Shown here: positions 1 through 64,000 of the stretch, piece after piece | How the letters are laid out: every line of letters begins with the position of its first letter | Numbering within the stretch: the stretch's first letter is position 1 | Source: an uncultured Parcubacteria group bacterium | Lineage (GTDB): Bacteria > Patescibacteriota > Minisyncoccia > UBA6257 > 2-01-FULL-56-20 | Reading direction: 5' to 3' | DNA length: 64,000 nucleotides | NCBI GenBank assembly: GCA_903944135.1 | Contig: CAJAQL010000006.1 | Location: 9,425 to 73,424, forward strand | Notes under the pieces: model-generated | Seen by the model: the letters and a program-made list of their open reading frames with translations, nothing else | Database searches by the model: none | Told to the model about the DNA's origin: nothing | Program-made: the position numbers and the translations under genes

Positions 1-1
1 G

Positions 2-1801
2 GTTCTGAGCGCCATCGTCATTTTTGGTTTCGGGCGTGAGTTTCATATCGGTATGATCAGGAACCTGCGGCGTCTTCGGGCGGATATGGACACGCTCGTT
101 TCGATCGGGACAATTGCCGCGTTCGCATGGAGCGTTTACGGGCTTGCGGCCGGTCGCATGGATTCGTATTTCGAAACAGGTGCGGTCGTTACGGCGCTTA
201 TCCTGCTCGGACGATATTTCGAGGCGAAGAGCCGCGGAGCCGCGGGGGAGGCAGTGGAAAAACTTATGCAGCTTGGCGCTAAATCAGCGCAGGTTCTGCG
301 TGATGGCAAGGAAAGAGAAATTCCCATCGCCGATGTCGTTGTCGGCGATATTTTGCGTATTCGGCCCGGCGAAAAGATTCCCGTAGACGGCGAAGTGGTT
401 TCCGGTGGAACAAGCATCGATGAATCGATGTTGACCGGCGAAAGCATGCCGGTCGGCAAAGGTGTTCACGATGCAGTTTTCGGCGCGACGCTGAACGTGA
501 GCGGAAGTTTCGACATGAAAGCGACGAAGATCGGGAGCGAGACAATGCTCGCGCAGATCGTGCAGATGGTATCGGACGCGCAGACGCAAAAAGCGCCGAT
601 CGAGCGGCTTGCGGATAAAATCTCATCGGTGTTCGTGCCGATTGTTCTCACGCTTGCGGCAGCGACATTCGTGATCTGGTTTTTTGTGACGCACAATATT
701 GCAGAGAGCGTGACGTCAGCCGTTGCGGTGCTCGTGGTAGCATGTCCGTGCGCTTTGGGGCTTGCAACACCAACGGCCATTATGGTCGGCACTGGCGAAG
801 GCGCACGGCGTGGCGTGCTCATTAAAAACGGTTCATCTCTCGAAAAAGGGAAGAAAATTGATGTAGTGATTTTCGATAAGACCGGTACGCTCACTGAAGG
901 AAAACCGGAGGTCACGGATATCATTGTCGCCTCTGGCATTGCGGAGGAGCATCTCCTTGCGCTCGCCGCAGGCGTAGAAAGCTTTTCCGAGCATCCGCTT
1001 GCGCGCGCCGTTATGGACGAGGCGAAGAAAAAACATTTAGCACCGCTTGCCATCAGCGGTTTCTCGAATATTGCCGGAAAAGGGATCGAAGGAATTGCCG
1101 GTGGAAAGCGAGTTGCGGTTGGAAGTATTCATTTTATTCTGGAGCAGAATATCCCGTTGGGTTCATTGGAAAAAGACATTACCCGGCTCCAATCGGAAGC
1201 GAAAACGATCCTTGCGATCATCGAGGGTGAAGATCTTATCGGCGTGCTTGCGGTTGCCGATGCGGTCAAGAGCGATGCGGCGGCGGCGATAAAAGCGCTG
1301 AAACGTATCGGCATAAAGACCATGATGATCACGGGGGATAACGAAGCCACGGCGCAAGCGGTCGCACGGACGCTTGATATCGATGACGTTATCGCGCATG
1401 TTATGCCGCAGGATAAAGCCTTAGAAATAAAGAAGCTTCAGGCGCAGGGATCGAAGGTTGCGTTCGTGGGGGATGGTATCAATGACGCACCCGCACTCGT
1501 GCAGGCGGATCTCGGCATCGCGATGGGAACCGGCACCGATATCGCCATCGAAGCAGGGGACATCGTGCTTGTAAAGGGAAGTCCCATGAAAGTTGTCGAG
1601 GCGATCACGCTCTCGCAAAGGACGTTCAGAACCATCCGACAGAACCTTTTCTGGGCGTTCTTCTATAATGTCGCGGCGATCCCGCTCGCCGCATTGGGAT
1701 TTCTTAATCCGATGATCGCGGCAACGGCGATGGCGGCGTCGAGCGTCAGCGTCGTCGGGAACAGCCTGCGGATCAGACACAAAAAGATAGTGACGACCTA
1801 A
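2..1801 (+). CDS. copA: Heavy-metal (Cu+) translocating P-type ATPase, 5'-truncated by the window edge
   Basis: The open frame runs from base 2 with no stop, and the first Met at 53 is internal. P-type ATPase motifs are present: CPC ([10 protein letters not shown]), DKTGTLT phosphorylation site, GDGINDAP hinge and MITGDN. Confidence 0.9.
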
Positions 1802-1924
1802 TGGCCCAAAAAAGGAAGTCTATGGGGTATAACCCCGTAGCTCTATTTGGGCGTATTTTACGATTACGGCCGTCTTGAATACATCGGTCCTGCAACCTGT
1901 GGATAAGTCACGATGACATGTCTA

Positions 1925-1958
1925 TAAAAACCTCTATACTATATTATATAGAGGTTTT
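1925..1958 (+). terminator. Rho-independent terminator after copA
   Basis: Hairpin cctctata-ctatatta-tatagagg followed by tttttattatt. Confidence 0.6.
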
Positions 1959-2022
1959 TATTATTGTGTGATGCGAATAAAACTGGTAAGAAAACCATTT
2001 TAATCGTCGGAAAGAAGAAAGA

Positions 2023-2694
2023 ATGTCGATTTCGCTCATGGATCACCTTATCAACAAGAGAAACATCATCGTCACGCTTTCGATCGTCGTTGTGATCATT
2101 GCAGCGCTGGTTTTTTGGTTCTCTATAAAAAAACGGTCATCTCCTCCCAATACATCTCTCCTTGAGACGACTACGGCAAATATCATTAAATCGGGAGATG
2201 CTTCAAAATGTGCGTCAGTGAACCAGATGGTGGATGGTGTGAACTATGAAACGGTCTGCAAGAACAATATTGCACAGAATAAGGCTGTGGCGAATCTTGA
2301 TATCAGCGCGTGTAATGATCTTGATGATAAGCTGATGTCTGTGGCCGGATGCCAGAGTGAGATCATTGCTATGCTTGCCGCCAAGGCGACCAGTGTTTCC
2401 TTCTGTGATCAGTGGAGTGGTGCCCAGGGAGACGGTTGCCGCATTAATTTCTGGACGGACGCGGCCATGAAAAGAGGCAACGCAAGTCCGTGTTCGAATC
2501 TTCCCGCATCGAGCACGCAGGTTGCCGCTTGCGAGACAGATTTCCTGATGTTCACGATGGCGGCCGCTCCTACGAGCACTCCCGATTGCACAACATTTAC
2601 GACAACCGCGGCAAAGCAACAATGTCAAGACATAACGAAGACCACCACGCATCCGCCTGGAAACCGCGCGTTGCCAAATCAATCCACTCCATAA
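2023..2694 (+). CDS. Hypothetical Cys-rich membrane-anchored or secreted protein
   Basis: N-terminal TM helix (IIVTLSIVVVIIAALVFWF) and many Cys in the ectodomain. Its stop abuts the start of the next gene. Confidence 0.5.
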   Translation: MSISLMDHLINKRNIIVTLSIVVVIIAALVFWFSIKKRSSPPNTSLLETTTANIIKSGDASKCASVNQMVDGVNYETVCKNNIAQNKAVANLDISACNDLDDKLMSVAGCQSEIIAMLAAKATSVSFCDQWSGAQGDGCRINFWTDAAMKRGNASPCSNLPASSTQVAACETDFLMFTMAAAPTSTPDCTTFTTTAAKQQCQDITKTTTHPPGNRALPNQSTP

Positions 2695-2695
2695 C

Positions 2696-4156
2696 ATGAA
2701 ACGGCACTTTCTTTTCAATCTCTTTCTTGGTGTAGGGTTGGTTGGTTTGGCATTGTTCCTTCCCCGTACGAGTCTCGCGGCAACCCCTGTCCAGCTGTGG
2801 AGTAAGGGTACGGGTTCTAGTCTGGTGAGCAATGCGTGGTCGCGCCTCGCCGTCGATTCGAACAAAAATGCCTACTATGCTTTCGATGGTACGGTTTATA
2901 AGTTTGGCCCCAATTCTTCGACCTCGGTCTGGGCGGTTGACCCTGGTGGAGACTATGACATCAACGGTATCGCCGTTGATGCGAGCGGGAACGTCTATAC
3001 GGTCGACGGATTTGATAACCAAAATGATACTAGCGAGATTTACAAGATCACGAGCGCGGGGAGCGCGTCGGCTTTTGCCAACGTCACTATGCTCCCGAGT
3101 AACAGCTGTTTTGGCGATGGCGTCGCCGTTGATGCGAGCGGGAACGTCTACTGGACTGGAACGTGCACCAATAGTGGATATTTTTCGAGCTATACCATCA
3201 AGTTCAATAGCGCTGGTACTCAGCTGTGGGCTTCATGGGGCCTTGGCGGTAGCACGTGCGGCGGTTCCCTTAGTGCGGGAGATCTCATTAAGATCGGCGG
3301 TCCTTCGAATAACATCTATATCGTCGGCTACGCCGAGTGTGGAGCTAGCCGGAAGAATGAATGGTTTGTTATGGAATATAATAGCGGCGGCGGCCTCATG
3401 TATGATCCCGTATATCCCCGTTCGTATACGTACAATGCCGAGAATGGCTTGGCGATTGACTCTTCGGGCAATGCCTATATCTCGGCAAATGCCAATAACA
3501 GCGTTGCCGTGGACGAATCGGGTTCCCGGGCGACCAATTATGGCAAGCTCGTGAAATTTTCCAGCGGTTCCCTTAGTGATATCTACGACACCGCCGTAGG
3601 CGGCGGTGTCTATGGTGTAAATATCGACAGTTCTGGCGACCTGTACGTCGAGATAAACGGGAATTTCAACGAATACTCAAGTCCCAGCCTTTCTACGTTG
3701 GTATGGAGCGTCGCGACCCCGTATGGAGCCTGGTCATATACTTATAATTTCTGGCAGTACGTCGAAATAGCTGTCGACGATTATGCTGTTGACAATAGTG
3801 GCGGCTTCTATGTCATGAACCCAACTTGCTCGAATTATAGCAGTTATACCTGCAGTGGGCAGGTCATGGGCAATTACTATGGTGCATATCTGTATAGATA
3901 TGGCTCCCCGTGCAACACAACCATGGACGCAGGAGGCGGAACATGGACCTTGAGCACAGTTGCCGCTACTTGCCCCGCATGGTTGGATATCACAACCGCC
4001 AACTCAGTGACGAATGGCAACCTTCTCATTGATCAACAGATGATTATCGAGAACGGTGGATCACTTGGTTACAGTTCAGGATATCATATCAGTTTTAGCG
4101 GCTCGGGTGCTATCATTTTACGAGGATCCCCGGTTGGCTACGTTCATTCTCCATAA
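2696..4156 (+). CDS. Secreted beta-propeller repeat (SBBP-like) protein
   Basis: Signal peptide, and repeated D-x-SGN-x-Y/D-SSGN-Y units (VDASGNVYTVDG, VDASGNVYWTG, IDSSGNAYIS, IDSSGDLYVE) typical of SBBP beta-propeller repeats. Confidence 0.6.
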   Translation: MKRHFLFNLFLGVGLVGLALFLPRTSLAATPVQLWSKGTGSSLVSNAWSRLAVDSNKNAYYAFDGTVYKFGPNSSTSVWAVDPGGDYDINGIAVDASGNVYTVDGFDNQNDTSEIYKITSAGSASAFANVTMLPSNSCFGDGVAVDASGNVYWTGTCTNSGYFSSYTIKFNSAGTQLWASWGLGGSTCGGSLSAGDLIKIGGPSNNIYIVGYAECGASRKNEWFVMEYNSGGGLMYDPVYPRSYTYNAENGLAIDSSGNAYISANANNSVAVDESGSRATNYGKLVKFSSGSLSDIYDTAVGGGVYGVNIDSSGDLYVEINGNFNEYSSPSLSTLVWSVATPYGAWSYTYNFWQYVEIAVDDYAVDNSGGFYVMNPTCSNYSSYTCSGQVMGNYYGAYLYRYGSPCNTTMDAGGGTWTLSTVAATCPAWLDITTANSVTNGNLLIDQQMIIENGGSLGYSSGYHISFSGSGAIILRGSPVGYVHSP

Positions 4157-4184
4157 AGAACATGATGTCTTTTAGATAGATAAG

Positions 4185-4215
4185 AAAACGGCCACGGAAA
4201 AAATCCGTGGCCGTT
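4185..4215. terminator. Bidirectional terminator between convergent genes
   Basis: Hairpin aaaacggccacgg-aaaaaat-ccgtggccgtt flanked by A and T runs. Confidence 0.6.
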
Positions 4216-4228
4216 GCCTCACGTGGTC

Positions 4229-5659
4229 TTACCAGGCCATAAGAGGTGTTCCAGTGGTGAAATTCAAAGTGCTGAGAGTTGCCCCGGTCGTTGTGTCAGC
4301 GACCTTAAGGGTATTGTTGTCCCAATATACCAGGCGAACTCCGTCGGCTGAGGGGGTCGGATGGGATACCGGACCGCCGATAAGGAGGTTTTCGCCTCCC
4401 GTACCATCGGCATTTATCCAATAAATGCCGCCGACAGTAATGTGGTAGTAAAGAATCTCATTCCCATCGGCTGACCAAACCCCTCCTCCGCTTGGGGTAT
4501 TGATGAGTTGTTCCTGATTAGTTCCGTCCGCATTCATGATCCAGACGTATTCAGCGCCCCCTTCAATGTGATGCCAGAGAATCTTCGTCCCATCGGGCGA
4601 ATAGTGTGGCCCATCACCTACGAGGCCCGTCACTGTTTCACTTTCCAGGAGTTGCTGCCCCGTGCCGTCCAATGCGGACGCGTAAATCTCTGCCTTCGAG
4701 GAATTGTCGGGTTGTGTGGCAATCGCCTGATAGACAAGATGTTTTCCGTCGGGTGAAAAACCTGCATCAATGACGGAATACAAACCCGTCTCGGCCGTGT
4801 TCGTCAGAACGGTGCCGCTTGCAGTCCCGTCGGTGGTATAGATGAAGATCTTACTCCCGAGGGTGCAAGCAAAGCTCAACCGATCAAATGAGAACGATCG
4901 AAGCACACACGTGTTGTTGTTCAATAACTGAATGGGGTTTTCAGTTCCCGTTACATCCACCAAATAGACGTCGTAGTTACCAGAGGTGGCGAGGACCCAG
5001 TCGCGCACTTTGACTGTTACGGATGACGTCTTCGACGTGTCCGCCGTTGCCGTTGCCGTAATGGTCGCCGTGCCGGTCTTCTCGATCGTAGCCATACCCG
5101 TTGTTGGATTGATGCTGACAACAGACGAATCCGAAGAGTACCACGTCATGGCGACATTGGACCCGATTGGGTTCGTTACGATCGCAGTATAGGTATACTT
5201 CACGCCTACCTGTGGAATGGTCGTGCCGGAGATGGCACTGATGCTCACTGCCGGAGCGGCCGTGATTGTGATTGTTGCGGTTGCCGTTTTTCCGCCCGCC
5301 GAAGCCGTGATGGTTGCGGTGCTGCCAGACGGTACGCTTGACGGAGCCGTATAAACGGTTCCGCTGATCGTGCCATAATTTGCGCTCAGCGCGTAAGACT
5401 GATCGCAGGTGCCGCTGCACACGACGCTAACGGTAAGCTGGGATGTCTTGCCAACCTGCACTGAAGTAGGATTGGCGCTGATGCTGATGGAAGCAACACT
5501 GCCGCCACCGATTGGATTCGTATTGCCGCCGCTACCGCATCCGGTGAGGGCGCCAATAGCGGTGACCACAAAAACGATGACAAAATTCCTGATTGCTTTT
5601 TTCATTGAAGCCCTCCTGGGTGGCATTAAGCTCCCATTTCCATGTCGTTCTGTTTTCAA
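4229..5659 (-). CDS. Lipoprotein with Ig-like (Big_2-type) domains and a TolB-like PD40 beta-propeller
   Basis: Lipoprotein signal (…ALTGCGSGG), T/S-rich Ig-like segments and WD40-like PD40 repeats (FSPDGKHLVY, YSPDGTKILW, WSADGNEILYY). Confidence 0.6.
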   Translation of the reverse strand: MKTERHGNGSLMPPRRASMKKAIRNFVIVFVVTAIGALTGCGSGGNTNPIGGGSVASISISANPTSVQVGKTSQLTVSVVCSGTCDQSYALSANYGTISGTVYTAPSSVPSGSTATITASAGGKTATATITITAAPAVSISAISGTTIPQVGVKYTYTAIVTNPIGSNVAMTWYSSDSSVVSINPTTGMATIEKTGTATITATATADTSKTSSVTVKVRDWVLATSGNYDVYLVDVTGTENPIQLLNNNTCVLRSFSFDRLSFACTLGSKIFIYTTDGTASGTVLTNTAETGLYSVIDAGFSPDGKHLVYQAIATQPDNSSKAEIYASALDGTGQQLLESETVTGLVGDGPHYSPDGTKILWHHIEGGAEYVWIMNADGTNQEQLINTPSGGGVWSADGNEILYYHITVGGIYWINADGTGGENLLIGGPVSHPTPSADGVRLVYWDNNTLKVADTTTGATLSTLNFTTGTPLMAW

Positions 5660-5771
5660 GGAACTCTTGGTTCAAGATGCCATATAGATAGAGAACTGTC
5701 AAGTTCTTATGATAACGTGCATGCACATATGAGCGAAGCATTGATCGTTGTGTGACGACTTGTATCGATTT

Positions 5772-6347
5772 CTACAGCGCGGTGCGGATGAACTCGACGC
5801 CGATCGCCATGAGGATAAGGCCCATCATTTTACCGAATACCACAACCTCTTTTTTGCCGAATACTTTCAGAATGTATGGCGCGAGGCAGAAGACGATATA
5901 GTTTATAAGGAGATTCGCAAGGATGCCCGCGAGCGTCAGGAGATATCCGTATTCTTTGGCGAGAATGATGACCAAACTGATCATGCCTGGACCCGCAATG
6001 AGCGGCGTCGCAAGCGGTATGATGCTGGGTTCTTTTTCGTTTTCAGGTTCTTCTTTCTTCGTACTGAATTCTATGCCGAAAAGTATTTTAAACCCAAGCG
6101 CCAAAAGGACCAGTCCGCCGGCAATGCGAAAACTTCCTATGGATATCTCGAAGACGTTCAAGATCGCATTCCCGAGGAGCATGAAAATGATGAGGATGAC
6201 TCCGGCATAGAGAATGGCTGATCGGGCGAATTTTTCTTTTTGTTCGCGGTTAAGCGAATGGGCAAAAGTGAGAAAGAATGGAATGTTGCCCACGGGGTCC
6301 ATGACGCCGAAGATCGCAAAAAAAACCTGAGAAAATAGAATCATCAT
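5772..6347 (-). CDS. marC: MarC family (UPF0056) integral membrane protein
   Basis: N-terminal MMILFSQVFFAIFGVMDPVGNIPFFL… is the conserved MarC start, and the protein has 6 predicted TM helices. Confidence 0.8.
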   Translation of the reverse strand: MMILFSQVFFAIFGVMDPVGNIPFFLTFAHSLNREQKEKFARSAILYAGVILIIFMLLGNAILNVFEISIGSFRIAGGLVLLALGFKILFGIEFSTKKEEPENEKEPSIIPLATPLIAGPGMISLVIILAKEYGYLLTLAGILANLLINYIVFCLAPYILKVFGKKEVVVFGKMMGLILMAIGVEFIRTAL

Positions 6348-6419
6348 CTTTTTGATTTTATCATAAGAGAAAAACGTTTCATGATAGCCGGATCTTTTCG
6401 GTGAGCGGGGATAGGCGGT

Positions 6420-6905
6420 TTATATTTCCCATAGCATATCTTTCCGGTGTCGGTATTCGTTGCCGACAAGAAAGAGCACCGCGGCATCAAGAAAGGTAAT
6501 GAGCCAAAGGAGAATTGATGGCGTCATGATCGATTGATAGAGCTGATAGACGATGAAAAACGAAAAAACGGCGATAGATGCCGGATACGACCAGGATTTA
6601 TTATACCAGAGTCCTAAAAGCAAAAATATTTTCACGATACCGTGCGAAAGGAATATAAAAGCCCATACCGCTCGCGGCGTCGAGGAGAAGTTTTGGAACG
6701 CGTGGAAGATGTATCCCCAGACAAAATCTCTCGGATTTTCCGCGAGCTCGCCGCCGAAGAACAGAAAAACAATGTTATAAAGTTTATCGTAGCTGAAGAG
6801 CGTAAAAACGATCCCGGAAGCGATTTCTCCAAGACTGATCGCTCCCTTCAGGATGATGCCCGTAAGAAATAACGCGTGATAGGTTTTTCTGGAAATAGAT
6901 TTCAT
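6420..6905 (-). CDS. Hypothetical polytopic membrane protein (DUF2127-like)
   Basis: 4 predicted TM helices; no catalytic motif recognised. Confidence 0.5.
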   Translation of the reverse strand: MKSISRKTYHALFLTGIILKGAISLGEIASGIVFTLFSYDKLYNIVFLFFGGELAENPRDFVWGYIFHAFQNFSSTPRAVWAFIFLSHGIVKIFLLLGLWYNKSWSYPASIAVFSFFIVYQLYQSIMTPSILLWLITFLDAAVLFLVGNEYRHRKDMLWEI

Positions 6906-6962
6906 GATGTCGTTCCGATTGAAGTCTAATGCATCAGCCGAGAATAAGAAAGAACAAGGTAT

Positions 6963-8219
6963 TCAGGATTTTTTTGCAGCCGCGGTTCCGGCAACAAAGC
7001 CGGTGGTCCAACAGATCTGGAGACTATAGCCGCCGGATGGGCGGTCGATGTTCAGAATATCGCCGATAAGGTAAAGGTTCGGGAACAGGCGCGATCGCAT
7101 AGATTTAAAATCCACTTCATCAAGCGCAACGCCCCCGCTCGTTATAATTGCCTTTTCCGCGCCAAGCAATTTATCTACATGGAGGGGGATATTTTTTATG
7201 ACGCCGATGAGCTTCATTCGTTTTTCCCGCGCAACATTATTGCATTGGATCTCTTTCGCAATGCCGGCAAGTTCCATGACGATCGGAACCATGGCTCTGG
7301 GGATAAGATCCGGAAGGGCGTTCTGCAATTTTTTCCTATTATTGATCTTGAACAGTTTTTGGAGTTCCGCGTCGAGGGCTCCGTGATCTTCTTTCGGCAG
7401 GAGATCAAGGGAAAGAGCAACCTCGCCATATTTCAAAAGCTCTCCGATATCCTTGCTCATATTAAGGATGGTCGGACCGCTCAAACCTGCGTGGGTAAAA
7501 AGAATTTTGCCGTTCGCGGCATCCTGCTTTTTATTATTTTGCAAAACCGTTATTTTAATATCGGAAAGTTTCACACCCGAAAGTTTTTTTATCCATACAT
7601 CTCTCAGTGCGATCGGTACAAGCGAGGGGGTCGGTGCAATAATGGTATGTCCGATATCTTTGAGCCATGCATAACCGTCACCCGTAGAGCCGGTATCTGG
7701 ATGTGAGGTTCCGCCGGTCGCAATGATTATGGAACGACCCCGCACCGCGCTTGTGTTTTTGAGTTTTACTCCAATGAGTACGTCATGATCGCGCACTATT
7801 TTCGCTACGGGAGCATGGGAGCGCACCGTGACGTGGTATTTTTTCATATAGTTCAAAAGAACGTTCCATACCGATCGCGCGGAATCTGAAACGGGAAACG
7901 TCCGCAATTCGTTCTCCACTTTCGTATCCATACCGTTCTCGTGGAAAAAATCGAGAGTTTCTTTCACGCTCCATTGCGAAAATGCCGAAAAGAGGAACTT
8001 TCCGTCGTTTTTGAATTTTGCGAGAAATTTGCGGTTATCGAACTCTGAGTTCATCACATTGCACCTGCCGCCGCCGGTGATCAGCAGTTTTTTTCCGAGC
8101 GTATCGTTCTTTTCGAGGAGAATGACCTTGGCGCCTCTTTTTGCAGCGGTTCCGGCAGCCATCATGCCCGCTGGCCCTCCGCCGACCACGATGACATCCC
8201 ACGGAATTTTATCATTCAT
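6963..8219 (-). CDS. HI0933-family NAD(P)/FAD-dependent flavoprotein (BaiN/aminoacetone oxidase-like)
   Basis: N-terminal Rossmann VIVVGGGPAGMMAAGTAAKRGAKVILLEKN followed by LITGGGRCNVMN, characteristic of the HI0933 family. Confidence 0.85.
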   Translation of the reverse strand: MNDKIPWDVIVVGGGPAGMMAAGTAAKRGAKVILLEKNDTLGKKLLITGGGRCNVMNSEFDNRKFLAKFKNDGKFLFSAFSQWSVKETLDFFHENGMDTKVENELRTFPVSDSARSVWNVLLNYMKKYHVTVRSHAPVAKIVRDHDVLIGVKLKNTSAVRGRSIIIATGGTSHPDTGSTGDGYAWLKDIGHTIIAPTPSLVPIALRDVWIKKLSGVKLSDIKITVLQNNKKQDAANGKILFTHAGLSGPTILNMSKDIGELLKYGEVALSLDLLPKEDHGALDAELQKLFKINNRKKLQNALPDLIPRAMVPIVMELAGIAKEIQCNNVAREKRMKLIGVIKNIPLHVDKLLGAEKAIITSGGVALDEVDFKSMRSRLFPNLYLIGDILNIDRPSGGYSLQICWTTGFVAGTAAAKKS

Positions 8220-8286
8220 TAGCTATATAGTATCAGAAAAGAGACGCGGAACCTATGAATATCTGCGCAAGAGCTATACTGAGAAT

Positions 8287-8541
8287 ATGGTTTATTTTGT
8301 CTATCTCCTAGAGTGCACGGATGGCAGTATCTATACGGGCATCACGACCGATCTTGAGCGAAGATTCGACGAACATAAGAATAAAAGCGGCAGTCATTAT
8401 ACGGCGTCGCATGGTGCTCGAAAAATAGTTCATGCGGAAACCTATCCAAATCGTTCCGAGGCGTCGAAACGCGAAGCCGAGATAAAAAGCTGGCGTCGGG
8501 AAAGAAAAATAGAGCTGATCCGATCGAATAGATCGAATTGA
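8287..8541 (+). CDS. GIY-YIG nuclease superfamily protein (UPF0213-like)
   Basis: VYFVYLLECTDGSIYTGITTDLERRFDEH…KREAEIKSW matches the GIY-YIG and YTG motifs. The Met at 8287 is the likely start, because the upstream part of ORF 8011-8541 overlaps the convergent gene. Confidence 0.8.
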   Translation: MVYFVYLLECTDGSIYTGITTDLERRFDEHKNKSGSHYTASHGARKIVHAETYPNRSEASKREAEIKSWRRERKIELIRSNRSN

Positions 8542-8616
8542 TCTTCTTCCTGTTCGACAAATGAAAAAAATAGGATATAATCTCTGTAGAATAACTTTTC
8601 CAAGGAGGCAATTGAC

Positions 8617-8736
8617 GTGACTAAAGGATCTGCTAGCTTCCGACTTCCGACGGGGCAGGAATGGTGTTCACTCTTGCTGTTTCTGACGTTGGTCATCATG
8701 ATGATCTGTGTATTTTCCGCACATCCTCCTCGTTAA
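8617..8736 (+). CDS. Candidate 39-aa hydrophobic micro-protein with a GTG start
   Basis: Strong SD (aaggagg) 7 nt before GTG. It encodes VTKGSASFRLPTGQEWCSLLLFLTLVIMMICVF… and is followed by a hairpin plus T-run at 8748-8790. It is below the ORF-track size cutoff. Confidence 0.3.
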   Translation: MTKGSASFRLPTGQEWCSLLLFLTLVIMMICVFSAHPPR

Positions 8737-8876
8737 CAAGGCTTCGCGTAAAAGGCTTTTGCCCGCTCGCGGAGCCTTTTATGTTTTCATCGGGAGATCT
8801 CGGTTATCGTTTACTTTTTCTAAAGGGAGCGATAGCGTAGCAAAAGATCCCGGCAAGTGCTGGAGAAGGAGGAAAA

Positions 8877-9362
8877 ATGGAGTCTCCGGAAACGTATGGC
8901 AAGCTTATGATCGGAAACCACGATGGATGGCAAACCGAGACGGTATATTATCTCGAACTTGAGAACGTGCATACGAGATCTTTCCCTGCTGTCATCAAGG
9001 GAACTGGGAGGGCTATCATCGCGCTTGATGAAATTCTGTTAAGCCACGTGCAGGATCATTTGCCGCCGCGCAGTTCAAGAATAAGTTCGAGCACTTTCAT
9101 GGTGAATCGCGAGCTTGGGATCGGATATCCGACGTGGAACGACGGAGAACCGCAAAAACTTTTCTCATGGCCCGAGTTCGACGCCGCGGTCACGCATGAT
9201 CCATGGCCATTTGAGTGGGCACGGGGGACTATCGAGGATGCGAGACGATTTGCACGGATTCTCGAGTCGCATGAACCGCGCAAAGAAACTTTTTCTTTTG
9301 CCGAAGAGGCGTTGTTCCCGCATGCGGAAACATACCCCCGCGGCATTTGCAAGCAATCATGA
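8877..9362 (+). CDS. Hypothetical protein
   Basis: Strong SD (gaaggagg) 6 nt upstream. 161 aa with no recognisable domain. Confidence 0.55.
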   Translation: MESPETYGKLMIGNHDGWQTETVYYLELENVHTRSFPAVIKGTGRAIIALDEILLSHVQDHLPPRSSRISSSTFMVNRELGIGYPTWNDGEPQKLFSWPEFDAAVTHDPWPFEWARGTIEDARRFARILESHEPRKETFSFAEEALFPHAETYPRGICKQS

Positions 9363-9376
9363 ACAGTCCTTTTGCC

Positions 9377-9408
9377 GGAACCCGTCGTAAGGCGGGTTCT
9401 TTTTTTTG
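9377..9408 (+). terminator. Rho-independent terminator
   Basis: Hairpin ggaacccgtcgtaaggcgggttc followed by tttttttt. Confidence 0.65.
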
Positions 9409-9472
9409 TTGCTTTTATCGGTGAAAAAGACTACGCTCTGAATGTCGCAGTAAAACTCATCTATCATATATT

Positions 9473-10015
9473 ATGAACAAATTCAGAAAACCTCATGGCA
9501 ATGGCGGGCATGGCGGAAGTCGATTCGGCGGGGGACGGCCAAGTCGCCCGGGTTTTGATCGCCCGCGCCCGCAGTTCGGCGGCGGACCTCGAAGAGAGGG
9601 AGTCGAACTTTTCGATGCGGTTTGCAGCAAATGCGGTAATGCCTGCCAGGTTCCGTTCCGTCCGAATGGCCAAAAGCCGGTATATTGCCGGGCTTGCTTC
9701 GGCAGTCCAACGTCGGCTCCGGCGGGCAGGGAAAATTTCATCCGAAGGGATGTTCCCACGGTTCCGATCGCGCCAAGGATCGAGGATCGAAGCATCGCCG
9801 ATCTCAAGCAGCAGATGAACGCTATGAACGCGAAAATGGACAATATTTTGCGTATCGTGGAAACGCTATCGAAGCCGAAGCCGATCGTGTCAGTTGCGCC
9901 GATTATAACACCACCGACACCAGTGTCAGTGCCAACATCAACTAAGATCGCAGCAAAAAAGATAGTTAAAAAAGATCTTCCCAAAAAGAAGATCGCAGCA
10001 AAAAAGAAAAAATAA
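9473..10015 (+). CDS. CxxC-x17-CxxC zinc-ribbon domain protein with a Gly/Arg-rich N-terminus and a Lys-rich tail
   Basis: CSKC-(17 residues)-CRAC spacing. The N-terminus is GGHGGSRFGGGRPSRPGFDRPRP (RGG-like) and the C-terminus is KKIAAKKIVKK…KKKK. Confidence 0.6.
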   Translation: MNKFRKPHGNGGHGGSRFGGGRPSRPGFDRPRPQFGGGPRREGVELFDAVCSKCGNACQVPFRPNGQKPVYCRACFGSPTSAPAGRENFIRRDVPTVPIAPRIEDRSIADLKQQMNAMNAKMDNILRIVETLSKPKPIVSVAPIITPPTPVSVPTSTKIAAKKIVKKDLPKKKIAAKKKK

Positions 10016-10030
10016 TATAATTTCTTCTAT

Positions 10031-10066
10031 AAAAAAATCCCCCGCTGATGCGAGGGGATTTTTTTG
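10031..10066. terminator. Bidirectional terminator
   Basis: aaaaaa-atcccccgctgatgcgaggggat-ttttttt. Confidence 0.65.
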
Positions 10067-10320
10067 CTACACCTGAGCCTCGGAGCTTTCGGTCGCAGGT
10101 TCGGACGGAGCAGCTTCGGTCGCCGGGGCGGCCTCAACTGTTTCCGGAGCCTTTTCGGTCACGGGAGATGCTTCCGGCTGAACTTCCGGAGTCGCTTCTA
10201 CCGGTACATTGGTATCGGTCATGAATAGGATATTTAATAATTTAGACGGCAGCGACTATCCCGCCTGCTACGAAGTAAGGATAGCATACTTCAACTTTAA
10301 TAGCGCCTATTTCTCAGGGT

Positions 10321-10926
10321 GTGAAAAAACGCTATACTTTCAACATGGAAGTAGCGAGACCGGTATCACGGCAGCCATTGCCGGATGACGCAAAGAAAGT
10401 ATTTACGGGCGTGCTTTTTGATGTCTATCAATGGGAGGTGAAAGGCTATGATGGTTCGGTCAAGACTTTCGAAAAGATCAAACGGCCGGATTCGGCAATG
10501 GTTATCCCGATCACGGAAGACGAAAAGATAATTTTAGGACTGCAGGAACAGCCGAACAAGGAACCTTTCGTCGGTTTGATCGGTGGCCGCGTCGATGAGG
10601 GGGAGGATGTTCTTGCCGCCGCAAAGCGGGAATTTCTGGAAGAAACGGGATATAAATCGGAAGATTGGTCCTTATTCGACGCCGTCCAACCCGTCGGAAA
10701 GATAGAGTGGGCGGTTTATACGTTCATTGCCAAAGGATGCAAAAAAATTGCGGAGCAGAATTTAGATGGCGCCGAAAAGATAGAGCTCAAATTCGTCGAT
10801 TTTGACGAATTCATGAACATTGCCTCACGGGAAGAATTTACCGACCAGGAATTGAAGATCAGGATACTTGAGGCAAAAGCTGATCCTCGAAAGATGGCAG
10901 AGATCAAAAAACTTATCTTAGGATAA
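10321..10926 (+). CDS. NUDIX hydrolase
   Basis: Nudix box GGRVDEGEDVLAAAKREFLEETGY (GX5EX7REUXEEXGU). Confidence 0.8.
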   Translation: MKKRYTFNMEVARPVSRQPLPDDAKKVFTGVLFDVYQWEVKGYDGSVKTFEKIKRPDSAMVIPITEDEKIILGLQEQPNKEPFVGLIGGRVDEGEDVLAAAKREFLEETGYKSEDWSLFDAVQPVGKIEWAVYTFIAKGCKKIAEQNLDGAEKIELKFVDFDEFMNIASREEFTDQELKIRILEAKADPRKMAEIKKLILG

Positions 10927-10988
10927 AAAAGAGTTCGCGCCCCAATGTATCGATTTCTTATTTTTCTCAATTAAGGTAGCATAAAGGT

Positions 10989-11996
10989 ATGCTTATTGAT
11001 GATGTAACAGCAAGAATCGCGGCAGGCGATGGCGGCAAGGGCGCCGTGGCGTTCAATCGGAATATGATGGCGCTTGGACCGGTGGGCGGTTCCGGTGGGC
11101 GTGGCGGAAATGTTGTCGCTGTCGGTGTCTCCGATATGAGTGCGCTGAACCTGTTCCGCTTTAAAAAAGAGTTCAACGCAGAAAACGGCCGCGAAGGCCG
11201 GGGCCAGTTCCGTGACGGACATGATGGTGAAGATCTTATATTAAGACTTCCCGTGGGCACGGTAGCGCATAATCTCATAACCGGCGAGGACGCGAGCATT
11301 GAACACGTGGGTGAGCGGGTGATCCTCGCCAAGGGCGGGCTCGGCGGCCGGGGAAATTTCTACTTCCGTTCGGCGCACAACACGTCGCCTAAGAACTTCC
11401 AACCGGGACTTCCCGGTGAACAGTTCATGTTCCGCTTCGAATTGAAGCTCATTGCGGATGTTGGTTTTGTGGGGCTTCCGAACGCCGGGAAATCGAGCAT
11501 GCTGAACGAACTTACGAGTGCGCACAGCAAGGTTGCGAACTACCCCTTCACGACGCTCGAACCGAGTCTCGGTGTGTATTACGATCTTATCATTGCCGAC
11601 ATTCCGGGAATCATCGAGGGATCATCGGAAGGCAAGGGGCTTGGCGTTAAATTTTTGCGGCATATCGAGCGTACGCGCATCCTTTTCCATTTCATTGCGT
11701 CAGAATCGCAGGATCTCGAAAAAGATTATAAAACGATCCGCTACGAGCTCGGCGCACATAACCCTGAACTGCTCAAAAAGAAGGAATACTTGTTTCTTTC
11801 AAAGAGCGATCTCTTTGAAAAAAAAGAACTAAAGAAGAAAGTCGACATTTTGAAGAAGCTGAATCCGACTGCCTTTGCGGTATCGATCGCGGACGAAGCG
11901 AGCATGGAGAAGATCAAAAAGATATTGAACAAGATAGAGAAGGAAAAGACAACAAAGGCGGCGAAGGCGGTAAAAGCAAAAAAGACCGGGGTTTAA
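10989..11996 (+). CDS. obg: GTPase Obg/CgtA
   Basis: Gly-rich Obg fold (AGDGGKGAVAF, GGSGGRGGNV), G1 motif GLPNAGKSS, DIPG and a Lys-rich C-terminus. Confidence 0.9.
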   Translation: MLIDDVTARIAAGDGGKGAVAFNRNMMALGPVGGSGGRGGNVVAVGVSDMSALNLFRFKKEFNAENGREGRGQFRDGHDGEDLILRLPVGTVAHNLITGEDASIEHVGERVILAKGGLGGRGNFYFRSAHNTSPKNFQPGLPGEQFMFRFELKLIADVGFVGLPNAGKSSMLNELTSAHSKVANYPFTTLEPSLGVYYDLIIADIPGIIEGSSEGKGLGVKFLRHIERTRILFHFIASESQDLEKDYKTIRYELGAHNPELLKKKEYLFLSKSDLFEKKELKKKVDILKKLNPTAFAVSIADEASMEKIKKILNKIEKEKTTKAAKAVKAKKTGV

Positions 11997-12065
11997 AATA
12001 CTGACATCGCGAATCAGAGCGAGACTGTTAAAAAATCATAAAATCGGCTATACTGCGGACGTATT

Positions 12066-12092
12066 TGCCCGAAAGGGCTTTTCTTTTGATCA
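12066..12092 (+). terminator. Hairpin plus T-run immediately upstream of the ABC-F start (obg terminator or attenuator)
   Basis: ttgcccgaaagggc followed by ttttctttt, ending 1-2 nt before the ATG at 12093. Confidence 0.4.
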
Positions 12093-13547
12093 ATGCCAAA
12101 CAACGACGTCATTTTAAGATTCAGCGGAGTTTCGTTCTCCTACGGGCGGAAAAAGATCCTCGATGAGGTCGGTTTTTCGGTGCGGCGCGGCATGAAGCTG
12201 ACGCTCATGGGACAGAACGGTGCGGGCAAAAGCACCATATTCCAGATGATCATGGGCGAGCTCCAGCCGGAAGAGGGTTCGATCATCATTGAAAAAGGAT
12301 TGAGCATTGCGATCGGAAAACAGGTCATCCCGCGTGATGAGCTCGAGATAACAGTATTGGAATTTTTCGAACGCGCGTTTCCGGGAAAAAAGATGTATGA
12401 CATCGAACCGCGCATCAAAAAAATATTGGAGGTCGTGCATCTTGCGGCGCCGCTTGAAAAGAAGCTTGGCCAGTTCTCGGGAGGCCAGCAGGCACGCTTG
12501 CTGTTGGCGCAGGCGCTCATCCAGGACCCTGACATCCTCCTGCTCGATGAACCGACCAATAATCTCGATAAGCAGGGCGTTGCGGCGCTCACGCAATTTC
12601 TGATCGATTACCAGAAGACCGTCGTCGTCATTTCCCATGACGCTGATTTCCTCAATGCGTTCACGAAAGGCGTGCTGTATCTCGATGTGTTCACGAAAAA
12701 GATAGAACAGTACGTGGGCGATTATCTGAAAGTGGTCGAGGACATCAAGGCGCGGCTCGAACGCGAACGCATGTTAAATGTCCGGCTCGCAAAGGAGATC
12801 CAGCACCGCAAGGACCAGGCGAATTTCTTCGCACAGAAAGGCGGCCACATGCGCGATGTCGCCATGAAGATGAATAAGAAGATATCCGAGCTCGAGGGCG
12901 ATGTCGTTGTGATGCGCCAGGAAGACCGGACGATCCGGAACTTCGTCATTCCGTGTCAGGAAGAGGTTGCGGGTCGTATTCTTTTGCTTACTTCCGTTTC
13001 GGTCGTGAAGGAGCATAAGCCAGTTTCAAAGAAAGTGAATATCATCTTGAAGCGGAAGGAAAAACTGCTGCTCGCCGGACCGAACGGCATCGGCAAAACG
13101 ACCCTGCTTAAAGCTTTAGCGTCTGGCAACGCCAAAGGAGAAGAGATCCAGCCCGGCATCCGCATCGGCTATTATCGCCAGGACTTTTCGACGCTCGATT
13201 TCGATAAAACGGTTTATGAGGAGCTTTCCGATGCTGCGCGCCAAGGGACGGAAGAAGAGATGCGTTCAACGGCTGCGGGATTTTTACTTGACGCGGAAAT
13301 CTTGAAGACAAAGATCGGATTACTCTCCGAGGGCCAGAAAGGACTTGTTGCTTTTGCGCGGCTTGTTCTTGAGCGCCCGGGATTGCTGCTTCTCGATGAG
13401 CCGACGAACCATATCAATTTCCGTCATATTCCCGTCATCGCAAAAGCGCTGGATCGCTATGACGGCGCGATGATCCTCGTGAGCCATGTTCCTGATTTCG
13501 TGAAACAGATCAAGATCACCCAAACGCTGGATCTGGAAGTGCTATAA
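12093..13547 (+). CDS. ABC-F family ATPase (two tandem ABC domains, no TM domain)
   Basis: Walker A GQNGAGKST and GPNGIGKTT; signatures LSGGQQARLL and LSEGQKGLVAF; a linker lies between the domains. Confidence 0.9.
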   Translation: MPNNDVILRFSGVSFSYGRKKILDEVGFSVRRGMKLTLMGQNGAGKSTIFQMIMGELQPEEGSIIIEKGLSIAIGKQVIPRDELEITVLEFFERAFPGKKMYDIEPRIKKILEVVHLAAPLEKKLGQFSGGQQARLLLAQALIQDPDILLLDEPTNNLDKQGVAALTQFLIDYQKTVVVISHDADFLNAFTKGVLYLDVFTKKIEQYVGDYLKVVEDIKARLERERMLNVRLAKEIQHRKDQANFFAQKGGHMRDVAMKMNKKISELEGDVVVMRQEDRTIRNFVIPCQEEVAGRILLLTSVSVVKEHKPVSKKVNIILKRKEKLLLAGPNGIGKTTLLKALASGNAKGEEIQPGIRIGYYRQDFSTLDFDKTVYEELSDAARQGTEEEMRSTAAGFLLDAEILKTKIGLLSEGQKGLVAFARLVLERPGLLLLDEPTNHINFRHIPVIAKALDRYDGAMILVSHVPDFVKQIKITQTLDLEVL

Positions 13548-13564
13548 ATCAGAAAGTTCTTATT

Positions 13565-13712
13565 TGTCGTTCCCGCGCATGCGGGAACCCAGCTTTATTT
13601 TTTCCTTTCTGTCATCCTCGACTTGGTCGAGGATACCTGCTTCCTTTCTCTATAATTTGAATAAAGATTGGAAGCACGGATAGTCCCGCCTTCGGGACTA
13701 TGACAGAGAAAA
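13565..13712. repeat. Cluster of 3 GC-rich palindromic repeat units (dispersed family)
   Basis: gttcccgcgcatgcgggaac, ctgtcatcctcgac-ttg-gtcgaggata and agtcccgccttcgggact followed by atgacagag. The same unit types recur at 12 or more other sites. Confidence 0.7.
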
Positions 13713-13722
13713 GGGAAGCTTT

Positions 13723-14487
13723 TTATCTTTTCTTTTTGAACAGGCTGAGCACGAAAAACGCGGCGGCGGTCACGACCACGGTCGCACCGGTGTCGAGATT
13801 ATAGTGCATGGCAATGAATGTGCCGATAAGCATCGAGAGTACGGAAACGATAACGGATGTCGTAAGAAACGTGCCGAGAGAATGAGTGAGTTGGCGTGAA
13901 ACGGCTGCCGGAATAATGATGAGCGATCCCACGAGCAGCGCCCCAAGGAAACGAAGATTGGCGAGGATCGCAAGACCGAAAAGCAGCAAATACCAAAGAT
14001 TTATCCTATCCACATTGATGCCGCTCGAAATTGCGAGCTCCGGCGAAAAAAGCGAAATAATGAGCTTGTTTCGCAAAAGCCATAATGCAACGATGATCAA
14101 AATGCTTGCTCCGGCACCAAAAGCGAATTCGGCGGGCGTGAGATTTTTGAAGCCACCGAAAAGCGCATCAACCAGCGCTTCGTCCGAATGAATGAGAAGC
14201 GCGCCAAGTGCGACCGAGCTCGCAAAGATGACCCCGATCGCGGCTTCGGCGGAAAGCTCGGTCTTTTTCTGCAATTGCCAGATAATAAGGATACCGAGAA
14301 AAAGCGTAAGTCCTCCGCCGACCAAGGGATCCCACGCGAAAAGCAGGGCAAGCCCGAGGCCGGGGATCGCGATATGCGACATCACGTCGCCCGCAAGGAT
14401 GGTCCGCTTCATCAGGGCGAATGCACCAACCAGCCCCGCAGCGGCTGCGGCAAGGATTGCAAGAATTATGGAATAAGAGGAAGCCAT
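13723..14487 (-). CDS. znuB: Metal (Zn/Mn) ABC transporter permease, ABC-3/ZnuB-like
   Basis: 8 predicted TM helices, the ABC-3 family pattern, and translational coupling to the ATPase upstream. Confidence 0.75.
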   Translation of the reverse strand: MASSYSIILAILAAAAAGLVGAFALMKRTILAGDVMSHIAIPGLGLALLFAWDPLVGGGLTLFLGILIIWQLQKKTELSAEAAIGVIFASSVALGALLIHSDEALVDALFGGFKNLTPAEFAFGAGASILIIVALWLLRNKLIISLFSPELAISSGINVDRINLWYLLLFGLAILANLRFLGALLVGSLIIIPAAVSRQLTHSLGTFLTTSVIVSVLSMLIGTFIAMHYNLDTGATVVVTAAAFFVLSLFKKKR

Positions 14488-14518
14488 TGTTTAATATCTA
14501 AAAAGTATCTTTATCTTG

Positions 14519-15259
14519 TCATTGCTGAATGTCGTGATTTTTGGTGCGATGATCATCCGAATGAGAATCGTTGAAATAATGGAAGTACTTGTGCGGTCCA
14601 TAAAGCTTTTCGAGCGCTTCCGGCGTCAAGGCGATGTCGGGTTCTCCGAAACAAACGCCGGCCCGGTTCAGGCACAGCACCTTGGTGGCATATTGGTAGA
14701 CGAAGCTTAAATCGTGCGAAACCACGATGGTCGTAATGCCTTGTGCGTCCTGCAGGCGATGAATAAGATCATATATCTGCTCTTCGCCCGCAACGTCGAT
14801 ACTTGCGGTAGGTTCATCAAAAATAAGTACGCTCGGCTTACCGAGGAGCGCGAAGGCGATCAGCCCCCGCTGGAACTCGCCGCCGGAAAGATGACCTACG
14901 GAAGTCGTAATAATGTTGTTGTTCAGACCGACTATCTCGATAACTTCTTCTATGTCGGCCGCCGGTAATTTGAGGATGCTCGCTTTTGCGGCAAAAAGAT
15001 TCTTGAAATTAACGGGTAAGTGTCGATCGGCATCGATCTTCTGAGGAACATAGCCGATCCGTGTTTTTGGCGCCCATGTTATCGTGCCGCGATAGGGGAT
15101 CATGCCGAGAAGTGCACGAAGAAAAACGGTTTTGCCTGCACCGTTCGGTCCGATGACCGCAAGACTTTCTCCTGCACCAAGTTCCATGGAAACGTCTTCG
15201 AGAACGTTCTTGCCGTCAAAAGAAACTTCAATGTTTAAAACAGTGAGTGCTGGCTGCAT
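14519..15259 (-). CDS. znuC: Metal ABC transporter ATP-binding protein, ZnuC-like
   Basis: Walker A GPNGAGKT, signature LSGGEFQR, Walker B LIFDEP and a His-rich C-terminus (HYFNDSHSDDH). Confidence 0.8.
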   Translation of the reverse strand: MQPALTVLNIEVSFDGKNVLEDVSMELGAGESLAVIGPNGAGKTVFLRALLGMIPYRGTITWAPKTRIGYVPQKIDADRHLPVNFKNLFAAKASILKLPAADIEEVIEIVGLNNNIITTSVGHLSGGEFQRGLIAFALLGKPSVLIFDEPTASIDVAGEEQIYDLIHRLQDAQGITTIVVSHDLSFVYQYATKVLCLNRAGVCFGEPDIALTPEALEKLYGPHKYFHYFNDSHSDDHRTKNHDIQQ

Positions 15260-15393
15260 AAGAAAAGTATAGCATGGATTTTATGAAGCTCCGAGCCAAG
15301 GGATCTGGGCGTTCATCTAAATGTCCCGATGAATAACGTAAAAAAGCGGCCGCCCGACGGATCGGACGGCCAAGGTTAATGGGGTGGTGGATG

Positions 15394-15750
15394 TTATCTC
15401 TTTTGAAAGAGCAGCCCGTCAAGGATCATTCGTGCCGCTTCGGAGAGACTGCACCGTTCCATCTCGGCGACAAACGCCACGACATCGCTTCCGGTGGTCG
15501 TACGTGTTGCGGCACACTGGGTTGAAAGACACCTCCATTTGAGAAGCCCATCCATGACAGGATCGACTTCCGCACGAAAAGACCTTCCTCCTGCCCGCTG
15601 ATGCCCCGGCAGGGGACAATGTCCATAAACGACATTTCCTCTCGTATTTTCGGTGAGCTGAACGCCATAATGTCGCATGGCATGCTCAAGATGAACAGCT
15701 TTCCGGGCCCGCAAAATCATGGACTCGGGGGTGGTCAAAGTACCCGCCAT
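15394..15750 (-). CDS. Standalone CHC2-type (DnaG-like) zinc-finger domain protein
   Basis: GHCPLPGHQ…SFRAEVD…WRCLSTQCAATRTTTGSDVVAFV matches the primase CHC2 zinc-finger pattern (CP-x-H…C-x2-C). At 118 aa there is no TOPRIM domain. Confidence 0.6.
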   Translation of the reverse strand: MAGTLTTPESMILRARKAVHLEHAMRHYGVQLTENTRGNVVYGHCPLPGHQRAGGRSFRAEVDPVMDGLLKWRCLSTQCAATRTTTGSDVVAFVAEMERCSLSEAARMILDGLLFQKR

Positions 15751-15862
15751 ATCTCACCTCATGCAATGAACTGGATTTTAGCTCTTACGAGCCAGAGATA
15801 AAGCATATCAAAATTACAGAGAAAAACAAGAAAAATCCCGCATATCGCGGAAGATCCGAGAT

Positions 15863-16366
15863 CTATTTTATGCCAACTATGCGATAATTCGTTGAACCGT
15901 TTTTCGTTTTTATTGTCACGCTTTCTTCGGATTTTTTTCCGATGAGCGAGGCACCGAGCGGAGATTCCTGCGAGATGCGGCCGGTGTCGGGATTCGTTTC
16001 CTTTGGTCCAACGATTTCAAATCTCTTCTCACCATTTTTCGTTTCGAGCGTAACGATGGAACCGAGTTTGATGCCACCGTCCGCATCGGGTCCCGGCGTT
16101 ATCACGACGACACGCTTCAATTCATCTTCTATCTCCAGTATTTGCCAATTCGCCCTACGAAGCGCTCCTTTGGATGCCGTATATGCCGCGTTGTCCGAAC
16201 GATCGCCCTGAGCAGCCGCCTGTGCCGTATCGGCAATGAGGTTCGGCAGGGATCGCCTGATCCGTGCCAACTTTCCTTGGAGTCGCGCGAAACCCGCCTC
16301 GGTCAGATAAACGGGCCCGGTGTCGCGCTTTTTCAACTCGTCAGATTTGCGTCGAGGGATCTGCAT
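15863..16366 (-). CDS. greA: Transcription elongation factor GreA
   Basis: N-terminal coiled coil (LTEAGFARLQGKLARIRR) and a C-terminal FKBP-like domain (…PLGASLIGKKSEESVTIKT…). Confidence 0.85.
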   Translation of the reverse strand: MQIPRRKSDELKKRDTGPVYLTEAGFARLQGKLARIRRSLPNLIADTAQAAAQGDRSDNAAYTASKGALRRANWQILEIEDELKRVVVITPGPDADGGIKLGSIVTLETKNGEKRFEIVGPKETNPDTGRISQESPLGASLIGKKSEESVTIKTKNGSTNYRIVGIK

Positions 16367-16464
16367 GATACCGTTATTCTACATTTCCTTTTATTTTTTG
16401 AACACAGCTAAGGTTGCGCATGAACAGGTAATTTGATTTACTTACTATCAAGAAGAAGCAGATC

Positions 16465-17094
16465 ATGAAAAACAGCAACAGGAATGGGATCGAACTGATC
16501 TTAGGAACGATGCGTTGCGGGAAAACCGCGGAACTTCTGCGCCGCATTGCGGTTCAACGAAACTTCGCCCATCACGACGTTCTTGTCGTCAAACCTGCCG
16601 ATGACACGAAGAGCGGAACGGGAGTGATTACGAGCCGTTATGAAAAAGGCGAGCAGCAGATGCCGGCGATCGAGATCGATTCTCAGAACCCATGGGAGAT
16701 CTATGATATTCTCGAGAGGGAAGAGCAAAGACTTAATAAAAGAGTGGACGCGATCGCGATCGACGAGGGGCAGTTCGTGAAAGATCTTTTTCCGCTTGCC
16801 GGTTCCTTGCTTGAAAACGGTTACGACCTGCTCATTGCCGGACTCGACCTCGATTTCCGGGGTCTGCCGTTCGGCGACATGCTGAAATTGCAGTGGTTCA
16901 TCTCTGCGTACGGCGGCAGCGTCACCCAGTGCGTATCATACTGTCAATGTGGCGCACAGGCGTTCTTCTCTCAGCGGCTTGATGAGAATGGTGATCCCGC
17001 GCCATATGATAGTCCGATCATCATGCCGGGAGAATCGTATCGTCCACGCTGCCGGAAGTGTTTTGTGCTTCCCGGCCGGCCGCATCTCTGGTGA
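16465..17094 (+). CDS. tdk: Thymidine kinase
   Basis: P-loop GTMRCGKTAELL, IDEGQF, and a C-terminal Zn-ribbon CQCGAQA…CRKC. Confidence 0.9.
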   Translation: MKNSNRNGIELILGTMRCGKTAELLRRIAVQRNFAHHDVLVVKPADDTKSGTGVITSRYEKGEQQMPAIEIDSQNPWEIYDILEREEQRLNKRVDAIAIDEGQFVKDLFPLAGSLLENGYDLLIAGLDLDFRGLPFGDMLKLQWFISAYGGSVTQCVSYCQCGAQAFFSQRLDENGDPAPYDSPIIMPGESYRPRCRKCFVLPGRPHLW

Positions 17095-17107
17095 TCCGTC
17101 GCTCGCA

Positions 17108-17845
17108 TTACGCTGTATTTTTCTTTTTCACGAACGTTATCGCCTTCGTGAGCGTCTTTTCGAAATCATGATATCTGAGCCATGCTTTTTCGATCACGTT
17201 ACGAAGTTCTTCGTGTCCCGGGTAGCCGATATCCCGACTGAATCGCAAATCGTCGAATTCGACGTTCAGTAAAACCGTAAAAGATTCTTTGATATCCCAT
17301 ATTTGCTGTTCTGATAATCCCTGTTCCTCGCAGGTTTTCTGGTAATAAGTATGGAACATGAAATGCATCAATTCATGCATGGCGTTATCCGTTCCTCCTG
17401 CAAACGTATTTCTGAACATGTTTGCCGCAAAGATCCGAGCCGGTACGTTGTAGCCGAACCAGTCGTCGCAAGATAAAGCGCCGCGAATCGAGGAAAACGC
17501 AAATGGCCGATCGTGCACCCTCTCGATCCTTCGAATAAAATCCTTTTCCATCTTCGCCCATGCAATGTTCATATCTTTTGCAAGCACGTTCAACATCTTT
17601 TTTCTCGATGGGGAATAACGCCAGTCGATTTCTTTGGCGATAAAGCGCCTCTGTGCGGCAGGAGAAAGTTTCAGAAGTTTCTCATAACGCTCGCTTTGCC
17701 TTGCGGTGAATGGATGATTTTTGTTCTTATAGGTCCAAAGATTGATCAGATGATTTTCGATATCCAGATCTTTATCGACCACGAATCGAACGATTTGTTT
17801 CTGCATATTTGAAATTATAGCTCTTTTTCGCCATTTTCGGTTCAA
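17108..17845 (-). CDS. Hypothetical protein with an HEXXH motif (putative Zn-metallopeptidase-like)
   Basis: AMHELMHFMFH contains HExxH; no other recognised domain. Confidence 0.45.
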   Translation of the reverse strand: MNRKWRKRAIISNMQKQIVRFVVDKDLDIENHLINLWTYKNKNHPFTARQSERYEKLLKLSPAAQRRFIAKEIDWRYSPSRKKMLNVLAKDMNIAWAKMEKDFIRRIERVHDRPFAFSSIRGALSCDDWFGYNVPARIFAANMFRNTFAGGTDNAMHELMHFMFHTYYQKTCEEQGLSEQQIWDIKESFTVLLNVEFDDLRFSRDIGYPGHEELRNVIEKAWLRYHDFEKTLTKAITFVKKKNTA

Positions 17846-17916
17846 CGATGGACGCGAAAATCAGGTAAAAAGAGGAAAACTTTCACAAAAATCTGATTTT
17901 CGGGTATGATAGCGGC

Positions 17917-18528
17917 ATGAGGAAAAGAATATGGATCGTGTTTGGCTGCGTCGTTGCCGCGGTAATTGTGGCGGCGGTGGTTTTGGATGTTAAGGCAAAA
18001 CGGTCCGTTCAGGAAAAAGTTGTTGTTCCGACGGGATGGCAAAGCTATAAGAACACGGATTATGGATTTTCACTTGCTTATCCGGCAAATTGGCAGATTT
18101 TTACGGGTTTGCTGAAAAATGATGTTCCGGAAGTGGTTTTTGGCGATCCGATCGAGGGAACGACCACTTACGCACTGGATGTGTTGATCAAAAACAATAC
18201 CAGCACGCTTTCTTCCGGGGAATACGTTGCGGATATGCTGTCAAAACTAGAAACGGAAAATCAGGCGAATGGAACAGATACGCCGTCAGCTTTTGTTCAA
18301 TTTGTAAATGCATCAGGATCGGACGTAACCGTGGCGGGGAATGACGGCTATGAGCTGAACGATGTTTTCGAGTTCGACCACAACGCGGAGCAGATCTATG
18401 TGGCGCACAACGACAAAACTCTTGTCTTTGATTTCCCTGTTGTCGATACGAATCCGAATATTTCTTCATCGACGGAAAACAATGCTATTGCACATGAGAT
18501 AGTGAATACACTGAGCTTCATGAGATAA
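17917..18528 (+). CDS. Hypothetical membrane-anchored extracytoplasmic protein
   Basis: N-terminal TM or signal anchor (IWIVFGCVVAAVIVAAVVL). Confidence 0.5.
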   Translation: MRKRIWIVFGCVVAAVIVAAVVLDVKAKRSVQEKVVVPTGWQSYKNTDYGFSLAYPANWQIFTGLLKNDVPEVVFGDPIEGTTTYALDVLIKNNTSTLSSGEYVADMLSKLETENQANGTDTPSAFVQFVNASGSDVTVAGNDGYELNDVFEFDHNAEQIYVAHNDKTLVFDFPVVDTNPNISSSTENNAIAHEIVNTLSFMR

Positions 18529-18597
18529 AGCAGAGATTCAAAGCCTGAAATACAAAGGAAAATAGCTATTATCCTGGAATCATGCTATGCTATAAGC

Positions 18598-19017
18598 ATG
18601 ACCGCTTCAGAAAAAGTCAAGTCAACCCTCGATCAAAAGCTTAAAAAGGTTCGCGAAACACCGGCTGGTTTCCCATTTTTTGTTTCACTGCATGACTTTG
18701 TGAAATATATCGAATCCACGCCGTCATTTGCCATCTTTTTCAAAGGAACGAAAAGGGGAAGCCGGGCGTCAGAGATCTCTGTGAAATATGCCCTTATGAA
18801 GCAGATCTATCAAGGGATAGAAGATATTGATATCCGCACCAAGGAAGATCTTGGGCACGACCGCTATGTGGCGATCCGCGAATTGAGGTTGATCCGCGAC
18901 GAGGAAGTTTCCGAAAACAATGCATTCTGGAAGCATCGCGAATTTCTCCGCAAGATGGCAGGGGATATTCATAAGACGCTTCAAGACTACCTCGCCGAAT
19001 CAGAAGTTAAAAATTAA
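18598..19017 (+). CDS. Hypothetical protein
   Basis: 139-aa ORF with no recognised motif. Confidence 0.4.
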   Translation: MTASEKVKSTLDQKLKKVRETPAGFPFFVSLHDFVKYIESTPSFAIFFKGTKRGSRASEISVKYALMKQIYQGIEDIDIRTKEDLGHDRYVAIRELRLIRDEEVSENNAFWKHREFLRKMAGDIHKTLQDYLAESEVKN

Positions 19018-19030
19018 ATCAAGCACGCAC

Positions 19031-20332
19031 ATGTCCGAAACAGGTTCAAGTTTTCGCGGTCTTGGCATCGCGCCGAGCATTCTTACCATTCTCGATAAGA
19101 TCCATTTTACGATACCGACGCCTATTCAGGAAAAATCCATCCCTCAGGCGATCGAAGGGAAGGATATGATCGGCATCGCAGAGACAGGCACCGGAAAAAC
19201 GCTCGCGTTCGGCGTTCCGCTTATCCAAAACATCCTGAAAGACCCTCGCCGTAAGGCGCTTGTGCTTCTTCCGACGCGCGAGCTTGCTGTACAAGCCGAC
19301 GAAATGCTGCGCAAGGTCGCCGTTCCGCTCGGTCTCAAGACCGCCGTATTGATCGGCGGCGAATCCATCCGAAAGCAATGGTACGCGCTTGATCGCAAAC
19401 CGCAGATCATTCTCGCAACGCCAGGGCGGCTCATTGATCATCTCGAACAGAAAACCGTGAGTTTGAAAGATGCGACGATCGTCGTTCTTGATGAAGCCGA
19501 TCGGATGCTCGATATGGGATTTGCGCCTCAGCTTCGGCGGATCCTCGAAGTTCTTCCCTCTGAGCGGCAAACCATGCTTTTTTCGGCGACCATGCCGCAA
19601 AGCATCGTTTCCATGGCGCGTGCTTTTCTCAAACTTCCTGTAAGCATTGAGATCGCCCATCCTGGTACGGCCGCGAAGGATGTGACCCAGGAATTGTTTT
19701 TCGTGACGCAACCGGAAAAATTACGCTTGCTCGAAAAAGTATTGCAGGAATATCGCGGCTCAGTTCTCATTTTTACGAGAACGAAGTTCGGCGCAAAAAA
19801 GATCGCGGTCCATCTCCGCTCGCTCGGACACGCGGCGGTCGAATTTCATTCCAACCGCTCACAGAACCAGCGTCAAGAGGCGCTTATGGGCTTCAAGAAC
19901 GGCAAGTATCGAGTTCTCGTCGCGACCGACATTGCGGCGCGAGGCATCGACGTAAAGAACATCGAACTGGTGTTGAATTATGATCTTCCTACCGTTACGG
20001 AAGATTATGTCCATCGCATCGGGCGTACCGGACGCGCAGGCCAGAGCGGCCACGCTATCTCATTTGCGCGGCCGGACGAAAGAAGAGACGTGCAATCCAT
20101 TGAACATTTGATGCGCATGACACTTCCTGTTTCAAAGCTGCCGGCACTTCCTCCTCCTTCGCCTCAAGATGCGCAATTGTTCGAACGCGAGCGAACGTTC
20201 CCGCCGCGCCGCTTCGGTCGCGGGCCACAGCAAGGACCGAATCGTCGCTTCGGATCCAGTAATAAGCCACAGAGTTCGGACCGTCGCCGCCCTTTTGAGC
20301 CGCATCGCCATTCCGGAGGACCACGGCGTTAG
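19031..20332 (+). CDS. DEAD-box ATP-dependent RNA helicase with an RG-rich C-terminal tail
   Basis: Q-motif region, AETGTGKT, PTRELA, DEAD, SAT, HRIGRTGRAG, and an RGG/RRFG-rich C-terminus. The start is taken at the internal Met (MSETG…). Confidence 0.9.
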   Translation: MSETGSSFRGLGIAPSILTILDKIHFTIPTPIQEKSIPQAIEGKDMIGIAETGTGKTLAFGVPLIQNILKDPRRKALVLLPTRELAVQADEMLRKVAVPLGLKTAVLIGGESIRKQWYALDRKPQIILATPGRLIDHLEQKTVSLKDATIVVLDEADRMLDMGFAPQLRRILEVLPSERQTMLFSATMPQSIVSMARAFLKLPVSIEIAHPGTAAKDVTQELFFVTQPEKLRLLEKVLQEYRGSVLIFTRTKFGAKKIAVHLRSLGHAAVEFHSNRSQNQRQEALMGFKNGKYRVLVATDIAARGIDVKNIELVLNYDLPTVTEDYVHRIGRTGRAGQSGHAISFARPDERRDVQSIEHLMRMTLPVSKLPALPPPSPQDAQLFERERTFPPRRFGRGPQQGPNRRFGSSNKPQSSDRRRPFEPHRHSGGPRR

Positions 20333-20350
20333 AATCTGGATCAAACTGGG

Positions 20351-21595
20351 CTAGACCCCGATTTTCGCCGTCTGCAGGGCGGCGGTTTTAAGTTGTCTCG
20401 AAAACAGCCAAAGCAGAATTGATGCAAGCGCCGCGATGATCGCACCGAAGCAGAAAGGATATTGAGGCCCGAACTTGTCCCAGAGAAATCCCGCGAAAAA
20501 ACTGGCGGGCAATGTGGCAAGGCCTACAGCCGTTCCGTAAATGCCGAATGCCCGACCGCGATGATCGGGACTTACGATATCGGCAAGGAAAGCTTTTGCC
20601 ACTCCAAGATTAGCCGCGTAATAAATGCCATAAAAAGCATAAAGCGGCCAGATCATGTAAGCGCGGGAGGCGAACGCAAAACCGAGGTAGACGAGCGCGT
20701 ATGCCGACCAGCCGATCAGGATCGTGGAAATGCGGCCGATCCTATCCGACAAAGATCCCAGGGGAACCGCAAACATGGCATAAATAAAATTGAACAGGGC
20801 GATGACGAGCGGAACTTCGAGGAGCGTGACGCCGAGACTTTGCGCACGAAGGATAAGAAATGCATCGGAAGAATTCCCGAACGTGAAAAGGATCACGATG
20901 CCGAGAAAAAGATAAAATGATCTCGATAGCGGCGCGCTTGTCGCCAAAATGGTTTTTTGATCGATGTCCGCTTGATTTTGCTTCGGCGTTTCTTTTACTT
21001 TAAAAACAAGAACGAGCAGCGTGACAATGAGCGGGACGGCACTGAAAAGGAGAATGAGATGATAGAGCGATGCGCTTCCTTTCAAAACATAGAGAAGTCC
21101 AAAAAGGAGAAGCGGTCCCGCGACCGATCCCAGCGTATCGAGCATCCGCGCAATACCGAAACTTTTCCCTCTGGTAGCCTCACCGGCGGAACCCGCAATC
21201 AGAACGTCCTTCGGCGGATCCTTGAGCCCCTTTCCCGTGCCGTCCATAAAACGCAATCCCAGGACCGAAGCGCTGGAGGTGAAGAGCGCAAGAAGCGGGC
21301 GGCTGACCATCGAAAAGAAATAGCCGATGAAGATGATCGGTTTTTGTTTTTTGAACTTGTCCGAAAAGAGCCCCGCGATAACGGCAAAAAGATAACTGCT
21401 TGCCGTCACGAGCCCTTCAGCAATACCAACGAACGCCTTATCGAATCCGAGGATCGTCGTGTAATAGATCGGCAAGATAGGGGAGAACGTATCCTGGCTG
21501 ATGCCGCCGAAAAAGCTCAGTAAGCCGACGTAAAAAACATTTCTGTTCTTCGGGGGATTTTTGGGCGTTTCCATGATCCTTATATCATAAACCAC
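20351..21595 (-). CDS. MFS transporter
   Basis: 12 predicted TM helices with two-halves architecture and an MFS-like loop motif GxxxDRxGRR (SDRIGRIST). Confidence 0.8.
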   Translation of the reverse strand: MVYDIRIMETPKNPPKNRNVFYVGLLSFFGGISQDTFSPILPIYYTTILGFDKAFVGIAEGLVTASSYLFAVIAGLFSDKFKKQKPIIFIGYFFSMVSRPLLALFTSSASVLGLRFMDGTGKGLKDPPKDVLIAGSAGEATRGKSFGIARMLDTLGSVAGPLLLFGLLYVLKGSASLYHLILLFSAVPLIVTLLVLVFKVKETPKQNQADIDQKTILATSAPLSRSFYLFLGIVILFTFGNSSDAFLILRAQSLGVTLLEVPLVIALFNFIYAMFAVPLGSLSDRIGRISTILIGWSAYALVYLGFAFASRAYMIWPLYAFYGIYYAANLGVAKAFLADIVSPDHRGRAFGIYGTAVGLATLPASFFAGFLWDKFGPQYPFCFGAIIAALASILLWLFSRQLKTAALQTAKIGV

Positions 21596-21639
21596 TCCGG
21601 CAATTTAAAAAATCATGGTTCAGCTATAAGGGTCCGCCG

Positions 21640-22296
21640 TCAGATGACATATTGCAGGATCAGGAAAAAATGGAATATGCTTCCGCCGAGAACGAACAGG
21701 TGCCAGATGGAATGGAAATAACGGATATCATCGAAGCCGAAAAAGATCATGCCCACGGTATACGAAACCCCGCCGGCGATCAGCAGTTCTATCGCGCGCG
21801 GAGGCAGGGCATGCCAAAGCGGAACGATGAAAAAAACGATGAGCCAGCCCATTGCAAGATACAGCACGGCCGAAGCAACGTTATGCTTGTCTATGGCAAG
21901 GCTTTTATAGACGATCCCCGCGATCGCCAGCACCCAGACGAGGGCGAAGATGGTCCATCCCAATTTTCCTCCTATGGTTATCAAGACAAGCGGCGTATAG
22001 GTTCCTGCGATCAGAAGATAGATCATGCAATGATCGAGAATATGGAATACATGCCTTGCTTTCGTTCTTGCAAGCGCGTGATAGAGCGTTGACGAGAAAT
22101 AGGAAAGCATCATGGACAGGCAAAAAATAAGCACACTGACGTTTACGATCGTGCTCTTCATGCTTTCCGCTTTGACGAACAGGATTATCGTTCCGAAGAT
22201 CGACAGTAAAAGACCTATATTATGAGTGATCGCCCCGGCGATCATATCGCTCAGCCGGTACGGATAAACATCCTTTGGACAATCCATTGTTCTCAC
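21640..22296 (-). CDS. Hemolysin III / PAQR family channel protein
   Basis: 7 predicted TM helices, conserved HALARTKARHVFHILDH and HSIWHLFV motifs. Confidence 0.85.
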   Translation of the reverse strand: MRTMDCPKDVYPYRLSDMIAGAITHNIGLLLSIFGTIILFVKAESMKSTIVNVSVLIFCLSMMLSYFSSTLYHALARTKARHVFHILDHCMIYLLIAGTYTPLVLITIGGKLGWTIFALVWVLAIAGIVYKSLAIDKHNVASAVLYLAMGWLIVFFIVPLWHALPPRAIELLIAGGVSYTVGMIFFGFDDIRYFHSIWHLFVLGGSIFHFFLILQYVI

Positions 22297-22464
22297 TTTA
22301 TTCTTAAACTAAGGAAGTGTCGAGATGGATTCTCATTGAAATATCGGGTTTCCCTGCATTTATGATCACTTTTTATGGACGAACCATTGCTGTTTCTGTT
22401 AATATGAAAATATTCCCTTTTATAGAGACATCTTCGGACATTATTTCTTCATTTTATCGATCCA

Positions 22465-23280
22465 ATGGAACCACGCAATGCATCATCAATCGTAGAGATC
22501 GCTCATCTCACGAAGCGATTCAAAGATTTCACCGCGGTGAATGATATATCTTTCGGCGTCGAACCGGGAGAGATCTTTGCGTGCCTGGGGCCGAACGGTG
22601 CCGGAAAAAGCACGCTCATCAAGATGCTTATCACCTTGCTCGCGCCAACGAGCGGCAATGCCGTCATCAACGGACATGATATCGTGCATCATGCTGCGGA
22701 TGTGCGAAATACGATAGGCTACGTTCCTCAGTCAATCTCGGTGGATGGAACTCTTACGGCATACGAAAATTTGATGCTTTTTGCCCGCCTCTATGATATT
22801 CCACGGTCAGAATGCAAAGAACGCATACGGAAAACGCTCGCTTTTTTGCATCTCGAAAACCACGCGAACGCGCTTGTCAGAACTTTTTCCGGAGGCATGG
22901 TCAGAAAAATGGAGATCGGACAGGCGATGCTCAACCGGCCGAAAGTATTGTTCCTGGATGAGCCGACAACGGGACTTGATCCGATCGCACAGCAGAGCGT
23001 ATGGGAACATCTCGCGGATCTGCGCAAGACGATGGGAACGACCATCTTCTTTTCAACCCACAATATGGAAGAAGCCGATGGCGTGAGCGATCGGGTCGCC
23101 ATTATGAACCAGGGGAAGGTTGCCGTCATCGGAACCGTACCCGAATTGAAAGCAAAAACGAACAAACCGAACGCCACCCTTGAGGATGCTTTTATTTTCT
23201 TCGCAGGAAGCGATCTGGAAGAAACCGGTAACTTTCGCGACATTCGCAGAATGCGCCAAACCGAAAAAAGGTTGGGGTAA
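22465..23280 (+). CDS. ABC transporter ATP-binding protein (ABC-2 exporter type)
   Basis: Walker A GPNGAGKST, signature FSGGMVRK, Walker B LFLDEPT. Confidence 0.85.
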   Translation: MEPRNASSIVEIAHLTKRFKDFTAVNDISFGVEPGEIFACLGPNGAGKSTLIKMLITLLAPTSGNAVINGHDIVHHAADVRNTIGYVPQSISVDGTLTAYENLMLFARLYDIPRSECKERIRKTLAFLHLENHANALVRTFSGGMVRKMEIGQAMLNRPKVLFLDEPTTGLDPIAQQSVWEHLADLRKTMGTTIFFSTHNMEEADGVSDRVAIMNQGKVAVIGTVPELKAKTNKPNATLEDAFIFFAGSDLEETGNFRDIRRMRQTEKRLG

Positions 23281-23294
23281 TATTTTAAACACCG

Positions 23295-24071
23295 ATGTTC
23301 CATTATCTTTTTGAGACGATCAAAAAATCATGGGTGATGGCCGAAATGGAGGCCCGGAAGCTCATGCACGATCCGACCGAGCTCATTTCCCGTGCCGTCC
23401 AGCCGATCTTGTGGCTCGGTATTTTTGGTGAAGCGTTAAGCAAAGTGCACGCAATCCCGACAGGTGGCTACACGTATTTGCAGTTCATCACGCCGGGCAT
23501 CCTTACGCAGTCGGTTGTTTTTGTCGCGATCTTCTACGGCCTCTATATCATTATGGATCGCGACACGGGCATCCTGCAGAAACTGCTCGTGACGCCTACG
23601 CCACGCATGGCATTGGTCTGGGGCAAAATGCTTGCCGCGGGTCTGAGGGGATTGACCCAGGCGCTCGTCGTTTTCATTTTTGCTCTCATGCTCGGCGTCC
23701 AATTGCATATATCGTTCTGGTCCATCATCGGGGTCATTGTGATCGTCCTTTTGGGTGCGGCGGTCTTCACGGGAATTTCGATGATCATAGCTTCCATCGT
23801 AAAAACGCGCGAACGGTTCATGGGCATCGGGCAGGTCATCACGCTTCCTCTTTTCTTCGCTTCGAACGCGATCTATCCGATCTCGATCATGCCCGGTTGG
23901 CTCCAAGTGGCGGCAACCGTCAATCCGTTGAGCTATATGGTGGACGGATTGCGCACGCTCATGCTCACGAACACCAGCACCGGAGTGGGACTTGATATCC
24001 TTATCCTTGCGGCGGTCGCCCTCGTCATTTCCGTAATCAGCGCATGGATGTATCCGAAGGTCGTGATATGA
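23295..24071 (+). CDS. ABC-2 family transporter permease
   Basis: 6 predicted TM helices, immediately downstream of the ATPase. Confidence 0.8.
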   Translation: MFHYLFETIKKSWVMAEMEARKLMHDPTELISRAVQPILWLGIFGEALSKVHAIPTGGYTYLQFITPGILTQSVVFVAIFYGLYIIMDRDTGILQKLLVTPTPRMALVWGKMLAAGLRGLTQALVVFIFALMLGVQLHISFWSIIGVIVIVLLGAAVFTGISMIIASIVKTRERFMGIGQVITLPLFFASNAIYPISIMPGWLQVAATVNPLSYMVDGLRTLMLTNTSTGVGLDILILAAVALVISVISAWMYPKVVI

Positions 24072-24649
24072 CAAACATGAACACGTTATCTATCGATAAA
24101 GCAAAAACAGCATTGGTTGTCATAGATCTTCAGAAGGGCATCGTTAAGAGACCATTGGCTCCCTATGCATCCGATGTCGTGGTAAAAAATGCGGCGGCGA
24201 TCGCGGATTTTTTCAGAAAGAACGGCATGCCGGTATTTTTGGTGCACGTGACTCCGTCTCCGGACGGGAAAGATGCCCTGCATCCGATTGCCGATGCGGA
24301 ACCATGGACGCAGACGTCGCAGCCGGACTGGGCGGAGATCGTCCCCGCGATGGGACCGAAACAGGGCGATCTCGTGATCACGAAACACCAATGGGGTGCG
24401 TTCTACGGTACGGAGCTTGATCTGGAACTGCGAAGACGGGGGATGACGACCATCGTTCTCTGCGGCATCTCGACGAACATCGGCGTGGAGAGCACGGCAC
24501 GATTTGCGTATGAATATGGCTATCACCAGATCTTTGCGGAAGACGCGATGGCCGCCGTTTCAGCCGAAGAACACGCGTTCACGGTCACAAAAATATTTCC
24601 GCGGATCGGACTCGTAAGAAAGACCGAAGAAATATTGGCCGATCTATAA
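24068..24649 (+). CDS. Isochorismatase-family cysteine hydrolase
   Basis: ALVVIDLQKG…, catalytic Cys in VLCGISTNIGV, and Lys in ITKHQW. The start at 24068 avoids overlap with the permease. Confidence 0.8.
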   Translation: MTNMNTLSIDKAKTALVVIDLQKGIVKRPLAPYASDVVVKNAAAIADFFRKNGMPVFLVHVTPSPDGKDALHPIADAEPWTQTSQPDWAEIVPAMGPKQGDLVITKHQWGAFYGTELDLELRRRGMTTIVLCGISTNIGVESTARFAYEYGYHQIFAEDAMAAVSAEEHAFTVTKIFPRIGLVRKTEEILADL

Positions 24650-24861
24650 CCCGCATTCTTGATCCGATCCCCAAGAATAGCATCGGAGAAAACTGTTCAG
24701 GCTAAACTCGCGTTTTATTGTTTTTCTGGCGATGCTAAACAAACCAACACCTGAAATTTTCAATTTCCGCGACATGCTCATCGCGCCAAATTCTTTGAAA
24801 TTCCGCCGGTGCTTCTTTCGATAACCTCATACCTCAAGCTCAAATCTTTTTCCGGCTATAC

Positions 24862-26541
24862 CTAGGGTAGATTATGCGCCTGTGAAAATCGCGCCAAATA
24901 GTCTTGTATATTAAGAACGTCCGGAAAACGCGCAACAAGGACTTTCAATTCAGCTTCCGTTTGACTAAGATTGGCCGTTACGCTTTCCGGCTGGACGAAC
25001 GGATCAACGTAAGTGGTCCCATATTTTTGTATCAAGCTTGCGTTTGCTGGCGTGTTTTTCATCATAATTACGGAATGGCCATCCCAATAGATCATTCGAA
25101 AATTGTCATGATAAAGAGCCGTAAAGAGAGGATTGTCGTCGATAACGATAAATTGTTCCCAGTAGGGCAATATTACATAATTGATTTTATATTTTTGATC
25201 GATAATCTGTTGCCAGTTGCTGTTGAGGTCTATCACCGAAAGATAATCCTGCACGGGCTGACCCCTGAAAACCTCCGAGCGGCCGTCGATCGCGACTTTT
25301 TCTTGCGGCCATAACGCCCAGATCAAATAGCCTCCATCGCTATAATCGTTAAAGAGAGGCCCCTGGATGCCATTGTGCTTAATGAAATTGACGGCATCGA
25401 CGGGAAGCGTGATGTTGCTGACGGGGCTGTCCGGCAACATCATGATTGCTTTTACGAGGAAAAGAACGCCAAATATGGATAATAAAATCGGGAGCAGTTT
25501 TGGAGAAAGTTTCTCCACTGTTCCGCTGAACGCGGACGAGATTGCTACGGCAAGCGGCACAATAACTACGAACGGCCAAAAGATGATATAACGGGCGGAA
25601 AGAAATGGAAGAATAGAAACGCCAAGAAATAGACCGAGCGTTCCGAGGTCGCGGCTTTCCTTTCTGACGCAAAAATACCAAACAAGAAGCGCGCCAAAAA
25701 CGATGAACTCCACCAAGAAGGCCTGTACGATCGGACTACTTAATGCCGAAAGCGCGGGGCGATATTGGGTTATGTTGAAAATTTTCGCAAGCTCCCGTAC
25801 ATAGAAAGCGTAAAGAAAAATGCGGTAGGTATTTGGATTCAGGAAAGACAATCCGAGAGACAATAACGTCGCTCCGGCAAGATAGTTCGTTTGCTTGATG
25901 GTCAGGATGGTTCTTCCGAAATAACGGGGAAATTTCAGTTGAATCTTCAATGCGATCGTATAAAAAATCAAAACAACTAAACCAAGAAGAAAACTTGCAT
26001 GTATATTCGCCCAAAGCCATACGATAAAAAGAGTCGGGACGAGATAAAGAACGCGAGGATGTTCCCGATATTTTTCCAGGCAATAGATCAAAAGCACAAG
26101 GAGAAAGGTTGCAATGACTTCGGGGCGAGTCTGCCAGAAAGAGATGCTCGAATAGGCTATGATAAAACCTACGAGAAGCGTGACATAAACATTCGCCCCT
26201 TTTTTGATTGCTAACCGCACGATAAAGAAATAGCTCAGGGATGCAAGCAGGGCAGCGAATCCGATCAATGCCCAAAATCCGAAACTCGAACTAACGAGAT
26301 AGAAAACAATCTCCGCAAGCCATTCATGCGTGACCCACATCGCTCCTGGTGCGGTATATGAAAAAATATCCGCAGTGGGCACGTGTCCGCTTTCAATAAT
26401 TACCTGGCCGGTTTTGATGTGATAAAACGTATCCGAATCCTTTATTTGGTGAAATGAAAAAAGGAAGATAAGCAATAAAAAAAGAACGAAGAGCATTTTT
26501 CCCCACCATGTTGTTTTAAAGGAAACAAAAGATGGTTTCAT
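24862..26541 (-). CDS. Large polytopic membrane protein (possible GT-C-type glycosyltransferase; function uncertain)
   Basis: 559 aa with about 12-14 predicted TM helices and a first periplasmic loop carrying D/E residues (DSDTFYH…HEWLAE). Confidence 0.45.
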   Translation of the reverse strand: MKPSFVSFKTTWWGKMLFVLFLLLIFLFSFHQIKDSDTFYHIKTGQVIIESGHVPTADIFSYTAPGAMWVTHEWLAEIVFYLVSSSFGFWALIGFAALLASLSYFFIVRLAIKKGANVYVTLLVGFIIAYSSISFWQTRPEVIATFLLVLLIYCLEKYREHPRVLYLVPTLFIVWLWANIHASFLLGLVVLIFYTIALKIQLKFPRYFGRTILTIKQTNYLAGATLLSLGLSFLNPNTYRIFLYAFYVRELAKIFNITQYRPALSALSSPIVQAFLVEFIVFGALLVWYFCVRKESRDLGTLGLFLGVSILPFLSARYIIFWPFVVIVPLAVAISSAFSGTVEKLSPKLLPILLSIFGVLFLVKAIMMLPDSPVSNITLPVDAVNFIKHNGIQGPLFNDYSDGGYLIWALWPQEKVAIDGRSEVFRGQPVQDYLSVIDLNSNWQQIIDQKYKINYVILPYWEQFIVIDDNPLFTALYHDNFRMIYWDGHSVIMMKNTPANASLIQKYGTTYVDPFVQPESVTANLSQTEAELKVLVARFPDVLNIQDYLARFSQAHNLP

Positions 26542-26771
26542 CTTAAATTAAGCTATATAAATGATGCACATTACCGTTATGAGTACGAGAAAGACATATA
26601 AATCCGAGGTCTGCTACAGTTAAAATTATGCCATATTTTAATATAATTTCAAAACTTAAATACCCAAAAATGCGTGAATTCTTACGCATTGTCCATAAAC
26701 GGTCATTACAGTACAAAACGCCATTCGATGTCATCGCAAAAGCACCCAAAAATGGCAATTTGAACACAATG

Positions 26772-26842
26772 CTGGGAGGCTTGGAATCGGACCAAGATTG
26801 AGGGCTTCAAAGGCCCCTGTCCTACCATTAGACGACCTCCCA
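26772..26842 (-). tRNA. tRNA-Gln (anticodon UUG), slightly non-canonical T-loop
   Basis: Minus-strand sequence TGGGAGG-TC-GTC-TAATGGTAG-GAC-A-GGGGC-CTTTGAA-GCCCT-CAAT-CTTGG-TCCGATT-CCAAG-CCTCCCA-G. It has a U1-A72 pair and G73 (Gln identity elements), GG in the D-loop and anticodon loop cuUUGaa. The T-loop has C at position 55. Confidence 0.6.
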
Positions 26843-26916
26843 AAATGAAATGCGCTGATTGCTTGCTTCTTTGGTATAATAAATAAGAAGTCGTAAAAAA
26901 ACAAATTAAAAATCAT

Positions 26917-26945
26917 GGATTCCCGCTTTCGCGGGAACGACAGAT
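26917..26945. repeat. GC-rich palindromic repeat unit
   Basis: ttcccgctttcgcgggaa followed by cgacag. Confidence 0.7.
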
Positions 26946-26954
26946 AATAAAACT

Positions 26955-27560
26955 ATGAAATACGAATTACCGCAGTTGCCCTATGCGTACGATGCGCTCG
27001 AGCCGTACATTGACGCAAAGACGATGGAAGTCCACCACACAAAGCATCATCAAACATATACGAACAATCTGAATGCCGCCCTTGAGAAGCATCCGGAGGT
27101 CGCAGATGTGCCACTCGAGAAAATGCTCGCTGATCTCACGATCGTGCCGGAGGATATCCGGTCGGCGATCCGCAATTCCGGCGGGGGATACTGGAACCAT
27201 GATTTCTTCTGGAAAGTGATGGGTCCGCAAGCCGGAGGCGAACCGCAGGGAAAAATTGCCGGAGCAATCACGGCATCCTTCGGAGGATTCGCGCCATTTA
27301 AAGAAGCGTTCACGAAAGCGGCAGCTGGCGTGTTCGGTTCGGGGTGGGCATGGCTCGTGGCGGGGGAAGACGGAAAGTTGTCCGTGATCTCAACGCCGAA
27401 TCAGGACAGTCCGCTTGCGCTGGGCAAGAGACCGATCCTTACGCTCGATGTCTGGGAACATGCCTACTATCTCAAGTACCAGAACAGAAGGCCCGAATAC
27501 ATCGACGCATGGTGGAATGTGGTGAACTGGAATGCCGTCGAAAATAATTTTGAAAAATAA
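26955..27560 (+). CDS. sodA: Fe/Mn superoxide dismutase
   Basis: [18 protein letters not shown] and WNVVNW motifs. Confidence 0.9.
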
Positions 27561-27653
27561 AGATACTGAACGATCGATCAGATAATTGTCTTTGTTTTTT
27601 CTGTTGGTTATAAAATTGCAGGGGTCGACCTAAGTCGACCCCTTTTGCAAAAC

Positions 27654-27992
27654 CTAAAAGCCTTGCGGCGAATTTTGTCCTCTCCAAAATGTTTCCGCCG
27701 GAAAATCGCCTACGTACTCGCTGGCACCGCAACGATGGCATCGCTGTTCAACGTGCACCGTGTCCAGAAGCGGATCGGTATCGTTCGGAACATATTTCTC
27801 GGTGTTTTCCGTCCACCAACTGTCACAGAAGCGGCAGCGGGCAAGGTGGCACCATGAGATGATCAAACCTCCCAGCAGGACGATCAAGACCGCGATGCTG
27901 ATAAGCTTGGTTGTAATGGCGGCGATTGCAGCTATCACCAGAACGATGAGGGCCGCAATAAGAACCTTCTTGGTGTATTTTGACATGCGCAC
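27654..27992 (-). CDS. Hypothetical membrane protein with a C4 zinc-ribbon
   Basis: Two TM helices followed by CHLARCRFC…CHRCG. Confidence 0.45.
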   Translation of the reverse strand: MRMSKYTKKVLIAALIVLVIAAIAAITTKLISIAVLIVLLGGLIISWCHLARCRFCDSWWTENTEKYVPNDTDPLLDTVHVEQRCHRCGASEYVGDFPAETFWRGQNSPQGF

Positions 27993-28038
27993 TGCCCCCT
28001 TTCCTCTTGGAATAGAATAAAACTAATTATTTTTTGCG

Positions 28039-28884
28039 TCAAATTTTTTTAGGCTTCTCGCCCTCTCGCTGGGTCACCGTAAGCCGCAATGCATCGTTTT
28101 CGATTTTCGCCTCAAGCAATTTCAGGCGTTTCCCGTCGCGCATGGTCCATACGCCCGGCTCAGGATTCAAGGCACGGATCTTGCGATTCAAATAAACAGC
28201 CCGCTCGACATTGCCGTTTTCCGCCATGGCAAGATCATCTGGTTCGACGAATCCATCCTCTGTTTTGAATTTTTTCGTGAACGTGGCATCGGCTTCGTTT
28301 TGAGGTATCGGCGTCATCTTCCCTTCATAAAATAGGGATAATGTCCTGAGAAGCAGCTCTCCTCCGACGTCTGAAAGCTTTTTTGCAAGAGAATCGAAGG
28401 TATCCGTATCTGTGATGGCGACAGGTTCTGATCTTGCGATAACTGGTCCAGAATCTATGCCTTCGTCCAGCAAATAAAGCGTGACGCCCGTTTTTATCTC
28501 GCCATTCAAAAGCGCCGTCTGGAAAGGCGACGATCCGCGGTACTTCGGCAAGAGCGACGGATGCACGCCGACCGTGCCAAGACGGGGGATATCAAGCGTC
28601 TTTTTTCTGAAAATCTTGTTATAGGCGAAAACTATAAAAAGATCCGCATGAAAGGATTTCAGTTTTTCCTGAAATTCCGCATCCAACTTTTCCGGCTGAA
28701 GGATGGGGATGGACAATCCGCGGCCCACGATCAACTGCTTCACGGGCGGCGGCGTGATGATGTGTTTTCGGCCGACGGGACGATCAGGATTGCAGACGAC
28801 CGCCAAGGGCATCATGCCATGGTCCAAAAGCATTCCAAGGCATCGGGCCGAAAAACTCGGCGTTCCAAAAAAAATATAGTTCAT
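28039..28884 (-). CDS. fmt: Methionyl-tRNA formyltransferase
   Basis: MNYIFFGTPSFS…, HPSLLPKYRG and the fmt C-terminal domain. The annotated ORF (to 29052) runs through an intergenic repeat and overlaps def, so the start is placed at the Met at 28884. Confidence 0.85.
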   Translation of the reverse strand: MNYIFFGTPSFSARCLGMLLDHGMMPLAVVCNPDRPVGRKHIITPPPVKQLIVGRGLSIPILQPEKLDAEFQEKLKSFHADLFIVFAYNKIFRKKTLDIPRLGTVGVHPSLLPKYRGSSPFQTALLNGEIKTGVTLYLLDEGIDSGPVIARSEPVAITDTDTFDSLAKKLSDVGGELLLRTLSLFYEGKMTPIPQNEADATFTKKFKTEDGFVEPDDLAMAENGNVERAVYLNRKIRALNPEPGVWTMRDGKRLKLLEAKIENDALRLTVTQREGEKPKKI

Positions 28885-28887
28885 AAT

Positions 28888-28960
28888 GAGTGCGTCATTC
28901 CGAGCTTTGCGCGGAATCTCTCTTTTTTTGAGATTTCTCGCAAGGTTCGGAATAACATGC
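28888..28960. repeat. GC-rich palindromic repeat unit between def and fmt
   Basis: gtcattccgagctttgcgcggaatctctc. Confidence 0.65.
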
Positions 28961-28969
28961 TTTCCATTC

Positions 28970-29467
28970 TTATTTTTCGTGCTCAAATATCTTTTTTGTC
29001 CGGTCAATGAAAAGTTTCCCCTGAAGATGGTCTGTCTCATGCTGGAAAACATGCGCCAGAAGCCCCCACGCTTTGATCTTGATCGGCTTGCCGTTTTTAT
29101 CGAAGCCCGTCAAGGTCACGCGTTCGGCGCGGGGGACATAGCCCCATTTTCCCGGAATGCTCAAGCATCCTTCTTCGAGGATCGCCGTATCCTCGCTTTT
29201 TTTCTCGATCTTCGGATTGAAGATCGCGTAGAATTTCATGCCGCCATCATCAACATCGGGCACTTCCGCAACAAACATATTGAGGTTCAGGCCGATCTGG
29301 TTCGCCGATAAACCGACGCCATTCGCGACACGCATGATGCGGCGCATGCGGGAAACCAGTTCAGTGATCTCTTTTTTTGTGAAATCCTTAAAATCAAAAT
29401 CGGCGGTTTTCTTCCGCAGGAATTTTTCTTCTTTTTTATCGCCCACCATCCAAATATCATTGATCAT
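28970..29467 (-). CDS. def: Peptide deformylase
   Basis: GxGxAAxQ-like GVGLSANQIG, EGCLSIPG and HETDHLQG. Confidence 0.9.
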   Translation of the reverse strand: MINDIWMVGDKKEEKFLRKKTADFDFKDFTKKEITELVSRMRRIMRVANGVGLSANQIGLNLNMFVAEVPDVDDGGMKFYAIFNPKIEKKSEDTAILEEGCLSIPGKWGYVPRAERVTLTGFDKNGKPIKIKAWGLLAHVFQHETDHLQGKLFIDRTKKIFEHEK

Positions 29468-29772
29468 GAGATAACTTTGATGTTTGTATCCTTTTCTTTG
29501 CGTTTTTCCATGACGACCCTCATAAAATATGCTCCTTTGTTTTTCACCTCTCTCCGTTCGGCAACATCTTTTGCGACGGCGCGGAGACGGCGCGAGTCAT
29601 TTTCTTTCGCAAGCTTGATATAAAGCGCTTTGTGCGCCCGATCTCCAAGGATATCGGCGATTTCGAGACCGGTTAGCTGATAATCCCGATAAACATGGGA
29701 TTCTTTCGCCCGGCGCTTAAGCTCGGCCATATACTTTTCGCGCGCGTTCGGCATGATTCTATGGTACGACAT
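29464..29772 (-). CDS. Hypothetical small basic protein
   Basis: 102 aa from the Met at 29772. The longer ORF (to 29874) runs through a repeat element, and the 3' end overlaps the def start by 4 nt. Confidence 0.4.
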   Translation of the reverse strand: MSYHRIMPNAREKYMAELKRRAKESHVYRDYQLTGLEIADILGDRAHKALYIKLAKENDSRRLRAVAKDVAERREVKNKGAYFMRVVMEKRKEKDTNIKVIS

Positions 29773-29779
29773 CTCTTTT

Positions 29780-29858
29780 TTTCTGTCACCCCCCAATTTT
29801 TCCGTCATCCTCCGGCGCCTGCTCCGCAGGTGCGGGCCTGACCGAAGGACCCATGCTC
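29780..29858. repeat. GC-rich palindromic repeat unit
   Basis: ctgtcacc…cgtcatcctccggcgcctgctccgcaggtgcgggcctgaccgaagg. Confidence 0.6.
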
Positions 29859-29926
29859 TTAGAAAAGAAAGCATAATGTTGCCGCTTTTGGAGGACGATG
29901 ATGATAGGTTGTGTTAAAATAATCGC

Positions 29927-30223
29927 ATGGCGAGGCGATTCGAGCGCACCAAAGAAGATTTTATTTGCGGCCATTGCGGGCGAATGGTTCGAGGCAATGG
30001 CTATACGAACCATTGTCCGGCGTGCCTATGGAGCCGGCACGTGGACGTAAATCCCGGAGATCGCGCAGCGACGTGCGGGGGACTCATGGAACCCGTCGGC
30101 GTGGAGCTTAAAAATGGCGAATGGGTCATTCTGCATCGCTGCGTTTGCTGCGGTTTTGAGCGAAAAAACAGGGCTGCACAGGAAGATAACTTTGAGGTCC
30201 TGCTTAAAATTTCCGCAACCTGA
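29927..30223 (+). CDS. RNHCP domain zinc-ribbon protein
   Basis: FICGHCG…YTNHCPACLWSRHVD…HRCVCCG contains the RNHCP signature. Confidence 0.7.
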   Translation: MARRFERTKEDFICGHCGRMVRGNGYTNHCPACLWSRHVDVNPGDRAATCGGLMEPVGVELKNGEWVILHRCVCCGFERKNRAAQEDNFEVLLKISAT

Positions 30224-30236
30224 GGTCATATTTCAT

Positions 30237-30812
30237 ATGAAACGAAGATTATTCATTGCCATCGATATTGACGCCAACGTACGCCGCGCAGTCGCGCGCA
30301 TTGAAAAAGATATGGAGAATGTCCTCGGGAACGGCCAGGATGGACTCGTTCGTTTCGTGCCGGAAGAAAATTGGCATATCACCATTTCTTTTCTTGGCAC
30401 CCAGGATGACGCGAGCCTTACGGCGATCATGGCAGCTGCACGCAAAGCGGCGGAAAATTTTTCCGCACCCGAAATATCCTTCACGGAGATCGTCTACGCG
30501 CCTCAGAAAAAGAATCCACGCATGATATGGCTCAAAACATCGCAGGCGTCGAGTAAGGAGCTCGGAGCAATCAAAAACTATCTGGAAGATCTTTTGGCCG
30601 AAGAGGGTGTTCGTTTCGAGCAGGAATCCCGAATGTTTTCAGGCCATGTCACACTCGCGCGATTCCCGAGCAGCATGCCGAACGATACCTTACCGGCCAT
30701 CGAGCGGACGCTTTCCCTGCATTGCACCGGAAAGTCGCTCGACATTATGGAATCAGAGCTGGATCGCAACGGCGCGAAATATTCCATCCTTCAGCGATTC
30801 TCATTTTCTTAA
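30237..30812 (+). CDS. thpR: RNA 2',3'-cyclic phosphodiesterase / 2'-5' RNA ligase (2H phosphoesterase, ThpR/LigT)
   Basis: Two H-x-T/S-x motifs (WHITISFLG and GHVTLARF). The start is at MKRRLFIAIDI, and the upstream part of ORF 30114-30812 overlaps the RNHCP gene. Confidence 0.8.
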   Translation: MKRRLFIAIDIDANVRRAVARIEKDMENVLGNGQDGLVRFVPEENWHITISFLGTQDDASLTAIMAAARKAAENFSAPEISFTEIVYAPQKKNPRMIWLKTSQASSKELGAIKNYLEDLLAEEGVRFEQESRMFSGHVTLARFPSSMPNDTLPAIERTLSLHCTGKSLDIMESELDRNGAKYSILQRFSFS

Positions 30813-30913
30813 AGCTATAAGAACGAGGGGCCAAAGAAAATTGAGCCTATTTCAAGATGACGTTCGTATTATGAATGCAAGACTTTTTGAAAAAATTCTG
30901 GTATTATTAACGC

Positions 30914-32152
30914 ATGAAAATCGATAAAAAGCGTACCGTTGAGACTGTGGTCGCGGTTATTGCAGGCATTGCACTTTTGGGAAGCGGTTTTTGGCTCGGC
31001 TGGGTGGAAGGAGCGCAACATCCGAAGAACATTCTCGTCGAACAGGCGACGAACATAACGCCACCCCAAGGCGCTTCGACTTCGCTTGCCGATTTCGGTA
31101 CCTTCTGGGAAGCGTGGCAGGATATCAACAATCTTTACCTCCGCAATCCTGATGTTTCAAGCACGGCAAAAGTATACGGCGCCATTAACGGCCTCGTACA
31201 ATCGCTCGGCGATCCCTATACCGAATTTTTCAGCCCATCGGACAATCAGCAGTTCCAGCAGGATATTTCCGGCAATTTCGGCGGTATCGGAGCGGAACTG
31301 GGTACGGACGCCAAAAATGAGATCGTGATCATCGCTCCGCTTAAAGGAACACCGGCCGAAAGCGCGGGTCTCAAGGCGCAGGATATCGTTACAGGCATCA
31401 ACAGCAGTTCGACGGACCAGATGACCGTCGATCAGGCCGTAAATCTCATACGCGGCCAGATCGGCACCAGTGTAAAGCTCACCATCATGCGGAACGGCTG
31501 GGATAAACCGAAGGATTTCAGCATTACCAGGGAGAATATCCAGGTTCCGATCGTCGATTTCGAAATGAAAGGGGATATTGCCCATATTTCGCTTCACCAA
31601 TTCGATCAGACAGCGGATCAGCTCGTTTATAACGCGCTCGTGAAAGCCATGAACCAGAACGCTCAGGGTATCGTGTTCGACCTGCGCGACGATCCAGGCG
31701 GTTATCTCGATGCTGCCGTCGACATTGCCGGTTATTTCCTGAAACCGGGGTCGCTCGTGGTTTCTGAGGTCGGTCGCACGGTCGCGACGACGACCTATAC
31801 CGCGGCCGGCAATGGCGCGCTCGACAACTTCCCGATGGTCGTTCTCGTGAATGGCGGTTCTGCATCGGCTTCGGAGATCCTTGCAGGCGCCCTTCATGAC
31901 GACCGCGGCATCAAACTGATCGGCGATAAAACGTTCGGCAAGGGGACCGTGCAGGAGCTCGAGAACCTTTCGGATGGATCGTCGCTCAAAATAACCGTGG
32001 CACACTGGGTGCTTCCCTCAGGAAAGATCATCGACCATGAAGGCATTGAACCGGATTACGAAGTGCCGCTTACCGCAACCGATACCGCAAACAAGCAGGA
32101 CCCGCAGCTCGATAAGGCGATCCAGGTGCTGCAGTCGGAGATAACGAAATAA
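30914..32152 (+). CDS. ctpA: Carboxyl-terminal processing protease (S41, Ctp/Prc)
   Basis: TM anchor, PDZ domain (GGIGAELG…GLKAQDIV), catalytic Ser in GGSASASEI, and Lys in GDKTFGKGTVQ. Confidence 0.85.
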   Translation: MKIDKKRTVETVVAVIAGIALLGSGFWLGWVEGAQHPKNILVEQATNITPPQGASTSLADFGTFWEAWQDINNLYLRNPDVSSTAKVYGAINGLVQSLGDPYTEFFSPSDNQQFQQDISGNFGGIGAELGTDAKNEIVIIAPLKGTPAESAGLKAQDIVTGINSSSTDQMTVDQAVNLIRGQIGTSVKLTIMRNGWDKPKDFSITRENIQVPIVDFEMKGDIAHISLHQFDQTADQLVYNALVKAMNQNAQGIVFDLRDDPGGYLDAAVDIAGYFLKPGSLVVSEVGRTVATTTYTAAGNGALDNFPMVVLVNGGSASASEILAGALHDDRGIKLIGDKTFGKGTVQELENLSDGSSLKITVAHWVLPSGKIIDHEGIEPDYEVPLTATDTANKQDPQLDKAIQVLQSEITK

Positions 32153-32208
32153 TTCCACAGAACGGTCATCCCGTGCGCCGGAACGGGATTCATTAAAAAA
32201 TAAACAAA

Positions 32209-32667
32209 ATGAAAATCATCCTCATCGAAGATCTTCGCAGTCTCGGAAAAAAATTCGACGTAAAGGAAGTGAGCGATGGCTATGCGCGGAACTTTTTATT
32301 CCCCAATAAATTAGCCGAACCGGCAACGCCGGGCGCATTGAAGAAACTCGAATCCCTGAAAGCGGAACGTGATAAGAACGAAAACCTCATTATCGCCCAT
32401 CTTCGCGAGGTCGCGAAGAACATGGAGAAGAACAAGCTTGAATTTCTCGTAAAAACCGATAAATCAGGCGTCGTTTTTGGGTCCGTCAACAAGGAATCGA
32501 TCCTGAAAGCGCTGCGCGAACATGAGTTCGTCGGGAAAGAACGCGTCGATATCGATCTGAAATATCCACTGAAAGAACTCGGCGAATATTCCGTGCCGGT
32601 CGACCTCAAGAAAGGGGTAACCGCAACGCTCAAGGTGGTCATCTCGAAAGAAGAAGAAAAAAAGTAA
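32209..32667 (+). CDS. rplI: 50S ribosomal protein L9
   Basis: MKIILIEDLRSLGKKFDVKEVSDGYARNFLFP… is the canonical L9 N-domain. Confidence 0.9.
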   Translation: MKIILIEDLRSLGKKFDVKEVSDGYARNFLFPNKLAEPATPGALKKLESLKAERDKNENLIIAHLREVAKNMEKNKLEFLVKTDKSGVVFGSVNKESILKALREHEFVGKERVDIDLKYPLKELGEYSVPVDLKKGVTATLKVVISKEEEKK

Positions 32668-32670
32668 GAA

Positions 32671-33372
32671 ATGTCGCCGCAGCATATCGCCATCATTCCT
32701 GACGGGAATCGCAGATGGGGAAAAGATCGCGGTGGCGCAAGCATCGGACATAAGAGAGGAACGGAAAATTTCAAAAAGATATTCCGGGCGGCATTTCAGG
32801 ATAAGGTTCCCTATGTGACGTTCTGGGCAGCTTCCGAAGATAACCTCAAACGACGCTCGCGCAAAGAGGTTATGTTTCTCGTTGATCTGCTCGCGCGTAC
32901 CATAGCTTCGAAAACATTCGAGGATGAAATGATCGAAAATAAAATTTCGGTCAGATTTATCGGTTCGTGGAATGTCATTCTGCGCGATGCAAAACTTGAT
33001 CGCGTCATCCATGCCATCGAAAAAAGAACAGCTAATTTCAAAGACTTCCATCTGACGATCCTTTTTGGCTATGATGGAAAACAAGAAATGCTGGAAGCGA
33101 TAAAAGATATCGCACGACAACCCGGAAGAAAAATAGATCTAGAAACCATTCAGCATGCCATTTGGACGGGCGTGCTTCCGCCAGTCGATCTGGTGATCAG
33201 AACCGGCGAAGAAGATCCGGGCTGGTGTCATTGGAGCGCAGGATTCATGATGTGGCAGACGGCACAATCAGAATTCTATGCCACCAAAACCCTTTGGCCT
33301 GATTTTTCCATCACTGAATTTGAACGCACGCTCGATGAATATTCCCGGCGTGAACGACGCTTCGGAAAATAA
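32671..33372 (+). CDS. uppS: Undecaprenyl-diphosphate synthase (cis-isoprenyl transferase)
   Basis: HIAIIPDGNRRWGK and the FGYDGKQE/ RTGEE motifs. Confidence 0.9.
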   Translation: MSPQHIAIIPDGNRRWGKDRGGASIGHKRGTENFKKIFRAAFQDKVPYVTFWAASEDNLKRRSRKEVMFLVDLLARTIASKTFEDEMIENKISVRFIGSWNVILRDAKLDRVIHAIEKRTANFKDFHLTILFGYDGKQEMLEAIKDIARQPGRKIDLETIQHAIWTGVLPPVDLVIRTGEEDPGWCHWSAGFMMWQTAQSEFYATKTLWPDFSITEFERTLDEYSRRERRFGK

Positions 33373-33416
33373 AGCTCCGCATCAACGCGCTTTTTGGGAA
33401 TTTTTCCATGCTCAAC

Positions 33417-33445
33417 AAAACACCCCGTTGTGATGGGGTGTTTTT
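33417..33445. terminator. Bidirectional terminator between uppS and rpmA
   Basis: aaaacaccccgttgtgatggggtgttttt. Confidence 0.65.
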
Positions 33446-33458
33446 ACGAATCAACTTC

Positions 33459-33731
33459 CTATTCAACGCTTACCATTTTCGCGTAGCGACGATTTCCGTC
33501 GAACTTCATCTTGGTCGTTGCCTTGAACTTCACGACGCCGGGCTTTCCGGCATAAAGCGTATCATCACCTGCGCGGACAACGCCCTTTCCGGGAAGATAT
33601 TTCGTACCGCGCTGGCGGATGATGATCTGGCCAAGATTCACTTTCTGGCCATGGTTGATCTTAATACCCAAACGTTGTGCGGCGGATTCGCGGCCGAGTT
33701 TTGTTGAGCCTAAAGCTTTGGTATGTGCCAT
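33459..33731 (-). CDS. rpmA: 50S ribosomal protein L27
   Basis: MAHTKALGSTKLGRESAAQRLGIK…IIIRQRGTKYLPG…AGDDTLYA. Confidence 0.9.
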   Translation of the reverse strand: MAHTKALGSTKLGRESAAQRLGIKINHGQKVNLGQIIIRQRGTKYLPGKGVVRAGDDTLYAGKPGVVKFKATTKMKFDGNRRYAKMVSVE

Positions 33732-33855
33732 AGAATAAAATGTTCAATTTGCAAATCCTCAATTTTTCAATGGAATAGTCGACGGAAAATTCATTAAAAA
33801 ATGATAAAACAATATTTGAAAATTGTTCCTGTCATTCTATGCTATACTGATGATA

Positions 33856-34578
33856 ATGTCAAACCAGACCAACAAACTTGTCATTGATATCGAGACCATC
33901 GGAGAAGATTTCGATCAGTTGGATCATGCGACCCAGGAAAACCTGACCCGCTGGATCAAGCGCGATTCCGAGAGCGATGAGGAATACAAGATCGCGCTTG
34001 AAGACCTGAAGAATGGCCTCGGCTTTTCGCCGCTTACCGGCGAGATCGTCGCCATTGGCCTGCTCGATTATTATAAGAACGAAGGTGCGGTTTATTATCA
34101 GGCGCCAGGCCAGAAAAACAAGGAAACCAAGGAAGATGGCGTTTCATTCAAGCAGATGACCGAGGAGGAAATGCTCAAAAAATTCTGGGAGCTTGCCACG
34201 CGATATCAGGTATTCATCACATTCAACGGCCGCGCATTCGATATTCCGTTCATAGCCATCAGGTCGGCGATCAAGGGCATCCGGCCGACAAAAGACCTCA
34301 TGCGAGGCCGGTATCTTTATCAGAATAATCCCGATTCGCTCCATATCGACCTCGCCGAACAATTGAGTTTCTACGGCGCAACGCGCCGAAAAGGAAGCTT
34401 GCATCTTTTTTGCCGCGCATTCGGCATCCAAAGTCCGAAATCCGAAGGCGTGACAGGTGATGACGTAGGACCGCTTTTCAAAAAGAAAAAATTCCTTGAT
34501 ATCGCAAAATATAACGTCCGCGATATCCGCGCCACTCGCGAGCTCTATGCCAAGTGGGAGGAATATCTGCAGTTCTAG
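33856..34578 (+). CDS. RNase H-fold 3'-5' exonuclease related to the PolB exonuclease domain (COG3298-like)
   Basis: VIDIETIGEDF (Exo I DxE), ITFNGRAFDIPF (Exo II) and YNVRDIRATRELY (Exo III Y-x3-D). Confidence 0.6.
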   Translation: MSNQTNKLVIDIETIGEDFDQLDHATQENLTRWIKRDSESDEEYKIALEDLKNGLGFSPLTGEIVAIGLLDYYKNEGAVYYQAPGQKNKETKEDGVSFKQMTEEEMLKKFWELATRYQVFITFNGRAFDIPFIAIRSAIKGIRPTKDLMRGRYLYQNNPDSLHIDLAEQLSFYGATRRKGSLHLFCRAFGIQSPKSEGVTGDDVGPLFKKKKFLDIAKYNVRDIRATRELYAKWEEYLQF

Positions 34579-34795
34579 CGGTCTATCATTCCGAGCGGAT
34601 CCTGTCCCGATGCTTTGCGGGGAACGAGGGGATCTCTCTTTTTATCGTTCCCGCGAAAGCGGGGATTCAGAAACCCTCCTTTTTTCTTTGGCTCCGCGTC
34701 AGGAAACGGAACAATAGAAGAAACGAGGCAGAAGCACGGATCCTCCGCCGGAGTTTATCCTGAGGGCTCCCGAAGGGCTGAGGACGACGGAATAT
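34572..34795. repeat. Cluster of GC-rich palindromic repeat units
   Basis: tcattccgagcggatcctgtcccgatgctttgcggggaac…cgttcccgcgaaagcggggattc…ggctcccgaagggctgagga. Confidence 0.65.
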
Positions 34796-34997
34796 TTTAA
34801 CCTAATTTTAATCTTCCTTATGATATGGTAGGAAAATGGAACTCCTTAAGAATTGGATTATTTTCTATAAAAAAGAAATATTATTGGTTCTTGCCGTTTC
34901 CCTCGTCGGTTCGACAAGTTTCGCTCTGGGCTATCTCACGAACCGCGAGTTCAACCATGCGCCGATCATCATCGAAAAATGTTCGGGTGAAGCGAGT

Positions 34998-35471
34998 TCA
35001 ACTATGCTGTAGATCCTTGAGATCCGCCAGTACCTCTGCCGCATGCGTCACGGGATTCACGTCCTCATATATCTTTGCGATCTTACCTGCGGGATCAATG
35101 AGAAACGAGGTGCGAAGCGTCCCTTCGTACTCATGTCCCATGAGTTTCTTTTTGCCCCAGACGCCATACTTCTTGACCACTTCTTTCTTGTGGTCGGAGA
35201 GCAGCGTGAACGGCAATTCGTATTTCTCCTCGAATTTCTTGTGACTGTCCACGCTGTCGATACTTACACCGAACACGACGATCTTCAGTTTTTTGAAGTC
35301 CGGAAAGCTGTCGCGGATCGCGCACGCTTCCTTGGTGCATCCCGGCGTATCATCTTTGGGATAGAAATAGAGAAGGACCCATTTGCCTTTATGATCAGCC
35401 AACGAATGCTCCTTACCGTTCTGGTCGGGTAAAGCGAACAATGGAGCCGATGAATGGAGTTTCGGAGTCAT
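34998..35471 (-). CDS. bcp: Peroxiredoxin (Bcp / AhpC-TSA family)
   Basis: FYPKDDTPGCTKEAC with the CxxxxC peroxidatic and resolving pair. The start is at MTPKLHS, and the longer ORF runs through a repeat unit. Confidence 0.85.
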   Translation of the reverse strand: MTPKLHSSAPLFALPDQNGKEHSLADHKGKWVLLYFYPKDDTPGCTKEACAIRDSFPDFKKLKIVVFGVSIDSVDSHKKFEEKYELPFTLLSDHKKEVVKKYGVWGKKKLMGHEYEGTLRTSFLIDPAGKIAKIYEDVNPVTHAAEVLADLKDLQHS

Positions 35472-35705
35472 GATTGATTCTGATAAAATCATTATAGCAT
35501 GATACATCTTGAGGCGGGAAGACGATTTTATGGCACGAGACGAAGACCGCTGGATCGGAGAATGTACAGGTCCTGACCGGATCGAAATTTCAAAAAAGGC
35601 AGTTGAGGGTGCCTTCAATGAATCAAGGCTGCGCGTTAAACGTCGCCCCTTTTCTTTTTCAAACTTTTCTGCTATAATCTCATTTCGGCTGGAAGAGTCG
35701 AGGAG

Positions 35706-35747
35706 GATGGATCCCCGCATGCGCGGGGATGACAATTATTGTCATCA
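35706..35747. repeat. GC-rich palindromic repeat unit
   Basis: ggatccccgcatgcgcggggatgacaattattgtcatc. Confidence 0.7.
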
Positions 35748-35767
35748 AGATAACCCACATTAATATC

Positions 35768-37579
35768 ATGGAGATTCGCAACATCGCTATTATCGCTCAC
35801 GTCGATCACGGAAAGACGACGCTCGTTGACGCCCTGCTTAAACAGTCGGTGGGATTCAAGCTGAAAACCGGCGCTGACAGCGACCTTATTATGGATTCGA
35901 ACGAACTCGAGCGCGAGCGCGGCATCACTATTTTTTCAAAGAACGCATCAGTGATGTACAAAGGCATCAAGATCAATATCGTGGATACCCCGGGCCACGC
36001 GGATTTCGGTGGCGAAGTCGAACGTATCATGCGCATGGTGGATGGCATTCTGCTTTTGGTTGACGCAAAGGAGGGTCCGATGCCGCAGACGAAGTTCGTT
36101 CTGCGGAAAGCGATCCAGGCAGGACACAAGATCATCGTGGTCATTAATAAGATCGACAAAGAAGGTGCGCGTCCGGAATGGGCGCTCAACGAAACTTTTG
36201 ATCTCTTTTTCGAGCTCGGCGCAACCGAAGAACAGATCGATTTCCCGGTCATCTATGCCTCTGCCGTTCAGGGAAAAGCCGGGCTCACGCCGAATCTTGA
36301 AGAAATGACCGATATCGAGCCGATTTTCGCGACCATTGTGAAATATATCGCGCCGCCGGAAAAAGGCGAGCTCGATACGACGCAGATGCTCACCGTGAAC
36401 CTCATGCACGACAATTACAAAGGCAAGGTCGCCATCGGGCGTCTGTATTCCGGCACGCTCAAGAAAGGCTCGACCGTCGCACATATTACGCGCAGCGGCG
36501 AAGTGAAGCTTGAAAAGCTGACCTCAGTCATGCTGTTCGATGGTCTGAATCGCGTCGATGTCGATGAAGCCACGGCGGGCGATATCGTGGCCATCGCCGG
36601 CATTCCGGACGTTTCGATCGGTGAAACGATCGCGGATCCGGAGTATCCTGTCGCGCTTCCGACGATCGATATCGATGAACCGACCATCAAGATGACGTTC
36701 GGCGTGAACACGTCGCCATTCCGCGGCAAAGAAGGTACCTTCACGACGTCACGCAACCTGAAGGACCGGCTCGAAAAGGAGCTGGAAACCGATGTAGCAT
36801 TGTCGGTAACACCCACCGGAACATCCGACCGTTGGGTCGTTGCCGGCCGCGGCGAACTGCATCTCGCGATCCTCATCGAAAAGATGCGCCGCGAAGGATT
36901 TGAGATCGAAGTTTCGAAACCGCAGGTCATTTTCAAAGAGAAAGACGGGAAAAAACTCGAGCCAATGGAGCTTGCGACAATTGAGGTGCCCGATGAATTT
37001 GCCGGCACGGTCATTGAGATGTTCGGTAAGCGGCTCGGCGTTATGAAGGACATGCGCGCAGATGACAATCATATTTCCCATATTGATTTTGCGATTCCGA
37101 CACGCGGCCTCATCGGCATCCGAAACAAGTTCATCACCGCAACGAAAGGCATGGGCATCATGAATACGCTTTTTACGGGCTATGAACCGTATAAAGGCGA
37201 CATCACTTCCATCCCGCATGGCTCGATCGTTGCGACCCAGGCCGGCGTTTCGAACAATTATGGACTGATCACGGCGCAGGGGAGAGGCAAACTCTTCATT
37301 TCTGCTGGCGTAGCGGTCTATGAAGGCATGGTGGTCGGTGAAAACGCGAAAGAAGGCGATGTCATGGTGCATGTCGCGCGTGAGAAACAGCTTACGAACT
37401 TCCGCGCCAAGAACGAAGGTCTTCTTGACCAGCTTGAAGTTCCTATCACGCTCACGCTTGAGGATGCGCTCGATTATATCGACGACGAAGAAATGGTGGA
37501 GATCACACCGAAGAATGTCCGCATCCGGAAAAAATATCTGAACGAAAGCGACCGGAAAAAGGCAACAAGAGAAGATTAA
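35768..37579 (+). CDS. typA: Translational GTPase TypA/BipA
   Basis: MEIRNIAIIAHVDHGKTTLVD, DTPGHADFGGEV and NKID; 604 aa with the BipA C-terminal domain. Confidence 0.9.
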   Translation: MEIRNIAIIAHVDHGKTTLVDALLKQSVGFKLKTGADSDLIMDSNELERERGITIFSKNASVMYKGIKINIVDTPGHADFGGEVERIMRMVDGILLLVDAKEGPMPQTKFVLRKAIQAGHKIIVVINKIDKEGARPEWALNETFDLFFELGATEEQIDFPVIYASAVQGKAGLTPNLEEMTDIEPIFATIVKYIAPPEKGELDTTQMLTVNLMHDNYKGKVAIGRLYSGTLKKGSTVAHITRSGEVKLEKLTSVMLFDGLNRVDVDEATAGDIVAIAGIPDVSIGETIADPEYPVALPTIDIDEPTIKMTFGVNTSPFRGKEGTFTTSRNLKDRLEKELETDVALSVTPTGTSDRWVVAGRGELHLAILIEKMRREGFEIEVSKPQVIFKEKDGKKLEPMELATIEVPDEFAGTVIEMFGKRLGVMKDMRADDNHISHIDFAIPTRGLIGIRNKFITATKGMGIMNTLFTGYEPYKGDITSIPHGSIVATQAGVSNNYGLITAQGRGKLFISAGVAVYEGMVVGENAKEGDVMVHVAREKQLTNFRAKNEGLLDQLEVPITLTLEDALDYIDDEEMVEITPKNVRIRKKYLNESDRKKATRED

Positions 37580-37656
37580 TCCTCATTGCACGCCAATATC
37601 GAACCCCGCCATCAGGGTTCGATATTGATCAAAAACCGCATCGTCTCATTTGGCGA

Positions 37657-37712
37657 AGCGGTTTTTCATATGGAAAGAGGCTGTCCCGTAATGGAACAGC
37701 CTCCGTTTTTTG
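37657..37712. terminator. Terminator hairpin after typA (copy 1 of a duplicated 45-nt element)
   Basis: catatggaaagaggctgtcccgtaatggaacagcctccgttttttgttttt. Confidence 0.65.
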
Positions 37713-37729
37713 TTTTTGTCCGGAGAGGA

Positions 37730-37987
37730 TCAGGCCAATTTGACCAGCTTCTCCTCAAGGGAAGAGACATCCTCGCTCCGGGTCTTGATGAGTGTTTTGA
37801 GCTCTGCGATCCGATCGCGATCCACGCTGTCAAAATGCCCGTCATTAAGGAGAAGTATAGATCCCAGGTTTTCCCTGAGACTGGCTAATCCAGCCTGAGC
37901 CTCCGCGAGCTTCTCCTGGATGATCTTCTTCTGCTTCTTGTCGGCATAATACTGCCGCACTTTTCTGAACAAACTGATCAAACCCAT
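37730..37987 (-). CDS. Hypothetical 85-aa coiled-coil protein (cassette 1)
   Basis: The ORF lies between a consensus sigma70-like promoter (minus strand) and a hairpin. Confidence 0.45.
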   Translation of the reverse strand: MGLISLFRKVRQYYADKKQKKIIQEKLAEAQAGLASLRENLGSILLLNDGHFDSVDRDRIAELKTLIKTRSEDVSSLEEKLVKLA

Positions 37988-38031
37988 GACATCCTCCGGA
38001 AAACAAAAAAATAACTACGTAACCCTATTAC

Positions 38032-38063
38032 CTTTATAGCATGTTATATAATATTTGTCAATA
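38032..38063 (-). promoter_or_regulatory. Sigma70-like promoter TTGACA-17-TATAAA (copy 1 of a 32-nt conserved element)
   Basis: Minus-strand reading tattgacaaatattatataacatgctataaag. Confidence 0.55.
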
Positions 38064-38075
38064 TAGCATCATATT

Positions 38076-38122
38076 CATATGGAAAGAGGCTGCCCCGTAA
38101 TGGAACAGCCTCCGTTTTTGCC
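38076..38122. repeat. Copy 2 of the 45-nt hairpin element
   Basis: catatggaaagaggctgccccgtaatggaacagcctccgttttt, which is 44 of 45 nt identical to 37657-37701. Confidence 0.7.
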
Positions 38123-38132
38123 CGGCAAGTCG

Positions 38133-38348
38133 TCAGGCGAAGTTGGTGTCCAGCCCTTCTGCGAGCGCAGAGAGATGATCTTCGCCGGGATCGTGAAACT
38201 GCTCATCATCGTCGCATTGTTCATCCGCCTCGTTCAGTACACTGTTTGCTTCCTGGACAAGCCGCTTTTCAGCAACTGATCGGAATGCTTTTCTTGCATC
38301 CGGATTGAGCTCGTGCCGCGCATCGCTAACGTACCTTGCCGTACTCAT
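38133..38348 (-). CDS. Hypothetical 71-aa acidic protein (cassette 2)
   Basis: The ORF lies between promoter copy 2 and hairpin copy 2. Confidence 0.4.
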   Translation of the reverse strand: MSTARYVSDARHELNPDARKAFRSVAEKRLVQEANSVLNEADEQCDDDEQFHDPGEDHLSALAEGLDTNFA

Positions 38349-38387
38349 TTCTTATGTCCCTCCTCAGAGACCATGAAAACCTGGAAT

Positions 38388-38419
38388 CTTTATAGCATGT
38401 TATATAATATTCGTCAATA
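38388..38419 (-). promoter_or_regulatory. Sigma70-like promoter TTGACG-17-TATAAA (copy 2)
   Basis: Minus-strand reading tattgacgaatattatataacatgctataaag. Confidence 0.55.
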
Positions 38420-38505
38420 CCTCGTCGCAATGCTGAAAAAGATCGGCTCTTGACGACTATGGTATACTGAACGAGTCGATCTTAAATTAAATTCACATCA
38501 TCAAA

Positions 38506-39138
38506 ATGGAGGAATATCTCAATAATCTCACGTGGCGTTATGCCACGAAAAAGTTCGATGCCCAGCAAAAATTGTCGAGCACGGAAACGGATATGCTTGA
38601 AGAGGCCTTGCGCCTCTCGCCGAGCTCGTTCGGATTCCAGTTATGGAAATTCTATCGGGTCGACGATCCGGCCATCCGTACCGCAGTGAAAGATGCCGGC
38701 TACGGACAAACACAGCTTACCGATGCATCGCATCTTTACGCATTGGCATCGAAATTTGCGCCGACCGAGCAGGATGTTGTGGACTTTATAGAGTCCATCA
38801 AAACGGCGCGCGGTGTAACGGATGAATCGCTCGCAGGATATAAAAAAGCTCTCGAAAGCGCGGTCATCGGAAAACCGGCGGGGGATATCGCGGCATGGAC
38901 CGCGAAACAAGTCTATATCGCGCTTGGATTCCTGCTTGATGCGGCAGCTCAACACAAAATCGATGCCTGTCCCATGGAAGGATTCGATTCGGTAAAAGTC
39001 AGCGAAATCATCGGCGCGACAAAGGAAGGATATACCGTACAGGTTCTTTGCCCTGTTGGCTATCGCGCCACGGATGATAAATATGCCGCTGAAAAGAAAG
39101 TCCGATATCCGAAAGAGCGGATCATAAAGATAATTTAG
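38506..39138 (+). CDS. NAD(P)H nitroreductase family protein
   Basis: RYATKKFD, LSPSSFGFQLWKF and CPMEGFD are nitroreductase-fold motifs. Confidence 0.8.
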   Translation: MEEYLNNLTWRYATKKFDAQQKLSSTETDMLEEALRLSPSSFGFQLWKFYRVDDPAIRTAVKDAGYGQTQLTDASHLYALASKFAPTEQDVVDFIESIKTARGVTDESLAGYKKALESAVIGKPAGDIAAWTAKQVYIALGFLLDAAAQHKIDACPMEGFDSVKVSEIIGATKEGYTVQVLCPVGYRATDDKYAAEKKVRYPKERIIKII

Positions 39139-39157
39139 TTTTTGCTTAGTGCGAATT

Positions 39158-39197
39158 TGATATGAAAGATCCGCCAGAAGGCGGATCTTTCATATCA
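39158..39197. terminator. Bidirectional terminator (perfect palindrome)
   Basis: tgatatgaaagatccgcc-agaa-ggcggatctttcatatca. Confidence 0.7.
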
Positions 39198-39232
39198 AGA
39201 ACAATCAATCAATATCGATCGTTCTTGGATCT

Positions 39233-40609
39233 TTAGAGCGGCGGCAGAGCGTCCACGGCGGAATAGCGCTTGTCGATGGTCTTGAAGGTGGCTCGTTCGG
39301 CATCGAATTTGAGATCAATCGTACCAAGAGCGCCGTTCCGATGTTTCGCAACGATGATTTGAGTTGTACCCTGTTCTTCTTCGCCATAGCTTGCGTTCTG
39401 ATCGCGATCCTTACGATAAATGAACATAACGACATCCGCATCCTGTTCAATGGAACCTGATTCCCGGAGATCGGACAGCCGCGGCATGCCACCACGCTGC
39501 TCAATGCCGCGCGAGAGCTGGGACAGCGCCAGGACCGGCACCTTGAGCTCACGGGCAAGCGCCTTGAGACCGCGCGAGATCTCCGTGACCTGGGAAACGA
39601 CGTTATCGCTCGAGGTGCGCGGCCGAATAAGCTGGAGATAATCAACGATCAAGAGATCAAGTCCGTGCTCGACCTGAAGCCGCCGCGCCATAGAGCGCAT
39701 CTGGATGACATTAAGGGAAGGGGAATCGTCGACGAATATTTTTGCATTCGAAAGCTTCTCGAGCCCGCTCTGTATCATGGCGAATTCCGAATCATCCTCG
39801 ATACGCCCCGTCAAAATATGCCACAATGGCACCTGGGATGTCGCCGAAATGACGCGATCGACGATCTGTTCGCGCGACATTTCGAGGGAAAAGAGACCAA
39901 CCGTAGCGCCGGTGAACGCCGCCTGACGCGCAATGTCGAGCGCCAAGGATGTCTTACCCACCGACGGCCGCGCGCCGAGCACGACGAGTTCCGATTTTTG
40001 AAGGCCTGAAAGAATCGTGTCGAGCTCCGCAAAACCGGTCGGCACGCCGCGCAGCTTGTTGCCGCCCGCGTGGAGCTTTGCAATGCGATCCGCCGCAGTC
40101 GCGAGTTCATCTTTCACGGCCACGAAGTTCTGGGGAAGCGAATGTTCCGAGATCGAAAGTATCTTCTGCTCGATCTCATCCATCAGATCTTCCATGTTCC
40201 GCTTCGGCACGAACGCCATTTCGGTGATCTCCGCCGCAGCCCTGATCAGATCGCGCAGAGTCTTTTTCTCCTTCACGATGGTCGCGTAATGCGCAACATG
40301 CGATGCGGTCGTCACCTGATTCGTAAGTTCCGCAAGATAGCTCGATCCGCCGACCTCAGAAAGCGCGTCCTTTTCTTTGAGATAGGTCGTGAGCGTCATC
40401 ACGTCGATCGGTTGGCGTTTTTCATAGAGCGAAAGGATGGCTTCGAATATCTTCTCGTGCTGGGGCGAATAAAAATCGATTGGCGTCAAAATATCGGCGA
40501 CATGAAAGATCGCATTCTTATCGATCAAAATACTGCCCAAGACCGCGGCTTCGGCGTCGAGATTCTGCGGCGGAATTTTAAGCTGGGATTTTTTGGATGG
40601 AATGGACAT
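39233..40609 (-). CDS. dnaB: Replicative DNA helicase DnaB
   Basis: N-terminal DnaB domain, Walker A GARPSVGKTSLAL, Walker B LLIVDYLQL; no intein. Confidence 0.9.
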   Translation of the reverse strand: MSIPSKKSQLKIPPQNLDAEAAVLGSILIDKNAIFHVADILTPIDFYSPQHEKIFEAILSLYEKRQPIDVMTLTTYLKEKDALSEVGGSSYLAELTNQVTTASHVAHYATIVKEKKTLRDLIRAAAEITEMAFVPKRNMEDLMDEIEQKILSISEHSLPQNFVAVKDELATAADRIAKLHAGGNKLRGVPTGFAELDTILSGLQKSELVVLGARPSVGKTSLALDIARQAAFTGATVGLFSLEMSREQIVDRVISATSQVPLWHILTGRIEDDSEFAMIQSGLEKLSNAKIFVDDSPSLNVIQMRSMARRLQVEHGLDLLIVDYLQLIRPRTSSDNVVSQVTEISRGLKALARELKVPVLALSQLSRGIEQRGGMPRLSDLRESGSIEQDADVVMFIYRKDRDQNASYGEEEQGTTQIIVAKHRNGALGTIDLKFDAERATFKTIDKRYSAVDALPPL

Positions 40610-40629
40610 ATTCTTTCGTTATTATAATT

Positions 40630-40700
40630 TTGTCATGGTCCGCGGAGGCGGACCATCCATGCTAGAAGCACGGGTCATCCGCCTACGCGGCCGATGACAA
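40630..40700. repeat. GC-rich palindromic repeat units
   Basis: atggtccgcggaggcggaccat and gtcatccgcctacgcggccgatgac. Confidence 0.65.
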
Positions 40701-40702
40701 AT

Positions 40703-42070
40703 CTAAAACATTTTCTTCACAAGGTGCGAACCGTTTTCCGTATCCCGTACTTCGTATCCTAAGTCTTCCAGTTCTTTCCACAAGCCGTCGGACTGCATAA
40801 ACTGTTTATTAGCTCTGCATTCGTTATATTGAGCCAATTTTTCAACGATAAAAGGTGGTAGTTCCTCATTTTTTCTTACCATGTCCAGACCGAGCGTCTG
40901 ACTGAACGAATCAAGCAAAACCCGTTTTTCTTTTGCGGACAGGTCTTTATCCTTGATCACGTCGAACATGGTCGCAAGCGCCACGGGCGTGTTCAGATCG
41001 TCGGAGAGCGCCGCATCGAATTTTTCTTTCCATACCGATAACGTACCCTGATCTTTTCGTTTTTCCTCTTTGCGGTCTTCCTCCCGCAGTTCGAGATAGC
41101 GATTGGAAAGATTCTCGAGCGCCGCTGCCGCCTGCAGGGCGAGCTCGTCGGAAAAATCGACAGGGGAGCGGTAATGGTTCGCAAGCGCGATCCAGTGCAG
41201 AACTTCGGGGGGATATTTTTTGAGAAAATCCCTGATCGTGATGAAATTACCCAAGCTCTTCGACATCTTTTGTCCTTTGACCGTGAGAAATCCGGTATGC
41301 ATCCAGAATCGTACAAAGGGTTTCAATCCGGACGCGGATTCCTGTTGGGCAAGTTCGGCTTCGTGATGGGGGAATTTCAGATCGAGCCCCCCGCCATGGA
41401 TATCATATTGCGGACCGAAATAATATTCGGAAATTGCCGTGTCCTCGATATGCCATCCAGGACGGCCGTCGCCGATCGCCGTCTTCCAGACGGGCTCTCC
41501 CGGTTTCGAAAATTTCCACAAACAAAAATCTCCTTTGTTCCGCTTGGCGCCAGCATCATCGATCCGCGAAACTCCATCTTCGGCCTGCGCAACGGTCCGG
41601 CCGGATAATTTTCCATAGTCTTCATCTTTGGAAATATCAAAATACCATCCATCGCCGCCGATTTTATATGCAAAACCTTTATCGATCAGCCGTTCCACCT
41701 GAGCGACGATCTGGGAGATGAAGTCCGTCGCCGGAGCATAGCGGCTCACCGCATCAACGCCAAGTGCCTGCATATCCTCCAGATATGCCCGAGAAAACTC
41801 TTTTGCGAGCGCTTCGGGCTTTATGCTGCGTTCAGCCGCACGTGCAATGATCTTATCGTCAAGATCGGTGACGTTCTGAAGATAGGTGACTTCATAGCCC
41901 TGCGAGCGCAGATATTTCACGAAAAAATCAAAAAAGATATAGGTACGCGCGTGGCCGATGTGCGCATAATCATAAACGGTCGGTCCGCAGACGAACAAAC
42001 GGATCTTTTGCTGTTCTTCCGGCGCGGGAAACGCTTCTTTCTTCCGTGAAAGAGTATTATAAAGTTCCAT
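40703..42070 (-). CDS. cysS: Cysteine--tRNA ligase
   Basis: HIGHARTY (HIGH), KMSKSLGN (KMSKS) and Zn-binding Cys residues. Confidence 0.9.
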   Translation of the reverse strand: MELYNTLSRKKEAFPAPEEQQKIRLFVCGPTVYDYAHIGHARTYIFFDFFVKYLRSQGYEVTYLQNVTDLDDKIIARAAERSIKPEALAKEFSRAYLEDMQALGVDAVSRYAPATDFISQIVAQVERLIDKGFAYKIGGDGWYFDISKDEDYGKLSGRTVAQAEDGVSRIDDAGAKRNKGDFCLWKFSKPGEPVWKTAIGDGRPGWHIEDTAISEYYFGPQYDIHGGGLDLKFPHHEAELAQQESASGLKPFVRFWMHTGFLTVKGQKMSKSLGNFITIRDFLKKYPPEVLHWIALANHYRSPVDFSDELALQAAAALENLSNRYLELREEDRKEEKRKDQGTLSVWKEKFDAALSDDLNTPVALATMFDVIKDKDLSAKEKRVLLDSFSQTLGLDMVRKNEELPPFIVEKLAQYNECRANKQFMQSDGLWKELEDLGYEVRDTENGSHLVKKMF

Positions 42071-42094
42071 ATATAAGTTATAATATCATTACCC

Positions 42095-42901
42095 ATGAAA
42101 AAACGGAAAAAGCTCGGTCTGGCGCTCGGAAGCGGCGGACCGCGCGGCCTCTATCATATCGGCGTCTTAAAGACGCTCGCAAAACATAATATCCCCGTTG
42201 ATTACATCGCGGGATCGAGCGTCGGCGCCTGGGTCGGCGCATATTATGCGTTGCATCAGGATATCGCACAGCTTGAAGAACTGACCAGCGGAAACAAGAC
42301 CGAAAAATTCATCAGTATGTTCGAATTTTCCTTGTCCGGCGGGCTCATTAAAGGAGAAAAATTGGAGCGTCTTTTGAATGAATGGCTGAAAGGTGCAAAA
42401 TTCAGCGATACGAAAATCCCGTATCGTGCGGTTGCAACCGATCTTAAAGCCGGCATTCCTTTTGTATTTGAAACCGGAAAGCTCGCACCGGCGCTTCGCG
42501 CAAGCATGGCGATTCCGGGAGCATTCAAACCGGTCGCATATAAGAACAAAATACTGATCGATGGCGGTGTTTCAAACCCCGTACCGGACGATATTGTGCG
42601 ACAGATGGGTGCCGATGTCGTTCTCGCGGTCGATCTTAATGGCGTCCCACAGGGCAAGGACATGAAAAATGTAAAGATCAAAACCATCAGCGAAACCCTG
42701 AAAACGGCGATCAATATCCTGTGCTATCATCTGGCGATCGCAACAACACGGGACGCCGATATCGTCCTGCGGCCATATCTCGAGAAATACGCAAGCTGGA
42801 CCGATTATTTTCTCACGAACAATGGCTATGAGGCGATCGTCCTTGGCGAACAAGACACCGAAAAGATAATTCCGACCCTGCGCAGAAAATTGAAAGGATA
42901 G
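42095..42901 (+). CDS. Patatin-like phospholipase
   Basis: GSGGPRG oxyanion hole, GSSVGA (GxSxG) and DGG. Confidence 0.85.
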   Translation: MKKRKKLGLALGSGGPRGLYHIGVLKTLAKHNIPVDYIAGSSVGAWVGAYYALHQDIAQLEELTSGNKTEKFISMFEFSLSGGLIKGEKLERLLNEWLKGAKFSDTKIPYRAVATDLKAGIPFVFETGKLAPALRASMAIPGAFKPVAYKNKILIDGGVSNPVPDDIVRQMGADVVLAVDLNGVPQGKDMKNVKIKTISETLKTAINILCYHLAIATTRDADIVLRPYLEKYASWTDYFLTNNGYEAIVLGEQDTEKIIPTLRRKLKG

Positions 42902-43183
42902 AAGAATTAAAGAAAATGGAGATCTTCGATAGGCTCAGAAGACAGAATGACAGGAAGAATAAAAAATCGAGGAAAGATAGCTCATTTTGCGGCTGATATA
43001 TCAAATCTACGAAGTCTTAGTTAATAGGATATCTGTTGTAAGATGAGCGCATAGTTGGTTTTATATACATACGTCGTAAAACATATATTGTGCGACAGAT
43101 AGTATATATAAAGAAACATCAAAAACGACCATTCCCTACCGTTCTAAGTCGACTTTTTTCTCTTGAACCATTAGGATAGAACG

Positions 43184-43801
43184 ATGAAAAAAGGGCTTGG
43201 CTTTATCTTTTTATTTTTCTGCGTCGTAATTCTCCTGAACTATCTTGTTTTATCGATGCGTTCGCTCCATTTTCCATCCCTATTTACCACCACATCGAAC
43301 AATACGGTTTATGATGGACTTCCATATGTTGATGTTAACTTCTTCAGCCCGGATGGCGAAGGCAGGAGCTATATCACCCAAGGCTACGGTGTCACACCCT
43401 ATGCCTATCTTTACGTAAACCATTGGCATGACGGGATCGACATTGCTGCGAACTATGGAGAAAAGATCTATTCACCGGTGGACGGAACCGTTTTTGCGAC
43501 CGGCGATCAGGACAATTACTGCTATCATCTTGGATTTGGAAAATATGTCGCCGTGAAGGATGATGCAAAAGATACCGTGTTCTGGTACGCTCACCTCGGC
43601 ACGATCGCGGTATCACCGGGAATGAAGATTAAAAAAGGCACAGCGATCGGAACGGTCGGCACAACCGGATATGAGTTCGGTGTCCATCTTCATCTTTCAA
43701 TATTCGACGAAAACGGATTTTCGATGCAAAATAGAAATGGATGCGGTCCGGATCCTACCGGAAAAGATATCGACCCAATCCCCTTTTTAAAAACACTATA
43801 A
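43184..43801 (+). CDS. M23 family metallopeptidase (membrane-anchored)
   Basis: N-terminal TM; HDGIDIAA (HxxxD) and GVHLHLSI (HxH). Confidence 0.8.
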   Translation: MKKGLGFIFLFFCVVILLNYLVLSMRSLHFPSLFTTTSNNTVYDGLPYVDVNFFSPDGEGRSYITQGYGVTPYAYLYVNHWHDGIDIAANYGEKIYSPVDGTVFATGDQDNYCYHLGFGKYVAVKDDAKDTVFWYAHLGTIAVSPGMKIKKGTAIGTVGTTGYEFGVHLHLSIFDENGFSMQNRNGCGPDPTGKDIDPIPFLKTL

Positions 43802-43804
43802 AAA

Positions 43805-45151
43805 ATGAAAAACAACGATAATCAGAGGTTTATTTATTTCATCGGTATCGGCGGTATCGGTATCAGTGCTCTTGCGCGGCTTTATCATGCAAAAGGCTGG
43901 CGCGTCGCAGGCTCTGACACGACGCCGAGCGAGCTGATCGCAGCGCTCCGCAAAGAAGGGATCCAGGTGACCATTGGCCATAAAAAAGAAAACATAAAAC
44001 CCAATTTCGATCTCGTGATTTATAATCGGGCCATCCATCAGGATAATCCGGAAATTCTTGCCGCAAAAAAACTCCGCATCAAAACGCTCACCTATGCGGA
44101 GATCATGGGAAAATTAACGGAAGAATATGCTACGATCGCGATCACGGGCTCGCACGGCAAAAGCACGACCACGGCGCTTGCGGCGCTTGCGCTTATGAAA
44201 GGAAAATGCGACCCGACCGTGCTCATCGGTACGACGCTTAAAGAATTCGGAGGAAAGAATATCCGTATCGGCGGGAGCGACTATCTCGTGATCGAGGCAG
44301 ATGATTTCGGCGCGGCGTTCACCGCCTATTCCCCTACCGTCGCGATCGTCACGAACATCGACAAGGAACATCTCGATTTCTACAAAAATTTCAATAACGT
44401 GAAAGTGGCATTCCTGAAATTCCTGTCGCGTGTGAAACCGGGCGGTCTCATGATCTTAAATCGCGAAAATGCCGTATTGTGGAGCCTGCACGATCGCATT
44501 GCCACGACCGCAAAGAAAAATGAAGTGACGGTCGCCTGGTATGCCGCGACCGGCGCGGCGGCTAAAAAAATAAAGGAAGTCATTTCTCTTCCTGGCGCGC
44601 ATAATATCTCGAACGCTACCGCCATCTATGAGCTCGGCAGGTTCCTCGAAATTCCAGAAAAGGATGTTCTTTCGGCTATTCACGGCTATCGCGGGGCATA
44701 TCGCCGCATGGAGCTTCGCGGAAAGTTCAAAGGTGCACCAGTCTTCGACGATTACGCGCATCACCCGACCGAGATCGCGGCGACGCTTCAGGCATTTCGC
44801 GAAAAATTCCCAAAGAAAAAGATACTCTGCGTCTTCCAGCCGCATCAAGTCCAGCGGACGGCACTCCTCTTTAAAGAGTTTCAGACCGCCTTCAATGGCG
44901 CCGACGAAACGCTCATCTTGCCGATCTACCATGTTGTCGGCCGTGATACGGTCATCCCGAATCGCGATTCCGCGGCGCTCGTGCGCGCAATCCAGAAAAA
45001 ACAGCCGCGCAAACCGATTTTTTATCTTGCAGATCCCAAAAAATTGAGAGAGGCCGTTCTGGCACTTGATGGCACTCCCCTCTCGAATAAAGTGATCATC
45101 ATGATGGGTGCCGGCGACATCGTAAAAATGACGGATAAGCTGATAAGATAA
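43805..45151 (+). CDS. murC: UDP-N-acetylmuramate--L-alanine ligase
   Basis: FIGIGGIGISALA…, ITGSHGKSTTTA and the Mur ligase central and C-terminal domains. Confidence 0.9.
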   Translation: MKNNDNQRFIYFIGIGGIGISALARLYHAKGWRVAGSDTTPSELIAALRKEGIQVTIGHKKENIKPNFDLVIYNRAIHQDNPEILAAKKLRIKTLTYAEIMGKLTEEYATIAITGSHGKSTTTALAALALMKGKCDPTVLIGTTLKEFGGKNIRIGGSDYLVIEADDFGAAFTAYSPTVAIVTNIDKEHLDFYKNFNNVKVAFLKFLSRVKPGGLMILNRENAVLWSLHDRIATTAKKNEVTVAWYAATGAAAKKIKEVISLPGAHNISNATAIYELGRFLEIPEKDVLSAIHGYRGAYRRMELRGKFKGAPVFDDYAHHPTEIAATLQAFREKFPKKKILCVFQPHQVQRTALLFKEFQTAFNGADETLILPIYHVVGRDTVIPNRDSAALVRAIQKKQPRKPIFYLADPKKLREAVLALDGTPLSNKVIIMMGAGDIVKMTDKLIR

Positions 45152-45154
45152 ATC

Positions 45155-45232
45155 ATCTGTCATGTCGAGCCGCGCGAGACATCTCCGAGGCACTTGCTAA
45201 GCCAGATTTCTTGCAAAACTCGGAATGACATT
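45155..45232. repeat. GC-rich palindromic repeat unit
   Basis: ctgtcatgtcgagccgcgcgagacat…actcggaatgaca. Confidence 0.6.
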
Positions 45233-45270
45233 TTTATTGCAAAGAAACGTGTTATCATATCTTAACTATT

Positions 45271-46041
45271 ATGGCATTCAGCGAATATCAGGACATTGAA
45301 GATTTCAAGGAACAATGCGGCTATACGATCGAGGACGTATGGTATCCGCGCGTCACGAAGATCGTGGGTATCAAAGCGAAGCCGGCGCTCTACCGGTATT
45401 ACGGCGCAGCACCGAGCTTCAAAGCGGCGCAGGAGGCCACTGAGCAATCGGCAAAAGAAGGCACGCTGGTCCACGAGACCGTCGAAGCGGCGCTTCTCGG
45501 AAAAGATCCCGAAATACCGGAATCGGTCGCGCCTGCCGTGAACGCCGCACTATCGTTCATTGAAGCCAATCGCATCGAGGTATTACCGGAAAATATCGAG
45601 CGGCGGATCGTAAACCATGATGAACGCTACGCGGGCACCATTGACGCGCTCGCACGGATCGACGGACGGCTTGGCGTTTTGGATATCAAAACATCGCAAT
45701 CGATCTATCGCGATTACGGCCTCCAAACATCGGCCTATGTAGATGCATTGAAAAACGATTTCGATGATCTCGAAGCACGCTGGATCCTTCGCATCGATCA
45801 GATCCAAAAATGCCTCCGTTGCGGCGCGCGGCGGCGGGTAAAAGGCGGCAATGAGAAGATCGCCATCGTCTGGGGTAATCCCACGCAACGGGGCTGTTCA
45901 CACTCATGGAGCGAGCTTGTAGGTGAGATCGAACTCAAAGAATTTCCCGCCTGGCGGCATGATTTCGAAGCATTCCTTGCGGCAAAGAAACTCTGGGAAT
46001 GGGAAAACGAGGATTGGCTGAAGAAGATAGGATATTTGTGA
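45271..46041 (+). CDS. PD-(D/E)XK nuclease, RecB/Cas4-like, with 4 conserved Cys
   Basis: GTIDAL (motif II D), VLDIKTS (motif III D-x-K), YGLQTSAY (QxxxY), plus one N-terminal Cys and C-terminal CLRC…GCSH. Confidence 0.55.
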   Translation: MAFSEYQDIEDFKEQCGYTIEDVWYPRVTKIVGIKAKPALYRYYGAAPSFKAAQEATEQSAKEGTLVHETVEAALLGKDPEIPESVAPAVNAALSFIEANRIEVLPENIERRIVNHDERYAGTIDALARIDGRLGVLDIKTSQSIYRDYGLQTSAYVDALKNDFDDLEARWILRIDQIQKCLRCGARRRVKGGNEKIAIVWGNPTQRGCSHSWSELVGEIELKEFPAWRHDFEAFLAAKKLWEWENEDWLKKIGYL

Positions 46042-46170
46042 TCCTTCCGCAGAATCGCCTCAGGAGAAGATCTCGGCTCCGCGATCGCAAATGAAGAGAA
46101 AAATATTCCCTCCATATTTTTCGCGTTCTGAACGCAACGATCGGGAGTAGCCAAATTTTAAAACTAAACC

Positions 46171-46446
46171 TTATTTCAGATGAACGAAGAGATTGATGAT
46201 CGCCGCCAAGGCAATCATCATCCAAATGAGGTTAAGCCAGAATGGCTGATAGTCTTTCCGATAGTAAGTTTCTATCGTAACACCCAATGCACCCGTAAGA
46301 TTAAGCGCTTGATACGGAAGACTTGTCGGAGAAAGAACAGAAAAGCTCACAAAAAGATAAGCTCCGAGCGTCGCAATGACCCCGTACCACCCAAGAATAC
46401 CTGAAACCTTTCTCATCTTTTTATTATAACTTATCCGCAACAGCAC
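46171..46446 (-). CDS. Hypothetical small membrane protein (2 TM helices)
   Basis: 91 aa with two hydrophobic helices. Confidence 0.45.
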   Translation of the reverse strand: MLLRISYNKKMRKVSGILGWYGVIATLGAYLFVSFSVLSPTSLPYQALNLTGALGVTIETYYRKDYQPFWLNLIWMMIALAAIINLFVHLK

Positions 46447-46501
46447 ATGACCTCCGAACCATATCAGGGAACAGCATTCAAATAGTTATATTCCCCGGAA
46501 G

Positions 46502-46530
46502 TTGACAAATATATAATAAATATGTTATAT
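46502..46530 (+). promoter_or_regulatory. Third copy of the conserved extended promoter (TTGACA-17-TTATAT)
   Basis: ttgacaaatatataataaatatgttatat closely resembles the minus-strand promoters at 38032 and 38388. Confidence 0.5.
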
Positions 46531-46632
46531 TTGTTCCAGCATCCGGTTGACTAAGCCGGTTTGTAAATCTGCCTTTCGGGGAGGCTATCCCCGAAGAATC
46601 CGGGTCGGCTAGGCCTGGACAGGAGAAGCGTC

Positions 46633-47166
46633 ATGTTGGATGAGAGATCTGACTTTTTCAAAAAATGCACGACCGTATTGCTCGTGCTTGCCATGATCGC
46701 CACAGGGATCGTCGAGTTGAATAACTTCTTCTTCCCCCTTCCCTCGAATTTCATGGCTGTAACAGGGGTACTGCTTCCCCTCTTTCCGTGTGCAGCGATC
46801 ATTTCCCTGTTCCGCCTGCACCGTTGGAGCAAACTGGAAAAGCAGTTCCTGGAATTCGTCGGTGTGACCGCACCCGGCTCTCGGGACAGAGAAGCCATCG
46901 AGATGATGCAGCCGTTGGTTGACGCCAAGATGGACGAGATCTTTGAAACCATCATGGAACTCAAGGATAAGATCGAGAACCTTGGCGTAAACGAATTCGC
47001 TACCTGCACCGAAGCTTCCGGTCTCGTCGTAAAATTCAACGGCTTGAGGGCCGATATCCGAGACGAGAGAGATCGCTACGAAGACATGAGGGATCTCGTT
47101 TGCCATTTCGGATTCACGGCGAGGTCTGAGCGCAAGCGCTCCAAGGCTCTCGCAAAGAACAAATAG
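46633..47166 (+). CDS. Hypothetical membrane protein with a cytoplasmic coiled-coil domain
   Basis: 2 TM helices then a charged, helical C-terminus, preceded by a ~100-nt structured leader. Confidence 0.5.
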   Translation: MLDERSDFFKKCTTVLLVLAMIATGIVELNNFFFPLPSNFMAVTGVLLPLFPCAAIISLFRLHRWSKLEKQFLEFVGVTAPGSRDREAIEMMQPLVDAKMDEIFETIMELKDKIENLGVNEFATCTEASGLVVKFNGLRADIRDERDRYEDMRDLVCHFGFTARSERKRSKALAKNK

Positions 47167-47221
47167 TTAGGATAAACAATGGGGACCAGTCATGCTGGTC
47201 CCCTATTTCTTTATCAAAATT

Positions 47222-48289
47222 TTACAACAATCCCCTGACGTCTCGAACGGTAAGCAGTATCATGAGCAACAAGAGAAACGCAAAACCGAGGCCGTTGATC
47301 CACGCTTCCACTTTTTCAGGTATCGGCGATCCTTTTATCTTTTCAATGATGATCATGAGAAATCTGCCGCCATCAAGCGCCGGAAACGGAATGAGATTCA
47401 CGACCGCGAGATTCAGCGAAATGATGCCGAGCAATTGAACAAGATAGATAGCGCCGATGCTTCCCGTTTCTTCGGCAACTCCGAAAATACCGACCGGGCC
47501 GACGACGCCCGTGAGAAGCGACGCATGTACGAAAAGATTTTTGATCAGCTGCCAGAGCGTCTGGAATATCATCCCGGCGAGAATGAATGACGTCCTGAGC
47601 CCGTCCCACAATGCCTGAAAGAACGGCTCACGCGCCGTCCCGCCCTCGGAAAGCGCAACGCCGATCGGACCTTCATTCGGTCCGACGTTCATGCGCGGCG
47701 TGACCGTCACGTCCACTTCCTTGCCATTCCTGAGCAAAGCAATCTCTGTCGGCTGTCCGCGATGCGCATCGACGTAATTGATGAAGCTCTGCGAATCAGT
47801 GAAATTCTTTACGATATCGCCCTGCGCGATCTTTGCCATGGCCGCCGGCGAACCAGGTTCGGTCGCGGTTATGACCAGCGCCTTCGGCGTCCCGACCATA
47901 AGAACAGCAGAGACCAGGATCCATCCAAAGATGAAGTTGAAGACGATACCCGCAAGAATAATGATGCTTTTCTTCCATGCAGGCTGCGCAAAAAACAACC
48001 GCTCATGGTCAACTGGCTCCTTTTTTTCTCCGCCCGCGATCAGGGTCGGATCGTCCTCCACCATGGCAAATTCGCCGCGCTCACCCGAAATGCGTACGAA
48101 TCCGCCGAATGGCAGCCAATTCACGCTGTATTCCGTATCCCCTTTTTTCTTCGCCCAGATCCGCGGCGGAAATCCAATACCGAATTCATCCACCTTCAGC
48201 CCGAAAAGTTTTGCGCACAAAAAATGCCCGGCCTCATGGCCGAGAATCAATATCGATAGACCAACAAGAACAAGAATAAAAATGATCAT
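47222..48289 (-). CDS. rseP: RIP site-2 metalloprotease RseP (M50)
   Basis: HEAGHFLCAKLFG (HExxH), PDZ domain and the LDGG motif. Confidence 0.85.
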   Translation of the reverse strand: MIIFILVLVGLSILILGHEAGHFLCAKLFGLKVDEFGIGFPPRIWAKKKGDTEYSVNWLPFGGFVRISGERGEFAMVEDDPTLIAGGEKKEPVDHERLFFAQPAWKKSIIILAGIVFNFIFGWILVSAVLMVGTPKALVITATEPGSPAAMAKIAQGDIVKNFTDSQSFINYVDAHRGQPTEIALLRNGKEVDVTVTPRMNVGPNEGPIGVALSEGGTAREPFFQALWDGLRTSFILAGMIFQTLWQLIKNLFVHASLLTGVVGPVGIFGVAEETGSIGAIYLVQLLGIISLNLAVVNLIPFPALDGGRFLMIIIEKIKGSPIPEKVEAWINGLGFAFLLLLMILLTVRDVRGLL

Positions 48290-48457
48290 AAAAAAGTTAT
48301 CATTCCGGCAAAATTTTCCTTACGGAAACGAAAAACCAGGATCCAAAGTTTCAGTAAGACAATCATACCAAACTCTCCGTCTCTGCGATACTTGACGATC
48401 ATAGAATAACGTGCCTAAAATAAATCGGTAAGAGTAGGCGAGAAATAGGAGGCGTCT

Positions 48458-48604
48458 ATGATCTGGATGGTGGTAGTAGGTGTTCTGCTTGTGATCGTAC
48501 CGCTCGTGAGCGCACTCATTCCGAGACCTCACCCCGTCAGTGCCTTTGGTGGAGCTTGTGTTCTGTTAGGGATCATCCTGCTCATTCTCTCCATCGGCGC
48601 ATAG
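48458..48604 (+). CDS. Candidate 48-aa hydrophobic micro-protein
   Basis: Perfect SD aggagg 6 nt before the ATG. It encodes MIWMVVVGVLLVIVPLVSALIPRPHPVSAFGGACVLLGIILLILSIGA and is followed by a GC hairpin at 48609-48645. It is below the ORF-track cutoff. Confidence 0.35.
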   Translation: MIWMVVVGVLLVIVPLVSALIPRPHPVSAFGGACVLLGIILLILSIGA

Positions 48605-48714
48605 TTCTAAAAAATGGGCGCGCAACCGCAAGGAAGCGCGCCCAAATTATTCTGAGCACCGAATCCCCGCCGGAACGCAGGCGAATGCCGGGATGAAAGG
48701 ATCAAGAATGGTGA

Positions 48715-49275
48715 CTATTCCCCTAATTCGTTCAATTTTTCATCAACCATCTTTTCGATCTCGGCATTCACCCGATCCATCACTTTCTGGATCTTTTCCT
48801 TCCCCTTGAAAACGTCGTCCTTCGTCAGTTCCTTCGCCGCCTCGCCGTCTTTCACGCGCTTCATGATATCGTCGCGCCGCGCGCGAAGCTGAATGCGTGC
48901 GGTCTCCGCTGTTCTCTTTACCAGTTTTGTGAGCTCATCCCGACGCTCATCGCCCAACGCCGAAACCGTCGCCCGGATAGTCGTACCATCATTCGACGCC
49001 GTAAGCCCCATATGCGCCGCCTCGATCGCCTTCATGATCGGATTTACCGCATCCTTGTCCCAAACCGTTATCTGGATGCTCCGCGGCGGAAGTATCGAGA
49101 TCGATCCAAGTTCACGGATACTGAGCGTCCGGTCGTATAAACTGAGCGTGATGTTCTGGATCGCATCCGCGGATGGCCGATTGCCGCGAATGCCGCCGAT
49201 ATCCGTTTTTAATTTTGCGACAACGACCGAGAGGTCCGCTTCAAGATCTTTGATGATTTGTTCCATAGCTGTCAT
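48715..49275 (-). CDS. frr: Ribosome recycling factor
   Basis: Full-length RRF with conserved DRTLSIRELG…ILPP and RDEL motifs. Confidence 0.9.
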   Translation of the reverse strand: MTAMEQIIKDLEADLSVVVAKLKTDIGGIRGNRPSADAIQNITLSLYDRTLSIRELGSISILPPRSIQITVWDKDAVNPIMKAIEAAHMGLTASNDGTTIRATVSALGDERRDELTKLVKRTAETARIQLRARRDDIMKRVKDGEAAKELTKDDVFKGKEKIQKVMDRVNAEIEKMVDEKLNELGE

Positions 49276-49339
49276 TTTTTAATGATACCAAAAAATCAGT
49301 TGATAGGAAATTGCGAGGATGGCCTCGCTTTTTGTTTTG

Positions 49340-49412
49340 AGCCGTTGGCCGGATTTGAACCGGCGACCTACTCCTTACCATGGAGTTGCTCTACCAGCTG
49401 AGCTACAACGGC
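49340..49412 (-). tRNA. tRNA-Thr (anticodon GGU)
   Basis: GCCGTTG-TA-GCTC-AGCTGGTA-GAGC-A-ACTCC-ATGGTAA-GGAGT-AGGTC-GCCGG-TTCAAAT-CCGGC-CAACGGC-T gives a canonical cloverleaf; CCA is not encoded. Confidence 0.9.
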
Positions 49413-49474
49413 AGTACTGATTTTTCCGCCTGCTCAGATTACCGCAATACCGGAGAATCGGCAATACCGATGTC

Positions 49475-50524
49475 CTATTTTTCAGCCCTATCCGTGATAA
49501 GTGTCGGATAGATTTCAAACAGCGTGAGCGAAAAGCTCAGCACCAATGGACCGAGGAACAGGCCTATCGGACCGAAGAACGAAAGACCGCCAAGCACGCT
49601 TAAAAGAAGAAGCAAGGGATGGATATGCGTACCGCGCCCTATGAAAAGCGGATGCAAAATATTCTCCATAAGCATGGAAACGATGAATGCGATGACCGCA
49701 AAGATGATCGCCTTCACAATTCCCGCGACGAGGGCCACATAGAGGATACCGGGAATGACGATCAGTGAGACTCCAATGACCGGAATGAAAGCGATCGGCA
49801 CCGAAAGAGCGCCCCACAGAACAGGATTCGGAACGCCGAATATCAGAAATTCGATGCCGACCACAACGCCCCATACGATTGCCATGAGAAGCGACCCGCG
49901 GACAACGGATGTTGTCGTATCCACCATCTTTTGCACGATCTCGTTCGCGCGCTCATCCGTCAGCGGCACACCGCGCACGATAAGCTTGCGCAATTTTCCA
50001 CCATCCTTCAATAAATAAAAGAATGCGAAGAACGCCAGGAAAAACGTCCACGCGACCATGCCCATGCTCGAGAGGAAATTACCGGCGTTCGCCACGATCG
50101 TTCCCATGGCCTGCGTCGCATATTGGCTCACGTTAAAATTCGCAAACGCGAACGTGCCGCTGGATTGATGGAAAATTTCCATCAGACTTCCTAGTTTTGC
50201 AGTGACGAGACTTTCAAGCGAAGAAATCCCCCCGGCAGCAAGATGGGCATACAATCCCTGTGCCTCGGAGAACAATGCGTAACCGAACATGGTAAGCGGC
50301 ACCACGATCACGATCGCCGCAAGGAGGATCGTGAGAAATGCCGCAAGACCGTCATGGTTCGGCATGCCGCGCTGGATGCGGAGATAGATCGGATGGAAAA
50401 ATATCGCGAATGCCGCACCGAGGACGATCACGTTCAGCTCGGGAAGAAAAACGAACGCCGCGAGCACGATCGCACAAATGAGCATCACGATAAAAAACGG
50501 TTTTTCCAATCGTTCGGAATTCAT
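49475..50524 (-). CDS. AI-2E family transporter (UPF0118/PerM-like)
   Basis: 8 predicted TM helices with the AI-2E topology. Confidence 0.8.
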   Translation of the reverse strand: MNSERLEKPFFIVMLICAIVLAAFVFLPELNVIVLGAAFAIFFHPIYLRIQRGMPNHDGLAAFLTILLAAIVIVVPLTMFGYALFSEAQGLYAHLAAGGISSLESLVTAKLGSLMEIFHQSSGTFAFANFNVSQYATQAMGTIVANAGNFLSSMGMVAWTFFLAFFAFFYLLKDGGKLRKLIVRGVPLTDERANEIVQKMVDTTTSVVRGSLLMAIVWGVVVGIEFLIFGVPNPVLWGALSVPIAFIPVIGVSLIVIPGILYVALVAGIVKAIIFAVIAFIVSMLMENILHPLFIGRGTHIHPLLLLLSVLGGLSFFGPIGLFLGPLVLSFSLTLFEIYPTLITDRAEK

Positions 50525-50540
50525 GATATAAGTATAGCAT

Positions 50541-51101
50541 ATGATTATCATCGGCATCACGGGAACCTTGGGCGCCGGAAAAGGAACGGTCGTCGATTAT
50601 CTTACGACCAAAGGATTTGTTCACTATTCTGCGCGCGATTTCATCATCCGTGAGATCGAACGGCGCGGTCTTCCGGTAGATCGCGACAGCATGACCATGA
50701 TCGCAAACGATATGCGTTCGACCCACTCACCAAGCTACATCGCCGAGATGCTTTATAACGAAGCAAAAAGCGCGGGGCAGGATGCCGTCATTGAATCGCT
50801 CCGCACCGAGGGCGAGATCTTATCGCTTCGACAAAACGGAAATTTCCACCTCCTTGCCGTGGATGCCGATCCAAAGCTCCGTTATGAACGCATTACCCTG
50901 CGCGCAAGCGAAACCGACAAAATACCTTTCGAAAAATTCATCGCCGATGAAGCGCGCGAAATGCATGCAACCGATCCGAACAAGCAGAATCTTGCACGCT
51001 GCATCGAGCTTGCCGATGCACGCCTCGTAAACAACGGCACCGTGAATGACCTATACGTTCAGGTTGATAGTATCCTCAAGAGGATCGACATTGCCCAATA
51101 A
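50541..51101 (+). CDS. P-loop nucleotide/nucleoside kinase-like protein (CoaE/Adk-like fold; substrate unknown)
   Basis: Only the N-terminal P-loop IIIGITGTLGAGKGT was recognised. Confidence 0.5.
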   Translation: MIIIGITGTLGAGKGTVVDYLTTKGFVHYSARDFIIREIERRGLPVDRDSMTMIANDMRSTHSPSYIAEMLYNEAKSAGQDAVIESLRTEGEILSLRQNGNFHLLAVDADPKLRYERITLRASETDKIPFEKFIADEAREMHATDPNKQNLARCIELADARLVNNGTVNDLYVQVDSILKRIDIAQ

Positions 51102-51202
51102 AAACCTCATATTTTGCCGATTTTTCCCCTGTGGATAACTGCCCTTTTGACGAAGCGGCGGTATGCTTGTTATAGTTAAGTAGTCGAAAATAAATCGAAA
51201 GT

Positions 51203-51305
51203 GTGTCATTCCGAATTTCTCTGTCGTTCCCGCAAAAGCGGGAACCCAGAAAAAACTGGATCCCCGCATGCGCGGGGACGACAGAAACAAAGCTCGGAAT
51301 GACAA
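51203..51305. repeat. Cluster of GC-rich palindromic repeat units upstream of lexA
   Basis: gtcattccgaa…cgttcccgcaaaagcgggaac…ggatccccgcatgcgcggggacgacag…ctcggaatgaca. Confidence 0.7.
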
Positions 51306-51932
51306 ATGACACATAAATCTATGACCAACATAACAAAACGCCAGAAAGAAACGCTCGATTTCATCAAGGCCTATCAGGCGAAAAATGGGTATGCGCCTTC
51401 GCTTGAAGAGATCAAGACCTATCTCAAGCTCTCCTCGGTTTCCACGGCGCATCATCATGTGAAAGCGCTCGAGGAGCAAGGTTATCTTCAGAAAGACGAT
51501 AACCAGCCGCGCGGGATCAGCGTGAACACCGCGGAGCAGATGGTACAGATCCCGCTCAAGGGTCTCATTGCAGCTGGAACTCCGATCATGGCGCTCGAAC
51601 AGCAGGAGATCATCGCCGTGCCGCGTAACCGCCTGCCCCGGGAAGTGAAGAATATCTACGCCCTGAAGGTCGTCGGTCAAAGTATGATCGACGAGAACAT
51701 CAATGACGGCGACATCGTGCTCGTACGTCATCAGGCGACCGCAAATAACGGCGAGAAGGTGGTCGCGCTCATCGACAACAATGACGTGACGCTCAAAACG
51801 TTCTTCGCCGAAAACGGCCAGATCCGTCTCCAGCCCGCCAACAAGAAGATGCAGCCCATCATCGTCCGCAAAGGCAATACTGGTTTCGCGATCCAGGGCA
51901 TCGTCCTCGATGTGATCAAAAATTTCGCATAA
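51306..51932 (+). CDS. lexA: LexA repressor (S24 peptidase)
   Basis: N-terminal wHTH, Ala-Gly cleavage site (LIAAGTP), Ser in VVGQSM and Lys in VTLKTF. Confidence 0.85.
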   Translation: MTHKSMTNITKRQKETLDFIKAYQAKNGYAPSLEEIKTYLKLSSVSTAHHHVKALEEQGYLQKDDNQPRGISVNTAEQMVQIPLKGLIAAGTPIMALEQQEIIAVPRNRLPREVKNIYALKVVGQSMIDENINDGDIVLVRHQATANNGEKVVALIDNNDVTLKTFFAENGQIRLQPANKKMQPIIVRKGNTGFAIQGIVLDVIKNFA

Positions 51933-51966
51933 AACCGCTTTTAGTATTCCCTTTTTATAGTCATGA

Positions 51967-52000
51967 AAAAGGCGGACTTCCCTCGGAAAGTCCGCCTTGC
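51967..52000. terminator. Bidirectional terminator hairpin
   Basis: aaggcggactt-ccctcgga-aagtccgcctt. Confidence 0.6.
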
Positions 52001-52024
52001 TTATATGCTATCCACCGCAGAATC

Positions 52025-52219
52025 CTACATCGGATTCCAGCGCGGGCCGAAGAGAAACACAAGGACAAAGAGCAGGATCGCCATGACGAAGAAAATGATC
52101 TTCCTCGCCCGCTTCGAACGAACGATCTCGCGCAGCATCAGAAACAGGACGCCTGCGCCGCCGATCATGAGAATCGCTCCCATGAAACCAGCTCTAACGA
52201 ACAAACTCCACCAACCCAT
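52025..52219 (-). CDS. Possible 64-aa small membrane protein
   Basis: Two hydrophobic helices; no clear RBS. Confidence 0.3.
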   Translation of the reverse strand: MGWWSLFVRAGFMGAILMIGGAGVLFLMLREIVRSKRARKIIFFVMAILLFVLVFLFGPRWNPM

Positions 52220-52325
52220 AATCCCCTCCTCTCGGATCTTTTTGATCCGCTAAAAACCTATCTGCGAATTGAATTATGGCATGATATAAAATATTGTCAA
52301 ACGCCAGGCAGAGGCCTCTCGTAGA

Positions 52326-52362
52326 AAAAGAAACCCCGCCTCATGGAAGCGCGGGGTTTCCT
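52326..52362 (-). terminator. Strong rho-independent terminator (minus strand)
   Basis: Minus-strand reading ggaaaccccgcgcttccatgaggcggggtttc followed by ttttt. Confidence 0.7.
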
Positions 52363-52657
52363 GAACGCGGGGGTTTATGGCATTTGGCATTGCCGCTAGA
52401 ACCAACAAATTCGCTGGCCCCAGAAGGAATCATGAACGATGATCATGGTGGAATGACGACGGTGACGTCGACGGAACGAAGCTATGCAATACCAGCTTCG
52501 TGAGACGTACCGAAACCGCATCTGCTGTGGAGGCGGCAAACGCCGCTTGTGCTGACCATCACGGCCCCTCATCTCTTGTACCATAGGGCTGCTCCTTTCT
52601 CTGAAGAAAATTCAAACACATATCTGAATTTAAAGCAAGAACCGCGAAAGAAGGAAT

Positions 52658-53182
52658 TTACCGCGACGTATTGCTGCGATGTTTTTCAAGATTATCACGA
52701 TGCGTCTCTATGGCATCCAACTTACGTAAGAAGTCTTTTATAAGATCCGGCATGTCATAGAGCGAGATCTCGGGTCCTATCTTTGCATATCGCCCAATAA
52801 TCTCCAGAGCATTTCGCGTCGCTTCGGGCAGTATCGCCGAATTCTCCTCGAGTTCCCCGAATGTAACATGTTGAGGATCCCTGAAAAGTTCCGGCACGGG
52901 TTCGACCGTCAAACCGTCGATCAAAATCTTTCTTGCATCTTTTAATTTTTCGATCGCTTCCGAAAGTTCGCCATCGGGAATATCGGTTTTAAAAAGCGAT
53001 CCTTCAGGATAATTTACGGCGCCCACCTCATGGTCCGACGCTTTCGTATCGAATTCAAAATCGGTCTTTTCGCCTTGTGCGAGCTCCTGCCGCGCCGCGC
53101 CCGCAACCGCAGGATCGATCGGTTTCCCTTCATTTGCCGCCAAGTATTCCAAAAATTCCTTCCCTGGATTTTCTGTTTTCAT
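52658..53182 (-). CDS. Hypothetical acidic protein
   Basis: 174-aa ORF with no motif recognised. Confidence 0.5.
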   Translation of the reverse strand: MKTENPGKEFLEYLAANEGKPIDPAVAGAARQELAQGEKTDFEFDTKASDHEVGAVNYPEGSLFKTDIPDGELSEAIEKLKDARKILIDGLTVEPVPELFRDPQHVTFGELEENSAILPEATRNALEIIGRYAKIGPEISLYDMPDLIKDFLRKLDAIETHRDNLEKHRSNTSR

Positions 53183-53239
53183 ACTTACATCATATCAAAA
53201 TAACCGCACAAACAACACTTACATGAAGCCATCAATTGA

Positions 53240-53842
53240 TTATATGGATTTCAATATCCTCAGAATGGCCTTCTGATATTCCGGATACCTGATATCATGG
53301 GGTGCGTCCTTCACCACAACCAGCTTCGAACGTTTCGCCAAGCTTGCCGTCTCTTCGCACCGTATTCTGAGCGAAGGGAATTTTTTCCCTTCGAATCCTC
53401 CATAAAATACAACCGAGGGGATCTGCAGATTTTGAGCCGCTTCCCTGCCGCTGCGTTGCTTGATTTCAGCCAGTCTCCTCTTGCCGACGAACCGGTCGAT
53501 CCAAGATTTCATTTCGGGAGACTTCATCATCGGAAGATCCTCCTTGAAATCGGGACTCAGCGAACAAAGATAGACTTTTTTAGGATGAAGATCGTTCGCC
53601 GACAAGAGGGCGATCACCGCACCATAAGAAAAACCAAGCAGATAATTTTCTTCCGATCTGTTTTTCTTGTAAAAACCCTTGAACTCGGCGACATAATCGT
53701 TCATCGTCCGATAATTCCATGTGATAGGCGCGATCGATACCCTAAAACCTTTTTGCTCCAAAAATCTTCGAAGCCAAAAAAACGAACGGCTCGTAGATGA
53801 CATCTTGAAACCGGGGACGATAAAGAAAGTTTTACGAGTCAT
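53240..53842 (-). CDS. Putative alpha/beta-hydrolase fold protein
   Basis: GFSYGA fits the GxSxG nucleophile elbow; otherwise unassigned. Confidence 0.45.
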   Translation of the reverse strand: MTRKTFFIVPGFKMSSTSRSFFWLRRFLEQKGFRVSIAPITWNYRTMNDYVAEFKGFYKKNRSEENYLLGFSYGAVIALLSANDLHPKKVYLCSLSPDFKEDLPMMKSPEMKSWIDRFVGKRRLAEIKQRSGREAAQNLQIPSVVFYGGFEGKKFPSLRIRCEETASLAKRSKLVVVKDAPHDIRYPEYQKAILRILKSI

Positions 53843-54161
53843 GGATTCCGAAGTATACCTATATGAACATTGAAAATCTCAAGTGGAGATGGTTGAGGAA
53901 AGTTGGAACCAGCTGGAAAGCTTCATTTTGAAATGGGGTGAGGTGATAAAAGATCGAGAAATGACGAGAATTAGCTAGAAATCCTCCTCCGCTAATACAC
54001 ATGATTAAGATTGAACCTAGTAAGAAGGAATGCAGGATAAGGCGGCCTCATAAAAAGAAATCTATCGCCAAAGCCTCACTATTAGAGAAATTAAGGGGTT
54101 GATCGCTTTAAGCTCTTAGAGATCAGCTAGTAATTCCGTACGTCCCCCTGAATCAAAAACA

Positions 54162-54635
54162 ATGTTTCAAAACACATACGAACAACGCAAGGGAGCTATC
54201 CGAGCCCGCATACATATCAACGATTACATGCGTCGCTATGCGTGGGAACTATTCAAGGGTAATCGACGACCCGTGATGAGAACGCTCTCGGACGCAGACT
54301 ATTATAAAAAGCTTTTCAGCGACCCTCTACACTCACCCATACGCTCAATGCTCGGCATCCCTTCCGGTGAGCTTTATAAATACTGCCAAGAGCTTGATTA
54401 TATCTCCTCAAACCTCGGTAGGGGTTTTATCTTCTATTTCATCTGCACTTGGTGCACTCGGAGGGTGAAATGCCTCTATGTTGACGAGAGTCTTGAGGCA
54501 ATGCTCTGCCGAAAATGTATCAAGCTTCCTTATCGACAGTCATCACGACCCGAACGGTACGCTTCGCGTTATATTCGGAGGCATCCAGAGCTGGTAAAAC
54601 GCTTAATTGATTCTGGCGAAATTCCTATTTATTGA
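54162..54635 (+). CDS. Hypothetical basic protein with a zinc-ribbon-like Cys cluster (island cargo)
   Basis: CTWCTRRVKC…CRKC; low GC. Confidence 0.5.
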   Translation: MFQNTYEQRKGAIRARIHINDYMRRYAWELFKGNRRPVMRTLSDADYYKKLFSDPLHSPIRSMLGIPSGELYKYCQELDYISSNLGRGFIFYFICTWCTRRVKCLYVDESLEAMLCRKCIKLPYRQSSRPERYASRYIRRHPELVKRLIDSGEIPIY

Positions 54636-54711
54636 ATACCTGCGCTCGGGTAGATGCATTTCAAGGGAATTATATACTTTGTAATATCGAACCTGTATAA
54701 TAAAAATATAA

Positions 54712-55560
54712 ATGGAGAAAGTTGAAATTGAAATAGAGTACGATGGTAAAGACGTAGAAGACGGAACTATGTCCTTAGAGGATATGATTCCAGCTCTACA
54801 AGGGCTGTCCAGCGCATATGGGAAGATTGCGATACTTCAAAATCCTGAGGCGCGTCATAATTTGCGAGTTACGGGAGTTGGAAAAGGAACATTCCATATT
54901 CTTATAGAAGCATGGAATCTAGCCGTTCAGAATAAGGATGGAATAATGCTTGCGGCGGCGATGACGGGAATAGCAGAGCCTTCCTTTAAGGTTGTGAAAG
55001 CGATAATTGGCGTAGCTACGACGACAAAGCACGTACAAAATAAGCCTTATACGGAAAAGATAAACGGAGTACAGCAGAGTATTACGATAACCAACTGTGA
55101 AAATGTCACCCTAGAAGTACCGTTGGAAATCTATCAGATTTATAAAGACGGCATGATAAAACAAGACTTGAATAAAATTACTGGATCGCTCGCGGAAGGG
55201 AAAATTGATAGTACCACTCTTAAAGCGAAATCAGAAAAAGAAAGCATAGAGGAAAAAATAACCTTGTCGGAGAAAAAGTTTTTTGAGGTAGAGGAAATCG
55301 TTACTACGGTTACAAAGGAAATGTGGCTTACGGGAGTTTTGAACTCTCTCGCAAAATCTACTAACCGAGGCAGCTTTTATCTCAACGACGGAACACGAGT
55401 ATCTTATCATTTGGGAGGCGATAATCCAGAAAAATTGTATCAGTTCTTTATTTATAAAGGGATAGTGCGAGTGAAATGTACGGCTTCCTTGGACGAGAAT
55501 CTAAAGCCAATACAAATCGAGATTTTGGAGATAAATCAGGTTGAACAACCACTTTTGTAG
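54712..55560 (+). CDS. Hypothetical 282-aa protein (island cargo)
   Basis: Co-directional 76 nt downstream of the previous gene; no recognised motif. Confidence 0.5.
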   Translation: MEKVEIEIEYDGKDVEDGTMSLEDMIPALQGLSSAYGKIAILQNPEARHNLRVTGVGKGTFHILIEAWNLAVQNKDGIMLAAAMTGIAEPSFKVVKAIIGVATTTKHVQNKPYTEKINGVQQSITITNCENVTLEVPLEIYQIYKDGMIKQDLNKITGSLAEGKIDSTTLKAKSEKESIEEKITLSEKKFFEVEEIVTTVTKEMWLTGVLNSLAKSTNRGSFYLNDGTRVSYHLGGDNPEKLYQFFIYKGIVRVKCTASLDENLKPIQIEILEINQVEQPLL

Positions 55561-55593
55561 TTATCCGCATTTCGTATTCACTTGCATGATAAA

Positions 55594-56967
55594 TTAATTC
55601 GTTGATTGAGCGGCCAAGGTATAGGCTTGGATATATCCAATCCCCGCCGTGAGTCCAGATTCTCCGAGCGTCGGGATACCTAAAATACATGGCCCCTTGT
55701 TCAAGATAGCAACACCACCAGAATTGCCATGGTCGATTGCTGCGTTGGTTTTATAGATTGGGCCGGGAAGAATCCCGCTTATGATTCCTTGGGTTACGGT
55801 TTCTGAAATACCGAGAAGATTGCCGGAGCTAGGATAGCCAAATATGGTAACAGTGTCTCCAACATTTACATTAGAACATCCTGAATGTGGAAATTCTGGC
55901 AGATTGTTAATGGCGGGAATAGGACTCAATGTAACTGACGACGGAAGCGGCGTATCGAGAGCAAAAATAGCAGCGTCCTCGTATGTATTTGGGTTATAAT
56001 GAGAATCGATTAAAGCTAACTTATAGTCTCCATAGCCTTCGTTATAACCAAAGTTTGGAGGCTCAGGATATACGGCGTAACAAGCAGGCAATGGCCCACC
56101 TTGGCTTGCCAATTCTGCTTCTGCAAGAACGTGAAAATTCGTTTCAATATCTATATTAGTTGAAGCAATGTTCTTGGTATTCGAACGAAATGAAACACCC
56201 GATCCACTGACCACAACGCTTGAATTAGATGCGTAGCAATTTATTTCAACGATAGTTGGCTCGATTTGATTAATAAGAGATGGCGTAAGGCCCTCGCTTG
56301 CGTTCAGTGAAGTATTTTGAGGCTGCTGAACGGTTGGCGACGAGTTCTGTTGTGATTGCGGTGCGCTATTGTTGCTGGACGTTGTAAAACTTAATGAAGA
56401 TAAAAATGTGTTCTCTAACTGCTGATCTTCTTGTCCTTCCCAATAAAAATAATCAAGCATGTATAAATCATTTCCCTTCAATACATCCATTCCTGATTGA
56501 TATAGAATCGGCTGTGATTGATCAACCTGATTGGAGCTAATATATTTTATGGCCGGGTAGCCCTTAAAGGTTGTTAAACTCGAAGAAACAACTTTGGAAC
56601 CGCCGGAAGTCCCGGTGTATTGAAGCTCGGCTTCAAGATCGGCATCGGCGGACGCGGCTGAACCAGCGAATGCGGATGCAATGTGAGTCGCCTCAAGAGA
56701 GGGATTATTTATACCGTTACCAATACTCCCCCAAGAATAATTGTCATCAGATACGCTATTCCCCTTTGTAAGCTCTTGAGAGGCTGAGGAGTAAGTCGGC
56801 TGATCGGGGAAATAAACGGAGAAGCTGCCATGCTCCAAATTATAACCTTGACCTCCGTTAGCGCTACTGGAAGAATTTTCGGAGATAATAACAACGCCCC
56901 AAATAATAAATGCTACTATTCCTAGACCTATCCAAACTCCTTTGTACGATTCTTTTGCTTCCGGCAT
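55594..56967 (-). CDS. Membrane-anchored trypsin-like serine protease (S1/S1C-like)
   Basis: N-terminal TM, S/N/Q-rich linker, catalytic-triad context NFHVLAEAE (His), AIFALD (Asp), and TNAAIDHGNSGGVAIL (GNSGG Ser motif, as in HtrA TDAAINPGNSGGPL). Confidence 0.7.
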   Translation of the reverse strand: MPEAKESYKGVWIGLGIVAFIIWGVVIISENSSSSANGGQGYNLEHGSFSVYFPDQPTYSSASQELTKGNSVSDDNYSWGSIGNGINNPSLEATHIASAFAGSAASADADLEAELQYTGTSGGSKVVSSSLTTFKGYPAIKYISSNQVDQSQPILYQSGMDVLKGNDLYMLDYFYWEGQEDQQLENTFLSSLSFTTSSNNSAPQSQQNSSPTVQQPQNTSLNASEGLTPSLINQIEPTIVEINCYASNSSVVVSGSGVSFRSNTKNIASTNIDIETNFHVLAEAELASQGGPLPACYAVYPEPPNFGYNEGYGDYKLALIDSHYNPNTYEDAAIFALDTPLPSSVTLSPIPAINNLPEFPHSGCSNVNVGDTVTIFGYPSSGNLLGISETVTQGIISGILPGPIYKTNAAIDHGNSGGVAILNKGPCILGIPTLGESGLTAGIGYIQAYTLAAQSTN

Positions 56968-56981
56968 GGGTGATGTGTGGG

Positions 56982-57704
56982 CTATTCGCTTTGAATATCA
57001 TTCGCCTCTTTTTCTGCGGAAGCGACGCACTCATTCGCCTTCTCTTGCGCTTGGAGACCTTGTACTCCACCCGCTTCGCTTAGATTGGAAGAAGAAGAAC
57101 ATTCTTCATTTTGTGATTGTTCATATTCAATCTGGGATTCGATGCTCGCACCAACAGAGCGGGCTTGATCAATCTTCTGTTGCGCCTCTGCATTTTGCAA
57201 AGTGATTTGAGCAGCTTGCAATAAGGGATTGTAAAGCGCACTCAATAGATTTTGCTCTCCCGTATATTCACTCATACCAGTTCCCGCCCCAACTGTTGCT
57301 CGGAGTTGAGCATAGCGCGTTTGCAGACTATATAGATTTTGTGTTGAGTTATTTATCGCCTCACTGTCAAAGCTGAGATAGCTCTCGTTTGCGAATTGCG
57401 TTTGCTGATCCAAAATAGTAGGCGTTGGACATCCTGCCGGAACTAATGATAATTGGCTCGCGTTGATAATTTCTGAGGGGCAGTTGGAGGGCGTAGAAAC
57501 GATTGTGTTTGGTTGGGATGTGGATTGAGACGTTGAGCTCGATGAATTAACTGAGGGTGAAGTATTTGATTGTAGCGCTTGAGTAGCCATACTGATCGCT
57601 TGGGTGGCAAGGGTCTGTGCCTGCGCACTATTGGCCGTACTGGGGTTTGAAAGCAGCGTCAAAACAAGTTGGAGAAGAACAACTATTGAAGATAAATTTG
57701 CCAT
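56982..57704 (-). CDS. Secreted low-complexity S/T/Q/N-rich protein
   Basis: Signal peptide MANLSSIVVLLQLVLTLLSNPSTANSA, then an S/T/Q-rich region and a Q-rich coiled C-terminus. The start is at the Met at 57704. Confidence 0.55.
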   Translation of the reverse strand: MANLSSIVVLLQLVLTLLSNPSTANSAQAQTLATQAISMATQALQSNTSPSVNSSSSTSQSTSQPNTIVSTPSNCPSEIINASQLSLVPAGCPTPTILDQQTQFANESYLSFDSEAINNSTQNLYSLQTRYAQLRATVGAGTGMSEYTGEQNLLSALYNPLLQAAQITLQNAEAQQKIDQARSVGASIESQIEYEQSQNEECSSSSNLSEAGGVQGLQAQEKANECVASAEKEANDIQSE

Positions 57705-57949
57705 GATATTTTTATTAAAATTTTTATTCCATGGCGTGGAGATCGGCCTCAATAACACAAAACTCCACGCTGTGCCTGAGCCTTGCGGCTCCATAGCCCT
57801 TTCGAGCCATGACCCTAGACGAGTGGCCAAACGTGGAGTTTGGTATCGTCTAGGGTGTTTCGCGCCATGCCCTGATTGCTCAAAGATTTAGGCGACTTAT
57901 ATTAAGTTGTGCTTTCAATGTAACATCGTTCCGACGACTTGTTAAGTCG

Positions 57950-58789
57950 ATGGAAAAATGTCGAAAAATGTCGGATAATAAAGTAACTACGGTGGACTAT
58001 AAAAAAATCGGCCTGCGATATAGAGAACGTTTAGCAACGCTTCGCGCTACGCCAGATTTTGATGAATTTTTGATCGAAACGATAAGACTCGATATGGAGT
58101 TGGAGCAATCGAGGAGAACCGACGGGTATAATTTCGAACCAGCAATTAAAATTCATATCGAGAAAATGCGCCTCATTGAAGGCCTGATTAAAAAATTCCA
58201 TTTGCCGCCACCTTTCCGCAACATCCTTGAAAACCCTTTTTATCCAGAAGCTAATGGCCTATACTTTGCACCTTATCGAATCGATCCGCAGGTTATCCCC
58301 GTTGCCAAAGGTGAATTTGAGCATCCACGCATTTCTGGCGAACCCCTCGATTCGTTAACGGTCACGATTTACGGCAGGCTTTCTACGGAAGATTGGGCTT
58401 CTCTAAAAGAACGTATTGAACGTTTGCAGGACGTAGCTTTCGATACCGAGGCGATTCATCCATTCCGACGTAGTAAAAATATCGATGAGAAGGTTAGAAT
58501 TGTTAAAGAAATGGCTACTCGAAAACCAAGGAGAGTCCGTAAAGAAAATGTCGAGCATAATTATATCGACATTCTTGAGAAATCAATGGGAAAATTATCC
58601 ATCTCAAAAAAGCGAGAGTTTTCTAAACTACATCCTTGGAGCGTGCGAAAGGTTATCGAGAATGGCAGGAGCAGTGCAGATGTGGCCTCACAACTCGGTC
58701 GGCGTAGCAAATCAAAAGATAAGGGCGCTGCTGTCCGAAAGACGCTTTCGCGCTTCAAGAATGCAAAAAAGCGGACAAAAGCACCATAG
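57950..58789 (+). CDS. Hypothetical 279-aa protein with a basic C-terminus (island cargo)
   Basis: No motif recognised; Lys/Arg-rich tail. Confidence 0.5.
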   Translation: MEKCRKMSDNKVTTVDYKKIGLRYRERLATLRATPDFDEFLIETIRLDMELEQSRRTDGYNFEPAIKIHIEKMRLIEGLIKKFHLPPPFRNILENPFYPEANGLYFAPYRIDPQVIPVAKGEFEHPRISGEPLDSLTVTIYGRLSTEDWASLKERIERLQDVAFDTEAIHPFRRSKNIDEKVRIVKEMATRKPRRVRKENVEHNYIDILEKSMGKLSISKKREFSKLHPWSVRKVIENGRSSADVASQLGRRSKSKDKGAAVRKTLSRFKNAKKRTKAP

Positions 58790-58934
58790 CGTTTATTTTT
58801 AAATAAACGTCACAATAGAAATTAATGTCGGGTTTATGATGGCCGTAATGAAATGATTACGGTCATTTTCATTGCACGGTGGCAAAGAAATCGTCATTAG
58901 CCCTCCACCGTGCTAGTGACGATTTCTTTATCTC

Positions 58935-59093
58935 ATGATCGGCACCGAACCCACTATGCTTTCTCTTGGACAATTAAGAGCTATTGATACAGAAAACGAA
59001 CTCTCGGATGAGGAGCTTCTTGAGCTACGCGACGCACTCGACCCTATTCTCGAAAGAATCCTTAATCGCTATTTCAATAGCATATTAGAATAG
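58935..59093 (+). CDS. Candidate 52-aa acidic helical micro-protein
   Basis: MIGTEPTMLSLGQLRAIDTENELSDEELLELRDALDPILERILNRYFNSILE; below the ORF-track cutoff. Confidence 0.3.
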   Translation: MIGTEPTMLSLGQLRAIDTENELSDEELLELRDALDPILERILNRYFNSILE

Positions 59094-59133
59094 GCCTCTT
59101 GCTATGGTATAACTAAGCGGTTAGAATAAAGAC

Positions 59134-59286
59134 ATGGACAAAGAGACGATCAGTAAGGTTATGCGGGAAATGGGGCGGCGCGGAGGGCTTGCGTCCGTAA
59201 ATGCTCGTAAGAAAAGCGGGAAGATGAAGGAGTGGTCTCAAAACGCTATAAAAGCTCGCCGCCGAAAAAAGAATAAAAAAGCATGA
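59134..59286 (+). CDS. Candidate 50-aa basic micro-protein translationally coupled to the recombinase
   Basis: MDKETISKVMREMGRRGGLASVNARKKSGKMKEWSQNAIKARRRKKNKKA. Its TGA stop overlaps the recombinase ATG (ATGA at 59283-59286). Confidence 0.4.
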   Translation: MDKETISKVMREMGRRGGLASVNARKKSGKMKEWSQNAIKARRRKKNKKA

Positions 59287-60863
59287 GCGAACTCAACGCC
59301 ATAATTTACTGCCGCGTCTCGTCGGAACGACAAAAGAACGAGGGTCACGGTCTCGACGGCCAAGAGCAACGTTGCCGTCTCTATTGCGGGCAAAAGCAAT
59401 ACAAAGTTGAGCGGGTCTTTAAGGACAGCTTCACAGGAGGCGGAGATTTTATGGAACGTCCGGCGATGGGAGACCTACTCGCCTACCTCGACAAGCATCC
59501 GCATCGGGATAATTACGTCGTCGTTTTTGATGACCTCAAGCGATTTGCCCGCGACACCGTTTTCCATTTGAAGCTCCGCCGCGAATTTAAGGCGCGGGGC
59601 GTTAAAGTGGAATGCCTTAATTACAAATTCGATGAATCCGAGGAAGGCGAGTTCATCGAAACCGTTTTAGCCGCACAGGGCGAGCTTGAGCGGAAGCAGA
59701 ATCGCCGCCAAGTAATTCAGAAGCAGAAAGCGCGTCTTGAGGCGGGCTATTGGCCTTTTTGCCCGCCGCCAGGCTATCGTCAGCCCAAAACAATGGCCCA
59801 TGGGAAGCTACTTACACCACACGAGCCAGAAGCGACGATGATAAGAATGGCCCTCGAAGGATTTGCGACAGATCGCTTCGAGACACAGGCGGATATGGCT
59901 CACTATTTGGGAGAACAAAATTTCGTCGGCAAAAGCAGAGTTCCCTTCCAGTTGGCGAATCGCTTATTGGCACGAGTTTGGATATATGCCGGATTTATCC
60001 AATATGAACCATGGGAAGTAATGAGGCGAGAAGGTCATCATCAGCCCCTCATTGACTTAGCGACCTATCACAAGATTTTGCGAAAACTCGAAGGTCGTAG
60101 CCCCATAAGGACAAGGGCGGATATGCGTGAGGATTTTCCTTTGCGCCACACCCGTATCGTCTGTAGTAACGGCCATCCTCTTACAGCCTCGTACACGACC
60201 AAAAAGAAGGGCTATAGGAAGCCTTATTATCGTTGTTCTAATAGGACTTGCCCCGAACATACCAAAAGCATCCCTGCTGAGCTTATATTGGCGCAATTCA
60301 AGGCTATGTTGCAGGAAATTCGCCCAAAGCCCCTTATTCTTAAAATCAGCGAAGCGATGCTCTATGAAAAATGGGAACGGCGCGTGGCCGAACGAGCCAA
60401 TAACGAAAAAAGGGAGGTTGGTGAAATTATAGGGATTCAAACGGAGATACGCGACCTCTCAAAGCTTGCACGAAAGGCAAGTAGTGAGCGCGTCCGGCGA
60501 GAGTATGAAAAGCAGATTGAGGAGCTTGCGGCGAAAGAGGAAAAATTAACAGAGAAAAACGATCCGGTGAAGAAGCCGAAAATCGAGTTTAGAACCGCTC
60601 TACAAATGGTGTTTGATTATCTAAAAGACCCATATACCAAGTGGGTTGAGGGCGATTTGAGCGAAAAAAATCTAGTGCTAAACCTCGTTTTTGAGGGTCT
60701 CGTTTTCTATGACCGAGGATTTGGATTTAGAACCGCTCCTTTGTGCCTTCCCTTAAGGGTTTTTGAGCATTTTACTACCTCTAAATTACAGGGTGTGGAG
60801 ACGGGCGGAATCGAACCGCCGTCTAGTAATGAAGCCAATGAGCCGTCTACGGGTGTAGTTTAA
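59283..60863 (+). CDS. Large serine recombinase (resolvase catalytic domain, recombinase domain, zinc ribbon)
   Basis: IYCRVSSERQ places the catalytic Ser in the resolvase N-domain. Long recombinase domain, Cys-containing zinc-ribbon segment (CSNGH…CSNRTCPEH) and coiled coil; 526 aa. Confidence 0.85.
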   Translation: MSELNAIIYCRVSSERQKNEGHGLDGQEQRCRLYCGQKQYKVERVFKDSFTGGGDFMERPAMGDLLAYLDKHPHRDNYVVVFDDLKRFARDTVFHLKLRREFKARGVKVECLNYKFDESEEGEFIETVLAAQGELERKQNRRQVIQKQKARLEAGYWPFCPPPGYRQPKTMAHGKLLTPHEPEATMIRMALEGFATDRFETQADMAHYLGEQNFVGKSRVPFQLANRLLARVWIYAGFIQYEPWEVMRREGHHQPLIDLATYHKILRKLEGRSPIRTRADMREDFPLRHTRIVCSNGHPLTASYTTKKKGYRKPYYRCSNRTCPEHTKSIPAELILAQFKAMLQEIRPKPLILKISEAMLYEKWERRVAERANNEKREVGEIIGIQTEIRDLSKLARKASSERVRREYEKQIEELAAKEEKLTEKNDPVKKPKIEFRTALQMVFDYLKDPYTKWVEGDLSEKNLVLNLVFEGLVFYDRGFGFRTAPLCLPLRVFEHFTTSKLQGVETGGIEPPSSNEANEPSTGVV

Positions 60864-61122
60864 CGAAAGTTAGACAGGTTTTGATCCGTAAGTGTCGCGC
60901 CAACCACAGGATCGTCGAATGGCGTTAAGTTCCCTTATATAAGACCGGCGATGGACCCAAGGAACCCGGATCCGCCGATCCCGACGTCGGTCAGCCGATT
61001 AGGCAAACGCGAACGCCGGAAGCTGCAACTTTTGTGTTGGCAGTTTAAATGATGCGACAAGTACGTCGTCGCCCACGACCCGCAAGCTCATGGAACATCA
61101 CTATCGAAGCCAGTGCGTCCCC
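60796..61122 (-). ncRNA. ssrA: tmRNA (ssrA)
   Basis: Minus-strand 5' GGGGACGCACUGGCUUCGAUAG… matches the tmRNA 5' consensus. Acceptor stem with G3·U70, T-arm GGCGG-UUCGAUU-CCGCC and 3' end CGUCUCCA (identical to B. subtilis ssrA). The tag reading frame is …CAG CUU CCG GCG UUC GCG UUU GCC UAA, giving …QLPAFAFA-stop; CCA is not encoded. Confidence 0.8.
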
Positions 61123-61213
61123 AAATTGCGCTTTCGCGCCGAATATAGAATAACATAAAAATACAAGAAAAGCAATATTCCTGTTGTTCCGTTGCAAAAC
61201 AGAATCTAAAAAG

Positions 61214-61285
61214 CCTGGATCCCCGCTTTCGCGGGGATGACAGAGGGAAAATAATAAAGCAAAAATTATTTTCCCTCTGTCACTT
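61214..61285. repeat. GC-rich palindromic repeat unit plus inverted repeat
   Basis: ggatccccgctttcgcggggatgacagagggaaaataa…ttattttccctctgtcac. Confidence 0.7.
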
Positions 61286-61826
61286 TCTCCACATCCGCGC
61301 GCTTCAAAAGCTCGGTCTGCAAGGATTCGGCAAGTTCGCGATCGATGGCCGGGAAGATGCCTTCCGAGGTATCCTCTTCACCTTCTTTTGCTTCTTCATG
61401 GCCGGCTGTAAGGATCGCGAGGCGCGCTACGCCCCAGATGCGATCCGAAATACCCTGTTCAATGTCCACATCCTGGATCTGCCGATACGGTATGGAGATC
61501 TCTTCTTTACTGAGGATCCCCCGCCGGATCTTCAATGCGTCGTCACTGAGCATGAATACATAGTTCACATAGGTAAGATAGGTGATGAAAAACGTAAGAA
61601 CAAACGTAAGAACAAATAAAGCCCATACTCCGAAAACGATAAAAATGCTCCATGGGGCGAAGGGTGTTTTCGCAAAAATCCCGCTCCCCTGCGCGATGGC
61701 GAGAAAAACAGCTCCGATGAAGATAATAATGCTCGGCGCGATCTGTTGGGAGATAAAAAGCAGGAACGTCTTATGTCCAAGTTTCTGATAAACGGAAGAA
61801 GGCGCGACGGCCAGCGTTGTTTCCAT
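61266..61826 (-). CDS. Membrane protein with a bacterial PH (bPH_2/YdbS-like) domain
   Basis: Two TM helices flanking LSDDALKIRRGILSKEEISIPYRQIQDVDIEQG… matches the bPH_2 pattern. Confidence 0.6.
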   Translation of the reverse strand: METTLAVAPSSVYQKLGHKTFLLFISQQIAPSIIIFIGAVFLAIAQGSGIFAKTPFAPWSIFIVFGVWALFVLTFVLTFFITYLTYVNYVFMLSDDALKIRRGILSKEEISIPYRQIQDVDIEQGISDRIWGVARLAILTAGHEEAKEGEEDTSEGIFPAIDRELAESLQTELLKRADVEKVTEGK

Positions 61827-61850
61827 GGATTCAGTATAACATAAAAGATA

Positions 61851-61965
61851 TCCCCTCTGTCATTCTGAGCAATAACGAAGAATCCTGCATTCGTCCGAAA
61901 AAATGATCTCTCGCGATATTCCCATCTTCGCTGAAACTACGATGGGCAGGCGGAATGACAGACCT
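61851..61965. repeat. GC-rich palindromic repeat units
   Basis: ctctgtcattctgagcaataacgaagaatc…ggcggaatgacagacc. Confidence 0.65.
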
Positions 61966-62557
61966 ATATTCTTCATGCTATAATGGCCTCATGCCCCCCA
62001 TGAACAACAATCGATTTCAGCGTCGGCCGATGCCGATCTTACCGCCGCGGCCGCTCATGAACCATCAGATCACCGCACTGGAACTTCGCGTGGTCGGTGA
62101 GAACGGCGAAAATCTCGGCGTCATTAGCCGCGATCAGGCGATCGCTTTAACAAGGCCCGAAGAAGGTATTGATCTTATCCTGATCGCTCCCGCGGCGAAA
62201 CCGCCGGTTGCGCGCATCATGAGCTATGACAAGTTCCGGTACGAAGAAGCGAAGCGCGAGAAGAAAGAAAAGGCAGCCCAGAAGAGCGCCGAAATGAAGC
62301 ATGTGCAGATCACGGTTCGTGCCGCACAGAACGATCTCATGGTGAAAGTCCGCCAGGCGGAAAAGTTTTTTGCCGAAGGGCATCCGATCGAAGTGGTGCT
62401 CCGGCTCCGCGGCCGCGAAAAACGGAACAAGGACTTAGCGATGGAGAAGCTGAAAGAATTCCTGAAAATGCTTCCCACAGAACACCGCGAGCTCCATCCC
62501 CCGCGCTTCGGACAGAACGGCCCGAGCGTCCAGATCGCCAAGATCATAAAAAGCTAA
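61955..62557 (+). CDS. infC: Translation initiation factor IF-3
   Basis: ALELRVVGENGENLGVISRDQAIALTRPEEGIDLILI… and a C-domain (VQITVRAAQNDLMVKVRQAEKFF…). The true start is uncertain, since infC often uses a non-ATG start. Confidence 0.8.
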   Translation: MTDLYSSCYNGLMPPMNNNRFQRRPMPILPPRPLMNHQITALELRVVGENGENLGVISRDQAIALTRPEEGIDLILIAPAAKPPVARIMSYDKFRYEEAKREKKEKAAQKSAEMKHVQITVRAAQNDLMVKVRQAEKFFAEGHPIEVVLRLRGREKRNKDLAMEKLKEFLKMLPTEHRELHPPRFGQNGPSVQIAKIIKS

Positions 62558-62583
62558 GACGGATTCCAGAACCAGAAAAAGAA

Positions 62584-62618
62584 ACCCGGGTCCCTGCTTC
62601 CGCGGGACGACAATAAAC
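62584..62618. repeat. GC-rich palindromic repeat unit
   Basis: cccgggtccctgcttccgcgggacgacaataaa. Confidence 0.6.
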
Positions 62619-62682
62619 CCATTGCAAAAAAAGCGGCTATCCTGTATACTCAACTTCGTTATTTAAACCATCATTTCTTATC

Positions 62683-62856
62683 ATGTCTTTTTCGAAAGCT
62701 TTGGCGAAACGCGTGAAGATCACGAAGAACGGTAAAGTCGTCCGCCGCCCCATGGCCGTGGACCATTTCCGCACGCGCAAGAACGCACGAAAGATCCAGA
62801 GCAAGCGCAAAACGCTTTCGCTCGACTATCCGATGAAAAAGATAATCAACTACTAA
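62683..62856 (+). CDS. rpmI: 50S ribosomal protein L35
   Basis: 57-aa basic protein MSFSKALAKRVKITKNGKVVRRPMAVDHF… in the canonical infC-rpmI-rplT order; below the ORF-track cutoff. Confidence 0.75.
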   Translation: MSFSKALAKRVKITKNGKVVRRPMAVDHFRTRKNARKIQSKRKTLSLDYPMKKIINY

Positions 62857-62857
62857 C

Positions 62858-63202
62858 ATGCCGAGAGTAAAACGAGGAGTCAATGCTTTAAAGCATCGCA
62901 ATAAAACATTAAAGTACGCGAAGGGTTTTTCTTGGGGCCGCAGTACGAAAGAACGAGCCGCCAAGGAAGCTCTGCTTCATGCATGGAGCCACGCCTTCCG
63001 CGGACGCAAGGAGAAAAAGCGGACTGCCCGCCGCGTCTGGAGCGTAAAGATCAATGCCGCAGCAAGAGAAGAAAGCATCTCTTACAGCAAATTGATCGCC
63101 GCACTTAAGAAGAAAAAAGTAACGCTCGACCGAAAGATCCTCGCAGATCTCGCCGAGAACGAACCGAAAGTGTTCAAAAAAGTTCTCGAAGCCGTAAAAT
63201 AA
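62858..63202 (+). CDS. rplT: 50S ribosomal protein L20
   Basis: MPRVKRGVNALKHRNKTLKYAKGF…. Confidence 0.9.
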   Translation: MPRVKRGVNALKHRNKTLKYAKGFSWGRSTKERAAKEALLHAWSHAFRGRKEKKRTARRVWSVKINAAAREESISYSKLIAALKKKKVTLDRKILADLAENEPKVFKKVLEAVK

Positions 63203-63216
63203 GAATCTATCAGATT

Positions 63217-63246
63217 AAAAAATCCGCAGAAATGCGGATTTTTTAA
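63217..63246. terminator. Bidirectional terminator after rplT
   Basis: aaaaaatccgcagaaatgcggatttttt. Confidence 0.7.
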
Positions 63247-63286
63247 TGTCGCCTGACTGCGCTAAAAAAATAAGCTTTTGTCGAAA

Positions 63287-63832
63287 CTATTGCGGATTTT
63301 TTATTTTCTCTTCCTTCTCGGAATGTTCCTGCTCTTTTCTTTCTAAGGGACGATGCTGATACCGTTTGCGGCGTTCAGCAAGGAACAGATTTGCCTGTCG
63401 CAACACTTTGCGCGTATCCTCATACTTCTTTCCGATAACATTCGACGCGTCGCGCGGCAAAAACCAGCCATAGCCGCTGTGTTCGCGCGGTTCGATCCGT
63501 ATCTCCGCCTTGCGCGTCTCGGCAAGGAACAAAATGACCGTATCGAATATCCTTTCGTCTCCGACCTGAAAATGAAACCGTTCATAAGCGCGGAAATTCG
63601 GGACGATATGAAGTTCGGACTTTTTGATGCCGGTCTCTTCCTCGAGTTCCCGGAGCGCCGTATCGATCGTCCGTTCACCGGGTTCGAAATGACCCTTCGG
63701 AAAATTCCAGTAGCTCCCGCGGCGATACAGCAGAAGAAACTTCACACCCTCGGTCGTACGGCGGTAGATCACAAAACCGGCAACGACCTGCTTTTTCATG
63801 GATAGTTTCTCGCGCGGAGCTTCATCTTTCAT
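63287..63832 (-). CDS. NUDIX hydrolase
   Basis: Nudix box GHFEPGERTIDTALRELEEETGI. The start is at an internal Met, and the longer ORF runs through the repeat at 63905-63962. Confidence 0.8.
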   Translation of the reverse strand: MKDEAPREKLSMKKQVVAGFVIYRRTTEGVKFLLLYRRGSYWNFPKGHFEPGERTIDTALRELEEETGIKKSELHIVPNFRAYERFHFQVGDERIFDTVILFLAETRKAEIRIEPREHSGYGWFLPRDASNVIGKKYEDTRKVLRQANLFLAERRKRYQHRPLERKEQEHSEKEEKIKNPQ

Positions 63833-63904
63833 TGGTCTTATTGTAACATGCCGCCCCTGGCCCGGTCGAGGAAGCCTATTTTCAAGGAAAATAACAAAGC
63901 ACGA

Positions 63905-63962
63905 ATGGTCCGTCTTCACGGACCACGACAATAAAGCTCGGCAGGGAGCTTTATTGTCGTTT
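63905..63962. repeat. GC-rich palindromic repeat units
   Basis: tggtccgtcttcacggacca followed by cgacaataaagctcggcagggagctttattgtcg. Confidence 0.65.
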
Positions 63963-64000
63963 CTTCAAAAACTTCAACATTTTCTCGAGCGGCCACGCAT

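Follow-up and report, generated by a model that had tools for sequence, protein, structure and literature searches.

Probable chance neighbours: a backbone gene and an independently mobile cargo gene on an integrative island at a tmRNA gene

Two adjacent genes on an integrative island of an uncultured Parcubacteria group bacterium, henceforth ORF1 and ORF2 (Table 1), probably owe their proximity to an accident of island structure: we regard ORF1 as a gene of the island backbone and ORF2 as independent mobile cargo, with no functional module formed between them. Both genes lie in the 64,000-nucleotide stretch of DNA that was analysed (the window), in which an earlier note had described them as co-directional and closely spaced, with products of 157 and 282 amino acids. 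The list of open reading frames bears this description out, with a spacing of 76 nt on the same strand. Both are real genes: ORF1 because relatives with 64-76% identity exist and a profile search found no fewer than 179 representative ones, and ORF2 because a homologue search returned 57 relatives. The pair had also been credited with the lowest GC content of the window. This holds for ORF2 (40.2%, against 49.1% for the whole window), as the lowest-GC stretch of 1399 nt starts at 54658 and is thus centred on ORF2, but not for ORF1 (46.4%), which exceeds even the 43.2% of the stretch 53843-59282; moreover, the 1-kb bin 26001-27000 is equally low (40.8%).

Table 1. Coordinates of the two genes, their domains and the surrounding island features in the window
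Feature	Position	Strand	Basis
Leftmost block common to L001, 79% identity	53883-53960	+	blastn against L001, alignment
45-nt conserved region upstream of ORF1, candidate promoter/operator	54117-54161	+	conserved in L001, L005 and L006
ORF1, 157 aa	54162-54635	+	ORF list
ORF1 putative zinc-ribbon core, residues 95-119, C95-x2-C98-x17-C116-x2-C119	54444-54518	+	75-sequence alignment
Variable cargo slot, without DNA similarity to L001	54640-57857	.	blastn against L001
ORF2, 282 aa	54712-55560	+	ORF list
ORF2 N-terminal domain, residues 1-200, matching PDC-S42, LAPAL and phrog_3243	54712-55311	+	profile matches, structure model
ORF2 predicted C-terminal OB fold, residues 204-276, strand-strand-strand-helix-strand-strand	55321-55539	+	most conserved part in the close subfamily
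Trypsin-like serine protease, 457 aa, further cargo outside the pair	55594-56967	-	Pfam Trypsin_2, E = 2.2e-7
279-aa backbone gene	57950-58789	+	71% identical in L001
50-aa basic backbone gene just upstream of the recombinase	59134-59286	+	87-89% identical in L001 over the aligning 36-39 residues
Large serine recombinase, 526 aa	59283-60863	+	Pfam Resolvase, E = 1.4e-24, and Zn_ribbon_recom
tmRNA gene, integration target and right end of the island	60795-61122	-	ARAGORN; L001 arranged alike

The last 69 nt of the large serine recombinase gene overlap the 3' end of the tmRNA gene, from which we conclude that an integrative island occupies this site, in agreement with the placing of the two genes on a mobile island in the earlier note. 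The flanks, together with homologues from Minisyncoccia and Parcubacteria, indicate a host from the candidate phyla radiation. Judging from comparison with one relative, locus L001 (GCA_021827685.1), the island would extend over about 53.88-60.86 kb, roughly 7 kb in all. The leftmost block of similarity to this relative covers most of a conserved micro-ORF of 29 residues (53889-53978) and probably marks where the backbone common to both islands begins on the left. Searches for direct and inverted repeats, together with a short-word blastn comparison of the tmRNA 3' end with the left part of the island, gave nothing above chance; repeats at the attachment sites are not expected for serine recombinases, whose sites have only a few bases in common. 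No island-free relative with an empty site was recovered, and a tblastn search of the window for remnants of the recombinase C-terminus upstream of ORF1 was negative.

L001 carries the closest relative of ORF1, on the same island at the same tmRNA site, and is the most informative of the related contigs. The two islands correspond in ORF1, at 76% identity, in the recombinase, at 87%, in the 279-aa gene, at 71%, and in two small genes; the tmRNA gene and the right flank are also common to both. In the interval from ORF1 to the 279-aa gene, L001 has two unrelated minus-strand genes in place of the three that occupy the cargo slot of the window, namely ORF2, the trypsin-like protease gene and a second gene of 282 residues on the minus strand. 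By blastn, similarity between the two DNAs extends over 53883-53960 and 54117-54639 and then resumes at 57858, such that the conserved backbone stops four bases past the ORF1 stop codon, within the 76-nt gap. Since similarity ends at 54639, the edge between backbone and cargo falls between ORF1 and ORF2, and ORF2 lies wholly in a variable slot of 3.2 kb, whereas ORF1 is the first sizeable gene of the conserved backbone. Thus, the two genes, separated by this boundary, were not inherited as one unit.

The families to which the two genes belong were not found together at any of the loci searched. A profile of the ORF2 family had no match in 50 ORF1-family loci (354 kb), and a profile of the ORF1 family had none in 33 ORF2-family loci (433 kb); over these 787 kb, the positive controls gave 51 and 38 matches. 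A word-index search found five ORF1 relatives, and their contigs likewise carry no relative of ORF2. The earlier note had interpreted the pair as a small sensor or regulator with a larger effector and had itself named homologues that never co-localise as refuting this interpretation. The co-occurrence check that it proposed returned exactly that result, with 0 cross-matches in 83 loci, and by its own criterion the interpretation fails. The recurrent partner of ORF1 is instead a large serine recombinase.

The ORF1 protein is basic (pI 9.64, with 29 K+R versus 16 D+E) and has cysteines at residues 75, 95, 98, 104, 116 and 119, confirming the basic character and the CTWC...C...CRKC cluster noted before. 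The zinc-ribbon signature proposed on that ground also stands, in the form of four conserved cysteines spaced CxxC-x17-CxxC: among 75 aligned family members C95 and C98 are invariant and at least 90% have C116 and C119, while C75 and C104 are not conserved. A conserved SNLG-x-G-x-x-FYF motif precedes this core, and the alignment shows little or no variation in the string SNLG-x-G-x-x-FYF-x-C-x2-C ... L-Y ... C-R-x-C ... Y. Nearly all representative relatives are 100-230 residues long, and 69 of them were retrieved at an E value of 1e-10 or better. The window protein has no match in Pfam, PADLOC, PHROGs or NCBIfam, and the 75 aligned relatives gave only scattered weak matches to Pfam, PHROGs and NCBIfam. 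A profile search of PDB sequences returned chance-level matches only, and no relatives were found in phage records, plasmids or viral contigs. The structure model of ORF1, built from five sequences, is weak (pLDDT 61). Upstream of ORF1, a block of 45 nt is kept in the window, L001, L005 and L006 despite the differing elements that surround it, which suggests that ORF1 travels together with a control region of its own. A promoter scan of this block yielded no consensus match.

How closely the ORF1 family is tied to recombinases became apparent when the 50 ORF1-family loci were searched with a recombinase profile built from those same loci. In 21 contexts or more, the ORF1-family gene is followed on the same strand by a gene for a large serine recombinase, which in 14 of them is its immediate downstream partner. 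The distance is 47-650 nt in L005, L041, L043, L051, L054-L061, L073 and L081, and 3-7.4 kb in the window, L001, L040, L044, L065, L069 and L070. About a third of the longer loci (L039, L042, L066 and others) showed no recombinase within the available DNA. The linked recombinases are diverse, with 22-39% identity to each other, and their targets differ, including the tmRNA gene, tRNA-Asp and a split comM gene. Two layouts recur. The first runs from a DUF5659 gene through genes of about 57 and about 440 residues to the ORF1-family gene, an optional HTH_17 gene and the recombinase. In the second, the ORF1-family gene lies at the opposite end of the element from the recombinase; a remnant of a recombinase C-terminus and a gene of about 188 residues precede it, and it is followed by cargo and by a recombination module ending in an HTH_17 gene and the recombinase. 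Because a Panacea-domain protein and an Mrr-type nuclease are found (in L042) among the cargo after the ORF1-family gene, this position seems to be where these elements keep accessory genes.

From this company we infer that ORF1 is a zinc-ribbon nucleic-acid-binding accessory or regulatory factor of serine-recombinase elements. We favour this role over that of a cognate directionality factor, both because ORF1 and the recombinase do not co-vary and because several elements already carry an excisionase-type HTH_17 gene between the ORF1-family gene and the recombinase. ORF1 might act on the recombination or maintenance module of the island, or else on its own conserved upstream region. A bolder proposal, which we offer tentatively and hold to be possible rather than likely, is that the ORF1 family forms an undescribed class of zinc-ribbon accessory proteins dedicated to large-serine-recombinase elements, seemingly in bacteria of the candidate phyla radiation. 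Such proteins would control recombination, or the expression of its module, whichever recombinase is present, and the slot directly downstream of their gene would be a preferred landing place for defence-type cargo such as ORF2.

Two rival explanations assign ORF1 a dedicated partner. In the first, the two genes would be a true defence or addiction module restricted to this lineage, in which ORF1 regulates ORF2, acts as its sensor or serves as its antitoxin; the common strand and the 76-nt gap would accord with this. A scan of this gap found no terminator and no consensus promoter, and the two genes may be transcribed together in this genome; an Rfam scan of 53600-54800 gave no match. The same arrangement also occurs in a second sample, L046, but ORF1 is identical there and the two samples represent essentially the same population. 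Against such a module stand the absence of co-occurrence of the two families in 83 loci, the boundary between backbone and cargo that separates the genes, the different neighbours of the 76%-identical ORF1 relative in L001, and ORF2 relatives that travel alone, for instance in an insertion sequence with only a transposase for company. We therefore consider the module highly improbable. Tight spacing, a common strand and low GC content on an island are insufficient here to define a defence module, and a false lead is thereby removed. The other rival, a recombination directionality factor (excision cofactor) of the island's own large serine recombinase, is better placed but still distinctly unlikely in our view. 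In its favour, the ORF1 family lies directly upstream of a serine recombinase in 14 contexts, and the directionality factors described so far are small proteins of very diverse structure (PMC12286644). A cognate pair would be at odds with the comparison of the window with L005, in which ORF1 is 64% identical and the recombinases only 22%, and with a mirror-tree test in which diverged pairs showed no co-variation of ORF1 and recombinase (r = -0.005). The overall significance of this test was due only to near-identical pairs, and we rejected it as support for a cognate partnership. The HTH_17 genes, which already offer an excisionase-type function in several elements, weigh against the directionality factor as well.

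By contrast with the earlier reading of ORF2 as a protein without a recognisable motif, three family models match it. PADLOC PDC-S42 aligns residues 1-206 with profile positions 1-214 of 302 (E = 9.6e-20, 69.3 bits); NCBIfam NF053583 (positions 2-212 of 292), whose name is LAPAL motif-containing putative phage structural protein, gives 75.5 bits where 60 is the cut-off; and phrog_3243 of PHROGs matches at E = 4.5e-18. All three models cover only residues 1 to about 207. PDC-S42 was matched by every one of the 54 aligned ORF2 relatives, at E values down to 6e-23. At the place of the LAPAL motif, ORF2 reads M-I-P-A-L (residues 25-29) and the consensus of its relatives is VPAL. The structure model is confident (pLDDT 88) and places beyond the family domain a five-stranded barrel with a helix between strands 3 and 4, the arrangement of an OB fold. 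The conserved residues K215, R229, Y232 and K265 of this domain may hint at nucleic-acid binding, although they are suggestive only. In the N-terminal domain, H49, R52, H107, D152, K155 and E181 are conserved. ORF2 had no sequence match in the PDB. Its best full-length matches among viral structure models were a DUF6575 protein and two uncharacterised phage proteins (Foldseek E = 1e-7 to 1e-9, TM about 0.35). DUF6575 occurs in one experimentally selected E. coli defence (PD) system (Vassallo et al. 2022, PMC9519451), and we take the resemblance as a lead only.

The ORF2 family is widely dispersed. A genome scan located 31 loci in Patescibacteria, Saccharibacteria, Acidobacteriota, Chloroflexota, Ignavibacteria, Zixibacteria, Bacteroidota and Gammaproteobacteria, with neighbours on both sides that vary by locus. 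The gene thus stands alone, as the "S" (single) in the name PDC-S42 implies. In eight loci an IS1595 transposase gene lies upstream and in most of these it overlaps the ORF2-family gene by a few bases; elsewhere the upstream gene encodes a reverse transcriptase of 1253 residues, FtsK, restriction-modification methylases, a terminase, a tyrosine integrase or a radical-SAM enzyme. In a Vicinamibacterales genome, the transposase and its ORF2-family passenger constitute an IS1595-family element of 2.1 kb, with perfect terminal inverted repeats of 27 bp and an 8-bp target duplication (AAAAAAAT). Its copies in that genome have 99.9-100% identity to one another; other insertions interrupt some of them, and a further copy, 88% identical, occurs in a Bryobacterales genome. 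Another relative lies in the lysogeny region of the Bifidobacterium prophage Bbif-1, 1.4 kb from the integrase. One in L087, with 59% identity, comes after genes for AbiEii and for a type ISP/IIG restriction enzyme of 1025 residues. Among 148 neighbours within 4 kb of ORF2 relatives, transposases, integrases and restriction-modification methylases were the commonest; defence systems adjoin some relatives (L087, L010, L026), and many others adjoin mobility genes. In the window itself, no restriction-modification gene or other known defence gene adjoins ORF2. The family had no match among plasmids, and a single relative was found in each of two viral data sets, of 2.9 million viral contigs and of 50,697 phage records.

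ORF2 is thus a stand-alone, horizontally mobile gene of the PDC-S42/LAPAL family, whose product combines an N-terminal family domain with a modelled C-terminal OB fold. PDC-S42 is one of 145 candidates chosen for their embedding in BREX, DISARM or type I RM systems (bioRxiv 10.1101/2024.01.29.577857), and a full-text search of the literature returned nothing relevant on PDC-S42 or LAPAL. The anti-phage layout proposed in the earlier note is accordingly lost as far as a two-gene module is concerned, yet it retains a basis in ORF2 alone as a member of a single-gene phage-defence candidate family of PADLOC. We infer that ORF2 acts by itself as a factor of the phage-exclusion or abortive-infection type. 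Its effector part would be the N-terminal domain, and recognition of a nucleic acid, for instance ssDNA or RNA, would fall to the OB fold.

The main alternative is that ORF2 serves the mobile elements that carry it, for example as an ssDNA-binding helper for transposition, replication or establishment. The OB fold would suit such a helper, as would the relative whose gene, inside the inverted repeats, overlaps that of the IS1595 transposase by 4 nt, and the relatives near integrases and a terminase. However, the carriers work by unrelated chemistries (DDE transposase, serine recombinase, tyrosine integrase), other copies stand beside restriction-modification or AbiE genes with no adjoining mobility gene, and the family was picked up in the first place through its embedding in defence systems (bioRxiv 10.1101/2024.01.29.577857); we hold this alternative to be rather unlikely. 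Far less credence still, indeed hardly any, is due to the idea that ORF2 has a structural role in phage, as suggested by its NCBIfam name. The score above the NF053583 cut-off and the one relative that follows a terminase gene point in this direction. Yet the island has no other virion genes, relatives reside in the 2.1-kb insertion sequence, in the lysogeny rather than the structural module of Bbif-1 and in chromosomal islands, and viral collections yielded no more than the two isolated relatives mentioned above. The name "phage structural protein" is hence contradicted by the genomic contexts, and an exclusion or abortive-infection function of ORF2 remains the reading that we prefer.

The features most worth attention are the link of the ORF1 family to recombinases and the carriage of the ORF2 family by insertion sequences. 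The former brings to light a family that is unannotated (absent from Pfam, NCBIfam, PHROGs, PADLOC and PDB) and strongly linked to large serine recombinases in little-studied bacteria. Accessory factors of this class of recombinase are difficult to find and have uses in genome engineering. To the candidate family of PADLOC, ORF2 adds an OB-fold C-terminal domain in the model, carriage as a passenger by an active insertion sequence, and contexts that speak against the "phage structural protein" annotation.

Compared with known accessory factors of large serine recombinases, such as SprB, gp3, Xis-type HTH_17 proteins and the XisH/XisI proteins of the XisF element, ORF1 is likewise small, encoded with the recombinase (usually directly upstream of it) and located on an integrative element, but it has no sequence or fold similarity to any of them and does not co-vary with its recombinase, and its role is putative. 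ORF2 matches the PADLOC PDC-S42 model and resembles that system in being a single gene without a fixed partner; some of its relatives stand beside RM and AbiE genes and many others beside mobility genes. It departs from that system in a C-terminal OB domain outside the match and in the lack of a nearby RM or BREX system in the window. With regard to NCBIfam NF053583, ORF2 scores above the curated cut-off, but it reads MIPAL, and its relatives VPAL, instead of LAPAL, and the contexts speak against a structural role. DUF6575 proteins are its best viral structural match (Foldseek E = 1e-8, probability 1.0), although the TM-score is only about 0.34 and the 54 relatives gave no match to Pfam DUF6575 and none to a PD system of PADLOC. 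Finally, with respect to IS1595-family insertion sequences with passenger genes, ORF2 of the window lies outside any such element, with no flanking transposase or inverted repeats, whereas its relative is the sole passenger of a complete, multi-copy element bounded by inverted repeats and an 8-bp duplication.

The end of the target gene appears to be supplied by the integrative element itself. The large serine recombinase gene of the window island overlaps the tmRNA gene at which it resides, and the same arrangement is seen in relatives, where the recombinase gene overlaps tRNA-Asp (locus L005) or the 3' portion of comM, a gene that is split (locus L041). Directly preceding the window recombinase is a gene for a 50-aa, very basic protein, another candidate recombination cofactor, which is 87-89% identical over 36-39 aligned residues to its counterpart in L001, the related island at the same tmRNA site.

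At the opposite end of the island, the spacer left of ORF1 (the basic zinc-ribbon protein gene) is otherwise divergent, and a 29-aa micro-ORF is kept there, with mostly conservative substitutions relative to L001 and L003. This micro-ORF may belong to the backbone as a small gene, or mark the left end of the island.

Features of the island, its surroundings and a mobile element carrying an ORF2 relative (window coordinates unless a locus is named)
Feature	Position	Strand	Remark
LexA homologue	51306-51932	+	2.2 kb left of ORF1
36-nt repeat, two copies	51250-51285 and 61209-61244		copies 86% identical
Micro-ORF, 29 aa, MVEESWNQLESFILKWGEVIKDREMTRIS	53889-53978	+	conserved in L001 and L003
Trypsin-like protease, 457 aa	55594-56967	-	remainder of cargo slot
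Ser/Thr/Gln-rich protein, 282 aa	56982-57830	-	remainder of cargo slot
50-aa very basic protein, …GRRGGLASVNARKKSGK…	59134-59286	+	4-nt overlap with recombinase start
Recombinase gene	59283-60863	+	final 69 nt antisense to tmRNA 3' end
tmRNA gene	60795-61122	-	3' end overlapped by recombinase gene
IS1595-family element with ORF2-family passenger gene	L018 6949-9057		also L019, L030, L031 and L021

Among the loci carrying ORF1 relatives, one subfamily (L039, L040, L042, L044 and eight more loci) has a conserved upstream partner gene of ~188 aa. These partners are 40-59% identical, lie ~25 nt from the ORF1 relative and have no family assignment; none is present beside the window's ORF1. L040, L042, L066 and L084 each have a short ORF that looks like the C-terminal end of a recombinase; it precedes the ~188-aa gene, immediately to the left of the element, and is either a remnant of an earlier tandem copy or a displaced target end. 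A pair of recombinase elements in tandem occupies L065 (5462-16223).

The two copies of the 36-nt repeat, one upstream of lexA and the other beside the tmRNA gene, contain a GC-rich palindrome (GGATCCCCGC...GCGGGGA), and the repeat resembles a palindromic element of the dispersed type. LexA domains also occur twice among the neighbours of relatives of ORF2, the PDC-S42/LAPAL-family gene of the cargo slot; the proximity of LexA to ORF1 and to ORF2 relatives may reflect synteny or coincidence. In the rest of that slot, the one relative of the Ser/Thr/Gln-rich protein at the equivalent L001 position is a weak one.

ORF2 relatives also travel as passengers of an IS1595-family element, which at L018 is bounded by 27-bp perfect inverted repeats and an 8-bp duplication (AAAAAAAT). 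This element is apparently active; at least four copies are present in a single genome, some broken by other insertions.

What the first reader, a model, noticed from the sequence alone, without database searches (positions are those of the whole stretch)
55594..57704. Membrane-anchored trypsin-like protease paired with a secreted S/T/Q-rich low-complexity protein
Gene 55594-56967 has an N-terminal TM anchor, a low-complexity S/N/Q linker and a C-terminal S1-type protease domain (His in NFHVLAEAE, Asp in AIFALD, Ser in GNSGG). It has no PDZ domain, so it is not a standard HtrA. The adjacent co-directional gene encodes a signal-peptide protein made of S/T/Q/N repeats and a Q-rich coiled coil. 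The protein could be a substrate, an adhesin or a surface-layer-like partner. Both lie on the island.
Basis: partly seen in the sequence, partly recalled or inferred. Interest (0 to 1): 0.5.

Follow-up and report, generated by a model that had tools for sequence, protein, structure and literature searches.

The report
Phage-island surface protein and protease operon
On a small phage-derived island inserted in the tmRNA gene of a probable Patescibacteria (CPR) genome, a structured LOOT RNA is followed by a gene for an exported surface protein and one for a membrane-tethered HtrA-like protease without a PDZ domain; the same arrangement recurs on distantly related islands, so it is a real reusable module, but what it does is inferred, not shown.

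Summary
Both genes exist at the stated coordinates, on the minus strand. There is no PDZ. The triad is H279, D331 and S416; the Asp lies in YEDAAIF, not AIFALD. The 240-aa partner has a highly conserved N-terminal hydrophobic leader, an S/T/P-rich spacer without repeats, and a conserved Q/E/A-rich C-terminal domain with two Cys; a coiled coil is not verified.

LOOT is followed by a membrane-anchored S1C protease in 6 of 8 LOOT loci. A secreted Q-rich protein sits just upstream of the protease in 5 of 12 distinct protease loci, across Parcubacteria and Saccharibacteria elements. The pairing is facultative: the closest relatives of each protein occur alone.

Most likely this is an accessory cell-surface operon of a phage-derived integrative element, with protease and partner acting together outside the membrane. 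That mechanism is inferred. Novelty: new variant of a known kind. Interest is moderate.

The parts
55594..56967 (-). Gene for a 457-aa membrane-anchored, PDZ-less S1C serine protease
   Evidence: ORF. Pfam Trypsin_2 and Trypsin both above their gathering scores. 65 homologues, the best non-self hit at E 4e-158, from Patescibacteria-type metagenomes and MAGs.
56881..56937 (-). Single N-terminal transmembrane helix (aa 11-29). Topology is N-in, so the rest of the protein is outside.
   Evidence: Hydropathy maximum 2.57 and AF2 helix 9-28. Homologues carry a cytoplasmic DnaJ domain or zinc ribbon before the same helix, which fixes the orientation by inference.
56380..56850 (-).
56299..56379 (-). 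Low-complexity S/N/Q/P linker (aa 197-223)
   Evidence: pLDDT about 30. Variable in the alignment.
55612..56283 (-). Chymotrypsin-fold protease domain (aa 229-452). Triad codons: H279 at 56131-56133, D331 at 55975-55977, S416 at 55720-55722. Conserved Cys at 244, 296, 364 and 427.
56982..57704 (-). Gene for the 240-aa partner protein. The ATG at 57704 is the supported start; the stop codon is 14 nt before the protease ATG.
   Evidence: The longer TTG ORF to 57830, and the 270-aa version P0114 held by NCBI and ENA, would both start inside LOOT. All relatives start at the M-x-N-L-S-S leader.
57570..57704 (-). Conserved N-terminal leader module (aa 1-45: hydrophobic helix, N-P turn, amphipathic Q/A/T helix)
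   Evidence: 75-87% identical in proteins whose C-termini are unrelated. About 38 clusters among 1.84 billion representatives, always at the N-terminus. The DNA differs mostly at synonymous sites. No charged residue.
57393..57569 (-). S/T/P/Q-rich spacer with two Cys (aa 46-104)
   Evidence: Composition. No tandem repeats.
56985..57392 (-). Conserved Q/E/A-rich, probably helical C-terminal domain with invariant C202 and C226 (aa 105-240)
   Evidence: Alignments A7 and A8 with P0067 and the L018 365-aa protein. Its first half resembles a phage structural-module protein family (hhalign 93%). No PDB or Pfam match.
57778..57894 (-). LOOT RNA (Rfam RF03000)
   Evidence: 73.4 bits against a gathering score of 46.4, with the full model 1-121 matched.
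57758..57773 (-). 3' extension of LOOT: a G-rich box (CGTGGAG) plus a T-run. It is complementary to the apical 5' side of LOOT hairpin 2 (57832-57843).
   Evidence: Present in all 8 LOOT copies examined. 17-pair helix, 94% of cells paired, 8 pairs with compensatory changes; slid controls give 42-60% paired and 0-2 such pairs.
57895..57911 (-). Conserved promoter-like box (CACAAYTKAAT..AAGT) immediately upstream of LOOT
   Evidence: Conserved columns in A6. The promoter function is inferred. The consensus scan instead gave a weak -35/-10 candidate at 57945..57917.
57950..58789 (+). Divergent 279-aa gene between LOOT and the recombinase. In L004 and L021 a MerR-type regulator holds this position.
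   Evidence: No detectable sequence similarity among the equivalents, so the equivalence is positional only.
59283..60863 (+). Large serine recombinase of the island. Its 3' end overlaps the tmRNA 3' end.
   Evidence: Pfam Resolvase 87 bits plus Zn_ribbon_recom; PHROG integrase 201 bits. 41% identical to the recombinase at the same tmRNA site in L004.
60793..61122 (-). tmRNA gene (the integration target)
   Evidence: ARAGORN and Rfam, 106 bits.
54162..54635 (+). 157-aa Cys-rich protein, a recurrent neighbour of this protease family
   Evidence: Homologues lie next to the protease in L002, L003, L013 and the viral contig L027.
54712..55560 (+). LAPAL-motif putative phage structural protein, also matching the PADLOC candidate PDC-S42; convergent with the protease
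   Evidence: NCBIfam NF053583 75.5 bits (cut-off 60), PHROG 3243, and PADLOC PDC-S42 69 bits.

Best explanation
The locus is an accessory ('moron'-type) operon carried by a small phage-derived integrative element of about 8.8 kb, inserted by a large serine recombinase into the 3' end of the tmRNA gene of a probable Patescibacteria (CPR) bacterium.

Layout (shown unless marked):
- Transcription probably starts at a conserved box just upstream of a LOOT RNA (inferred).
- LOOT forms the 5' part of the transcript. It carries a covarying alternative helix ending in a U-run. That helix could stop transcription or let it run on into the genes (inferred).
- Gene 1 encodes an exported surface protein with three parts: a family-specific uncharged N-terminal leader or anchor, an S/T/P spacer, and a Q/E/A-rich C-terminal domain with two conserved Cys.
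- Gene 2 starts 14 nt later. It encodes a single-pass, N-in membrane protein whose outside part is a PsbP/DcrB-like binding domain, a flexible linker and an active S1C (HtrA/MarP-like) serine protease (H279, D331, S416).
- The PsbP-like domain sits in the position taken by PDZ domains in HtrA proteases; that it does their job of binding substrate or partner is inferred.

Most likely mechanism (inferred): the tethered protease and the co-exported Q-rich protein work together on the outer face of the membrane or in the cell wall. The protease either processes or turns over that protein, or is positioned by it. The element thereby remodels the host cell surface while resident.
For: Identity of the parts:
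- Protease family and fold.
- Catalytic triad.
- TM helix, and outside orientation from DnaJ or zinc-ribbon N-termini in homologues.
- Four conserved Cys in the ectodomain.
- PsbP-like fold.

Operon:
- The two genes are on the same strand with a 14-nt gap.
- LOOT lies 73 nt upstream of the partner ATG.

Recurrence in diverged elements:
- L004/L005: tmRNA, recombinase (41% identity), MerR, LOOT (95 bits), leader protein, TM-Trypsin_2 protease. The protease is only 36% identical over 109 aa, yet the leader is 87% identical.
- L018 (Parcubacteria): tRNA, LOOT, secreted TIG protein with the same C-terminal domain, zinc-ribbon protease.
- L016 (Saccharibacteria): LOOT, secreted PG-binding and Q-rich protein, a 113-aa gene, DnaJ-protease.
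- L015: secreted Q-rich protein 20 nt upstream of the protease.
- L013: LOOT, two genes, protease.
- L024: a scan by LOOT DNA pattern, independent of any protein query, found tRNA, recombinase, terminase, LOOT, then a TM protein with a charged helical region and a Trypsin_2 domain at 48 bits.

Phage origin:
- LAPAL protein.
- Terminase genes in L004 and L024.
- The protease on the 43-kb viral contig L027.
- Leader proteins as opposite-strand single genes inside phage structural modules in L008 and L009.
Against: - No direct evidence of interaction or cleavage.
- The pairing is facultative. L001, L002, L003, L012 and L017 have the protease without such a partner.
- L021 has LOOT and a leader protein with a shortened version of the C-terminal domain, but no S1C protease.
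- L010, L008, L009 and L011 have leader proteins alone.
- L023, the closest partner relative, shows neither LOOT nor a protease on its 1.2-kb contig.
- Most loci were found through one of the two proteins, so the tallies are biased.
- Signal-peptide status is atypical (no positive n-region), and no SignalP-type predictor was available.
- The U-run after LOOT may mean that LOOT is a separate sRNA and the genes have their own promoter.
- The window's own taxonomy is inferred from homologues and from synteny with L004, not read from a record.
Confidence: 0.45

Rival explanations
1. The two genes are independent cargo genes. The slot downstream of the LOOT promoter on these elements is a general landing place for envelope-acting accessory genes. 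The protease and the S/T/Q-rich protein each act alone, for example as a general extracytoplasmic protease and an adhesin, and sit together only because they share the expression cassette.
For: - Each protein family occurs without the other.
- The content between LOOT and the protease varies: nothing in L024, two unrelated genes in L013, one extra gene in L016.
- The partner's N-terminal and C-terminal modules are shuffled independently.
Against: - A secreted Q-rich protein is the immediate upstream neighbour in 5 of 12 distinct protease loci, across very divergent proteases (36-60% identity) and lineages.
- Among partner-like proteins whose downstream gene could be read, the protease follows 5 of 7 that carry a Q-rich C-terminal domain and 0 of 4 that lack one. 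The sample is small and biased.
- L024 fuses a helical charged segment to the protease itself.
Confidence: 0.3
2. The module is a superinfection-exclusion device. The exported protein displays a domain copied from a phage virion or ejection protein as bait. The tethered protease destroys the incoming phage protein, or a surface receptor, protecting the lysogen.
For: - The first half of the partner's C-terminal domain is homologous (hhalign 93%, 40% identity over 60 aa) to P0111 and P0105.
- P0111 is 63% identical to a 496-aa protein next to the SU10-type adaptor gene in phage contig L008.
- The module sits at the integrase-proximal end of prophage-like elements and among defence-type cargo: PDC-S42 in the window and a type I R-M system in L024.
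- Leader proteins behave like morons in phage genomes.
Against: - No PADLOC match for either protein beyond weak protease-domain similarity.
- The homology segment is short and compositionally biased.
- The function of the phage 496-aa protein is unknown; it has no PHROG match.
- Partners of the other Q-rich type (L004, L015, L016) were not shown to share this segment.
Confidence: 0.1
3. The protease is a dedicated leader peptidase or sorting enzyme that removes or recognises the conserved N-terminal leader of the partner family.
For: The leader is far more conserved than anything else on the islands: 87% against 36-41% identity. It is at the N-terminus of all ~38 related clusters that carry it. 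This resembles sorting-signal and processing-enzyme systems.
Against: - Partners in L015, L016 and L018 lack this leader and have ordinary signal peptides, yet are followed by the protease.
- Leader proteins in L008, L009, L010, L011 and L021 have no such protease nearby.
Confidence: 0.04
4. The protease is simply the host's housekeeping HtrA-type quality-control protease that happens to lie near an island.
For: S1C fold and GNSGG motif. The closest solved relatives are M. tuberculosis HtrA1, DegS and DegP.
Against: - It lies inside the low-GC island, between the recombinase and phage genes.
- Relatives sit on recombinase-bearing or viral contigs.
- There is no PDZ domain, and scores are far below the HtrA family cut-offs.
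- Its presence among related genomes is patchy (9 loci among 185,579 species genomes, using family-specific patterns).
Confidence: 0.06

Closest known systems
HtrA/DegP/DegQ/DegS proteases (MEROPS S1C, Pfam Trypsin_2)
   Same: Chymotrypsin fold, His-Asp-Ser triad, GNSGG motif and extracytoplasmic location. DegS is likewise anchored by one N-terminal TM helix (established knowledge; fold match).
   Different: No PDZ domain. 25 bits against a 416-bit cut-off for TIGR02037. A PsbP-like domain lies N-terminal to the protease instead. Carried by a mobile element. Oligomeric state unknown.
MarP (Rv3671c) of Mycobacterium tuberculosis
   Same: A membrane-anchored, PDZ-less S1 protease facing the periplasm that cleaves an envelope protein (established knowledge). 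It is a structural match, Foldseek rank 7, entry 3k6y.
   Different: MarP has four TM helices and no PsbP-like domain. NCBIfam MarP model: 17 bits against a 250-bit cut-off.
PsbP / Mog1 / DcrB / LpqN / Mtc28 fold proteins
   Different: 5-16% sequence identity and no Pfam match. Here the domain is fused to a protease; I know of no described fusion of this kind (from my own knowledge, not checked).
LOOT RNA (Rfam RF03000; Weinberg et al. 2017, PMC5737381; Rfam 14, PMC7779021)
   Same: Full-length match above the gathering score, in the window and in 7 related loci.
   Different: Rfam lists it as a metagenome-derived sRNA. The papers I could read give no function, and the 2017 supplement was not available. 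New here: its position at the head of this operon on tRNA- or tmRNA-integrated elements, and a covarying 3' helix with a U-run outside the Rfam model.
Prophage morons and lysogenic-conversion surface proteins (e.g. Ltp of phage TP-J34, Llp of T5)
   Same: Small exported proteins encoded near the integration module or on the opposite strand inside phage operons. Presumably expressed from the resident element.
   Different: No sequence relation. No lipobox. Paired with a protease. An exclusion function is untested.
tRNA/tmRNA-integrating genomic islands (Islander-type; PMC4383910)
   Same: The island abuts an intact tmRNA gene, with the integrase next to it.
   Different: The integrase is a large serine recombinase rather than a tyrosine one. 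Its coding 3' end overlaps the tmRNA 3' end. No displaced tmRNA fragment or direct repeat was found.

Membership tests
Peptidase S1, subfamily S1C / Pfam Trypsin_2 (PF13365) | Profile match above the curated threshold | tested here: met
   32.2 bits against 27.6; PF00089 23.5 against 20.6.
Peptidase S1, subfamily S1C / Pfam Trypsin_2 (PF13365) | Catalytic triad His, Asp, Ser in that order, conserved in relatives | tested here: met
   H279 and S416 are invariant. D331 is invariant in 13 full-length homologues and at least 90% conserved in 60. The His and Ser motifs align with M. tuberculosis HtrA1. Active-site geometry was not measured.
Peptidase S1, subfamily S1C / Pfam Trypsin_2 (PF13365) | Double beta-barrel chymotrypsin fold | tested here: met
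   Foldseek probability 1.0 to DegS, DegP and HtrA1, with target-normalised TM-score up to 0.74.
HtrA / Do family proper (TIGR02037 and equivalogs) | At least one C-terminal PDZ domain | tested here: not met
   No PDZ match in Pfam or NCBIfam. The protein ends at aa 457, shortly after the protease domain.
HtrA / Do family proper (TIGR02037 and equivalogs) | Whole-protein score above the family cut-off | tested here: not met
   25.2 bits against 416.
MarP family (NF033740) | Score above cut-off, and four N-terminal TM helices | tested here: not met
   17.2 bits against 250. Only one hydrophobic helix.
PsbP/Mog1/DcrB-like fold | Structural similarity of the middle domain to family members | tested here: met
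PsbP/Mog1/DcrB-like fold | Sequence-family membership (Pfam PsbP, DcrB, LpqN and similar) | tested here: not met
   No Pfam match at E <= 0.01 for aa 36-200.
LOOT RNA (RF03000) | Covariance-model score above the gathering threshold over the full model | tested here: met
   73.4 bits against 46.4, model positions 1-121.
Sec-type cleavable signal peptide (partner) | Hydrophobic h-region of 7-15 residues near the N-terminus | tested here: met
   IVVLLQLVLTLL; 15-residue hydropathy 2.53.
Sec-type cleavable signal peptide (partner) | Positively charged n-region and a small-x-small cleavage site | tested here: inconclusive
   No K, R, D or E in aa 1-45. A-N-S/A-Q-A is a possible site in the window protein, but relatives have N at position -1. 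No SignalP-type predictor was available.
Coiled coil (partner C-terminal domain) | Heptad periodicity of hydrophobic residues | tested here: inconclusive
   Crude 3.5-residue periodicity was not above shuffles (p 0.17-0.57).
Known anti-phage defence systems (PADLOC-DB 2.0) | Match of protease or partner to a defence-system model | tested here: not met
   Only weak protease-domain similarity to RT-Protease_XI (14.6 bits). The partner has no match.
Large serine recombinase integrative element | Resolvase catalytic domain plus recombinase zinc ribbon, adjacent to a tRNA or tmRNA target | tested here: met
   PF00239 87 bits, PF13408 24 bits, PHROG integrase 201 bits, and overlap with the tmRNA 3' end. 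The att sites were not mapped.

The most novel reading that the evidence does not exclude
LOOT is not a free-standing sRNA. It is a cis-acting structured leader, an attenuator or riboswitch-like switch between the Rfam fold and a covarying long-range terminator helix. It gates a phage-borne surface-remodelling operon in CPR bacteria. The operon's exported protein carries a domain copied from a phage virion protein and works with a tethered PsbP-domain S1C protease as a 'bait and cleave' superinfection-exclusion or host-interaction device.
Probability: 0.1. Interest if true: 0.8.

Novelty: new variant of a known kind. Interest (0 to 1): 0.5.

Why it matters
Patescibacteria (CPR) are mostly uncultured, and little is known about their mobile elements or cell-surface biology. 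This locus contributes three things:
1. A recurrent mobile-element module that gives an orphan Rfam RNA (LOOT) its first concrete genetic context, together with a testable regulatory helix.
2. An HtrA-like protease architecture in which a PsbP/DcrB-like domain takes the position of the PDZ domains.
3. A small family of exported proteins with an unusually conserved, uncharged N-terminal leader, shared between CPR phages and islands.

If the protease and partner do act together on the envelope, the module would be a candidate lysogenic-conversion or host-interaction factor in episymbiotic bacteria. As it stands it is a well-supported annotation with an inferred function, not a new principle.

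Tried and rejected
Searches that found nothing or could not run:
- Leader-based scans of GTDB genomes and IMG/VR found no confirmed relatives. The JGI metagenome scan gave only two short contigs.
- A profile search with the partner C-terminal domain found only the window protein itself and P0067 in the word-indexed database.
- tblastn of both proteins against 50,697 phage records gave no match.
- BFVD gave only generic trypsin-like hits.
- The afdb50 library was unavailable.
- The partner and its C-terminal domain gave no meaningful PDB match: none for the whole protein, and one chance-level hit (E 2.6, centromere protein U) for the domain profile.
- PADLOC gave no significant match for either protein.
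- Viral scans with the L004 and L024 proteases gave no new loci.

Attempts that stayed unresolved:
- A direct repeat or displaced tmRNA 3' fragment to fix the island's left end was sought by repeat search and short-word BLAST. Nothing better than chance was found, so the left boundary (about 52.0-52.6 kb) rests on gene content and GC.
- The divergent ~270-aa genes upstream of LOOT were tested for homology. They are not detectably related, except L016 with L003.
- Tandem Repeats Finder found no repeats in the region.
- The heptad test for a coiled coil was not significant.

Ideas rejected:
- A dedicated leader peptidase, rejected on distribution.
- A housekeeping HtrA, rejected on genomic context.
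Full report
**1. What is in the sequence**

Both genes lie on the minus strand.

ORF 55594..56967 encodes 457 aa:
- Residues 11-29 form the only strongly hydrophobic segment and are modelled as a helix.
- Pfam finds Trypsin_2 (32.2 bits, cut-off 27.6) and Trypsin (23.5, cut-off 20.6) in the C-terminal half, and nothing else.
- NCBIfam gives only sub-threshold similarity to DegP, DegS, DegQ, MarP and mycobacterial HtrA models, for example 25 bits against a 416-bit cut-off.
- No PDZ domain is present.

The catalytic residues come from alignments of 13 full-length and 60 total homologues:
- H279 (NFHVLAEAE) and S416 (GNSGG) are invariant.
- D331 (YEDAAIF) is invariant in the 13 and at least 90% conserved in the 60.

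An AlphaFold model (mean pLDDT 79.5) matches DegP, DegQ, DegS, HtrA1, MarP (3k6y), the S1C domain of RsgI9 and the staphylococcal Spl proteases. By sequence, the closest solved relative is M. tuberculosis HtrA1 (E 5e-8).

**2. The "linker" is mostly a folded domain**

- Residues 40-196 are modelled at pLDDT about 90 as a beta-rich alpha-beta sandwich.
- They are conserved in the full-length homologues P0002-P0013.
- There is no Pfam match.
- Only aa 30-39 and 197-223 are disordered low-complexity segments.

Homologues place a DnaJ domain or a zinc ribbon before the same TM helix. A J-domain must be cytoplasmic. From that, and from four conserved Cys in the ectodomain (C244, C296 and C427 invariant; C364 at least 90% conserved in the 13 full-length homologues), I infer that the PsbP-like and protease domains are outside the membrane.

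**3. The partner**

From the ATG at 57704, the adjacent gene (56982..57704) encodes 240 aa. Its stop codon lies 14 nt before the protease ATG. It has three parts:
- aa 1-45: a hydrophobic helix, an N-P turn and an amphipathic Q/A/T helix, with no charged residue.
- aa 46-104: an S/T/P/Q-rich spacer with two Cys and no tandem repeats.
- aa 105-240: a Q/E/A-rich domain with invariant C202 and C226.

The C-terminal domain is conserved in P0067 and in the 365-aa protein of L018, at 54-56% identity with the window domain (53% over 136 aa by BLASTP).

A full HMMER scan of 1.84 billion representative proteins found 47 relatives:
- About 38 share only the leader, which is always at their N-terminus.
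- Their C-termini are unrelated: TIG, Ig-like, LamG-like or Cys-rich.

The leader is 87% identical between the window and L004, although the DNA differs mostly at synonymous sites. Selection therefore acts on the peptide.

The coiled-coil label is not verified. NCBI and ENA hold a 270-aa version of this protein (P0114), whose start would lie inside the RNA described next.

**4.

Rfam finds a full-length LOOT RNA (RF03000, 73.4 bits, cut-off 46.4) at 57778..57894 on the same strand, 73 nt upstream of the partner ATG. A conserved promoter-like box precedes it.

**5. Context**

- Right of the operon lie a divergent 279-aa gene and then a large serine recombinase (59283..60863). The recombinase's 3' end overlaps the 3' end of an intact tmRNA gene.
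- Left of the operon lie a LAPAL-motif putative phage structural protein that also matches PADLOC candidate PDC-S42, a 157-aa Cys-rich protein, an alpha/beta-hydrolase-like gene and a 174-aa gene. Host LexA follows.
- GC falls to 0.41-0.45 between 53 and 59 kb.

So the pair lies on an island of about 8.8 kb. I could not map its left att site.

**6. Relatives**

| Locus | Arrangement |
|---|---|
| L004/L005 (same host synteny: IF3, bPH_2) | tmRNA, recombinase (41% id), MerR, LOOT (95 bits), leader protein with a different Q-rich tail, TM-Trypsin_2 protease (36% id over 109 aa), small terminase |
| L013 (Ca. Taylorbacteria) | tRNA, recombinase, ..., LOOT, 219-aa gene, 197-aa TM protein with a paralogous PsbP-like domain, protease |
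| L016 (Saccharibacteria) | LOOT, 476-aa secreted protein with PG_binding_1 and a Q-rich C-terminus, 113-aa gene, DnaJ-protease |
| L018 (Parcubacteria) | tRNA, LOOT, 365-aa secreted TIG protein ending in the window partner's C-terminal domain, zinc-ribbon protease |
| L015 | Secreted Cys-knot and Q-rich protein 20 nt before the protease; no LOOT |
| L021 | tRNA, recombinase, MerR, LOOT, leader protein with a short C-terminal variant; no S1C protease |
| L010 | LOOT and a leader protein, then a convergent gene |
| L008, L009, L011 | Leader proteins alone in phage contexts; in L008 and L009 they are opposite-strand single genes |
| L001, L002, L003, L012 (closest protease relatives) | No partner and no LOOT. 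L002, L003 and L013 also carry the 157-aa neighbour. |
| L027 (43-kb viral contig) | Protease at the contig start (58% id; upstream sequence missing), followed by the 157-aa neighbour |

A scan of IMG/VR by LOOT DNA pattern, independent of either protein, gave one true LOOT, L024. Its layout is tRNA, recombinase, terminase large subunit, ParB-methylase, LOOT, then directly a 299-aa protein with a TM helix, a charged helical segment and a Trypsin_2 domain (48 bits).

Tallies:
- LOOT is followed by a membrane-anchored S1C protease in 6 of 8 LOOT loci.
- A secreted Q-rich protein is the upstream neighbour in 5 of 12 distinct protease loci.

These counts are biased, because most loci were found through one of the two proteins.

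**7. Interpretation**

The identity of the parts is secure. The functional link between protease and partner is an inference from three things:
- recurrent adjacency across very diverged versions;
- operon structure;
- a shared extracytoplasmic location.

I put it at about 0.45. The main rival, independent cargo genes sharing a LOOT-headed expression slot, gets about 0.3. A leader-peptidase role is contradicted by the distribution of the two families. A housekeeping HtrA role is contradicted by the genomic context.

One more adventurous reading is not excluded. The first 60 residues of the partner's C-terminal domain resemble P0111 and P0105 (hhalign 93%). P0111 is 63% identical to a 496-aa protein beside the adaptor gene of phage contig L008. 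The exported protein could therefore mimic a virion protein, as part of superinfection exclusion.

**8. LOOT side finding**

In all eight copies the Rfam model is followed by a G-rich box and a T-run. This box is complementary to the apical 5' side of LOOT hairpin 2.
- On an 8-sequence alignment, the 17-pair helix is 94% paired and 8 pairs show compensatory changes.
- Slid controls give 42-60% paired and 0-2 such pairs (a first test on 6 copies is).
- It is the minimum-free-energy structure in six of the eight copies (five of the first six).
- It excludes the inner part of hairpin 2.

Either it is a terminator that ends an sRNA, or it is one state of an attenuator. A further downstream box complementary to the G-box is visible in several copies but was not tested.

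The papers I could read give no function for LOOT. The 2017 supplement was not available, so I cannot say what its authors noted about gene context.

**9. Verdict**

The protease is a new architectural variant of a known family, embedded in a recurrent LOOT-headed module on phage-derived elements of CPR bacteria. Interest is moderate (0.5). The mechanism remains inferred.

Noticed in passing
window 57758-57773 (-) with 57832-57843 (-); also L004, L010, L013, L016, L018, L021, L024: LOOT has a conserved 3' extension outside the Rfam model: a G-rich box plus U-run that pairs with the apical 5' side of hairpin 2. The helix has 17 pairs, 94% paired, with 8 compensatory pairs. It competes with the inner stem of hairpin 2 and looks like a terminator or one state of a switch.
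   Followed up: yes
window 57725-57745 (-); L010, L021, L023 downstream of the U-run: A further conserved box (GGCCGATCTCC...) after the U-run is complementary to the G-box (window GTGGAG/CTCCAC; L010 CTGGC.GGAG/CTCC.GCCAG). This suggests a three-element arrangement. L023 keeps this box and the G-box but has no LOOT.
   Followed up: partly
window 56982-57830 (-): NCBI and ENA hold a 270-aa version of the partner (P0114), and the longest ORF starts at a TTG at 57830. Both starts lie inside the LOOT RNA. All relatives begin at the M-x-N-L-S-S leader, so the ATG at 57704 is the likely start.
   Followed up: partly
window 54712-55560 (+): The gene convergent with the protease is a LAPAL-motif putative phage structural protein (NCBIfam NF053583, PHROG 3243). 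It also matches the PADLOC candidate defence model PDC-S42 (69 bits).
   Followed up: no
window 54162-54635 (+); L002 2852-3373, L003 6364-6837, L013 10514-11035, L027 825-1301: A 157-aa Cys-rich protein (C-x2-C ... C-x2-C) with no family match is a recurrent neighbour of this protease family. It is usually convergent with the protease, including on a 43-kb viral contig.
   Followed up: partly
window 60793-60863; L004 3055-3125; L021 90-130; L013 1898-1906: In several elements the 3' end of the large serine recombinase gene overlaps, in antisense, the 3' end of the tmRNA or tRNA gene it sits beside. No direct repeat or displaced tmRNA fragment marks the other end of the window's island.
   Followed up: partly
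window 60795-61122 (-): ARAGORN predicts the unusual tmRNA tag peptide ANTKVAASGVRVCLIG, which does not end in the usual Ala-Ala. This may be a mis-set reading frame or a lineage peculiarity.
   Followed up: no
L008 8672-10162 (-); P0105, P0106, P0111: G/Q/N-rich proteins of 415-496 aa ending in GxxFGxFF, encoded next to the SU10-type adaptor gene of a CPR phage. They share a 60-aa segment with the partner's C-terminal domain and have no PHROG match.
   Followed up: partly
L024 8153-11803: The LOOT-headed block on this IMG/VR element continues, after the protease and two unknown genes, into a small helix-turn-helix-like gene, a 250-aa unknown and two large genes. From their sequences these two look like type I restriction-modification subunits (no family search was run). 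This would fit a cargo or defence region.
   Followed up: no
L021 4547-5104 (-): The island that has LOOT and a leader protein but no S1C protease instead carries a 185-aa retropepsin-like aspartic protease (Asp_protease_2, 32 bits) on the opposite strand.
   Followed up: no
P0002, P0004, P0005, P0007-P0010 C-termini; L014 5351-6445; L018 7602-9278: Many proteases of the family end in Cys-rich repeats (C..C..GY.WN....C). In L014 the same repeats form a separate secreted protein just upstream of the protease.
   Followed up: no

Follow-up and report, generated by a model that had tools for sequence, protein, structure and literature searches.

One-piece tmRNAs of the standard kind (Rfam RF00023, tags ending in …AFA or …AYA) associate a tRNA-like domain carrying G3·U70, a T-arm and a long helix 2 with a resume codon GCC placed after an A/U-rich leader and followed by a short tag ORF. 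All these features are found in a gene of the window (the 64,000-nucleotide stretch of DNA from an uncultured tiny-genome Parcubacteria bacterium that was analysed), although this gene is short (327 nt) and is the only one in which SGVRVCLIG replaces the C-terminal PAFAFA, the stop being a UGA located 8 nt downstream.

Small serine recombinases of the φRSM type have the 3' end of tRNA genes as their target. Such enzymes, which are cited in PMC7192596, have none of the recombinase, zinc-ribbon and coiled-coil domains found in the enzyme described below. For tyrosine-integrase elements at the 3' end of ssrA, of the Islander/TIGER classes, SopEΦ is cited (PMC7192596). The window element shares with such islands the target gene and its end, an integrase adjoining an intact tmRNA gene, and tandem remnants (locus L005). 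Conversely, its enzyme is a large serine recombinase and its att identity is limited to 5-7 nt at the extreme 3' tip, where those islands duplicate tens of nucleotides; it displaces no tmRNA fragment. The TIGER survey (Mageeney et al. 2020, PMC7192596) predicts serine-integrase islands at t(m)RNA genes (14/297), a usage that, according to its authors, has "not been reported previously" and needs proof. These cases, which may belong to the same clade, also have large serine integrases adjoining t(m)RNA genes; the family described here differs from them in being coherent across several phyla and in offering base-mapped junctions, an attP form and a circular relative.

Two other systems illustrate attachment sites located within coding regions. 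The "suicidal" tyrosine integrases of the SSV type, which partition themselves and are stated to be exclusive to archaea (PMC8371274), resemble the present case by an attP in the integrase's own ORF, a tRNA-type target and a gene partitioned on integration. The SSV split separates major parts of the enzyme, whereas in the bacterial serine recombinase only the terminal helix following a disordered linker would be exchanged, so that the integrated form keeps all recognised domains. Given the serine recombinase fold and the CPR hosts, the family resembles the SSV type in one respect and is not a member of it. In mycobacteriophage BPs (PMC4557955), attP also lies in a coding region and integration alters the C-terminus of a protein, but the gene is that of the repressor and the integrase is of the tyrosine type; here, the gene is that of the integrase itself and a regulatory role is hypothetical.

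The window very probably harbors a functional tmRNA with a frameshifted tag, whose 3' tip is the attB of an element with an integrase that carries attP in its own gene. The novelty lies in the frameshifted tag and in a serine integrase that targets t(m)RNA genes and spans its own attachment site, both being variants of known themes. As a tmRNA, the molecule is ordinary, and its gene alone adds just one more CPR example.

The tmRNA gene and its shifted tag

The features of the tmRNA gene are the following:

60796..61122, minus strand: one-piece tmRNA gene (ssrA), 327 nt to the discriminator A (ARAGORN, Rfam RF00023)
61116..61122, minus strand: 5' strand of the acceptor stem, GGGGACG, including G3 of G3·U70 (sequence, Rfam, MFE fold)
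61039..61041, minus strand: resume codon GCC, gene positions 82-84, preceded by UUUAAACU (ARAGORN coding part 82..132)
61020..61021, minus strand: TT in place of the single T of all relatives, a 1-nt insertion shifting the tag ORF
60999..61001, minus strand: ancestral stop UAA ending …PAFAFA, now out of frame
60991..60993, minus strand: UGA ending the frame-0 tag ANTKVAASGVRVCLIG
60797..60820, minus strand: T-arm GGCGG-UUCGAUU-CCGCC and 3' strand of the acceptor stem CGUCUCC (sequence, Rfam, fold, covariation)

An ssrA gene on the minus strand had been proposed from the letters of the sequence, with Infernal/Rfam RF00023 and ARAGORN as checks, and both programs recover it. ARAGORN calls a tmRNA at 60795..61122(-), and RF00023 matches over the full model (1-374) with 106.2 bits (gathering score 47, E 1.7e-40). 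The MFE fold of the gene has a z of -5.4, and compensatory changes affect 40 of the 77 predicted pairs among 20 relatives. The tRNA-like domain announced in the original prediction does form from the 5' and 3' ends, its acceptor stem and T-arm being paired in the MFE fold as well as in the Rfam alignment. The minus strand reads GGGGACGCACUGGCUUCGAUAG… from 61122 and ends at 60796 with …GGCGGUUCGAUUCCGCCCGUCUCCA; the 7-bp acceptor stem GGGGACG/CGUCUCC, with the G3·U70 wobble that is the AlaRS determinant, and the T-arm are present as described, the discriminator A following the stem. G3·U70 is kept in 19 of the 20 relatives and acceptor pairs 4-6 covary, while the T-arm adjoins the acceptor 3' strand and its loop conforms to GUUCGAnUC. 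CCA is not encoded, the sequence running on as CAC. The identity of the 3' end with that of B. subtilis ssrA, also put forward initially, is plausible. The covariance model aligns the PK1 hairpin and the downstream hairpins, several of them covarying. With a tRNA-like domain of the alanine type, together with a resume codon and a tag ORF of short length, 60796..61122(-) would work as a trans-translation ribosome-rescue RNA of Parcubacteria (CPR), as its family membership implies. To note, no SmpB-like ORF was found in the 64-kb window with an SmpB query sequence, and a simple promoter/terminator scan around ssrA performed no better than on shuffles.

The tag ORF starts with GCC at gene position 82 and comprises 16 codons followed by UGA. 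The extra T is the sole indel with respect to the 94%-identical genes of L035, L053 and L061. As it lies between the resume codon and the UAA, the tag as encoded is ANTKVAASGVRVCLIG-UGA, while that of the clade is ANTKVAAPAFAFA-UAA. The distance from the resume codon to the UAA is 40 nt in the window, as compared to 36, 39, 42 or 45 nt, always a multiple of 3, in 52/52 relatives. The codons GCG UUC GCG UUU GCC UAA, from which a …PAFAFA tag had been read, do exist (61016..60999), but in frame +1 relative to the resume codon; that tag is the ancestral one of the clade, in frame in all 52 relatives and out of frame here. The clade consensus is AN(S/T/N)(K/N)VAAP(R)AFAFA, with an entropy of 0.32/0.41/0.78 at the three codon positions of the tag ORF; variation in the last six codons is almost exclusively synonymous, which indicates that the AFAFA frame is under selection at the protein level. 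The hydrophobic …AFAFA/…AYA degron, which is common in the clade without defining the family, is missing in the window, where the tag ends with …VCLIG. A lineage-specific 1-nt insertion has thus very probably shifted the tag ORF and left the resume codon unaltered: ribosome rescue should persist, but with the probable loss of the hydrophobic AFA signal for degradation. A degradation tag lost while the RNA is conserved would provide a natural test of whether selection keeps ribosome rescue and not proteolysis.

Translation might still yield …PAFAFA, by resuming 1 nt downstream (CCA, PTQKLQLPAFAFA) or by a +1 ribosomal frameshift at GCU-U-CCG. The PAFAFA-UAA codons are indeed intact, as in L053, and Rfam aligns CUAAUC with the consensus stop-codon loop. 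This is nevertheless unlikely, considering that the same resume context, UUUAAACU followed by GCC, occurs in the closest relatives L035, L053 and L061, which use GCC in frame 0, that the N-terminal ANTKVAA fits the clade consensus in frame 0, and that no slippery motif is evident in the sequence at the insertion. It is quite improbable that the extra T results from an error of sequencing or assembly and that the real gene encodes ANTKVAAPAFAFA. The locus occurs on contigs of three accessions (ERZ1426854, ERZ27229603, SRR8496341), of which the two compared, L001 and L002, show no difference from the window wherever they overlap it (100% identity over 3.2-12.3 kb, extra-T site included), and TT versus T is no long homopolymer; it is nonetheless a single-base difference, and assemblies that agree on it may derive from overlapping read sets.

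The integrative element and its junctions

The element inserted at the 3' end of ssrA has the following features:

53883..60801: integrative element, 6.9 kb (L053 comparison, GC, cargo)
53883..53889, plus strand: attR core GTGGAGA, direct repeat of the attL core (L053 collinearity break)
57778..57894, minus strand: LOOT RNA (RF03000), 73.4 bits
58935..59286, plus strand: two small ORFs of 52 and 50 aa directly upstream of the recombinase gene, the second overlapping its start
60795..60801, plus strand: attL core GTGGAGA, antisense of the tmRNA 3' terminus UCUCCAC
predicted attP: …CAGGGT GTGGAGA TGGTTGAGG…; junction CTAAATTACAGGGTGTGGAGATGGTTGAGGAAAG
predicted attB: …ATCTCAA GTGGAGA CGGGCGG…; junction GAAAATCTCAAGTGGAGACGGGCGGAATCG

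In the relative L053, which is collinear with the window on both sides, 871 nt stand in the place of the 6,906 nt present in the window. On the left, collinearity breaks at 53887; on the right, homology ends at the attL core. The GC content of the element is 0.42-0.47, as compared to about 0.50 over most of the window. Hybrid attL and attR sites flank it, their junctions being defined against L053 and by in-frame reconstruction. Since a PAS-gene segment bracketed by GTGGA occupies the site in L053, this relative is not strictly empty. Neither an excised form nor an empty site was observed for the element of the window itself, and an exact-match look-up of LexA, aimed at the empty site, returned only the source contig. 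GTGGAGA at 53883 was also considered as the mere start of a small conserved ORF, a reading rejected on the L053 comparison, which identifies it both as the junction and as the detached integrase tail.

The core identity amounts to only 5-7 nt, with the 5 nt GTGGA (U70-C74) shared by every junction, and the reconstructed attPs align with native attPs. A dyad-symmetry scan of attP and attB yielded no consistent centre. From one genome to another, the half of attB on the host side shows no conservation, an unusual situation for serine integrases. A search of the window for a displaced 3' fragment of the tmRNA that would mark the island's far end, as left by tyrosine-integrase islands, was negative; of 17 loci, L005 alone carries such a fragment, 16 nt long. 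The 3' tip UCCAC of the tmRNA (U70-C74 of its tRNA-like domain) is very probably the attB crossover of the 6.9-kb element. With this crossover at the tip and an attP lying within the integrase gene, and with GTGGA identical in attP and attB, the mature tmRNA sequence would be unchanged by integration.

This bears on the idea of a tmRNA pseudogene in decay, inactivated either by the island or by the frameshift. Its tag is frameshifted, element DNA stands in place of its 3' trailer, and there is no terminator-like site directly downstream, the nearest minus-strand match lying over 200 nt from the gene, within the recombinase ORF. Decay is very improbable, however, in view of the unaltered mature RNA, of an identity to L053 that is higher in the tmRNA (94%) than in its flanks (88%), of helices that are all intact with a covariance-model score of 106 bits, on par with relatives (98-124 bits), and of the tags of four other island-bearing species, which are still in frame. 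A functional tmRNA hosting an element at its tip remains the preferred reading.

The cargo of the element is a mosaic, only partly common to relatives, and its annotation includes neither structural nor replication genes of phages; when the cargo and small ORFs were searched against Pfam and PHROG, the only informative function was that of a trypsin-like protease. The LOOT RNA, also present in L004-L008, L016 and the circular L070, is in each case located upstream of the recombinase gene and in the opposite orientation. It is a conserved component of this element family and travels with its members. A literature search retrieved no functional description of this orphan Rfam family (RF03000), which now has a consistent genetic context. 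The two small ORFs, which have no family match, are candidate regulators or directionality factors; small ORFs occupy the same position in L070, L071 and L072.

The serine recombinase and the predicted attP in its gene

The recombinase gene is found in two pieces:

59283..60863, plus strand: large serine recombinase in its integrated (attL) form, 526 aa (Pfam, PHROG)
53883..53978, plus strand: native 3' end of the recombinase gene, now detached, encoding VE followed by MVEESWNQLESFILKWGEVIKDREMTRIS and the stop (reconstruction)

The tmRNA gene had been placed in a 400-bp gap free of ORFs. The gap exists from 60864 to 61265, but the last 69 nt of the tmRNA gene lie inside the recombinase ORF, antisense to it; the last 20 codons and the stop of the recombinase run through the tmRNA (…QGVE followed by TGGIEPPSSNEANEPSTGVV and the stop). 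Neither this overlap nor the integration site at the ssrA 3' end was noticed in the original prediction.

The recombinase matches Pfam Resolvase (PF00239, 1.4e-24), the integrase family phrog_95 (6.6e-59) and the TP901-1 integrase. Zn_ribbon_recom scores 24.4 bits, just under its cutoff of 25.3, and homologues carry PF07508 and PF13408. The N-terminal catalytic domain contains YCRVSSERQ, and R11, S13, Q17, D84, D85, R88 and R91 are invariant in 86 homologues. The AF2 model of family member P0011 comprises a recombinase domain, a zinc ribbon and a coiled coil, and matches the SPβ, Bxb1, φC31 and LI integrases with E values from 1e-16 to 1e-9. Sequence and predicted structure thus designate a large serine recombinase (serine integrase).

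When the island is circularised in silico, 59283..60794 continues in frame into the detached 3' end, yielding an attP form of 535 aa with a conserved helical tail of 29 residues. The same in-frame continuity is found across the reconstructed junctions of L005 (two sites), L006 and L007. Body and tail are contiguous in at least 15 database homologues, including P0011 and P0018, while most other homologues end in antisense T-arm peptides. In P0011, the tail is predicted as a helix (516-539, 24 residues) after a disordered linker, and the crossover codons are located ahead of it, within the linker of pLDDT below 50. A circular contig of ~8.5 kb with a 30-nt terminal overlap, L070, is a 62%-identical relative; it has no t(m)RNA, and CAGGGT-GTGGA-CGT lies inside its recombinase ORF. 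The ORF in frame across the joined ends, together with the contiguous database proteins, indicates that attP is inside the integrase gene and that integration swaps the C-terminus of the enzyme. In viral contigs, the recombinase search returned no relatives and the attP junction pattern no matches; a tail-profile search for far-end remnants in distant tRNA-linked loci gave nothing significant.

According to the proposed mechanism, the large serine integrase would move the element by means of an attP located in its own 3' coding region, among the codons of the disordered linker. Integration detaches the conserved C-terminal helix, left at the far end of the island, and, as reconstruction and comparison show, 20 codons running antisense through the acceptor stem and T-arm of the tmRNA replace it. 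A bolder, rather doubtful extension is that this is the first bacterial and first serine-family clade of integrases with attP in their own gene, dedicated to t(m)RNA 3' ends, whose C-terminal swap acts as a built-in switch. If so, the excised (535-aa) and integrated (526-aa) enzymes would differ, for example as integration-competent versus excision-competent or unstable forms, and a further level of control could come from transcripts that read through from the strongly expressed ssrA, antisense to int.

Distribution of the recombinase family

Among the 21 tmRNA loci of the clade with at least 1.6 kb of downstream sequence, a single one has the recombinase. The protein is 75-90% identical across five species, as compared to 69-75% for IF3, L20 and NUDIX. 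These five species share the recombinase-ssrA arrangement and the same right-hand synteny, as would a vertically inherited neighbour (e.g., a domesticated invertase) whose overlap with ssrA is an incidental ORF run-on. Such a history is extremely improbable and already contradicted: 20/21 evaluable loci do not have the gene, the recombinase is conserved to a higher degree than ribosomal protein L20, the cargo on the left-hand side forms a mosaic, an in-frame tail is conserved at the far ends of the islands, and the circular relative L070 exists. Furthermore, distant homologues in other phyla abut tRNA-Leu, tRNA-Arg, tRNA-Phe or tmRNA genes. A partial tRNA-Phe in L010 (3' 47 nt only) was considered as an attP or as an anticodon-loop crossover; it was given no evidential weight because a second element in the same tRNA explains it equally well.

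Serine integrases have been considered to avoid tRNA-type targets, and the mobile family proposed here provides attP, attB, attL and attR predictions resolved to the base. Its natural target, the conserved T-arm/acceptor end, is present in every bacterium, and its members are found in CPR, Melainabacteria, Saccharibacteria and Proteobacteria.

The tmRNA gene and its tag reading frame

The minus strand of 60796..61122 agrees exactly with the sequence of the original prediction, and it is a real tmRNA. ARAGORN calls the gene at 60795..61122(-), and the Rfam model RF00023 matches over its full length (106.2 bits for a gathering score of 47, E 1.7e-40). The minimum-free-energy fold contains the features that had been proposed, the 7-bp acceptor stem with G3·U70 (GGGGACG/CGUCUCC, closed) and the T-arm, and also forms the long helix 2 (z = -5.4 vs shuffles). 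When 20 clade members are aligned, compensatory changes occur at 40 of the 77 predicted pairs, acceptor pairs 4-6 covary, and G3·U70 is conserved in 19 of the 20. The finding as first stated is thus correct and by itself routine, the molecule being an ordinary RF00023 member except for its tag. Of the surrounding gap, 60864..61265 is ORF-free, as had been described, but a plus-strand ORF covers the final 69 nt of the gene. To note, ARAGORN missed the tmRNA genes of three retrieved loci, L008, L009 and L016, yet Infernal scores them at 60-127 bits.

MAGs supply the closest genome loci; one is labelled Candidatus Parcubacteria, and two have contigs or chromosomes of ~0.9 Mb. The window sequence also recurs in other assemblies, with 100% identity across 12.3 kb in L001 and 3.2 kb in L002. 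L002, an independent Logan contig, stops at window position 60781, 14 nt beyond the tmRNA end and just inside the island described below. A heterogeneous population at the junction could account for this break, but its position does not coincide exactly with the core.

The tag had been read as …PAFAFA-UAA. This string exists, but in a frame different from that of the tag starting at the resume codon GCC (gene position 82), which ARAGORN gives as ANTKVAASGVRVCLIG-UGA. The comparison set comprised four genome relatives bearing the island (L004-L007) and 48 metagenomic relatives pulled by a clade-specific DNA pattern. In all 52, the resume codon and the …AFA/AYA ending share one frame, the tags being AN(S/T/N)(K/N)VAAP(R)AFAFA-stop or …AYA-stop. 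The spacing between resume codon and UAA is divisible by three in 52/52 (36, 39, 42 or 45 nt where measured) and 40 nt in the window. As read from the sequence, the window tag is therefore frameshifted relative to all relatives. The closest ones, L035, L053 and L061 (94% identical), have the same resume context as the window, UUUAAACU followed by GCC, and encode ANTKVAAPAFAFA-stop; ~15 substitutions and a sole indel, an extra T at 61020/61021, separate them from the window tmRNA. Across the clade, tag codon entropy at the third position (0.78) is about twice that at the first (0.32) and second (0.41), and variation in the last six codons is nearly all synonymous, a pattern that argues for selection of …PAFAFA at the protein level.

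We conclude that the frameshift was probably gained recently in the window lineage, with the degron predicted to be replaced by SGVRVCLIG. PAFAFA could still be restored if translation resumed at another point or underwent +1 frameshifting; this reading is improbable, with nothing to support it given the unaltered resume context. With the degron replaced, tag-directed proteolysis is probably impaired in the window. Ribosome rescue presumably persists; the RNA is 94% identical to that of L053 and the flanks 88%.

Some variation accompanies these tags. The resume codon is GAC (Asp) in L024, L036 and L069 and GGC (Gly) in L043 and L067, with the …AFA/…AYA ending retained. ARAGORN miscalled the L005 tag (GGIGRSGF…), whose canonical frame is ANSNRVPAFAFA-stop. 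The sub-lineage formed by the window and L053/L035/L061 has a 10-13-nt insertion right after the ancestral UAA (window 60975-60998(-)). It folds as a small hairpin, UCGG-CUGA-CCGA, whose loop provides the UGA now used as stop.

A serine integrase island docked at the tmRNA 3' end

Features at the tmRNA-island junction
53883..60801, island
53883..53978(+), detached native 3' end (tail) of the integrase gene
58935-59286(+), two small ORFs upstream of the integrase
59283..60863(+), integrase ORF, integrated (attL) form, 526 aa

The ORF at 59283..60863(+) is a large serine recombinase, with Pfam matches to Resolvase (1.4e-24) and Zn_ribbon_recom and a match to phrog_95 'integrase' (E 6.6e-59). P0011, a database homologue of the family, matches the TP901-1 and SPβ integrases in sequence, and its AlphaFold model (pLDDT 88.6) resembles the SPβ, Bxb1, φC31 and LI integrases (E 1e-16 to 1e-9). 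The final 69 nt of the window ORF, stop included, are antisense to the tmRNA acceptor strand and T-arm and encode the tail …TGGIEPPSSNEANEPSTGVV. In species-representative genomes, 18 loci encode relatives of the recombinase, and in 15 of these its 3' end adjoins a t(m)RNA gene or partial tRNA.

Genes at the recombinase 3' end
tmRNA: L004-L009, L013, L016
tRNA-Leu, -Arg or -Phe: L011, L012, L014, L018-L021
partial tRNA-Phe: L010

In L010 (11496-11545), the recombinase relative adjoins an incomplete tRNA-Phe, of which only the 3' 47 nt between anticodon loop and CCA are present. The DNA on the far side is unrelated, and the same tRNA probably received a second element.

The island limits are seen directly in the comparison with L053, which is collinear with both flanks of the insert (1-3370 with window 50526-53887, 4242-6778 with window 60794-63283) and has 871 nt between these blocks vs 6,906 nt in the window. 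Both breakpoints fall within GTGGAGA (53883-53889 and 60795-60801), the antisense of the tmRNA terminus UCUCCAC. Several properties of this insert point to a mobile element. Its GC is 0.42-0.47 vs ~0.50 in most of the window; its cargo, in which Pfam and PHROG searches detected no phage structural or replication genes, is common to relatives only in part; and the recombinase occurs at just one (L068) of the 21 clade tmRNA loci whose downstream sequence extends for at least 1.6 kb. Furthermore, across five species the recombinase is 75-90% identical vs 69-75% for IF3, L20 and NUDIX, which indicates horizontal spread. The element is presumably still mobile in the window genome. At the same site, L053 (3365-4248) carries 871 nt whose one ORF encodes a PAS domain (Pfam PAS_8 1.2e-11). 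This segment could be a remnant or mini-cassette; since it is also bracketed by GTGGA, L053 does not offer a strictly empty site.

Downstream of ssrA, L005 displays a tandem array of two detached integrase tails ~1 kb apart (4152, 5125) and, 1 kb farther off, 16 nt identical to the tmRNA 3' end (3164-3179). The array suggests successive integrations with older elements decaying.

Small ORFs of ~50-90 aa lie directly upstream of the recombinase in the window, in L070 (810-959; the contig encoding P0011), L071 (21-203) and L072 (4277-4558), some overlapping its start. Pfam and PHROG searches gave no match for them, and they are candidate regulators or directionality factors.

No terminator-like site is found immediately downstream of ssrA (60563-60795), so transcription of this normally abundant RNA may continue antisense into the recombinase gene. 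The nearest minus-strand terminator-like match, 60580-60563, is within the recombinase ORF.

An attachment site within the integrase gene

When the right end of the island is joined to its left end via the core, the ORF continues in frame as …SKLQGVE followed by MVEESWNQLESFILKWGEVIKDREMTRIS-stop, yielding a 535-aa integrase: integration splits the gene in frame. The reconstruction is likewise in frame at two sites of L005 and in L006 and L007, and the amino-acid sequence of the tail is conserved. Such attP forms exist among relatives. Body and tail are contiguous in at least 15 of the top 120 database homologues, with the tail consensus V(E/D)(M/I)V..SWNQLE.(F/W)(I/V)F(E/D), and most of the remainder end in antisense T-arm peptides (VEMGGIEPP, VDPTGLEPAT, VEMAGIEPAS). 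The switch point invariably follows V-E/D, that is GTG-GAN. One attP form is circular: the two ends of L070 overlap by 30 nt, which marks it as a circle of ~8.48 kb, and the contig carries CAGGGT-GTGGA-CGT within its recombinase ORF and harbors no t(m)RNA. Reconstructed and native attPs align arm for arm. The shared att core is only 5-7 nt long, no dyad symmetry was detected at the att sites, the host-side half-site of attB is not conserved, and no tail remnants were found in distant tRNA-linked loci.

Since GTGGA is common to attP and attB, integration leaves the mature tmRNA sequence unaltered and changes only its 3' trailer. In the AlphaFold model, the crossover codons map to a disordered linker (residues 505-516, pLDDT <50) and the portion exchanged forms a 24-residue helix of its own, the swap of which may have functional consequences.

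Mageeney et al. (2020, PMC7192596) predicted 14 S-Int/t(m)RNA cases out of 297; in their words, targeting of this kind 'has not been reported previously', and in their view it requires proof. Integrase genes containing their own att site have been called exclusive to archaeal SSV-type tyrosine integrases (PMC8371274). The window integrase shares this feature with them, but it is a serine enzyme, its host is bacterial, and it exchanges only its terminal helix. A more distant parallel is the integration-dependent immunity described for mycobacteriophage BPs (PMC4557955). The predicted frameshifted tag and a tmRNA-targeting serine integrase spanning its own attP are novel variations on known themes and directly testable.

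LOOT RNA and a dispersed palindrome

Every close member of the integrase element family, circular L070 included, carries a LOOT RNA (RF03000).

LOOT RNA positions
window, 57778-57894(-)
L004, 9371-9491
L005, 9045-9181
L006, 8513-8628
L007, 8992-9105
L008, 2357-2477
L016, 8620-8732
L070, 510-627

Wherever the recombinase is nearby, LOOT lies opposite in strand and 0.3-1.5 kb upstream; the L008 copy shares the recombinase strand at a distance of ~7.5 kb. LOOT is located where the first of the divergently transcribed cargo genes begins, at or overlapping its start (in the window, in-frame ATG 57794 or 57704). Such a position would suit a cis-regulatory leader or an sRNA specific to the element.

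A GC-rich palindrome, (C)TGTCGT-TCCCGC-NNNN-GCGGGA-ACCCAG and its complement, is dispersed in the window in seven copies (13571, 26921, 34649, 35713, 51228, 51262 and 61221) vs 0.03 expected from shuffles. It is a REP-like or terminator-like repeat family; its copies are intergenic wherever checked, one lying between a bPH_2 gene and ssrA.
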